Shown here piece by piece: positions 1-31,982 of a DNA stretch of 31,982 nt. How positions within the stretch are numbered: position 1 is the stretch's first letter; the number at the start of each line of letters is the position of its first letter. A program made the translations under genes and the position numbers. Source of the stretch: a virus (lineage: Duplodnaviria > Caudoviricetes); the IMG/VR virus record IMGVR_UViG_3300037484_000157, positions 1 through 31,982 of that record; one strand, written 5' to 3'. The notes under the pieces are model-generated. The model was not told the DNA's origin and ran no database searches. It saw only the letters and a list, made by a program, of their open reading frames with translations.

Positions 1-478
1 CGAAGATGATCTGGTGGCCAGCGCCAGGCGCAGCCACGTCCGCGCCCTGCTCGGTGAAGTTGACGGCGTCGATGTTGGCCGCGTCCGAGCCGATGTCCAC
101 CGGGGCCTCGCTCACCCAGACGCCAGAGCGCCCGACGATGGTGTTGCCCTCGGTGGGGGGGGTCTCGGGAGTGGTATCGGTGTGGGTGGCCGAGAGGAGG
201 TCGTGGGCGCCGACGCCACCGGCCTCCCAGGCTGCCCCGCCTACCCCGTCGGCGGTGAGCACCTGCCCATCGCCCGCCGCCCCGCTCGTCAGGTTCGCCG
301 CGTCGAAGGTGCCGCCGTCGCCAGAGACGCCCGCGTGGGGGTGATCTGGGAGGTTGCGGAGCACGTTCGGGTCGATGAACTGACCCCCACCGATGACCTT
401 CAGCACGAGGTTGCGGTCGATCAGGCTAAGGATGTAGGCGACCTGCTGCCGGAACAGAGAGGGCATCTGCTGGCTCAT
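1..478 (-). CDS. Putative tail fibre/minor tail protein, 3' truncated by the window edge (not in the ORF track)
   Basis: Hand translation from ATG at 478, directly after the upstream TAG (479-481): MSQQMPSLFRQQVAYILSLIDRN...DHPHAGVSGDGG...GQVLTADGVGGAAW...HDLLSATHTDT, open to position 1. GQVLTADG and HxH motifs are typical of fibre shafts. Confidence 0.75.
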   Translation of the reverse strand, partial: MSQQMPSLFRQQVAYILSLIDRNLVLKVIGGGQFIDPNVLRNLPDHPHAGVSGDGGTFDAANLTSGAAGDGQVLTADGVGGAAWEAGGVGAHDLLSATHTDTTPETPPTEGNTIVGRSGVWVSEAPVDIGSDAANIDAVNFTEQGADVAAPGAGHQIIF

Positions 479-3187
479 CTAGGTCATCACCAACCAGTAG
501 GCGACGTGACCGTAGGCCGGCGCGTTGTTTGTGCCATAGACGGCGATTATGTTCTGCTCGCCAGGCAATAGGATCGCAGGATCAACAGCATTCCCGGAAT
601 CGGGGATACTGTTAGAGACAACGGATACACCATTGATCCAGAAGCCGGTAATAACGTCGTCCGCATCGTAGTAGAGAGTCGCGGAAGCAATCACGCCATC
701 AGGTAACGTAAACTTGTGGCGGAACAGGCAGGATACCCCGACGGTTGGCGCGGCCGTATACCAGATGCGGTAGACTGAGGGGTCGAATGGATGCTGTCCC
801 CCTTCGCGCTCGACGGCGTCGCTCCAGCCTGAGTCGTCGAAGGCGAGTTCCTTCCAGCCAGCAGGTTCCGAGCCTAGCTGGAAGCACTTGATAAGCGGGT
901 TGATCGCCGTGGTTGTAGATGGGATGTTCGTCGGCGTGAATGGCACGACGAAGGGCGCCGAGCCGTAGCCCGCCATCAGCGTCTTACCGGCCCGCTCCAA
1001 GTACCAGTTGTAGCCGCCGTCGAACGTCTTGTAGAGGCCGGAGGCGCAAGAGGCCCACAGGATCAGGGGCTCGGTGCCATCCCTGAGCAAGTGGAAGCAC
1101 TCGCCGCCGCCGATGGTGGCGATGTGGGTAAGCTCGGTGGAACCCGGCGCCTTCCGGTAGAACTTCCCGGTCTCGTCGGCGGCGTAGAGGATGTCCTCCA
1201 GAATGTGGTGCGTGAGGCCGCCCAGGCGCTGGGGGACGTGCCCCGCCTCGAAGGTGAGCGGGAAGCCGTCGTTGCGCTTGACCTGGACGTTGCCCGCGCC
1301 GTCGTCGCCGGCGGCGTAGTGGGCGAAGAAGGATAGCGCCAGCCGCTTGGCGGTGTAGCCAGCGTCGAGTTGCCACATGACTGAGCCCGAGGCGATAACC
1401 TGGTTGCCGACCAGCGCCCAGACGACGTTGTCCCAGGCGTAGACCACCCAGTTCACCGGCAGGCCGAACTGATAGACCTTGGTCCAGGTGGAGGCGGCGA
1501 GAGAGGAGGCGTTCAGGGTAGTCCAGACCGCTCCGTCCGCGAGGCCAACAGCCACCTTGTCGGCGTCCACCTCGTTGATCCAGATTGCGTTTACCGCAGC
1601 CGCAAAGGTATGGATGAGCACCGTGGCGGTGGCTAGATAGTCGTCTGTCCTGACCAGGGTGGATCCCACTGCGAAGTAGCTATGGTTCAGCCCGGCGATC
1701 TCCGGCGTGGCGACCGCGTTGTCGGTGACGGTGTTCCAGGTGGACCCACTATCCGGCGTCGCCGCGGCGTCGGTCTCCAGGGCGAGGTACAACTGCCGGC
1801 CCTCGACCTCGTCGGAGTCGTGCGCTGGCAGAGAGACCGTAGCCGTGTCCGTCTCAGCACTCGCGTTCGTCACGACCAGGGTCACGATGCAGGGCGCGTC
1901 GAGTTCTGCCTCGGTCAGGACGAAGGTGTAAGTGATCGCCGTCGAAGTGTCTGCCGTCTGGTCGTTGCTCCAGGCGTAAGTCAGGGCCGACCCATCAGGG
2001 CTGCTGCTCGCCGACCCGTCGCAGTAGACGATGTAATGAACGGCCGCACCCCCGCCCATGTCGAACTTCTCGACGACGATCTTGAAGGTGAAGTCGGCTC
2101 TCGGAATGTAGACCGGGTAGCCCGCCTCGCCCGCGCCGCCGTAGAGGGTCAGCCACATCCAGTAACCGCGCTGCGAATACTCCTCGTCGATCTCGCCCAG
2201 CCAGAGCATCTCGTGGTCTATCGGCACCGAGAGCCCGAGGGCCGTCAGCTCGATCGTGTCCGATGCCTGAAGTAGCGGGTTGCCCGGCACCCGGATCCGC
2301 ACCCGCCGGGTGATGCGGTTCACCGAGGGCATCCAGATGAGGGCCACTTCCGCCGCCTCGGCGTCCGACTCGATCAGATCGTTTGGTACTTCCTGAATCT
2401 CGTCGTAGCCCGAGCGCACGTAGGGACTGTCCGCCCGGCGGGTGGCCGTGGCATCATCCAGGCCCGTAACCTCGACTCGGTTGCGCACGGTCCGAATCGT
2501 GGTCGGGTTGTCGATCTCCAGCACTTCGCCGGGGTAGTCGTAGGACCAGGCGGCCGAGGCAGCCGGCAGAGCCGTGATCGTCTCCCGTCTGACCTTGCCC
2601 GAGGGCAGCCAGTCGAAGGTGAGGTCGAGGTGAGCGTGGTCGATCCGCTGGATGAGGCTCAGGTAGGGCTGTCGCGCGCCCAGGGCCACGTCCTCGACCG
2701 TGCCCAGCGTCGTGTCGTCGCCCCGGATGTCCACGTCGGTCACACCGGCGGACGCGAGAATGGCGGTCACCATCGAGCGCGTGCCCGCGCCGCCGGGGGC
2801 TGTGGCGTAGGTCACGGCAATCGGCGTCTTGCTCTCAGTGAAGCGGAGGAAACCCACCGCCTTGACCGTCCGGCGCTGCGGCCAGGCCCGGGCGCCGTCG
2901 TCCTCGACGTAGCCGGTGAAGCGACGGCGTCTGACGGTGCTCGAGACGGCGACCCAGCCGAGGTCCACCTCGACCCGCTGCCGATAGGCGAGCCAGGGAG
3001 GCCGAGTCACGAGCTCGAGGTCGCAGGTGGCGACCACGTTGCCGCCGCCCTCAGTCGGGAGTCCGAACCCGTGGCGGATCCGGCAGCGGACGCCCATGAC
3101 CCGCCGCCCGTCGATGGCGACGAACGACCACGGCCGGTGCTTGCGGGCCGTGATCGCCGCTATCTCCGAGGCCGTCGCGTTCGTCAC
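479..3187 (-). CDS. Large tail-tip/baseplate hub protein (902 aa) with PKD/Ig-like, beta-propeller-like and C-terminal jelly-roll-like regions
   Basis: Position after Dit-like gene. N-terminal hub-like motifs (FTGYV, VRNRVEVTG, PGNPLLQASDTIEL); PKD-like DGSASSSPDG..LTYAWS; BNR-like TPDSGSTW and KTFDGGYNW; C-terminal FRHKFTLP..ATLYYDADD..FWING. Confidence 0.8.
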   Translation of the reverse strand: MTNATASEIAAITARKHRPWSFVAIDGRRVMGVRCRIRHGFGLPTEGGGNVVATCDLELVTRPPWLAYRQRVEVDLGWVAVSSTVRRRRFTGYVEDDGARAWPQRRTVKAVGFLRFTESKTPIAVTYATAPGGAGTRSMVTAILASAGVTDVDIRGDDTTLGTVEDVALGARQPYLSLIQRIDHAHLDLTFDWLPSGKVRRETITALPAASAAWSYDYPGEVLEIDNPTTIRTVRNRVEVTGLDDATATRRADSPYVRSGYDEIQEVPNDLIESDAEAAEVALIWMPSVNRITRRVRIRVPGNPLLQASDTIELTALGLSVPIDHEMLWLGEIDEEYSQRGYWMWLTLYGGAGEAGYPVYIPRADFTFKIVVEKFDMGGGAAVHYIVYCDGSASSSPDGSALTYAWSNDQTADTSTAITYTFVLTEAELDAPCIVTLVVTNASAETDTATVSLPAHDSDEVEGRQLYLALETDAAATPDSGSTWNTVTDNAVATPEIAGLNHSYFAVGSTLVRTDDYLATATVLIHTFAAAVNAIWINEVDADKVAVGLADGAVWTTLNASSLAASTWTKVYQFGLPVNWVVYAWDNVVWALVGNQVIASGSVMWQLDAGYTAKRLALSFFAHYAAGDDGAGNVQVKRNDGFPLTFEAGHVPQRLGGLTHHILEDILYAADETGKFYRKAPGSTELTHIATIGGGECFHLLRDGTEPLILWASCASGLYKTFDGGYNWYLERAGKTLMAGYGSAPFVVPFTPTNIPSTTTAINPLIKCFQLGSEPAGWKELAFDDSGWSDAVEREGGQHPFDPSVYRIWYTAAPTVGVSCLFRHKFTLPDGVIASATLYYDADDVITGFWINGVSVVSNSIPDSGNAVDPAILLPGEQNIIAVYGTNNAPAYGHVAYWLVMT

Positions 3188-3603
3188 GTGACCGTTGCCC
3201 CCTCCAGCCGGAACGTGAGCTCCAGTTCGTACCAGCGGGCAGCCGCGAGCGTGCCGGAGTTTGCGCCCATGACCGTCTTGCGCCGGCGCCTGGCCCGGTC
3301 GAGGCGCACGCCGGCATAGACGTCGCTCTCGGTCGTGTCGTCGAAGTCGGTGTAGCCGACCGTGAGAGTCCGGGGGTTCTCGCCGACCGAGCCTTCGAGG
3401 GCCGCGGCGTCGGCCTCGGTGTTGACCCGCACCGTCCAGGTGACTACCCGGTCGCCTAGCCCGCCGTACTGCACCTCGTCGTAGTCAGACTCCGGGTAGT
3501 GCTCGGCGTTGGTATAGGACTCGCGCTCCCAGTCGGGGATCCAGCCCTCGTCGTCGGAGACGAGGTCGGCGGTCACCCCGTTGTAGGTGATCTGGCCGCC
3601 CAT
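3184..3603 (-). CDS. Putative distal tail (Dit-like) protein
   Basis: 139 aa, directly after the tape measure gene (1-nt overlap); ends in beta-strand ELELTF. Assigned mainly by synteny. Confidence 0.6.
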   Translation of the reverse strand: MGGQITYNGVTADLVSDDEGWIPDWERESYTNAEHYPESDYDEVQYGGLGDRVVTWTVRVNTEADAAALEGSVGENPRTLTVGYTDFDDTTESDVYAGVRLDRARRRRKTVMGANSGTLAAARWYELELTFRLEGATVT

Positions 3604-6287
3604 CAGCGCACACCTCCCCGGCGCGTCGCCTCGAAGTCGTCGGTGAGGACTGCCCAGATCTTCCGGGCCAGGCGGTCCTCGTCGGCCTCGTCGCGGACCG
3701 TCACGCTGCCGATGAGGGGCGCGTTGAGGACGATGGACCGACCGCCAGCGGTGGAGGCGACCGCGCCGAAGGGCAGGATGTCGCCGGCCCTCTGCGGTCT
3801 GAATAGCTCCGGCCCGCGCTCGCCGACGAGGAAGCTGGAACCAGGCCAGACCGGGCCGCCGCCCTGGCGCGAGTTAGGGGGCGGGATGGACCTCGGATAA
3901 GGAGCCGTCGGAGCCAGTAGGTTGTTGAGGCCACGGAGCGGGTTGACGATGCTCGCTATCTGTGCGTTGAACTGAGCGAGCTTGGCCCGGGTTGGCGCGA
4001 GGACGTAGGTGTCAAACAGGCTCTCGATGGCGGACTTGATCGTGTTGCCGACGAGAGAGGGCAGACTGAGGAAGATCGTCTTGAGGAAGTCGACCAGGGC
4101 GTCTTGCATCTGACCCCGGATGTGCGGTAGGTTGGCGCTGAACTGGTTGTAGAACTCCTCGACGATGCCCTGAGCGAACTCGAGGAGCGCCTGGATTACG
4201 TCGCCGGTCACGAGGAAGATGCCCGCGATGGCCTTGAGTATCGTCGTGGCGGTCTCCGGCTTGGTGATGAGGTCCACCAGGGCGTTCTGTGCGACCACGA
4301 ACATGCCGCCGAGGAACCTGCCGACCTGACGACCGAGGGCATTCCAGTCCATCTCGGCGAACCAGTTGCCGAGCGAGATCGTGACCTGCGGGGCCTTGGC
4401 CCAGATCGCCGGCCAGTTCAGCCCGGCCCACACCTCTTCGAGCGTCGCCTGGACTCGCGGTTGTAGCTCCCGGATCTTCTGTTCGAGTCCGCTGGCGAAG
4501 TCCCGGATGCTGTTCCAGACACCGGCCCAGTCGATGCTAGCCCAGACTCCAGCTATCCAGTTGCCGACGGCCCCGGCGAGTCCGGCGATCTTCGCCTCCA
4601 GGCCGTTGGCGAAGTTTCCTGCCGCCGCCCAGATGCTCGTCCAGTCGATAGCTGCCCATTGCTGGCCTAGCCAGGTAGCTACGTCGCCGGCGATGCTGAC
4701 ACCCGCCCGAATCAGGCCCTCGCCGATGCCCCGGATTGCCCCCCAGATGCCGGCCCAGTCGATGCTCGAGAACTGCTGGCCCAGCCAGGTGCCGATGCTC
4801 GTGGCGATGCTGAGTGCCGACCTGATGAGGCCTTCGCCCACGCCGCGCACGGCACCCCAGACGGCTCCCCAGTCGATGCTTGACCACTGCCTAGCCAGCC
4901 AGCCAACCACGCTCGACCCGATGTTGAGGGCGGATCGTGCGAGTCCTTCGCCCACTCCCTTGACGGCTGACCAGATGGCGGCCCAGTCGATCTTCGCCCA
5001 CTGAGCGCGAAGCCAGTCCGTGACCTCCATCTGGATCGCCATCACCCGCATCATCGTGCCGACCCCGGTGACGGAACGCCAGACCCGTCCCCAGTCGATC
5101 TTCCGAAACTCGTCAGCCAGCCAGCTCGTGATGTACTGCGCGACGCCAGGCAAGCCCTCCTGCTGGAGCACCTGGCCGATCTCGATCCAGTTGTCGTGGA
5201 ACTGGTCAACGAAGTCGCTCACGGCCCGGATGCCGCCCTTCAGGCCGCGAACGAACTGGTCGATCACCGGACCGAAGTCGCCGAACCACTCGCGCATCAG
5301 GTCTCGGGTGTTGGCGGGATCCAGATACTTGAGGAAGTCACGCACAGCCCGCCCGGCCGCCTTGAAGGCGTTGACTACCGAGGCCACGCCTCGGGCCATG
5401 CCCTGTGCGAACGCCTGTAGCCCTGCCTTCGCTGCCGGGCTGCCCAGGAGGTCGAGCACGCCCTTGAGGGAGTCTTTCAGCACATCGAAGATTGGCGCCA
5501 TGATCGTCCGCTTGGCCATGCCGAACCAGTCGGAGAGGTTCGACATCATCCCCTCGAAGGTCTCGGACTGAGCCTTCATCATGCCGCCGAACTTCTCGCG
5601 GACGTGTCTCTCCAGGATGCTGAACGCCTCGCGGGCGGGCGTGAGCAGTTCCCCCGACTTGCTGAACTGGAGGCCCCAGGACGCCATCTGCTCGCGCGTG
5701 GCGATGCCAAGCTCCTGGAAGCGCTGGATAGCCTCCCCCGTAGCACCACTGGCGAACCGCCCGAAGGCGCTGGCGATCTCCTCGAAGCTGGCCCCGGTGC
5801 CGGAGGCCACGTCGCCCACGGTCTCTCTAATCTGCTCAGCACTCACCTTGAACCGGGCGAACGTGTCCTGAGCATCTAGCCCGAAAGCGGTGAGAATCTT
5901 GTCGGCGCGGACCACCTCTGGCAGCTCGAAGGGCGTCCGCGCCCCGAACTCGGCCAGCTCCTGTAGCCGGTCCTTTGCCGCCTTCGCGCTGCCTAGCAGC
6001 ACGCCGAACTGCGTCTCGTAGCGCTCGAACTCGGCGTTGCCGGCGACCATCCCCTGCGCCAGCGAGGCGACGCCCTGGGCTAGCTGCTGGATGCCGAAGA
6101 CGCCCATGCCGATCTTGCCGAGGCCGTCCACCAGGCCGGTGAGCCGCGACCCGAAGCCGGAGAGCTGGGCGCTCGATCGCTGCGCCTGAGCGCCGACCTC
6201 GGCGAGGCCCTTGGCCGCCGCGTCGAGGGCCGGCTTCGCCTGGTTGCTCGCGGTGATTACGACCTCAACTTTGTTGCGGCTCGGCAT
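3603..6287 (-). CDS. Tape measure protein (894 aa)
   Basis: Tape-measure N-terminal motif (LAEFGARTPFELPEV, TFEGMMSNLSD), Ala/Gly/Trp-rich helical repeats, C-terminal GGPV..FLVGERGPELF motif; follows tail chaperones. Confidence 0.95.
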   Translation of the reverse strand: MPSRNKVEVVITASNQAKPALDAAAKGLAEVGAQAQRSSAQLSGFGSRLTGLVDGLGKIGMGVFGIQQLAQGVASLAQGMVAGNAEFERYETQFGVLLGSAKAAKDRLQELAEFGARTPFELPEVVRADKILTAFGLDAQDTFARFKVSAEQIRETVGDVASGTGASFEEIASAFGRFASGATGEAIQRFQELGIATREQMASWGLQFSKSGELLTPAREAFSILERHVREKFGGMMKAQSETFEGMMSNLSDWFGMAKRTIMAPIFDVLKDSLKGVLDLLGSPAAKAGLQAFAQGMARGVASVVNAFKAAGRAVRDFLKYLDPANTRDLMREWFGDFGPVIDQFVRGLKGGIRAVSDFVDQFHDNWIEIGQVLQQEGLPGVAQYITSWLADEFRKIDWGRVWRSVTGVGTMMRVMAIQMEVTDWLRAQWAKIDWAAIWSAVKGVGEGLARSALNIGSSVVGWLARQWSSIDWGAVWGAVRGVGEGLIRSALSIATSIGTWLGQQFSSIDWAGIWGAIRGIGEGLIRAGVSIAGDVATWLGQQWAAIDWTSIWAAAGNFANGLEAKIAGLAGAVGNWIAGVWASIDWAGVWNSIRDFASGLEQKIRELQPRVQATLEEVWAGLNWPAIWAKAPQVTISLGNWFAEMDWNALGRQVGRFLGGMFVVAQNALVDLITKPETATTILKAIAGIFLVTGDVIQALLEFAQGIVEEFYNQFSANLPHIRGQMQDALVDFLKTIFLSLPSLVGNTIKSAIESLFDTYVLAPTRAKLAQFNAQIASIVNPLRGLNNLLAPTAPYPRSIPPPNSRQGGGPVWPGSSFLVGERGPELFRPQRAGDILPFGAVASTAGGRSIVLNAPLIGSVTVRDEADEDRLARKIWAVLTDDFEATRRGGVR
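4400..5110 (-). repeat. Tandem ~114-bp (38-aa) repeats inside the tape measure gene, 6-7 units
   Basis: Recurring IDWxxxW: KIDWGRVW, KIDWAAIW, SIDWGAVW, SIDWAGIW, AIDWTSIW, SIDWAGVW, GLNWPAIW. The + strand ccagtcgat recurs at about 4527, 4641, 4755, 4869, 4983 and 5091. Confidence 0.9.
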
Positions 6288-6543
6288 CCTTCAGCCCTCG
6301 CTTGTGCCTCTCGAACTTGGCACGCAGTCCGCCAAGCCCGCCGCCCTTGCCGCCCTGCTCGAAGCGTCTGATCCTAGCCTCCGTCGAGAGTAGCGCGAGG
6401 TGTACCCGCACTATCGCCGCGTCCTCTTCCAGCAACTCCGAGGGCCGGCAGTGGTACACGTCTCGGCAGAGCTGGAGCACGGTATACTCCCACGGCACCT
6501 GCCCCTTGCCCGTAAAGAGGGCGGCGAGCAGGGCATCAGTCAG
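6265..6543 (-). CDS. Tail assembly chaperone C-terminal extension (gpT-like), reached by -1 frameshift
   Basis: The -1 frame is open from the slippery site: LTDALLAALFTGKGQVPWEYTVLQLCRDVYHCRPSELLEED... It contains track ORF 6265..6498 and lies between chaperone and tape measure. Confidence 0.85.
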   Translation of the reverse strand: MTDALLAALFTGKGQVPWEYTVLQLCRDVYHCRPSELLEEDAAIVRVHLALLSTEARIRRFEQGGKGGGLGGLRAKFERHKRGLKDAEPQQS

Positions 6544-6869
6544 TTTTTTACCTGCGCCTCGGATGGTCCCTGGAGGATGCCCATAAGGAGATTCGTCTCC
6601 TCGTCGGTCAATCTCTCCAGGACCGCTGGATCAGTGCCGGGCTGTGGCAGCGGCGCGCCATCGTCGTCGACCCAGTTCCACCCGACGATAAGCTCGGCCA
6701 TCAGTCTCAAGCCGCGTCGTGCCTGCTCTATCTGGGTGTCTTCCTTCCCGTCACCATTGGCCTGATAAGCCAGCCACTTGCCCATTTCCAGACGGTGGAC
6801 CTTGACCCAGGAGTCGTCGCCCTGAACCGTCGGCGTCGGCACCTGCCGGATTGCCTTGCGCTGTGGCAT
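6540..6869 (-). CDS. Tail assembly chaperone (gpG-like, 109 aa)
   Basis: IVGWNWVDDDGAPLP motif, ends VKN at the slippery site, follows tail tube. Confidence 0.88.
   Translation of the reverse strand: MPQRKAIRQVPTPTVQGDDSWVKVHRLEMGKWLAYQANGDGKEDTQIEQARRGLRLMAELIVGWNWVDDDGAPLPQPGTDPAVLERLTDEETNLLMGILQGPSEAQVKN
6543..6549 (-). other. Programmed -1 ribosomal frameshift heptamer A AAA AAC
   Basis: Minus strand GTA AAA AAC TGA at the chaperone end; X XXY YYZ consensus at the lambda G/GT position. Confidence 0.88.
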
Positions 6870-6893
6870 ACTCCATTCCCCTCCTATTGCCCA

Positions 6894-6919
6894 GCGGAGA
6901 GGGCGGTTGCCCTCCCCGC
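6894..6919 (-). terminator. GC-rich stem-loop after the tail tube gene (no U-tract; terminator or mRNA-stabilising hairpin)
   Basis: Minus strand GCGGGGAGGGC-AACC-GCCCUCUCCGC: 11-bp stem with one G-U pair, intergenic. Confidence 0.55.
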
Positions 6920-6926
6920 CGCTGTA

Positions 6927-7379
6927 CTACGAGCCTACGACCGCCCAGGTGAATGCGCCGGTCGGGCGCAGAGCCGCCTCGACAATGATTGGGTCGGGGT
7001 TCCCAGCCTCATCGGGGATTCGCAGGTTTGCCAGCAGCATCTCGAACGAGTACCGATCGGAACCAGGGGTGTCGTCAGGGATGCTGACCTGGAAGGTTCT
7101 CGCCGTCTTGGGATGGTTGAAGTACCAGTCCAGCAACATGTAGAGTGACTCATTGTCGGCCTGGCTGTAGACCACCCGCCAGGTGACGTTACCGTCCCGA
7201 CCGCAGGCCGCCCGCACCGGGAAGTCCGTGCCGAAAGTCCGCAGGCCATCCCCGACGTTCTGAATGAACTCCTGATCCACTGCGCTAGACGAGCCGGTGA
7301 CATCCTGGAGGACACCATTCTCGTCGTCCAGCTTGACAGTCGTGTCGCAGCTATTCACTTGACTAGTGGTCTGGCTCAC
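6927..7379 (-). CDS. Major tail tube protein (150 aa)
   Basis: Size, acidic beta-rich sequence, strong GAGGAGG RBS, position directly before the chaperone pair. Ends ...WAVVGS. Confidence 0.85.
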   Translation of the reverse strand: MSQTTSQVNSCDTTVKLDDENGVLQDVTGSSSAVDQEFIQNVGDGLRTFGTDFPVRAACGRDGNVTWRVVYSQADNESLYMLLDWYFNHPKTARTFQVSIPDDTPGSDRYSFEMLLANLRIPDEAGNPDPIIVEAALRPTGAFTWAVVGS

Positions 7380-8053
7380 GGTTGTCCGCCTCCTCGCTTA
7401 GAGGGGCTGCCGCCCCCGCTTTTCCCATACTTCGCTCGTCTCGTAGCAGCGATCTTCAGCCGAGTCTGAACTGTCTGGGGATGCGACTGCCCCTTCTTAG
7501 CTTGCGCTATCTTCCTCCTCGTCTCCTCGCCCTGATTCCTGCCAATCTGCCGCTGTGCGACCTTGGTGACATGCTCTGGCGACTTTGGCTTGCCTCTGAG
7601 TGCAGCCGCGATCTTGGCCCGATGTTCCGGCGCCTGGCTGCGTCCGCGCTTGGCCGCGGCCATCTTCGCCCGAGTTTGTTGGCTGACCTCGCGCCCACAG
7701 ACCGCTGCCCTCACTGCTGCGATCCGCCTTGCATTTGCCTCCGGGGACATGTGATGGCCCGGCCGGCTGCCGCCACGTCCACCATCCGAGCCGTTCGTGA
7801 GTCGGGCACCGCCCGTCTCAAAGTGGGCTATCCAGTCGCGTTCGGCCTGCTGCCAGTCATCATCTGGCACATCTGCCAGAATCACTGTCGCCGGCGTCAC
7901 GCCCTTGGCGAGAAGAGACCGTATCCACCGCCCTCGGTAACTCTCATCCGTAGCCCGGAGATGGTCATAGAGACGCCTTCGTAGGTCCGTCGTCTTGCCG
8001 ACATATCGGACCTCTCGCGTCTCGGGATCCACCAGGCCGTAGATGATCGCCAC
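7376..8053 (-). CDS. GIY-YIG homing endonuclease with NUMOD3-like repeats
   Basis: IIYGLVDP..VRYVGKT..RRL..H, AERDWI, LTNGSDGG, then repeated (S/T)xExRxKIAxAxxG units. Confidence 0.9.
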   Translation of the reverse strand: MAIIYGLVDPETREVRYVGKTTDLRRRLYDHLRATDESYRGRWIRSLLAKGVTPATVILADVPDDDWQQAERDWIAHFETGGARLTNGSDGGRGGSRPGHHMSPEANARRIAAVRAAVCGREVSQQTRAKMAAAKRGRSQAPEHRAKIAAALRGKPKSPEHVTKVAQRQIGRNQGEETRRKIAQAKKGQSHPQTVQTRLKIAATRRAKYGKSGGGSPSKRGGGQP

Positions 8054-8103
8054 CCTTCATCCCCTCTCACTCACCGGCCCGTCCCACGGGCCAACTTGCC
8101 GCA

Positions 8104-8442
8104 TCAGCGGCGGCGCTCGTCTGGCGGCCGTAGCCAGTCCAGCAGTTCGGCCTGCCACCTCCTCACCAGGCTCGGCCCCACCCCGCAGTGCCGGGCCACC
8201 TCGTCGACGTCCGCCTCGATTGCCTGGCAGGCGTCGGTAATCCCGATCTCGCCGAGCCGCTTGCCCCGATGCTGCCAGCCGGGCAGTATCGCCAAGGGCG
8301 GCGGCGCGACCGGCAGCAGCACATTCCGAGCAAGTAGGGCAGTCTTGCTCTTAGCCGACAGGTCGCTCTCCCGGAGGATGCTGCCCCGCCGAAGCGTCCC
8401 GTTCGGCATCGCCAGGTCCACCCGCGCTCGGTAGAGCGTCAT
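8104..8442 (-). CDS. Hypothetical protein (112 aa), possible helix-hairpin-helix C-terminus
   Basis: Start reassigned to ATG 8442 (MTLYRAR), overlapping the upstream TGA; LPGW..RGKRLGEIGITD..A..EAD..EVA..CGVG resembles HhH. Confidence 0.65.
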   Translation of the reverse strand: MTLYRARVDLAMPNGTLRRGSILRESDLSAKSKTALLARNVLLPVAPPPLAILPGWQHRGKRLGEIGITDACQAIEADVDEVARHCGVGPSLVRRWQAELLDWLRPPDERRR

Positions 8443-8900
8443 CAGCCCACCCTGACCGTGATCTCGAATCTGACGCCGTAGTAGCGCACCTCGCCACCCG
8501 CACCGCCCCTGACGAACTCGGTCAGCGCCCAACTCCACCAGAAGTCCTGGATGCTGCTGTTCCCGAAGAATGGCTTGGTCTTCTGGCTCTCTAGCTGCTG
8601 CTGAACGGTGTCCTGCATTGTGATTGCCGAGAGCACGTCCAGGTCCAGGTGACTCCGCTGCCGGCAGAGCACGTCGGCGTTGACGATCATCTCCGCCATT
8701 CGCCTGACCGACTTGAACGTGTAGCGGCTGTTAGAGGTCATCGCGTCCGTATTGCCGCTCGCCGGCCAGATCTGCAGGCAGGGCAGGTCCAGCGGCGCGT
8801 CCTGAAGCTCGTCGGTGGACTGGCTGCGGATCAGCCCGGTCGCGTGCTCGAGCACGTCCTCGATGGCGTCGCAGATCTCCAGCAGCGTCACGTTCGCCAA
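8442..8900 (-). CDS. Putative tail terminator/tail completion protein
   Basis: 152 aa, position after gp10-like gene; ICDAIEDVL..PCLQIWP..YYGVRFEITV pattern. Confidence 0.65.
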   Translation of the reverse strand: MANVTLLEICDAIEDVLEHATGLIRSQSTDELQDAPLDLPCLQIWPASGNTDAMTSNSRYTFKSVRRMAEMIVNADVLCRQRSHLDLDVLSAITMQDTVQQQLESQKTKPFFGNSSIQDFWWSWALTEFVRGGAGGEVRYYGVRFEITVRVG

Positions 8901-8901
8901 G

Positions 8902-9366
8902 TCACGACCTCACGATCCGACCGACTGCCCGCTCGTAGAGGGCGACGATCCTCGTCAGGTTCTGCTGTAGCCCCCGGTAGATGGCCTGGTCGCCCTTGGT
9001 GCCGCGGCGGCTGATGGCCCGCGCGATGACGTAGGCCGAGACGCCGTGCCGCCTGGCCCACGGGACGAGGGCCGCGATCGGCGGGAAGTGCGGCCGCGTG
9101 TCCTCGTGCGCGAATGGCGCATAGGCGAGGTTCGAGCCCACCACGCCGACGACCTGCTGGCCCATGACTCGGACCTCCGGCACGATGCTCGCCCGCCAGC
9201 GGCCGGTGTCCACCTTGGCGAGTTGGCGGCTGGTACGGGTGACGAGCAGCGTCGCGTCCTGCGTCGCCTGGACGATAGGCGGCCCCGATAGCTCCGTTGC
9301 TATCCGGGTCGCCTCGCGCTGCGCCTCGATCAGGCCGTGCAGCTCTGCTTTCCACGCCGCTGGCAT
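8902..9366 (-). CDS. HK97 gp10-like tail-completion/neck protein
   Basis: AKVDTGRWRASI, VGSNLAYAPFAHEDTRPH motifs. Confidence 0.85.
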   Translation of the reverse strand: MPAAWKAELHGLIEAQREATRIATELSGPPIVQATQDATLLVTRTSRQLAKVDTGRWRASIVPEVRVMGQQVVGVVGSNLAYAPFAHEDTRPHFPPIAALVPWARRHGVSAYVIARAISRRGTKGDQAIYRGLQQNLTRIVALYERAVGRIVRS

Positions 9367-10043
9367 CAGCCCACCGCCGGGCGCACGTAGCGCCCGCTAC
9401 TCAGAATGAACTTCACGTCGGGGTCGAGCTCCGAGCGAAACATCAGCGTGCCCGTCTCGGCCGACCCGATGCTGTCTGCCCAGGACGAGCCGCCTCTTGT
9501 CAGCCACCGGCAGACCTGGATGATCGTCGCCTGCTTGATCGCCTCCGGCACGGTAGCGGCGTAGCCCCAGCGAGCCTTGACCTGGATCGTCGGCACGCCG
9601 CGATAGGGCACGTCGGGATCGGGCCGGAAGCCCTTGCGGAATGAGAACATGCCGCCAGTGAAGAAGGAGTAGTCGCCCGTCGGGTCCACGATCAGGAGCG
9701 TGTAGGGTGTCCGGTTGAAGTCGGGTGACTCCGGGTCGCCGGAGGCCGCGATGTAGTCGCCCGCCAGCCAAGCCGTGTACGTGCTGTCGGTCGGGCTGTC
9801 CTTGACGTTGACCTCGGTGACCGCCACGCACTCGTCGATCCGCTGGACGGCGACGCCTGAGCCCGCGTAGAGGCGATAGGTGGCGTTGACGAGTGAGAGG
9901 GCGACGAAGCCATCCGGCCTGCGGCAGTAGTTGTCGATGGCCCGGGAGGCGGCGGTGATCATGGCGGCGATGACCGCGTCGTGGGTGGCCCCGGTGATGT
10001 CCGGCTGGGCCTTGACCTCGGCGCTGGTGCAGTAGTCAGCCAT
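9366..10043 (-). CDS. Head-tail connector (gp6/gp15-like adaptor, 225 aa)
   Basis: Start reassigned to ATG 10043: MADYCTSAEVK..ITAASRAIDNYCRR..WGYAATVPEAIKQAT..LDPDVKFIL. Confidence 0.88.
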   Translation of the reverse strand: MADYCTSAEVKAQPDITGATHDAVIAAMITAASRAIDNYCRRPDGFVALSLVNATYRLYAGSGVAVQRIDECVAVTEVNVKDSPTDSTYTAWLAGDYIAASGDPESPDFNRTPYTLLIVDPTGDYSFFTGGMFSFRKGFRPDPDVPYRGVPTIQVKARWGYAATVPEAIKQATIIQVCRWLTRGGSSWADSIGSAETGTLMFRSELDPDVKFILSSGRYVRPAVG

Positions 10044-10710
10044 CGCTCGCCTCCTTGACCCAGCCCACCAGCCCGACCTCGCGATCGTCGACCACCCACA
10101 CATCGAAGGGCCGGCCCAGGCGCTCCGCCTGCTCATTGATCGCCTGGTAGGCCCCGGGCGTCGGGCGGGCACTCGTCGCGGGACTCCAGTCGTGGAAGAG
10201 CATCAGCCCGCCGGGCCTGACCCAGCGCCACCAGCCACAATCCACACGCACGTCTTCGAGCACGTGGCTGCCGTCCACGAAGATCAGGTCGAGCGAGGGG
10301 CCAGCGTAGGCCGACAGATACTCCACCGACCGGGCCTGTCGCACCTCGATCCTGGGCAGGTAGGCCAGGTTACTCTCGGCCGCCGCGTACTCCAGCGCCT
10401 TCGGGTTGAGCGTGACCAGGTGAGCCTCGGGAGCAGCGAGCGCCATCAGCGCCGCGCTGTAGCCGAGAGCAGTGCCGATCTCGAGGATCTCACCCTCGGT
10501 CCCCCTCGGCCCGACGTATTCGAGCGCCAAGTGGTAGAGGACCGCCGCCTCGTGCGACCAGACCTCACGCTTCGAGAATGGCACGAGCAGGCGGGCCAAC
10601 TCCAGGGCCGGACGCAAGCCGGGCCGGCGAGCCTCGACCCAGGCGGTCACGTACTCGCCAGGCAGGCCCCGGAGCGTCAGCCCTCGCTCGACCGCCTCAG
10701 ACAAAGGCAT
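10036..10710 (-). CDS. Class I SAM-dependent methyltransferase (O-methyltransferase/Methyltransf_24-like)
   Basis: ILEIGTALGYSA motif I; DLIFVDGSH; VRPGGLMLFHD. Confidence 0.9.
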   Translation of the reverse strand: MPLSEAVERGLTLRGLPGEYVTAWVEARRPGLRPALELARLLVPFSKREVWSHEAAVLYHLALEYVGPRGTEGEILEIGTALGYSAALMALAAPEAHLVTLNPKALEYAAAESNLAYLPRIEVRQARSVEYLSAYAGPSLDLIFVDGSHVLEDVRVDCGWWRWVRPGGLMLFHDWSPATSARPTPGAYQAINEQAERLGRPFDVWVVDDREVGLVGWVKEASDG

Positions 10711-11689
10711 CGTGCGGCCCCTCCTGGCAGATGTAGTCCAGCGTCTTATTGAGCGCGTGGTTGCGACAGGCTACTCGGCAGTCACCCCCGACCATCTGCG
10801 CCTCACGCCTGGCCCAGAGCGCGGCGAAGGATTCCTCGGCGAGACTCCCGAGACTCCGCTTCCCCCGGGTGTTCGGGCAGACCCAGAGCGTGCCGTCCGC
10901 GCCGACACAGGGCACCAGCTCCGAGGCCCGGCAGAGGCTGTACCCTCGCGGCTCGCCGTCCAGCAGCTCGACGAATCTGCCCCGACTGACGTAGACCCGC
11001 GGCCCGGCGAGGGCGTCAAGCGAGGGCATCGCCTCCCGAATCCAGGAGTAGTCCGCCTCGGGGTCGTCGCTCACGATCGGTCGGAACTGGCAGTAGTCCA
11101 CGCCGATCCTGCCCGCCAGGTCGGCGGCCACGGTCGCGTCTCGCCAGTTCGTCGCGCTCAGGAGAAACCCGAGCCCGATCTTCGGCGGGCCACCACTGCG
11201 GTTGGCGAGTAGCGCCTCGGCCGTGTCCAGCACCTGCCAGAAGCCGTCCACTCGCTTGACCTCCCGATAGGACTCGGCGTCCGCGGCGTCCAGACTCAAG
11301 TAGCACCAGACGAGGGCGTGGCTGGCTTCGAGCAGCGGGTACGGTCTGAGCCCGTTGGTGTAGACCCCGACCTTGAGGCCCAGGCCCGCGGCGTACAGGG
11401 CCAGCCTGGCGAAGTCGGGATGCAGCGTCGGCTCGCCCCCGCCGGTGAACGTGACCGCCCCTGTGCCTCCCGCCGCCATCTCACCGAGGATCCGCTCGGC
11501 GAGGGCGGCCGCCAGCATCTCCTGACCGCGCATGTAGGCGAAGGCGCAGTGCTGGCACTTCGCGTTACACCTGTTCGTCAGGTCCATCTCGACGTTGAGC
11601 GGCCAGACGCGCTCCCCCCGACGGATAGCCGCCAGCACGTCGGGGAAGCGCAGTATCTTGGCCGATGGGTCGATTAGTCGCTCAGCCAA
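10697..11689 (-). CDS. Radical SAM enzyme with SPASM/Twitch-like C-terminal domain
   Basis: CNAKCQHC (CxxxCxxC), FTGGGEPTLHP, YTNG, SLDA; C-terminal C..C.GADG..WVC..LGSL..SF..LW..CRVAC. Confidence 0.95.
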   Translation of the reverse strand: MAERLIDPSAKILRFPDVLAAIRRGERVWPLNVEMDLTNRCNAKCQHCAFAYMRGQEMLAAALAERILGEMAAGGTGAVTFTGGGEPTLHPDFARLALYAAGLGLKVGVYTNGLRPYPLLEASHALVWCYLSLDAADAESYREVKRVDGFWQVLDTAEALLANRSGGPPKIGLGFLLSATNWRDATVAADLAGRIGVDYCQFRPIVSDDPEADYSWIREAMPSLDALAGPRVYVSRGRFVELLDGEPRGYSLCRASELVPCVGADGTLWVCPNTRGKRSLGSLAEESFAALWARREAQMVGGDCRVACRNHALNKTLDYICQEGPHDAFV

Positions 11690-12572
11690 TGCCCAGTCCT
11701 CTCAGTGTCTCCCTGAGCTCGCGGGCGCGTGCCGCCCAGGTGTGGCAGTCCTGCACCCGTCGGAGTCCCTGGTCTGCTATCCAGTGCCAGCGATCCGGGC
11801 CTGCGATGCCCCAACGGTGCGGGTCCAGCATGTCCTCAAGCCGACCTCGCAACTCCCATGTGTCGGCCCATTCCAGATAGTCAACATCGGCCGCACGGAC
11901 CTCACCGCTCACCTCCGGTAGCGGACTCGTCAGCACGCAGGTCCGGCACCCCATCGCGTCGAAGAGCCGGTGATCGCGGTTGAGGGGGGTCCGAGCCAGG
12001 TCCACCGTCACCTTCGCCCGGTTGAATGCCCTCGCGTAGTCGTCGCCCAGCCGCGCGCCCCTGGCATAGACGTATCCCCGCTCCTGGCAGAGCACCCCCA
12101 GCCAGTCACCCAGCTCCCGCCGCTCCGGCGTGTCTTCCGAGAGGTGGTAGGCCACGTCCACCGTCTTCGCCTCGCCCCAGTCGCGGAAGCGGCGGTCATT
12201 GACGCAATGCGAGAACCGCCGGACGGGCTTGCCCAACTGCTCGAACCTCTCCAGGCGGTCCCAGTCCACCAGGATGACGTCAGCCTGAGCGCCGTGCCGG
12301 AGCCTCGCCTGATAGTGCTCATCGTCCAGCGTGCTATCGACCACGACATAGGCGATGGGCGGTCCTTTGTCGACCCAGCGGATGCTCGACTTGCCGTCTT
12401 CCCAGACGATCAGGTCAAACCCCGAGAACTTGGCCCGACTCCGCGTCGAGCCCTTCGGCACCTCGAAGTGCTGCCAGGTAAACTCCGGCACCGGGTAGGC
12501 CCAGTAGCCGACATTGCGCTGGCCGGGTATGCTCCCCGGGCGCGTGACCACGGCGACCCGCAGCGCCTTCAC
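11682..12572 (-). CDS. GT-B glycosyltransferase (CgeB/Glyco_trans_1_2-like, 296 aa)
   Basis: Start reassigned to GTG 12572 (GTGA overlap); YARAFNRAKVTVD..NRDHRLFDAMGCRTCVLT and HTWAARA motifs. Confidence 0.85.
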   Translation of the reverse strand: MKALRVAVVTRPGSIPGQRNVGYWAYPVPEFTWQHFEVPKGSTRSRAKFSGFDLIVWEDGKSSIRWVDKGPPIAYVVVDSTLDDEHYQARLRHGAQADVILVDWDRLERFEQLGKPVRRFSHCVNDRRFRDWGEAKTVDVAYHLSEDTPERRELGDWLGVLCQERGYVYARGARLGDDYARAFNRAKVTVDLARTPLNRDHRLFDAMGCRTCVLTSPLPEVSGEVRAADVDYLEWADTWELRGRLEDMLDPHRWGIAGPDRWHWIADQGLRRVQDCHTWAARARELRETLRGLGIG

Positions 12573-13042
12573 TTCAGCGCCTCCAGGATGCCCCGCAGGC
12601 AGGCCGGACCCGCCTCCGAGGAGACCTCGACGATGCGCCAGGGCAGTATCCCGTAAAGCACGCCGTAAGCCTGCCCTCGCTCGGTCGTCGGGTCGAAGTT
12701 GTCGAGGATGTGGGGGCCAGCGAAGTACCTGTGGGTCGGGTCGTCGTAGCTCCTGGCCCGGTTCCAGAGCGGCAGCTTCAGGTCGATGCGCCCGCTCGGC
12801 TTCAGCACGCGCCACGCCTCGTTCATCGCCTGGATCAGCGGGATGTCCAGGTGCTCGAATACCGAGTGAGCGATCAGGCTGCTGACGCTGCCGTGCTGCC
12901 AGGGCCAGGGGAGCACGTTCAAGTCGTGGACGACCTGGATCTCGGGCCGGTGCCGGAAGCGGTCGTGCTGGACCGCCACCCAGCCGGGGCCGGGCGGCTG
13001 CACCAGCTTGTTGCCGGCGCCAAGATTCACCAGCAGTTTCAC
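12569..13042 (-). CDS. Small class I SAM methyltransferase (157 aa)
   Basis: VNLGAG, HDLNVLPWPW, SVFEHL, NEAWRVLKPSG, DDPTHR. Confidence 0.9.
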   Translation of the reverse strand: MKLLVNLGAGNKLVQPPGPGWVAVQHDRFRHRPEIQVVHDLNVLPWPWQHGSVSSLIAHSVFEHLDIPLIQAMNEAWRVLKPSGRIDLKLPLWNRARSYDDPTHRYFAGPHILDNFDPTTERGQAYGVLYGILPWRIVEVSSEAGPACLRGILEALK

Positions 13043-13509
13043 TTCCTCGGCTCCAGCTTCCCGTACAGGCTCGATCCGCCCGGCACTTCGTTCTGACCCA
13101 CGATCCGCCAGGGCTTGGTGCCGTAGAAGGCGTAGTCGCGCCCTCGCTCAGTGTCGGGGTCCAGCCCGTTCCAGCCGTGGTGCCCGATCCACCAGCGATG
13201 CGTCAGGTCGTTGTGCCCCTCGTCGCTATCCCACAAGGGCATCTTGACTTCGAGGGAGCCACCCGGCCTCAAGATCCGCCAGCACTCGTTGAAGGCTTCG
13301 AGCGGCGTGATCTTGAGGTGCTCGAAGACGGACCAGGAGCAGATCGCGTCGATGCTGCTGTCCGCCCACGGCCAGGGCAGCAAGTTCAGGTCGCAGAGGT
13401 AGTTGATCTCGGGCGAGTGAGCGAACAGGTCGTGGTTTACCACGGTCCAGTCTTTACCAGGCGCACCCAGGATGCGCCTCCCAGCCCCGAGATTCAGCAG
13501 TACCCTCAC
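13039..13509 (-). CDS. Small class I SAM methyltransferase (156 aa), paralogue of 12569..13042
   Basis: Start reassigned to GTG 13509; LNLGAG, DLNLLPWPW, SVFEHL, NECWRILRPGG, NDLTHR. Confidence 0.9.
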   Translation of the reverse strand: MRVLLNLGAGRRILGAPGKDWTVVNHDLFAHSPEINYLCDLNLLPWPWADSSIDAICSWSVFEHLKITPLEAFNECWRILRPGGSLEVKMPLWDSDEGHNDLTHRWWIGHHGWNGLDPDTERGRDYAFYGTKPWRIVGQNEVPGGSSLYGKLEPRK

Positions 13510-16166
13510 GCTTTCACCGCCTGGGGGTGCGCCCGCTCCCACTCGCGCACGCGCGCCCATGCCTCCGGCGTGTCGGAGCGTTGCGGCACGATGCCCGACC
13601 AACGCCGCGCCATCATCGGGTAGTGCATGATGGCCGCGCCGCTCGGGTCGTCGTAGGGATACTTCCACTGGCCGGGCCGCTTCTCGTCGGCCTGACAGAC
13701 GCAGTTCCAGGTCCGAGGCAGCAGTAGCAGCGTCTTGACCGGCTGGTGCCAGATGGCTCGGAGCAGCGCCCCCTGGTCTCGCTTGCCGAACCTCTCCCAT
13801 TCGCGCGCCCAGTCATGGAACAGCCGCTCGATCGCGGGCGTGCGCCGGAAGGCGAAGACGCCGCCGCCGAGCTGCATCATCTGGTCCGTGCCCCAGAGGT
13901 CAAAGGTCTCACGGCACTCGCCCGTGTTGTCGGCCCGCCCCATCTGCTCGGCCACGGCGAACCTGCCCGGGTTCGAGCAGATCGCGAGCTCCCAGCCGTC
14001 CTGTAGCCACTGGAAAAGCGAGTCGATGGGCCGGAGCACCTCCGTGTCGGCGTCGAGGTAGAGGACGTAGCGCCACTCCGGCGGCGTCAGGTCGTAGATC
14101 CTGACCTTCGGCGAGCGAGCGCCGATGTCCGCGTCCGGCTGGACGAGCAGGCTGTCCTCCGGCCCGAGGGGGCGGTCCGAGCAGAGGAGCACGGGTACGC
14201 CGGGCATGCGCAACTTGAAGGAGCCGATGCAGCGCCTCGCCACCTTGCGGGCCGACTCGCCGAAGGCGACGACGTAGAGGCCGGAATGCCCTCGCCAGTC
14301 GGGTAGATCGTCCTGGGCGGGCGCGTGCGTGCCTGTGAGTAGCTCCTCGATTGCCATTCTGTGCCCCTCCGCCCAGGCTTCTATCGAGTAGGGCTCCGTC
14401 GCCGCTCTGAGCGCGTCAGGATCGCTCTTCGTCTCCAGAGCCAGGGCGAGGGCCACCTCCAGGCTCGCCGGGTCGCCTTTCTCGTAGCGGGTGATGCCCG
14501 GCGTGTCCGGCAGGTCGTCCCAGACGCCTACCCCGCGCGGGACGACCACCGGCACGCCACACGCTAGGGCTTCGAGCGGCCCGTAGCCCGTGCCCTCGAT
14601 CAGGCTCGTGCTGATGTAGAGGTCGAGCCCCTGGTAGAAGGTCTCCATCTCCCGCCAAGCGTAGTCCACGGTCGGCACCGGCCAGCCCTTCCCCGCGGCT
14701 CGCCACTCGGACGCCTTTCCCGCCTCCGTCTCGACGAGGGCAGCCAGCAGGTTGTCGCCCTTGCGGCCCCACGGACTGACGAACCCACTGGTCCCGACGA
14801 CTGGCCGGGCGTGCGTCTCTCTCGCCGCCGGGCGGAACTTCTTGCGGTCGAGCGGTGGCCGGACGATCCGAGTTGAGCCAAAGCGCTCCAGGTGCGGGAG
14901 GTTGTGCCGGGAGCTGGTCAGGCGCAGCTCGAGTTGCCCGGCGACGTCGTCCCACCTGGCCGCCTTCTCCGGCCAGCCGGCCTGGTCCTCACGGTGCGTG
15001 AAGTAGGCCGCGGTAAGCGTCCCGCACGGCTCGTGCGCCATGTATGGGAAGAAGTAGTTGACGAGGGCGTGCCGGTCGGGCTCGGGCGAGAGCGACCAGC
15101 CCGTCGCCTGCTGGAGAGTCCTCGCCTTGCGCGGCAGGATCGCGGTAGCGTGCTCGAAGTCGGGGAGCACGATGTGGATGTCGGTGTGGCCCGCCCGGGG
15201 GCGACAGGAGGTAAACGCCCCCGGGTCAGGCGCTGAGGCCACCCCGAACAGCGGCGCAACTGCCGGGGCTTCCAGTGCGGATGGCACTGTCTCAGGATCC
15301 ACCTTGCCCATCACCTCGTCTACCGCCCGCTGCCAGCCGCCGACCCAGGCGTCCAGCGTATAGCCCTCGGTCAGCGCCCGCAGTTCCTCCGGCTCGGCCC
15401 GATCCTCCAGGCAGAGGGCGAGGGCACGCTCGAGATCCGCCAGGCTCCCGGCCCGGTAGTGCCGAACGCCGGACCGCTCGGGGAGGTCGTCGAAGATGCC
15501 GACCTTCCAGGGCACGACCACCGGCACGCCAGTCGCGAGCGCCTCCAGAGGGCCGTAGCCGATGCCCTCTATCGTCGACGTGCAGACGTAGCAGTCGAGC
15601 GCCTGGTAGAACTCGTGGAGTCGGTGCCAGTGGTAGGTCTGGGTCGGGATCGGCCAGCCGCCACCGGCTGCCCGCCAGGAGCAGCCGAGTCCGGTCGGCG
15701 TCTGGGTGAGCGACGCGAGTAGGCTCTCGCCCTTCCGGCCCCAGGCGTAGACCCAGCCGGAGGTGCCGACCACGGGCTTCGCTCCGGACCCCCGCCGGTG
15801 CGGAGCGAGGGCGAACTTCTCGCGGTCGAGCGGAGGCGTGACGAGGCTGGTAGGCCCGTAGTGCGCCAGGTCGGCCAGGTAGAGTCGGGCGGACGTGACG
15901 CGGAGGTCAACCGCCCGGGCCGTGTGATACCAGACCTTGACCTTCTCGGGCAGGCTCTCATCGCGGTGGGTGTACCAGGCGATCTCTCGCGTCTCGCAGC
16001 GGGCGTTGATTCTGTTGAGGTAGGGCATGTAAATGTTGATGCCCGCCGACGAGTCCACCCGAGCGGAGAGTGACCAGTTGGTCCCGTCAGCCAGCAGCCG
16101 GGCCAGCCGGGCGATGATCCGGGCTTCCCTCGCTTCCATTCCTGCGGCGACGATGTGGACTTTCAC
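13506..16166 (-). CDS. Tri-modular glycosyltransferase (886 aa): two GT4-like GT-B modules plus a C-terminal GT-A (GT8/GT77-like) module
   Basis: Two EX7E motifs (EGIGYGPLEALATGVPVV; EGTGYGPLEALACGVPVV); C-terminal LYLDADT (DxD), GGVFAFR, DQGALLRA. Confidence 0.92.
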   Translation of the reverse strand: MKVHIVAAGMEAREARIIARLARLLADGTNWSLSARVDSSAGINIYMPYLNRINARCETREIAWYTHRDESLPEKVKVWYHTARAVDLRVTSARLYLADLAHYGPTSLVTPPLDREKFALAPHRRGSGAKPVVGTSGWVYAWGRKGESLLASLTQTPTGLGCSWRAAGGGWPIPTQTYHWHRLHEFYQALDCYVCTSTIEGIGYGPLEALATGVPVVVPWKVGIFDDLPERSGVRHYRAGSLADLERALALCLEDRAEPEELRALTEGYTLDAWVGGWQRAVDEVMGKVDPETVPSALEAPAVAPLFGVASAPDPGAFTSCRPRAGHTDIHIVLPDFEHATAILPRKARTLQQATGWSLSPEPDRHALVNYFFPYMAHEPCGTLTAAYFTHREDQAGWPEKAARWDDVAGQLELRLTSSRHNLPHLERFGSTRIVRPPLDRKKFRPAARETHARPVVGTSGFVSPWGRKGDNLLAALVETEAGKASEWRAAGKGWPVPTVDYAWREMETFYQGLDLYISTSLIEGTGYGPLEALACGVPVVVPRGVGVWDDLPDTPGITRYEKGDPASLEVALALALETKSDPDALRAATEPYSIEAWAEGHRMAIEELLTGTHAPAQDDLPDWRGHSGLYVVAFGESARKVARRCIGSFKLRMPGVPVLLCSDRPLGPEDSLLVQPDADIGARSPKVRIYDLTPPEWRYVLYLDADTEVLRPIDSLFQWLQDGWELAICSNPGRFAVAEQMGRADNTGECRETFDLWGTDQMMQLGGGVFAFRRTPAIERLFHDWAREWERFGKRDQGALLRAIWHQPVKTLLLLPRTWNCVCQADEKRPGQWKYPYDDPSGAAIMHYPMMARRWSGIVPQRSDTPEAWARVREWERAHPQAVKA

Positions 16167-16786
16167 GCTGCCCTCCGCCAGCGAATGAGCTCGCCGGGCC
16201 AGGGCTCAACCATACGCCGTCGCCCCGCCAGCTCGAGCGGGAAACGAGCGACGTACTCCACGACGTCCTGCACTCGCCGCCAGCGCAGGCACTCCATCTC
16301 ACCGAACTCGAAGCCCTCGTCGGTGCCGGCGACGACGTGCCCGAAGAACCGCCCCCGTGGCTTGAGCAGTCGGCAGACCTCGCGCAACAGCCGCTCCGGG
16401 TCGAGCGCGTGGTCAAGGGCGTTGGTGAAGACGACGTCGATGGTCCCCGCGGGCCAGGGCAGGGCGTGGAAATCGCCCGTGAGTACCAGATCGCTCCCCG
16501 GCGGCGGCGCGAGTTCTATCCCGACCGCAAAGCAACGGTGCTCCAGAAACGCTCGGACTTCGGCTCCCTCGCGAGCGCCCAGGCAGAGCACAGAGCTGCC
16601 TGGCGGGATGAGACCGGTGAGTTCGTCTCTCAGCGCCGTCTGGTAGATCGCTCCCCGCTCGGCCAGAGCCGCCCCGTCCCGTTCCCAATCGGCCTCGGCT
16701 GCCTGATGCCGGAGGTAGCTAGTGCGGTCCGGATAGTCGCGCACCTCGAATGGCGTGCCGGGCAGAGAGCGCCACGGTGATGTCAC
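16163..16786 (-). CDS. Class I SAM-dependent methyltransferase (207 aa)
   Basis: Start reassigned to GTG 16786; VLCLGAREGAEV, AVGIEL, GDFHALPW, DVVFTNALDH, REVCRLLKPRG. Confidence 0.88.
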   Translation of the reverse strand: MTSPWRSLPGTPFEVRDYPDRTSYLRHQAAEADWERDGAALAERGAIYQTALRDELTGLIPPGSSVLCLGAREGAEVRAFLEHRCFAVGIELAPPPGSDLVLTGDFHALPWPAGTIDVVFTNALDHALDPERLLREVCRLLKPRGRFFGHVVAGTDEGFEFGEMECLRWRRVQDVVEYVARFPLELAGRRRMVEPWPGELIRWRRAA

Positions 16787-17412
16787 GCTGCCGCCCTCCT
16801 CGCCGCGCCGAACCTGTGCTCGACCATGTCGCCCTTGCCGCCATTCCACGTTCTACCCATCAGCCACACGCGCGCGGGCGCGCGCCAGAGCGCCCGGAGC
16901 AGCGCCCCCTGGTCCTGCGAGCGGAACTTGAGCCACTCCTCGCGCCAGAGGGCAAAAAGTTGGGCCGTCGCGTCGCACCGGCGGAACCACATCACGCCCG
17001 CCTGGAGGCCGAGGACGTGCTCGGTGTGCAGCGCGTTGAACGTCGCCTCTCGGTCAGGCAAGAGGCAGTTGCCCAGCAGGTCGTTACCCTGGTTCTTGCT
17101 CGGCGTGATGACCAGGTCCCAGCCGTCGTCGAGGACTTGGAACCCTGCCTCCAGGCTGCCGTGTACCCGGGTGTCGGCGTCCAGGTAGCAGGTTGCCTCG
17201 AAGGGCGAGAGCGTGCCGAGACTCAGCTTCGCCAGCCGCGCTCCCTGGTCGAGATCAGGAGCGTGGAGGTGCGTGTAGCCCTTGAGCGGGCGGTCGGAGA
17301 CGACAGCCATCGGCAGTCCGGGGTTGCTCTGCCCGAGCGACCGCAGGCAGGCCGTCGCCTCGCGCCTTGCCCTGTCTCCGTAGGCCACCACGATGATGCC
17401 CCTCTCCATCAC
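16783..17412 (-). CDS. GT-A nucleotide-diphospho-sugar transferase (GT8/GT77-like, 209 aa)
   Basis: GIIVVAYG, SPFEATCYLDADT (DxD), QAGVMWFRR, DQGALLRALW. Confidence 0.9.
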   Translation of the reverse strand: MMERGIIVVAYGDRARREATACLRSLGQSNPGLPMAVVSDRPLKGYTHLHAPDLDQGARLAKLSLGTLSPFEATCYLDADTRVHGSLEAGFQVLDDGWDLVITPSKNQGNDLLGNCLLPDREATFNALHTEHVLGLQAGVMWFRRCDATAQLFALWREEWLKFRSQDQGALLRALWRAPARVWLMGRTWNGGKGDMVEHRFGAARRAAA

Positions 17413-18041
17413 TCGATCCAGGTCGCCGGCAGCGCCAAGACCAGCGGCTTGACCTGGTAGATAGCTCTGAGCAGCGCCAGGTGCTCGTCAGGCCCCCGAG
17501 CCCGCTCTGCCTGCCAGGCTGCCAGCATTTCCTCGGTCGCCTCGGTGCGCCGGACGAACATGGCCCCGCTCTGGTAGGCCGGCACCCGCAGGTCGTGGAT
17601 CAGTTCCGCGGTCAGCGCCCTCTCCGACTCGTCGCCCACCTCCGAGGCCAGCCCCTGCGCCGAGAGGAGCGGCACCGCGACCTCCCAGCGTTCGAGCAAC
17701 CCGAACCCCGCGCCGATGAGGTCGATCCTCAGCCGCACGTCCGCACTCCAGACCAGCGTGCGGTTCCAGGGGAGAGAGACGGGTCCATCCAGTGGGACGC
17801 CTTGTAGCCCGCCGCCATAACCGATCTTGTCCAGCCTGGCCTTCGCCTCGCCCACGGCACCCCGCACCAGGATGCCCGACCTGGCGTCGGCGTCCAGCTT
17901 GATCGGTCCGATGGCTCTGGCCGAGCCCTCGGCGATCCACTTCAAGGCAGCCTGCTTGCCCACCTCGACCCAGTCCCCCGGGCGATAGACCCGGCTGTCC
18001 AGTTGCTTGGCCTGGAGTAGCTGGACGTAGATGGCTCGCAC
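17409..18041 (-). CDS. Degenerate GT-A-like protein (no DxD) with a small N-terminal capsid-accessory-like domain
   Basis: C-terminal part is collinear with the neighbouring GT-A domains (QSGAMFVRR, DEHLALLRAIY, LPATW) but has WSAD in place of LDAD; strong AAAGGAGG RBS. Confidence 0.72.
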   Translation of the reverse strand: MRAIYVQLLQAKQLDSRVYRPGDWVEVGKQAALKWIAEGSARAIGPIKLDADARSGILVRGAVGEAKARLDKIGYGGGLQGVPLDGPVSLPWNRTLVWSADVRLRIDLIGAGFGLLERWEVAVPLLSAQGLASEVGDESERALTAELIHDLRVPAYQSGAMFVRRTEATEEMLAAWQAERARGPDEHLALLRAIYQVKPLVLALPATWIE

Positions 18042-18055
18042 CTCCTTTCCGCCTT

Positions 18056-18079
18056 GCCGGGCGAGTCGCCCCGCCCGGC
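18056..18079 (-). terminator. Stem-loop between the decoration gene and the glycosylation cassette (no U-tract)
   Basis: gccgggcg (18056-18063) / cgcccggc (18072-18079), perfect 8-bp inverted repeat in the intergenic gap. Confidence 0.5.
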
Positions 18080-18088
18080 TTGCCGTTG

Positions 18089-18529
18089 CTAGGTCACGTG
18101 CTCGGCGAGGTTGCTGTCGTCGACCGCCTGGAACCTCGGCTCGTAGCGCAGGATGATGGCCGAGGTCAGGCAGGCGACGTTGCCGCCCACGTTCAGAACG
18201 ACGTTGATCCAGTCGAAGTTGTTGCTCACGTCGAGCTCGCTGGTGTCGAGCTCGATCACGCAGATGACGTTGTCGTCGCCAGCGGCGAGGGTCGTGATCG
18301 ACTTGCCGGTGACGATCTTGGCCCCCGTGCCAGCATCGTCCTGAGCCTGCATGATCTTGAGGTCAACGGCGGCGGCGACCCCATTCAGCCCGCCGTTGTA
18401 GATGACGACAGCCTTGTGGTAGTCGCGCATCGAGAGCCACCCGGTCGTCGCCTCGGCCTCGGTCCGGCTCGCCGGGGAGATGGCCGTGATCTTGTGACCC
18501 TCGGTGAAATACTGAGTGACGTTGCTCAC
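18089..18529 (-). CDS. Putative capsid decoration/cement protein (146 aa)
   Basis: Immediately after MCP; beta-rich, TGWLSMRDY..IMQAQDDAGTGAK..FDWINVVL pattern. Confidence 0.7.
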   Translation of the reverse strand: MSNVTQYFTEGHKITAISPASRTEAEATTGWLSMRDYHKAVVIYNGGLNGVAAAVDLKIMQAQDDAGTGAKIVTGKSITTLAAGDDNVICVIELDTSELDVSNNFDWINVVLNVGGNVACLTSAIILRYEPRFQAVDDSNLAEHVT

Positions 18530-18543
18530 GTCTTTGCCTCCGA

Positions 18544-18567
18544 GGGGCGAGACTCACGCCTCGCCCC
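18544..18567 (-). terminator. Stem-loop directly after the major capsid gene (no clear U-tract)
   Basis: ggggcgag (18544-18551) / ctcgcccc (18560-18567), perfect 8-bp inverted repeat. Confidence 0.5.
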
Positions 18568-18586
18568 AACTTGTCGAACGCCCGGG

Positions 18587-19912
18587 CTAGCTGCCCGAGC
18601 CCGCGCCCAGAACCACGAACGGCGAGACGGTACTGGTGCCGTCCGCGAGGGTCAGCCAGTCCGAGAGCCAGGGCTGGCCGTCCACGCGATGCACGACTCG
18701 CCAGCTTGTCTGGTCGTAGGACCAGCGGTCGAACTTGGTGGACTCGACCGTCGTCGCCTGCCGGTCTCCGATGACGTAGTAGGACAGGTCGTACAAGCCG
18801 ACGTCGCCCCGCGAGCCAATGACCGGCGGCTTCTCCGACCAAACGACTGGATAACCGAAGATCGTGCCAGGGATTCCGTCCCGGGCGTTCGGGATCCAGA
18901 CGTAGGAGGCGTTTCCAGCCGGCCCTGACATCTGGATGAACTCGGAGAGGAGCGACTGGCTGATGACCCAGACGAAGCGCCCGCCGGGTAGCGCGTGCTC
19001 CATCATGTGAGCCAGGTCGGTGAAGTCCACCGCGTTGACGACGGCCCGCGGAACGACGATCGTGCAGCCGGCGTCGATCACGCCCAGCGGCTGGCCGGCG
19101 CCCGTGCCCCGGAGGAAGGCGTAATCTTCCATCCAGGCGACGCCGCCGGCGAAGCCGAACGGCCCGGAGAAGAAGGCTTCGAGGCTGATGGCCGAGTCGT
19201 CCACGAGCTCGTCGGACACTCGGGTGTAGCCGATGAGCTTGTGGGCCACCAGGCTCGCCTGCTTGAAGGCGGCGTCGGTCTCGGTCTTGGCGCTGGCCTC
19301 TTCGGCCCAGTAGAAGCGCATCCCGCCGAACCAGTGGGGCTGGCCGGCAGTCGTGCCGGTCTGATCGACGACGGGAATGTCGATCTGGCGCCGGCGCATC
19401 GGGATGACGGTCGCCCGCTGGCGGACGATGCTCCGCTCGGCGACCGCGGCCTGGAGCTGGGCCTGGAACTCGGCGGGGATCAGGAACCCACCGCCAGCGC
19501 CCGAGGCCCCGGACATATCCTTGGCCTCGACCGTGCCGATCCGCTCGTCGTTGTCCTTGAAGTAGACGAGGCGGGAGTCGGCGGCGCCTTTGTAGTTGGG
19601 GTTACCGGCCTCCCAGGTCTTGTAGAGGAACTCACCCCAACGCTTGAAGGTCGACGGGGCCAGGGAGCGCGGTCCCTGCTTGCGCTCGATCTCCTTGATG
19701 GCGTCGGGGCCGATGCCCGCCTCGAAGATCGACTTGAGGCTAACGGCCCGGGACTTGAGATCCTGAGCGTCGGCGAGCATCGCGGGAACGCGGTTGCGCT
19801 CCTCCTGGGTGCTCTCCTTGTTCGTCAGGATCTCATTCATCTCCTTGAACAGGTTGGCGCTTGCCGCGAGCATGTCTTCCCAGGTGCGCGGCAAGGTCGC
19901 AGTGATGACCAT
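18587..19912 (-). CDS. Major capsid protein, HK97 family (441 aa, with N-terminal delta/scaffold domain)
   Basis: GGFLIPAEF, WAEEAS.KTET, AHKL.GY.RVSDELVDDS, AFLRGTGAGQPLGV, GTIFGYPVV, RVDGQP. Ends LGAGSGS. Confidence 0.97.
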   Translation of the reverse strand: MVITATLPRTWEDMLAASANLFKEMNEILTNKESTQEERNRVPAMLADAQDLKSRAVSLKSIFEAGIGPDAIKEIERKQGPRSLAPSTFKRWGEFLYKTWEAGNPNYKGAADSRLVYFKDNDERIGTVEAKDMSGASGAGGGFLIPAEFQAQLQAAVAERSIVRQRATVIPMRRRQIDIPVVDQTGTTAGQPHWFGGMRFYWAEEASAKTETDAAFKQASLVAHKLIGYTRVSDELVDDSAISLEAFFSGPFGFAGGVAWMEDYAFLRGTGAGQPLGVIDAGCTIVVPRAVVNAVDFTDLAHMMEHALPGGRFVWVISQSLLSEFIQMSGPAGNASYVWIPNARDGIPGTIFGYPVVWSEKPPVIGSRGDVGLYDLSYYVIGDRQATTVESTKFDRWSYDQTSWRVVHRVDGQPWLSDWLTLADGTSTVSPFVVLGAGSGS

Positions 19913-19916
19913 GTGA

Positions 19917-21116
19917 CTACCTCCAGCCGATTAGGGTCTTGACCTCAGCCTCTTGCCGGTCGAGGTCAGCGAATGGGTCGCCTGGGTCGCTCGCCTCGCT
20001 GGAGGTGGGTGGCGTCACGTCCGGCCCGGCCGCCTCGGCTGCGCTGGCCTGAGCGGTGGGTGGCTCCGTGCCCGGCCCGGCCTTTTGCTCGGGCTGGCTA
20101 TCTAGCCCGGCCTGCTCTGTCGGCTCCGTCGCCGGCTGGGCAGGTGGGTTGGTCGCTTTCGGGGTGTCTGCTGGCTCTTCGTCGTCTGCCTGGGCAGACA
20201 TGTCCATCTCGCCCATCAGGTCGCGGAGGGCAGCCATCGCCGCCTCGATTTTGCTCAGCGTGGCCGCCGAGAGTCGACGGCCGGCCTTCGGCTCGACTGA
20301 CTGAGTAGCTGACAGGAGCCGCGCCGTGCAGATGGCAGTTAGCGCCTCTTCGATTGCCTGATCGACCACGGTGCCCACTCGTGAGCGAGCCTGGTCGAAC
20401 GCCCGCTGTGTAATCGCGGGCATCGTCGGGCCTTCGGCCGGCTGCTTGACCGCCGTTACCTTCGCCTGCTCATCGGCTGGGAAGGTGACGAGGCTGACTT
20501 CCCAGAGCCTGATCTCTTTGAGGAGGCGAACTGACTTGCCGCCAGCCATCTTGACGTACTCGGTGCCGCCGGGCAGGGCGTCATAGCCGATGCTCATGGA
20601 GTCGATGGCTCGATCCTTGAGGAGGGCCAGACAGTCACGGCCGAGTCGGGTGTCGCTGACCACGCCCTTGACGTAGAGGCCACGCTGGTCCTCGCGCAGC
20701 TCCTGGAACTTGCCGATGGGCTGGCTCGGGTCGTGCTGCCAGAGCATCCGCACCTTGCCGCCCCGCTCGGCGAGGCTCTTCTTGAAGGCGCCGCTGACGA
20801 CCATGTCGCCGGTGAGGTCAGGCTGGTCCTTTTCGGGGTTGCGGAATGTCGAGGCGTAGCCCTCGAAGGTGCGGCCGTCGGTGTCCACCTTGGTCAGCTC
20901 GAAGGGGACGATCTTGTGCTCTGGCATGGCCTGGCTATCCTCCTCCGCGCTGGCCTTGCTCCGGCCGGCGGCGTGAATGCAGGCGAAGATCGCCCGCTCT
21001 TCCGCGTTATCCCCACCCTCAGCCAGGACGGCGTTAGCCGCGGCGACGCAACGCCGGCGCTCGGACTCGCTCCAGTTCAGCGCCACTTTCGGCGGCTTTT
21101 GCACCGTCCAGGGCAT
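19917..21116 (-). CDS. HK97-family prohead protease with N-terminal ChaB-like helical domain and low-complexity C-tail
   Basis: Start reassigned to ATG 21116 (GGAGGG RBS); FEGYASTF, MLWQHD..PIG, MSIGY, LWEVSLVTFPA. Confidence 0.93.
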   Translation of the reverse strand: MPWTVQKPPKVALNWSESERRRCVAAANAVLAEGGDNAEERAIFACIHAAGRSKASAEEDSQAMPEHKIVPFELTKVDTDGRTFEGYASTFRNPEKDQPDLTGDMVVSGAFKKSLAERGGKVRMLWQHDPSQPIGKFQELREDQRGLYVKGVVSDTRLGRDCLALLKDRAIDSMSIGYDALPGGTEYVKMAGGKSVRLLKEIRLWEVSLVTFPADEQAKVTAVKQPAEGPTMPAITQRAFDQARSRVGTVVDQAIEEALTAICTARLLSATQSVEPKAGRRLSAATLSKIEAAMAALRDLMGEMDMSAQADDEEPADTPKATNPPAQPATEPTEQAGLDSQPEQKAGPGTEPPTAQASAAEAAGPDVTPPTSSEASDPGDPFADLDRQEAEVKTLIGWR

Positions 21117-21133
21117 CTCCCGACCCTCCAGGC

Positions 21134-21175
21134 AAAGCAAAACCCGGCTCGGGGGCACGTGGCCCACAAACCGGG
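21134..21175 (-). terminator. Putative intrinsic terminator directly upstream of the protease-capsid module
   Basis: Minus strand CCCGGUUUG-U-GGGC-CACGU-GCCC-C-CGAGCCGGG followed by UUUUGCUUU. Confidence 0.65.
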
Positions 21176-21206
21176 CGTACTGGACGCAACTAGGGCGCTA
21201 GGTCAC

Positions 21207-21500
21207 TCAGTCAACGCGCTTCGATACCTCCGGTCTGACGTACCAGACCCGGGACATCGGGCTGTATCCAGCCTGACCGGTCAAGCCGTCAAGGTTGAAT
21301 GGCGCGAGGGCTATCTCATCACCGCCAGGGAGGAACAACCTGTGAGAGTGCGGCGCGGCTGGGATGATCGCCATGTCGGTGTCCCAGACGGAAGCGGCGA
21401 GGTCGGCAGCCATCTCAGCAGAGAGTTTGCTGATATGCCCGCCATCATCGCCGACGATCACCTCACCGCTCTCCAAGTTCCAGAGTCGTACTAGCCTCAT
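21207..21500 (-). CDS. Hypothetical protein (97 aa)
   Basis: ATG with GGAGG RBS; in-operon orientation; no motif recognised. Confidence 0.6.
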   Translation of the reverse strand: MRLVRLWNLESGEVIVGDDGGHISKLSAEMAADLAASVWDTDMAIIPAAPHSHRLFLPGGDEIALAPFNLDGLTGQAGYSPMSRVWYVRPEVSKRVD

Positions 21501-21660
21501 TCGGGCGCACCTCCTGGCGCAACTTCACCAATTCCTCTACCGCTATCGCGTTCTGGTGCTTCTCGCCGTGGTGCCGGCTCTCGACGATGATACACCCGTT
21601 GACCAGCCGGGCGAACGGCAGGCCACAGCACTCGCACTTGAGCACCAGATCAGCGGTCAC
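21463..21660 (-). CDS. Small zinc-finger-like protein (65 aa; Mu Com-like?)
   Basis: LKCECCG.PFARL..IIVESRHHGEKHQN; GTGA-coupled to the upstream gene. Confidence 0.65.
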   Translation of the reverse strand: MTADLVLKCECCGLPFARLVNGCIIVESRHHGEKHQNAIAVEELVKLRQEVRPNEASTTLELGER

Positions 21661-21911
21661 TCCTCAACCTCACGCCGGACAATCGTTGCTCGTGGCCGGA
21701 TGACCGCCGACTCGGAAACCGCATCCATCAGTTGTTCTTGAAAGCCCTTGCGCCAAACCCAGGCTCGCTTGATGCGCCCTCGCCTGCGAAGCACGATGTC
21801 AAAGGACCAATACGGCTCATTGGGCACCAGGAAGCCACCCGCCTCCTCGTGTCGCGCATCATCCTGTCCCGCCATGATGCCCCGCAGAAACTCCCCCAGA
21901 CTGCCGCTCAC
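21657..21911 (-). CDS. 84-aa protein resembling the N-arm of the major capsid protein
   Basis: GGFLVPNE..FQEQLMDAVSESAVIRPRATIV matches MCP GGFLIPAEFQAQLQAAVAERSIVRQRATVI; GTGA overlaps on both sides. Confidence 0.7.
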   Translation of the reverse strand: MSGSLGEFLRGIMAGQDDARHEEAGGFLVPNEPYWSFDIVLRRRGRIKRAWVWRKGFQEQLMDAVSESAVIRPRATIVRREVEE

Positions 21912-22111
21912 GCCTTGACCTCGCTCGGCCCGACCTTGGCCCCTCGCTTGCCGACTAGTCGCGTTGCCAGCTTCGCCGCCTCTTCCCGGGACAGCCGGAC
22001 GTGGCCGCTCGCGTACAGGTGGTAGCCGTCCTCCTGCTCGACGACGCGGAGCAAGAGCGACTGGTAGACCACTCGGCCGACTGGCGACAGGCGAGGGGCA
22101 GAGTCGGTCAC
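21908..22111 (-). CDS. Hypothetical protein (67 aa)
   Basis: Start reassigned to GTG 22111 overlapping the MuF stop (GTGA) with GGAGG RBS: MTDSAPRLSPVGRVVYQ... Confidence 0.6.
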   Translation of the reverse strand: MTDSAPRLSPVGRVVYQSLLLRVVEQEDGYHLYASGHVRLSREEAAKLATRLVGKRGAKVGPSEVKA

Positions 22112-22968
22112 TGGCTGGCCTCCTGTATCACCGGGAGCACCGTGCATCGGCACTGGGCGATCTGGCTGAGCGGCGCTCCCAGGCTGCTGTCCCCAGGGTA
22201 CATCATGTGGTAGCCGCCCACGTCGAAGGGCTGGTCCATCGGCCTGACCTGGCCGCTCGCCGAGCGGTGGGCATCCCGCGTCCGCTCGTCGGCCGTGGCC
22301 AGCCACTCCTTTTGCTGCGCGCCGTAGTCGCGGAACAACTCGAAGCTCCCGGCGTTGCTCGCCCGCATGGTTTCTGTGCGGCTGATGATGTCCGTGCGCC
22401 TCTGCGGCGTCCTCGCGTCCAGCCAGGAGAAGTCCTCGGCCAATAGGTCACCCGTCGCCCACTGCCGGAACATCTGGCCCAGCCGCCGGCTCATCTTGTC
22501 GTGTGACCAGCCCTCGCGCATTCCCTGTTGCAGCACCTCGGAGACGCCGTCCGAGGTCGTCTGGCTGATCGGGTCGGCGAACTTCAGTGTGTAGTCCTCG
22601 AACCACTGGGACGCGAGCAGGTTCTCGACGTCGAACTCCAGGCCCAGGTTAGTACCCCACTGGGTGGCCTGGTCCGTGACGACGCCTTCGAGTAGCGGCA
22701 CGAACGTCTGCCGCCAACTCTCCTTGCTCTGCCCCTGTAGGTAGGCTGTCACGTCCTGCACCACCGATAGCCAGTTGATCGTCGCCTTGACTGCGAGCGC
22801 CTTGCCCCGGGCTTCCGAGACGAGGGCGAGCACCGCCCGCCGGTCAGCCTCGAAGGCACTCTCAGCCGCCTCCTCGAACCTGCTCTCCCAGGATGTCGCC
22901 GTCTTGTCCACGCCCTGCCAGAGTCGCTGCTTGGCCTCCTCTGACAGGCCCGACTTGCGGGCGGCCAC
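22108..22968 (-). CDS. Minor head protein, MuF/SPP1 gp7-like (start uncertain; possibly made as a portal fusion)
   Basis: ISRTETMRASN, KEWLATADERTRDAH, GQVRPMDQPF.VGG..MMYPGD, AQCRC. The nearest in-frame start is GTG 22968, without a good RBS. Confidence 0.88.
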   Translation of the reverse strand: MAARKSGLSEEAKQRLWQGVDKTATSWESRFEEAAESAFEADRRAVLALVSEARGKALAVKATINWLSVVQDVTAYLQGQSKESWRQTFVPLLEGVVTDQATQWGTNLGLEFDVENLLASQWFEDYTLKFADPISQTTSDGVSEVLQQGMREGWSHDKMSRRLGQMFRQWATGDLLAEDFSWLDARTPQRRTDIISRTETMRASNAGSFELFRDYGAQQKEWLATADERTRDAHRSASGQVRPMDQPFDVGGYHMMYPGDSSLGAPLSQIAQCRCTVLPVIQEASQ

Positions 22969-24394
22969 GAAAGGGACGGATGATGCTCTTGTGCGTGTCG
23001 CCCTCGGCCTCCGCCTGACTGCCGTCGCCCTGACCCTGGTCCTGCGCCGGCTCCTCTGCTTCAGTCGCGCCAGTCGCCGGCACCGTACTGCTGGCCGGCT
23101 TCGGCGCGCTCCCCACCGGCACGAGGTTGAGCGGGAGGTAGCCCGTGTCGCCACCCGGAATCGTCGGCACCTGGAGGCCGACCACCCTAACCGCCGTGTT
23201 AGCGGGCGTGCCCATCTGCCACAGCTTGTAGGCTCCGTCGATCTGCTTGCCGATGTCCTTCTGGAGGGCCGGCACCTGGCTGGTGTCGAAGCGCACCATC
23301 AGGCTAGCGTCCTCGCCGGTCAGGTAGTAGTCGAAGTTGGGCTCGTAGAGTTGGAGCTCGGGCAGGAACGTGTCCTGCCAGAAGGCGAGCCTGGCCTCGG
23401 CATAGTTGCTGTAGGTCGAGCGAGCCAGTCCGTAGCGCGTGCCCACCAGGATGGCCGGCACGCCGAATGGCGCGAGCACCCGGGATTCGTTCCTCTCGTC
23501 GATCGGGCCGAATCCCATCTGGTCAAAGGTCAGGCCGAGCTGCTTCACGTCGCCGGAGTCGTCTAGCACGCCGGGCTTCGTCCAGGACTCGGCACCGCCG
23601 TAGAGTTGCTGCCATCGCTGGCGCTTGGCGGCGATCTCCTCGTCGGTCATCGGCATGTTGAACTTGAGGATGATGTTGGTCATGGTGCCGCGCTCGAAGA
23701 ACACCTTGAGGTAGCGGGTCACCTGGTTGTCGGCGTCGGCGGACTGGGCGAGAGGCGAGATCGGGCTGAGACCGTGGCCCATGCCCTCCAGCGAGTCCAG
23801 CGGGTTCGGCAGCTTGACGTGCATCACGTCCTGGGGGAGCAGTGGAGCGCCGTCCAGCCAGGAGCGGTTCTCGGGGATGTAGAGGTAGCCTTTGAGGCCG
23901 CCGTTATCGTCGGGGATGATCTTCACCCGATCGGGCCGGAGCGGTCGCATCGCGGTAGGCAGGCCGCCTCTCGCCGGGCGGTCCATGTGGACGAACGTCT
24001 CGCCGGCCAGGTTGAAGTAGACGGTGTTCATCATCATGAACTCGCCGCCGGTCTGGTAGGCGTTCGGTCGGGCGAGTAGCTTGGTGAGCTCGTGGTCGGG
24101 CGGCAGCACTTCGGGCTGGTCGGGGTCGCCGGCGTAGGCGCGGAGGGGAGCCCCGATGACGGCCCGGGCCTTGTACTGGATGGCCGAGTAGATGACGGCG
24201 TTGAGGTTGTAGCCCTCCTCGACGTAGGACTGGTAGTCGCAGGCCTGCCAGAGGGGCTGGCCCGTGCGGAAGTCGGGCCAGATGAAGGGGGAGCGTTTGG
24301 TGTCCCAGCGGGGATCGCCGTGGCGGAAGAAGTCGACGGACCTCTTGAGCCGCCGCCAGAGAGAGGGGCGGTAGAGGTCGAGTGATCTAGCCAA
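22862..24394 (-). CDS. Portal protein, HK97 family (~510 aa)
   Basis: Start probably TTG 24394 overlapping the terL stop; LLARPNAYQTG.EF, PLRPDRVKI, VMHVK.PNP..GLSPI, FGVPAILVG, TYSNYAEA. Confidence 0.95.
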   Translation of the reverse strand: MARSLDLYRPSLWRRLKRSVDFFRHGDPRWDTKRSPFIWPDFRTGQPLWQACDYQSYVEEGYNLNAVIYSAIQYKARAVIGAPLRAYAGDPDQPEVLPPDHELTKLLARPNAYQTGGEFMMMNTVYFNLAGETFVHMDRPARGGLPTAMRPLRPDRVKIIPDDNGGLKGYLYIPENRSWLDGAPLLPQDVMHVKLPNPLDSLEGMGHGLSPISPLAQSADADNQVTRYLKVFFERGTMTNIILKFNMPMTDEEIAAKRQRWQQLYGGAESWTKPGVLDDSGDVKQLGLTFDQMGFGPIDERNESRVLAPFGVPAILVGTRYGLARSTYSNYAEARLAFWQDTFLPELQLYEPNFDYYLTGEDASLMVRFDTSQVPALQKDIGKQIDGAYKLWQMGTPANTAVRVVGLQVPTIPGGDTGYLPLNLVPVGSAPKPASSTVPATGATEAEEPAQDQGQGDGSQAEAEGDTHKSIIRPFRGRPQVGPVRGGQAATLAGRGQDGDILGEQVRGGG

Positions 24395-25661
24395 AGCCCA
24401 CCCCCTGGCGCGAGAGTTTCTGCATCGCCCCCGCCGCGGCGTCGAGCATGTCATCGTGGCCCTGCGGGATAGACTCAGCTTCGTCCAAGAATGGGCCGTT
24501 CCAGGGGCCACGCACCAGCCGGACGTTTCCTGCCTCGGCCTGGGCGGCCAGCGGGTCCATCCGTTCCAACTTGTTGCCGGTCACCTTGTCGCCCCGCACG
24601 TTCCAGCCGGAGAGCACGCGCCGGGTGTAGTTGTCGATCGTGTTGACGCCGGAGCTGCCCGGTTCCTGCTCGATCCAGACGGGGACGGCGCTCCCGTCCA
24701 GCTCGGCGCTCTGCCTGACCAGCGTCTCGACGCCGAGGGGACTGGCCCTGACGTGGCGCACGTCCTCGACGTAGTAGATGCCATCCTTGAGGCCGAGACG
24801 GACGCCGGCTGTCCAGTCGGGGTCGGAGCCCGGCTTCGGCTCGGTCGCGGCGAAGTCCCAGTAGCGGACGCGCTTGCAGTCGGCGGGCACGGCATCGACG
24901 ATGGGGAACCACTGGCGCTTGAACAGGTTACCCTCGGCGGGTAGCGGGTGCTGCTGATAGAGGCTCGCCCAGGCGCGGGAGCCGATGGCCTGCCGGATCC
25001 GGGCGAGCGCCTCAGCGTCGTACCTCTCACGCCAGAGGGGCTCGTCCAGACCGCGACCGAGCGGGTCGGCCCCCTCGGCGAGGGCAGGCAGACTGAGCAC
25101 GTCCCATCGCTCGCCACCCTGTTGCATCTGGGCGAGCAGCCGCCCGGCGAGGTCGTCCTGGTGCCACCGCGTCATGACGAGCACGGCGGCACCGCCCGGC
25201 TCGAGCCGGGTGTAGGCCGTAGTACGCCACCACTCCCAGGCGCGGTCGCGGAAGGTGGGCGAGTCGGCTTCCTCAGCGTTCTTGACCGGATCGTCCACGA
25301 TCAGGAGGTCAGCGCCGCGACCGGTGATCGGGCCACCGACGCCGGCGGTCACCATCCCACCGCCCACGGTGGTATCCCAGCGGAAGGCCGCCGCGCTGTC
25401 GTCGGATACCCGGACGGAAAGACGCTCGGCGTTCTCGGTGATCGAGTTGCGGACCTTCCGGCCCCAGGAGGCGGCGAAGTCGGCCTCGTAGGATGAGAGG
25501 ATGACGCGCTTCTGAGGCCAGCGTTCGAGGAACCAGACCGGCAGCCAGTGGGAGACGAGCTCGGACTTGCCGTGGCGAGGCGGCATCTCGACCATCAGGC
25601 GTCCACCCTGGCGAACCGTGTCCAGCAGGGCCTCAGACAGTCGGTCGAGGTGCGGAGCCAT
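24387..25661 (-). CDS. terL: Terminase large subunit
   Basis: Walker A MPPRHGKS, ITGRGADLLIVDDP (Walker B), MTRWHQDDLAG, nuclease YWDFA..HDDMLDA; ATG 25661 has a GAGGGG RBS. Confidence 0.96.
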   Translation of the reverse strand: MAPHLDRLSEALLDTVRQGGRLMVEMPPRHGKSELVSHWLPVWFLERWPQKRVILSSYEADFAASWGRKVRNSITENAERLSVRVSDDSAAAFRWDTTVGGGMVTAGVGGPITGRGADLLIVDDPVKNAEEADSPTFRDRAWEWWRTTAYTRLEPGGAAVLVMTRWHQDDLAGRLLAQMQQGGERWDVLSLPALAEGADPLGRGLDEPLWRERYDAEALARIRQAIGSRAWASLYQQHPLPAEGNLFKRQWFPIVDAVPADCKRVRYWDFAATEPKPGSDPDWTAGVRLGLKDGIYYVEDVRHVRASPLGVETLVRQSAELDGSAVPVWIEQEPGSSGVNTIDNYTRRVLSGWNVRGDKVTGNKLERMDPLAAQAEAGNVRLVRGPWNGPFLDEAESIPQGHDDMLDAAAGAMQKLSRQGVGFG

Positions 25662-25674
25662 CAGCCAGCGCCCC

Positions 25675-26082
25675 TCACTGAGCAGGATCGCCAGAGCCGC
25701 CGGCGTTGCCGGCGTGAGGCGCTTCGTCGTCGGACTGGAGAGCCTCGAGAAGTCGAATGGCTTTGTCCGTAAGGACGCCGTGCAACACAGCGGCTTCGCT
25801 GGCTGGTTGTGCCTTGAGCCAGACCGTGTCCCGGAACTGTTCGGCCTGAACCGCCAGCGTGGTGAGATTCTCCCGGAGGTAGCGAGCAATCAGGTCTCCA
25901 AACTCTTCCGCTTTTTGCTGGTCAACCTTGGGTGAACCGATGCCGAGGGAGGCCCGCCAAGCCTTGACCGTGTTACGACTGAGTTGGAATTGCCGAGCCA
26001 CATCGCTGACTGACTGACCGGCGAGGAGCGCCGACATGACTGCTGCCTTTGTCTGGTCATCATGGGGCACTCCCCTGGCCAT
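25675..26082 (-). CDS. terS: Terminase small subunit (N-terminal HTH)
   Basis: GQSVSDVARQFQLSRNTVKAW HTH then a helical region; directly upstream of terL. Confidence 0.8.
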   Translation of the reverse strand: MARGVPHDDQTKAAVMSALLAGQSVSDVARQFQLSRNTVKAWRASLGIGSPKVDQQKAEEFGDLIARYLRENLTTLAVQAEQFRDTVWLKAQPASEAAVLHGVLTDKAIRLLEALQSDDEAPHAGNAGGSGDPAQ

Positions 26083-26083
26083 C

Positions 26084-26332
26084 TCAGCCTCTCATCCGCG
26101 AGAGCCGGCGGAGCCTACCGTTGTGACACCGCCGGCTCCCGGCCCGCAGCCGTCTGGCGTGACTGCGGGTAGGCGACTGGCCCGAGCCGCCTCGATCGGG
26201 CTGGGCTAGCGCTGGGATCTCGCCGCCCTGGCCGACGACCCACTCAGTCATCCGGTCAAGCACATCCACCGAGCCGAGGATAGTCTCGCCCTCGTGCAGG
26301 GTTGGCACCTTCGCCGAGTAGATCATCCTCAC
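26084..26332 (-). CDS. Hypothetical protein (~82 aa)
   Basis: GGGGAG RBS before GTG 26332/ATG 26326; stop abuts the terS start; Arg-rich tail of doubtful quality. Confidence 0.45.
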   Translation of the reverse strand: MRMIYSAKVPTLHEGETILGSVDVLDRMTEWVVGQGGEIPALAQPDRGGSGQSPTRSHARRLRAGSRRCHNGRLRRLSRMRG

Positions 26333-26343
26333 GCTCTCCCCAC

Positions 26344-26374
26344 AAACGAAGAACGCTGGTCGCAGAGACCAGCG
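26344..26374 (-). terminator. Putative intrinsic terminator between the LuxR-type gene and the packaging module
   Basis: Minus strand CGCUGGUC-UCUGC-GACCAGCG followed by UUCUUCGUUU. Confidence 0.7.
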
Positions 26375-26417
26375 CAAGACACGCGACGACAGGCCCAGCA
26401 GGCTGGCCCTACCGCCG

Positions 26418-26705
26418 TCAGTATCCGCCTATTGACGTAGAAGCAATACACCCAAATGGCTGTTCTTTGTTGTTATCCTTGGGTGTGATAGGTGTGAGGG
26501 GCAAGAAGCCAAGCCGGATAGCCCGAATCACGGCTTGTGTGCGATCCTCAGCGCGCAACTTGTCGTAGACAGAGCCGAGGCGATCCTTGACCGTGTTGAC
26601 TGAAATGCTGAGGGTCTCGGCAATCTCTTTGTTGCCATAGCCCTCGGCGACGAGGGCGAGCACGTCGATCTCACGCTGGCTCAGGGCTACGACGTATGGG
26701 GGCAT
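26418..26705 (-). CDS. Stand-alone LuxR/GerE-type HTH transcriptional regulator
   Basis: LSQREIDVLALVAEGYGNKEIAETLSISVNTVK..L.SVYDKL...DRTQAV. Confidence 0.93.
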   Translation of the reverse strand: MPPYVVALSQREIDVLALVAEGYGNKEIAETLSISVNTVKDRLGSVYDKLRAEDRTQAVIRAIRLGFLPLTPITPKDNNKEQPFGCIASTSIGGY

Positions 26706-26709
26706 CCTG

Positions 26710-26988
26710 TCACCCTCCTCTCAGCACCACCACGAACAGCCACGCCGCCAGGTCCCACAGACGCCACACGCCGAGAATCATCAGCCCTCCCGCGATCAGC
26801 ATCGGCCAGAGGCTCCGCTCCTCAGCCTTCGGCGCCAGCCCCCTCGGCGGGAGTCTCCGGAACGCCACGCCCGACTGAGCGTTCGCCTCCATGCACCAGC
26901 CGGCGAGGGGGTCGTCGATCGCGAGGTCGTCGGTAGGGCGGATGTAGCGAAGGCCGACCAGAGAGAGTTTCATCCAGGGGCCGGTCAT
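26710..26988 (-). CDS. Hypothetical membrane protein (92 aa)
   Basis: ATGA overlap at 26985-26988; hydrophobic C-terminal segment LWPMLIAGGLMILGVW..LAAWLFVVVL. Confidence 0.55.
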   Translation of the reverse strand: MTGPWMKLSLVGLRYIRPTDDLAIDDPLAGWCMEANAQSGVAFRRLPPRGLAPKAEERSLWPMLIAGGLMILGVWRLWDLAAWLFVVVLRGG

Positions 26989-27335
26989 ACGGCCCTCCAC
27001 TCAAGCACTTCCTCATCCGTCGCGTCGTGCAGCCACGCAGCCACGAGCCCTCTGTGACAGCGCTTGCGGTCCTTCTCCCAGCAGAGCAAGATGGAGTCCC
27101 AGCCGAGGTAGTCGCCGATCTGCATTGGGTCCAGTCGGTCGAGCACCTGCTCGCGGTAAAGCGTCCTGTACAGGTACCACGACAGGCGACCCGCCTTATA
27201 CTCTGCCAATAGCTCTCTCGATGGTGCCAAGGCCAAGCAGGTCCGCCCCTTCCAGCCAGGCGGCACGCCCCTACTGATCGCCACGCAGCGGTCCAGCGGC
27301 AGCCCGGGCTTGCGGAAGCAGGATGTCTGGATCAC
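26985..27335 (-). CDS. DUF488-like protein
   Basis: TSCF, VAISRGVP, LAPSRELL, ILLCWEK...CHRGLVAAWL motifs. Confidence 0.8.
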   Translation of the reverse strand: MIQTSCFRKPGLPLDRCVAISRGVPPGWKGRTCLALAPSRELLAEYKAGRLSWYLYRTLYREQVLDRLDPMQIGDYLGWDSILLCWEKDRKRCHRGLVAAWLHDATDEEVLEWRAV

Positions 27336-27892
27336 GCTCGCACCACCTCCGCGAGCTGCTGCCGGACCATCGCCTCAACGTCGGGCGGGACTTGCCACAA
27401 GCCGAGGGCGCCACGGCAGGGGACCGGCGTGGGAAGCTGCCTCACATCCTCCAGGAGCCAGGCGTAACGGCCAGGCGAATAATCGCCGAAGGCGCACTCA
27501 GTCTCCGGGATCTCGAGGAAGGTCCGCCGGACGTCGATCACCCACTGGTACGGCGCAGGTTGCCTCGCCAGTTGCTGCGATGTGACCTCCTCAGTCGAGA
27601 TGCACCCGACGAGCTGGGCCACCGCGACAATCGCGCCGAGTGGCAGCGCTGCCCAGTCGGCCCCTCTTCCCCTGCTACCGTCAGTCCAGAGAGTCTCCGG
27701 CACTCCGCCGGCGACGAGGGCCGAGGCGAAGGGCTCCCTGAGGCAGAGGATCCGATCGACGACCGGGAAGCGCGCCGAGGCGTGAATCGCCAGCTCGCCG
27801 CGGTACGACGTCGGCCAGCTCCTGGTTTCGATGCGCTTCTGCCCGAGGCTGACGAGCGAAGCCCACGGCTGCGTCAGGCTGAGCGCCTTCAC
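27332..27892 (-). CDS. ASCH domain protein
   Basis: KALSLTQPWASLV..GQKRIETRSW...YRGELAIHA; FGDYSPGRYAW; RGALGLW. Confidence 0.92.
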   Translation of the reverse strand: MKALSLTQPWASLVSLGQKRIETRSWPTSYRGELAIHASARFPVVDRILCLREPFASALVAGGVPETLWTDGSRGRGADWAALPLGAIVAVAQLVGCISTEEVTSQQLARQPAPYQWVIDVRRTFLEIPETECAFGDYSPGRYAWLLEDVRQLPTPVPCRGALGLWQVPPDVEAMVRQQLAEVVRA

Positions 27893-28671
27893 GCCTTCAC
27901 CTCCTTCCCGTTCGCCGTCCCTGCCCTCAGCGCCGCCAGCCCCGCCCCCAGCCGCTTCGAGGCCTCCTGCTGCGCCGCCTCGGCCTCGGTCACCTGGATG
28001 CAGAGATTGCGCTCAGCCGCAATGGCGAGCTGCCACTGGGCGTGCAGCTTGAGGTAGCGCGACGTCGCCGCCGTGTGGGCCTCCAGGAGCTGCGCGAGAG
28101 TGGGCGCCGGCGCGGCTTTGGTCTCGAGGCGCGGCAGCCCTTTCCAGGGGTGATCGGGTGCCGGCTTGTGGCCCTTGGCGGCAGAGGACTCGCCCTGCCG
28201 GAGCGTCGGCAGCTCGAGCCGGAAGGCCTCGACGGCGGCGCGCGGGAGGTAGTAGGTGTGGCCGCGCACGACCTTGCTCATCCGGCCCTTCGACAGGTGC
28301 CAGTGGACCGCCGACTGGCTGATGCCGAGGGCAGCCGCCGCCTCTTTCACGCTCAGCAACTCGTCGACACGGTCGGGTGGACGATGGGGGCCAGCCGTGA
28401 CGGCCTCCAACATCTCCACCACTGATGCCGGCGCGTATCCCGTTACATCGCTCACGCCCTCACCCTCCTCGCCTGTGGTCTGGTCACGACCACTCACGGC
28501 CTCAGAGTCGCCGGGGTCCTCGCAGGTCCAGCAGTGATGCTCCCCGAGGGCGAAGTACATCGGTCCGTGACCCTTGGGGCACCGCGGCGGCTCGCCGGGC
28601 TGCAGCGTGGTTGGCTCCCCAGGTCGCTGAGTGGTCTGGCTACGACCATCGACGACTGCAAACACGGGCAT
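27889..28671 (-). CDS. HTH (excisionase-like) DNA-binding protein with N-terminal Zn-ribbon-like motif
   Basis: LLSVKEAAAALGISQSAVHWHLSKG HTH; CPKGH..CWTC upstream; start uncertain (ATG 28671 chosen; an internal RBS+GTG near 28455 is also possible). Confidence 0.7.
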   Translation of the reverse strand: MPVFAVVDGRSQTTQRPGEPTTLQPGEPPRCPKGHGPMYFALGEHHCWTCEDPGDSEAVSGRDQTTGEEGEGVSDVTGYAPASVVEMLEAVTAGPHRPPDRVDELLSVKEAAAALGISQSAVHWHLSKGRMSKVVRGHTYYLPRAAVEAFRLELPTLRQGESSAAKGHKPAPDHPWKGLPRLETKAAPAPTLAQLLEAHTAATSRYLKLHAQWQLAIAAERNLCIQVTEAEAAQQEASKRLGAGLAALRAGTANGKEVKA

Positions 28672-28690
28672 TGCCCCCCCCGGTTCAGAT

Positions 28691-28903
28691 TCAGTCGGGC
28701 TCATAATCCGGCGGACCATCCTTGGCCGCGTCGTCGAGGATCGCCTCGGCCTGGTCCGCTGTCAGGTCGCAGCCGCACTCGACCTTCTCGATCTCCGGAA
28801 ACTCCCAGGAGCGGCTGTGCATCTCGTCGCCGTCGCTGTCGGAGTGCCAGCCGATTGTGATCGACTCGACCTGACCACAGCGAGGGCAGTCGTAGTACCT
28901 CAT
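28691..28903 (-). CDS. Small Cys-containing hypothetical protein (70 aa)
   Basis: ATGA overlap with the ParB-like stop: MRYYDCPRCG..VECGC..; only the C-terminal end of track ORF 28691..29653 is credible. Confidence 0.65.
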   Translation of the reverse strand: MRYYDCPRCGQVESITIGWHSDSDGDEMHSRSWEFPEIEKVECGCDLTADQAEAILDDAAKDGPPDYEPD

Positions 28904-30444
28904 GCTGGCGCCGTGTCGCCCAAGTAGAACTCCGATGCGTGCGTGCCGATCTGGCTGTAGTCCTTCAGCCGCCCGGCCTGCTCGGCGCGGAGGATCGCCT
29001 CGACGACCTTGGCGACGAGGGCCGCGGGCGGGAGCGCCGCGAGCGACAGCAGCACCTTCTGATGATTGATGGCCCAGTCGTGAGAGGAGACTCCCTGCAG
29101 GAGCGCCTCGCGCTCGGTTCCGCCGATCTCCCGCAGCGCGTAGAAGGCGAGGACGGCCAGCTCGCGCGAGGTGATCGGCGGGGGCTCGAGCGGCTCGAAG
29201 ATCTCTCCGGAGGACAACACGCAATCGCGGGTCGGCACCGGCGCCGCGATCCGCGCGACTGCCTCCGGAATCTCCCGCTTCAGCTTGTCGGCGACGTCGG
29301 CCTTGGTCGCCTTGTTCACCGCCCTCGTCGCCGCCGTCTCCAATCTGCGCCAGCACTTCACGTCGGTGCAGACGGGGACCTTGTTCCCGCCGTAGTCGAG
29401 GGCCTCGGCGTAGCAGGGACACTCGGTCAGCTTGCAGCCGGGCGGGACCTTGCCGTTGTAGATGCGGTGGTAGTCCATCGAATCGTTGCCGAGACTCTGC
29501 AGGGTCACCAGCTCGGGCCCGCCCGAGGCCTTCGCCTCCTCGACCTTCGCCGCGATCGCGCTGTCCCGGGCCGCGTGGGCCTCCAACTGCTTGCGCTCGT
29601 AGCCAGCGGGGTCGAGGCAGTAGCCGCCATGGTCGCTCCGGTAGTGCGGGCATTTGGGGCAGACGGCTTGCCAGTCGAAGGCCGCGCGGAAGTCGATGCG
29701 CCGCGTTAGCCCCGCCTGCTCGAGCTCCCAGGGGAAGACGATGCCGTCCTCGAGCTGCTTCGAGGTGTAGCGGCGGCTGAGCGCGAGCTCGGACAGCTTG
29801 CTCGCGATCGCCGGGTAGTCGCCGAAGCGCGCGAGGGCGACGCCGTGGGCCGCGGTCAACTCGCCCTGGCGGATCCGCTCGCGCACGTCCTCAGGCAGAT
29901 TCAGCAGCCGGAGACGGTTGGCCACCGCGGGCTGCGACTTGTGAACCCGCTCGGCGATCTCCCGCTCTTTCAGGCCGGTTTCCCGCAGCGCCTTATAGCC
30001 GGAGGCCTCCTCCAGAGGGTCGAGGTCCTCCCGCTGCAGGTTCTCGACCAGGGCGAGCTCGAGGGCCTCACGGGCGGTGATGCCCTCCAGGACTCGCACC
30101 GGCACCTTGTCCAGGCCGGCCAGCTTGGCCGCGCGGAGCCGCCTCTCGCCGGCGATCAGGGAGTAGAGCACGACCTTGGCCCGCGGCGAGGGCGCGTCCG
30201 GTGGCACCTCGCGCACGACCAGCGGCTCGAGGATACCGTGCTCGCGGATCGAGGCGGCGAGCTCGGCGAGGGCGCCCTCGTCGAAATGGCGCCTGGGATT
30301 CCGGCCGTCCACGGCGATCTCGTCGATCGCGCAGAAGTAGAAGTAGCTGTTCGGTTCATTCCGCGCGGAATCATCTGGGAGAGCCGGCGCGGGCTCAGGC
30401 TCCGGCGCCAGGACCTCCAGCAAGGATCGGGGCTCAGCGGCCAT
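28900..30444 (-). CDS. parB: ParB/Spo0J-family protein with long Cys-rich C-terminal extension
   Basis: NPRRHFD..L.ELAASIREHGILEPLVVR, LIAGERRLRAA, ALVENLQREDL.PLEEA, HTH; start reassigned to ATG 30444. Confidence 0.9.
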   Translation of the reverse strand: MAAEPRSLLEVLAPEPEPAPALPDDSARNEPNSYFYFCAIDEIAVDGRNPRRHFDEGALAELAASIREHGILEPLVVREVPPDAPSPRAKVVLYSLIAGERRLRAAKLAGLDKVPVRVLEGITAREALELALVENLQREDLDPLEEASGYKALRETGLKEREIAERVHKSQPAVANRLRLLNLPEDVRERIRQGELTAAHGVALARFGDYPAIASKLSELALSRRYTSKQLEDGIVFPWELEQAGLTRRIDFRAAFDWQAVCPKCPHYRSDHGGYCLDPAGYERKQLEAHAARDSAIAAKVEEAKASGGPELVTLQSLGNDSMDYHRIYNGKVPPGCKLTECPCYAEALDYGGNKVPVCTDVKCWRRLETAATRAVNKATKADVADKLKREIPEAVARIAAPVPTRDCVLSSGEIFEPLEPPPITSRELAVLAFYALREIGGTEREALLQGVSSHDWAINHQKVLLSLAALPPAALVAKVVEAILRAEQAGRLKDYSQIGTHASEFYLGDTAPA

Positions 30445-30883
30445 CGTCGTCCTCCTCCTCGTGGGCGCGGCGGTCGTCCTCGTCCAGCTCATCGTCGCAC
30501 TCGCCGCAGCGCCCGATCTCGTTGACCGCGCGATAGCGCCCGCAGGTGATGCAGGTGCCTCGCCGTTCCATCGGCTGCCCGTCGGCCCCCTCTGGCGCCT
30601 TGAGCTTCGGCAACTCCCAGCGCTGGGCTGGCTCGGGCTCGTTCTGCTTCGCCACCGCCCGCGCGATCTCCTCAGTCGTGGGAGTCAGCCGGTAGATCGA
30701 GCCGCCTCCGAAGAACTGCGTCGCCGTGGTGCCGTCTGCTCGCGGCAGGTCGATCCGTCCGAGCTTCGCGCCGAAGAGCTCCTCCTCGGTCACGAAGCCA
30801 GCCATCCGGACGTGCCCGAGGAGCTCCACGATGCACCACTCCCGGAAGCCGAGGGGCACCTCGGACCGTCGCTCGTCGATCAA
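30434..30883 (-). CDS. Conserved-looking phage hypothetical protein (149 aa)
   Basis: WCIVELLGH.RMAG.V.E..LGRIDLP..QFFGGGSIYRLTP; C-terminal CxxC..CxxC; ATGA-coupled. Confidence 0.75.
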   Translation of the reverse strand: MIDERRSEVPLGFREWCIVELLGHVRMAGFVTEEELFGAKLGRIDLPRADGTTATQFFGGGSIYRLTPTTEEIARAVAKQNEPEPAQRWELPKLKAPEGADGQPMERRGTCITCGRYRAVNEIGRCGECDDELDEDDRRAHEEEDDDGR

Positions 30884-31275
30884 CTCATCGCCTCCGCCAC
30901 TGGAATCGTCGCCTCCAGGCTACGATCTATCGTCTCGACCTCGACGTCGGCGTGGCCCTCGCCGCCGCCTGCGATCTTGCAGACTGTCAACTCGTCCACC
31001 CACTGGTCTCGCCGGCGGCTGACCAGCGCGTCGATCAGGAACTTGATCGGCCCATCGAGGTCGTAGCGGCGCAGATCGCCCGCCGGGTAGACCAGCGCGA
31101 TTGACACCTTGAGTGGCACCCTCGCCGGCGCGCGCCAGGGTCCCAACACCGCCGCGGCCGCGCTCTCCCAGCGCTCGAGCTCGAGGGTCTTCACCAGAGC
31201 CGGGTGGCCGCCGTGCAAGGCCAGCTTGTAGCCGTGGTTCGAGCTCGGAGGGAGAGGCAGCCGGAAGGTGGGCAT
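30880..31275 (-). CDS. rusA: RusA-like Holliday junction resolvase
   Basis: Start reassigned to ATG 31275: FRLPLPPSSNH..YDLDGPIKFLIDAL...DQWVDEL. Confidence 0.8.
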   Translation of the reverse strand: MPTFRLPLPPSSNHGYKLALHGGHPALVKTLELERWESAAAAVLGPWRAPARVPLKVSIALVYPAGDLRRYDLDGPIKFLIDALVSRRRDQWVDELTVCKIAGGGEGHADVEVETIDRSLEATIPVAEAMS

Positions 31276-31676
31276 CAGGCCACCTCCTCGCCGAGAACCG
31301 CTCGGCGCTCCAGGGCCAGGAGCTCCTCGAGCCGACTCTCCACCTCCGAGCGCGACAGCTCGAGCCCCAGGTACTTGAAGGCGTAGAATCCCGCCGCGAA
31401 CGGGCGGAACCATTCAGAGTGCTCGAAGATCCACGGCCGGTCCAGGTCCACCCTCGCCTGGATGTGGAGGTGGCATCTCTGGCACAAAGCCCAGAACGCC
31501 CACCAGTGAGTGAAGGGCTCATCCTTCGCCATCGTGCCGTGGTGGACAGTCAGGATGTGCCCCGACGCCCGGTCGTGGGCGTGGCCGCAGCGGACACAAC
31601 GCCAGCCGGCCTCCGCCTTGACCTGCGCCGCGAACTCCTTCCAGCCCGGCGGATACTCGCCGGATCCTCTACGCAT
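31275..31676 (-). CDS. HNH endonuclease-like protein
   Basis: YPPGW, AGWRCVRCG, ILTVHH, ALCQRCHL. Confidence 0.82.
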   Translation of the reverse strand: MRRGSGEYPPGWKEFAAQVKAEAGWRCVRCGHAHDRASGHILTVHHGTMAKDEPFTHWWAFWALCQRCHLHIQARVDLDRPWIFEHSEWFRPFAAGFYAFKYLGLELSRSEVESRLEELLALERRAVLGEEVA

Positions 31677-31685
31677 CAGTTCGCC

Positions 31686-31973
31686 TCATCCCAGGTCGGC
31701 GGCATCGCCAATCACCACCCCCCGATAGCTAGGCCGGTAGGCCCCCTCTTCGCCGTGCCCGAACAGCCGGACCAGCCGGTGGATCCGCAGCGGCCTCTCT
31801 GCCCGGTCCGGCCAGGCAAGCACCAGCGCGTCGACCAGGGCCGCGGCGTCGCCGGCGTGCAGGTGGAGGGTCAATCTGCCATTGGGCTCGTCCACGCTTA
31901 CTCTTCCGACGATCGGGCCCTCTTCGGGCAGGGGGCTCGCCAGAGGGCGACCCTCCCAGAATAACTGCTGCAT
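31686..31973 (-). CDS. Hypothetical protein (95 aa)
   Basis: Co-oriented ORF with ATG; no motif recognised. Confidence 0.55.
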   Translation of the reverse strand: MQQLFWEGRPLASPLPEEGPIVGRVSVDEPNGRLTLHLHAGDAAALVDALVLAWPDRAERPLRIHRLVRLFGHGEEGAYRPSYRGVVIGDAADLG

Positions 31974-31982
31974 CTCGGCCTC

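Follow-up and report, generated by a model that had tools for sequence, protein, structure and literature searches.

A sugar-modifying cassette is coupled into the head operon

Which molecule is modified by a set of glycosyltransferases (GTs), methyltransferases and a radical SAM enzyme whose genes lie among the head genes of a tailed phage? The question is raised by a 31,982-nucleotide stretch of viral DNA (hereafter the window; IMG/VR record IMGVR_UViG_3300037484_000157), for which an original prediction had proposed a virion glycan. Coordinates and Pfam searches confirm the layout described there, with nine overlapping ORFs (g1–g9), all on the minus strand, sandwiched between the gene that follows the capsid gene and the gp6-like connector gene (Table 1). 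Overlaps couple the cassette to the head operon: from g1 to g9 they measure, in succession, 4, 4, 4, 4, 4, 4, 8 and 14 nt, g9 and the connector gene overlap by 8 nt, and a 47-nt gap lies upstream of g1. Start codons were picked by RBS position and homologue alignment. A promoter and terminator scan gave no signal above chance, and a repeat scan nothing above chance except paralogue repeats. The GC content (0.64–0.69) and GC3 (0.80–0.92) of the cassette match those of the structural genes (GC3 0.86–0.93), so that nothing points to recent import. No membrane segment was detected in g1–g9 (maximum 19-residue hydropathy 0.61–1.57), and the enzymes are predicted to be soluble.

Table 1. Cassette genes and neighbouring structural genes of the window
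Feature	Position	Strand	Basis
Major capsid protein, HK97-fold, ends ...GAGSGS	18587..19912	-	Pfam Phage_capsid E 1.5e-41
146-aa gene after capsid gene, likely cement/decoration	18089..18529	-	phrog_28483 (unknown function); Atlas lead Bbp16
g1, small N-terminal domain + DxD-less GT8-like domain	17409..18041	-	structure model, fold matches
g2, GT8/glycogenin-like GT-A, DAD + QDQ motifs	16783..17412	-	motifs; glycogenin PDB match
g3, class I SAM methyltransferase	16163..16786	-	Methyltransf_11 E 1.2e-9
g4, GT4-GT4-GT8 tri-domain protein	13506..16166	-	Pfam GT1/GT4, two stretches
g5, short class I methyltransferase, 156 aa	13039..13509	-	Methyltransf_11
g6, short class I methyltransferase, 157 aa, g5 paralogue	12569..13042	-	Methyltransf_11
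g7, GT-B-type glycosyltransferase	11682..12572	-	Glyco_trans_1_2 E 6.2e-11
g8, radical SAM enzyme, predicted sugar tailoring	10697..11689	-	Radical_SAM E 1.8e-16
g9, Methyltransf_24, likely O-methyltransferase	10036..10710	-	E 5.1e-16
gp6-like head-tail connector, closes slot	9366..10043	-	phrog_442 E 1.1e-16
Putative tail tube protein, ends ...AVVGS	6927..7379	-	position only

The gene following the capsid gene likely encodes a cement or decoration protein. The Atlas lead to the Bbp16 cement family has a score of 0.91 and is found in 15% of cluster members, and comparison of the gene profile with PDB sequences returned no match. This gene is also present in the cassette-less relatives L285, L286 and L291. 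Pfam and PHROG scans of the window ORFs yielded no family match for the tail tube candidate.

A degenerate and an intact GT8-like protein form a predicted priming unit

The C-terminal part of g1 is a paralogue of g2 (hhalign 98.6%), and g1 residues 48–210 adopt a GT-A fold in the structure model (pLDDT 93). The DxD motif occurs in g1 in 2 of 115 groups, whereas it is present in g2 in all 131, together with a downstream DQ motif in 129/131. The g2 protein and the C-terminal domain of g4 are GT-A domains sharing 40% identity. Like the GT8 enzymes glycogenin and Skp1 alpha-galactosyltransferase, g2 has DAD and DQG-type motifs; the g2 profile finds glycogenin as its best PDB relative (E 1.8e-4), followed by Skp1 alpha-galactosyltransferase at E 0.28, both matches being short and weak. 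Neither g1 nor g2 has a Pfam, PHROG or NCBIfam match. We found 624 g2 homologues, and among the 120 listed six carry a precomputed PF01501 annotation. We predict that g2 is the priming transferase and g1 a non-catalytic adaptor. The pair is retained without g4 in eight groups (L074, L109, L186, L195, L204, L221, L223 and L272).

The assignment of g1 as a DxD-less GT-A protein was correct in the original prediction, which missed that its first 45 residues form a separate small domain with an L9-N/GINS-B/gpFI-CTD fold. This domain matches GINS (Z 7.2), L9-N (Z 5–6), YqbF (Z 3.9) and the C-terminal domain of lambda gpFI (2LSM; TM 0.73, rmsd 1.8 and E 0.35 in one comparison, Z 5.2 and rmsd 2.0 over 44 aligned residues in another). 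The matches to GINS and ribosomal L9 equal or surpass the one to gpFI. An Atlas lead (0.81) connects it to DUF7210, and no significant Pfam match was detected among 66 members. The only PDB match of the small-domain profile, ribosomal L27 (E 0.0075), was judged to be due to chance. As described in PMC13595911, gpFI bridges capsid and terminase.

Chain-extending and tailoring enzymes

The two GT4-type stretches of g4 are 49% identical to each other and both keep the RKG and E-x7-E motifs. A GT4-GT8 architecture was observed in 73 groups of g4 relatives and the doubled GT4 form in one; the GT8 domain harbors DxD in 64/66 and DQ in 62/66. The g5 and g6 methyltransferases share 46% identity.

The radical SAM core of g8 was confirmed: its CxxxCxxC and GGEP motifs are invariant (72/72). 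The SPASM assignment of the original prediction finds a match below the Pfam cut-off and four C-terminal cysteines that are invariant in 72/72, which suits a single auxiliary cluster. Similarity to the sugar-modifying radical SAM enzymes BlsE and DesII is limited to the core of g8. The best PDB match is BlsE (E 1.9e-9, residues 37–151 only), with DesII also among the top ones, and BtrN and NeoN are absent by name among the g8 matches. The score against the BlsE cytosylglucuronate decarboxylase family TIGR04466 is 36.9 bits, below the cut-off of 400. NDP-sugar-type enzymes are encoded near 9 of the 10 full-length g8 relatives examined, and 77 homologues were recovered at E 1e-30 or better. With these homologues, g8 stands for a family of radical SAM proteins not characterised so far, and we predict it to be a sugar-tailoring enzyme.

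The capsid C-terminus is a candidate glycan acceptor

The capsid protein ends in Ser or Thr in 110 of the 111 groups bearing g1 and g2 versus 14 of 46 groups without them (Javan105, ending in Ser, was left out of the latter count by the score cut-off), a contrast inflated by ancestry, as the lineage with g1 and g2 amounts for the most part to a single clade. Shared ancestry also led us to reject a Fisher test (p 3e-21) as a measure of significance. Before capsid-anchored searches were added, the count stood at 101/101. Well-supported branches provide four independent pairs, about two of which are concordant and none discordant (sign test p 0.5). At least 21 swaps between Ser and Thr took place on the capsid tree, both Ser codon families are used, and positions -2 to -4 vary over 9–13 residues, unlike the terminal Ser/Thr. 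Such endings are rare in other proteins (portal 3/38, connector 1/23, cement 13/106). Relatives of the tube protein end in Ser or Thr in five of six groups; the cassette-bearing L225 ends in Asn, and the tube protein of the cassette-less L286 in ...YTTI. The capsid terminal Ser is thus our predicted glycan acceptor and the tube protein a predicted second acceptor.

We consider it quite probable that the locus directs virion O-glycosylation primed by g1 and g2, yielding a methylated O-glycan on the capsid C-terminal Ser and probably also on the tube protein. In the proposed pathway, the catalytically degenerate g1 would dock g2 on the prohead, where g2 would add the first sugar to the capsid C-terminal Ser. 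Chain extension, drawing on nucleotide-sugars of the host, would fall to g4 and g7 and O-methylation of the glycan to g3, g5, g6 and g9, and g8 would alter one sugar by oxidation, epimerisation or uronate decarboxylation. We infer these chemical steps, their order and the binding of g1 to g2 or to the capsid from gene content, folds, motifs, synteny and the terminal Ser/Thr pattern. The virion glycan originally predicted gains from synteny, soluble enzymes and an acceptor residue that tracks the cassette, and glycosylation itself stays at the level of a prediction.

Glycans attached to internal sites of virion proteins, or to the cement, connector or LamG protein, with the terminal Ser/Thr serving a structural role as a hydroxyl contact in the shell, would accommodate the Ser/Thr endings in groups without g1/g2 (four of which, L306, L316, L335 and L360, yielded no GT), the outgroup GT islands of L294, L327, L331 and L308, whose capsids have no terminal Ser/Thr, and the LamG-domain proteins that often come last in the slot of relatives. 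We nevertheless find this reading unlikely: L285 and L286, which are nested with the cassette-bearing L282 and L289 (support 100), lost the capsid tail along with the cassette and kept the cement gene, and the same ending recurs in tube proteins and in the mycobacteriophages Che8 and Corndog.

A fixed core is followed by a variable tail

Across relatives, the core of the predicted virion glycosylation cassette comprises g1, g2 and usually g4. The capsid gene lies upstream of g2 in 95 of the 97 informative groups. Cassettes mostly unlinked to morphogenesis genes, which the original prediction had named as evidence against itself, were not what we observed, as the capsid gene is also upstream in 19 of 20 loci from unfiltered metagenomes, a count restricted to loci that extend 2.5 kb or more upstream of the g2 homologue. 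Exceptions are L155, L157 and L128, where g2 lies after a terminase-like gene (read from the sequence) or before a portal gene. The radical SAM and methyltransferase genes that the original prediction had emphasized are present here, but most are accessory rather than core (g8 in 3, g3 in 2 and g9 in 26 of 140 groups), as is g7 (25/140).

The tail of the cassette varies like an O-antigen locus. The slot in relatives contains GTs, O-methyltransferases, sulfotransferases and NDP-sugar enzymes, and also epimerases, DegT, PglF-like dehydratases, RmlC and formyltransferases. The lack of nucleotide-sugar genes, previously taken to argue against Gtr-type serotype conversion, is confirmed in the window but does not inform on the target: relatives often carry such enzymes in the slot, so their absence is a feature of this genome. 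The Pfam families of the Gtr system (GtrA flippase, GtrB and polytopic GtrC) are absent among 146 ORFs of relatives, as are flippase and polymerase families; at least two hydrophobic segments were found in 3 of 559 ORFs (at least 130 aa) from 66 related loci.

A slot resembling a bacterial surface-polysaccharide locus could also remodel a host surface glycan (an S-layer glycoprotein or a polysaccharide), with superinfection exclusion or lysogenic conversion as the outcome; soluble GTs are able to work on cytoplasm-facing lipid carriers. This is very unlikely given the lack of membrane segments in g1–g9 and of flippase, polymerase or GtrA families in the 146 ORFs, and given the coupling to the head genes, where neither promoter nor terminator signals rise above chance; it would also leave the capsid ending unexplained. 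A further reading is hypermodification of phage DNA around packaging, in which g1 would link the enzymes to the prohead–terminase complex through its gpFI-like domain. In its favour, g4 scores above the PF20706 GT4-conflict cut-off (39.4 bits vs 26), g9 residues 113–191 match a PHROG annotated as DNA methyltransferase, BlsE, the best solved relative of g8, is reported to act on a nucleoside (PMC3715490), and a few g2 homologues adjoin terminase or portal genes. We regard it as highly improbable: no base-hydroxylating or nucleotide-modifying family occurs among the 40–44 window ORFs scanned (the contig lacks part of the genome), and the hypervariable complement of sulfotransferases and NDP-sugar enzymes and the capsid-end correlation better fit a surface glycan.

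Within the preferred reading of virion O-glycosylation, we tentatively put forward, as a possibility, a capsid serotype system in a large uncultured lineage. Here the GT8 pair, one member a pseudo-enzyme and the other an enzyme, would be directed to the prohead by the gpFI-like domain and prime the terminal Ser/Thr. An exchangeable O-antigen-like slot, with a previously undescribed radical SAM sugar enzyme among its products, would then assemble methylated or sulfated glycans that differ between strains and may decorate as many as all capsid subunits.

Comparison with known virion glycosylation systems

The capsid and tube proteins of Che8 and Corndog end in Ser (KTGS, SDGS, LVGS and KGDS), as do those of the window (GSGS and VVGS), and the Che8 glycan site is reportedly a C-terminal hydroxyl residue. 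Virion proteins of both phages are reported to be glycosylated (PMC12363180), and virion glycosylation has been attributed to Che8 gp108-110 and Corndog gp35-38 (PMC12363180, PMC11256854, PMC4351075). As in the cassette, soluble phage GTs are combined with a methyltransferase domain and without a flippase or membrane GT, and the Corndog genes reside inside the head operon. TylF-like methyltransferases of relatives match Che8 gp108 (E 7e-14) and Corndog gp35 (E 6e-13), whereas the g1, g2, GT4-domain and g7 profiles have no detectable homology to the GTs of these phages (best E 0.09). The pseudo-GT8 with its small N-terminal domain, the fixed cement–connector slot, the hypervariable tailoring set and the radical SAM enzyme go beyond both systems.

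In chlorovirus PBCV-1, the multi-domain GTs and SAM methyltransferases A064R and A061L are described as building and O-methylating the capsid glycan (PMC9614988). The GT-A fold, itself generic, links g1 to domain 1 of A064R (2p6w), one of its structural matches (Z 8.0, rmsd 3.2, 132 aligned); PBCV-1 differs in being a giant algal virus with N-glycans.

As presented in PMC12363180 and PMC11256854, tailed-phage virion glycosylation is shown only for a few mycobacteriophages, and the glycans shield particles from antibodies. If our reading is true, the lineage would add another system, built on non-homologous GTs; its carriers are environmental phages, for which antibodies are an unlikely selective pressure. 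It offers a candidate acceptor residue, a two-gene priming unit and more than 100 natural variants, with which the role of a phage glycan coat could be addressed in E. coli. Two soluble GTs that together recognise a short C-terminal tail would likewise be a useful protein-glycosylation tool.

Distribution of the lineage

The g2 and g4 GT4-domain searches found no match in 50,697 phage records, and neither sequence turned up in a cultured phage record. No description of the lineage or cassette was recognised in titles and abstract openings, with subscription papers and supplements outside this scope. The labels of relatives yielded no host assignment: two homologues are labelled Anaerolineae, and Parcubacteria/Paceibacterota MAGs are the source of one further homologue and of four loci, which are probably mis-binned viral contigs.

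Organization of the cassette

The 31,982-nt window spans an entire contig, and its minus strand carries a tailed-phage late operon, for which domain annotation gives the gene order terminase, portal, MuF, protease, HK97-type capsid protein, a 146-aa gene (putative cement), nine enzyme genes (g1–g9), connector, neck and tail. With start codons set from ribosome-binding sites and homologues, g1–g9 overlap successively by 4, 4, 4, 4, 4, 4, 8 and 14 nt and g9 overlaps the connector gene by 8 nt, in agreement with the original prediction of nine overlapping genes running into the connector. Its domain calls likewise match the Pfam-type annotation of four methyltransferases (g3, g5, g6 and g9), two GT4 domains (g4), one Glyco_trans_1_2 GT-B (g7) and one radical SAM enzyme (g8). 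Sequence comparison identifies g2 and the C-terminal domain of g4 as GT8/glycogenin-like, and the GT-A enzyme predicted to lack a DxD motif proved to be g1, a g2 paralogue without DxD. A promoter and terminator scan of the window gave no signal above shuffled sequences, and the window ORFs scanned included no recognisable integrase or lysis gene.

Features of the window and of two related loci (L001, L369)
Feature	Position	Strand	Remark
902-aa tail protein	479–3187		Ends in Thr
Hub	3184–3603		Ends in Thr
Putative tail tube protein	6927–7379	−	C-terminus AVVGS
GIY-YIG/NUMOD3 homing endonuclease	7376–8053		Directly upstream of putative tail tube gene
112-aa neck-region gene	8104–8442		Conserved in relatives; N-terminus resembles g1 small-domain pattern by eye
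gp6-like connector	9366–10043	−	
g1–g9	10036–18041	−	
Putative cement	18089–18529	−	Ends in Thr
Capsid protein	18587–19912	−	C-terminus GAGSGS
DUF488, ASCH, excisionase-like HTH and ParB genes	26985–30492		Upstream of terminase
L001 short UDP-glucose dehydrogenase-like gene	18520–19401		Just behind g8
L369 short UDP-glucose dehydrogenase-like gene	9364–10224		Just behind g8

A two-gene core and a variable slot

With g1 and g2 as queries, we obtained at least 228 loci (in the larger scans, the best 80 of 86, 347 and 288 confirmed matches), which form 140 groups at 90% identity. The prediction tied such cassettes to morphogenesis genes, and the relatives bear this out: among the matches listed, a capsid gene lies no more than 6.5 kb upstream of g2 in 95/97 groups with enough upstream DNA, and a metagenome scan that was not virus-restricted found one upstream in 19/20 loci. 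As exceptions, g2 follows a terminase-like gene or precedes the portal gene in L155, L157 and L128 (a likely methyltransferase accompanies it in the latter two), and L183 has g1–g2–g4 with no upstream capsid gene found.

Among the matches listed, g2 is present in 134 of the 140 groups, g1 in 125 and g4 in 100, and several long loci keep g1 and g2 without g4. The counts for g9 (26), g7 (25), g5 (16), g6 (16), g8 (3) and g3 (2) are lower bounds because many loci stop before the cassette ends; the connector is visible in 26 groups. The 146 ORFs scanned from relatives' slots (cement to connector) encode differing sets of glycosyltransferases behind the core (GT2, GT4, GT47, TOD1-type, GT-D-like), TylF and other methyltransferases, sulfo-, formyl- and acetyltransferases, NDP-sugar-type enzymes (UDP-glucose dehydrogenase, epimerases, PglF-like dehydratases, DegT, RmlC), split transketolases and LamG proteins. 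The closest relative among the matches listed, L001 (69–87% identity across g1–g9), carries all nine genes and adds a TylF as well as a short UDP-glucose dehydrogenase-like gene; among these matches, it alone shares the doubled GT4 of g4 with the window. The additions that matter are the two-gene core, the serotype-like slot and the capsid-end correlation described below.

LamG or beta-helix proteins, possible head spikes, end the slot ahead of the connector in L121, L228, L003 and L005. The cement gene occurs as two or three tandem paralogues in L164, L220, L278, L288 and L313, and phosphonate ABC-transporter binding protein genes lie inside or adjoin the slot in L109 and L317.

The capsid C-terminus as candidate acceptor

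Within the loci selected by g1/g2, and among the matches listed, the capsid protein ends in Ser or Thr in 101/101 groups; by contrast, such ends occur in 3/38 portals, 1/23 connectors and 13/106 cement proteins, whereas tube proteins have them in 5/6. Because these loci are selected on the cassette, we also searched with capsid alignments (best 80 of 567 and best 80 of 493 matches), added six cultured phages, dereplicated at 90% and required at least 2 kb of downstream sequence for the class without g1/g2. Among the matches listed, Ser/Thr ends were found in 110/111 groups with g1/g2 versus 14/46 without and 7/11 of undetermined cassette status, with L273 scored as 'without' despite a g2-like piece and Javan105 (Ser end, no cassette) left out as below the score cut-off. 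The single exception with g1/g2, L255, is frameshifted close to its end. Among the 14, five carry a GT4 gene, a sixth belongs to the same clade, two (L313, L317) have other sugar-related islands, L270 looks disrupted, L273 is one more and four show no glycosyltransferase.

On a FastTree capsid tree built with the tail columns removed, Ser and Thr replace one another at the last position at least 21 times, amid 9–13 residues at positions −2 to −4, which suggests that the terminal hydroxyl is under selection. Cassette-less L285 and L286, where cement passes directly to connector, nest with cassette-bearing L282 and L289 (support 100); their capsids end SPFVVLN/A, the tail missing, and the L286 tube protein ends YTTI. 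Counting against the correlation, cassette bearers fall largely into one clade and independent pairs number only four, about two of them concordant and none discordant (p 0.5).

The Thr ends of the window cement, hub and 902-aa tail protein may be due to chance, since cement homologues mostly lack one. In outgroup loci L314, L321, L325, L330, L341 and L344, a second capsid-like gene directly follows the capsid gene, then cement; a GT4 gene comes next in 5/6, and all capsids end in Ser/Thr. Other islands, with glycosyltransferase, methyltransferase, sulfotransferase or LicD genes, lie behind cement in outgroup phages L294, L327, L331, L307, L308, L311, L358, L301, L305, L313 and L317; most of their capsids (L294, L327, L331 and L308 included) end otherwise, and a different attachment site is possible.

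Proposed pathway

The capsid-linked synteny and the capsid ends support the predicted virion-glycan function, as read from genes. We consider it probable that the cassette O-glycosylates the capsid C-terminus late, in the cytoplasm: g1 and g2 would prime it, g4 and g7 would extend the chain, and the four methyltransferases and g8 would tailor it, with nucleotide-sugars supplied by the host in the window's genome. A different site on the virion is an unlikely target. Conversion of the host surface by these sugar enzymes is more improbable still, as no membrane proteins were found among g1–g9. DNA hypermodification, to which a PF20706 match and a match to a PHROG labelled DNA methyltransferase point, is the least credible reading.

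The predicted structure of g1 (pLDDT 93) shows a GT-A domain that starts at residue 48, preceded by a distinct domain of 45 residues. Folded by itself (pLDDT 89.5), this small domain has fold matches in GINS B-domains, ribosomal L9-N and the C-terminal domain of lambda gpFI (for gpFI, Foldseek rank 2, TM 0.73, E 0.35; Z 5.2). Its closest Atlas clusters consist of stand-alone proteins of 50 aa, one of them DUF7210 (0.81, a lead only), and L294 has a stand-alone copy ahead of a different glycosyltransferase island. The gpFI gene sits behind the capsid gene, and the gpFI C-terminal domain binds the head. From the modeled fold, we infer that g1 could be a dead-enzyme adaptor bringing g2 to the prohead; gpFI links capsid and terminase (PMC13595911).

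At E 1e-30 or better, g8 has 77 homologues, and the 72 that reach 300 aa all keep its CxxxCxxC motif, C253, C271, C304 and C308. The best solved match is BlsE, over the core only, and g8 scored far below the BlsE family cut-off. NDP-sugar-type enzymes lie close by in nine of the ten full-length viral relatives examined (49 loci returned), and the tenth, part of a head operon, is accompanied by a g7-like glycosyltransferase and a methyltransferase. In the four cassette-type loci, g8 comes immediately after a g7-like gene. By these comparisons, g8 likely tailors sugars. The short UDP-glucose dehydrogenase-like genes of L001 and L369 (286–293 aa) show a weak NAD-domain match and have no counterpart in the window, and L377 carries three g8-like radical SAM genes alongside transketolase, DegT and RmlD in a single cluster of sugar enzymes.

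Comparison with known systems

The proposed mode of action resembles Che8 and Corndog virion glycosylation, but their glycosyltransferases show no detectable homology to g1, g2, the GT4 domain or g7 (best E 0.09). KTGS, SDGS, LVGS and KGDS are the C-termini of the capsid and tube proteins of Che8 and Corndog, and those of the window likewise end in Ser; in 2023, Freeman et al. reportedly placed the Che8 glycan on the terminal serine. Cultured phage records contained neither g2 nor the GT4 domain of g4, and a literature search by titles and opening lines of abstracts recognised no paper describing the lineage. Corndog glycosyltransferase and O-methyltransferase genes lie within the head operon and were proposed to put methyl and glycan groups on the capsid (PMC4351075), and PBCV-1 is an established case of viral enzymes making methylated capsid glycans (PMC9614988). 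The position of g2 near terminase or portal in L155, L157 and L128 is Corndog-like, in another phage group.
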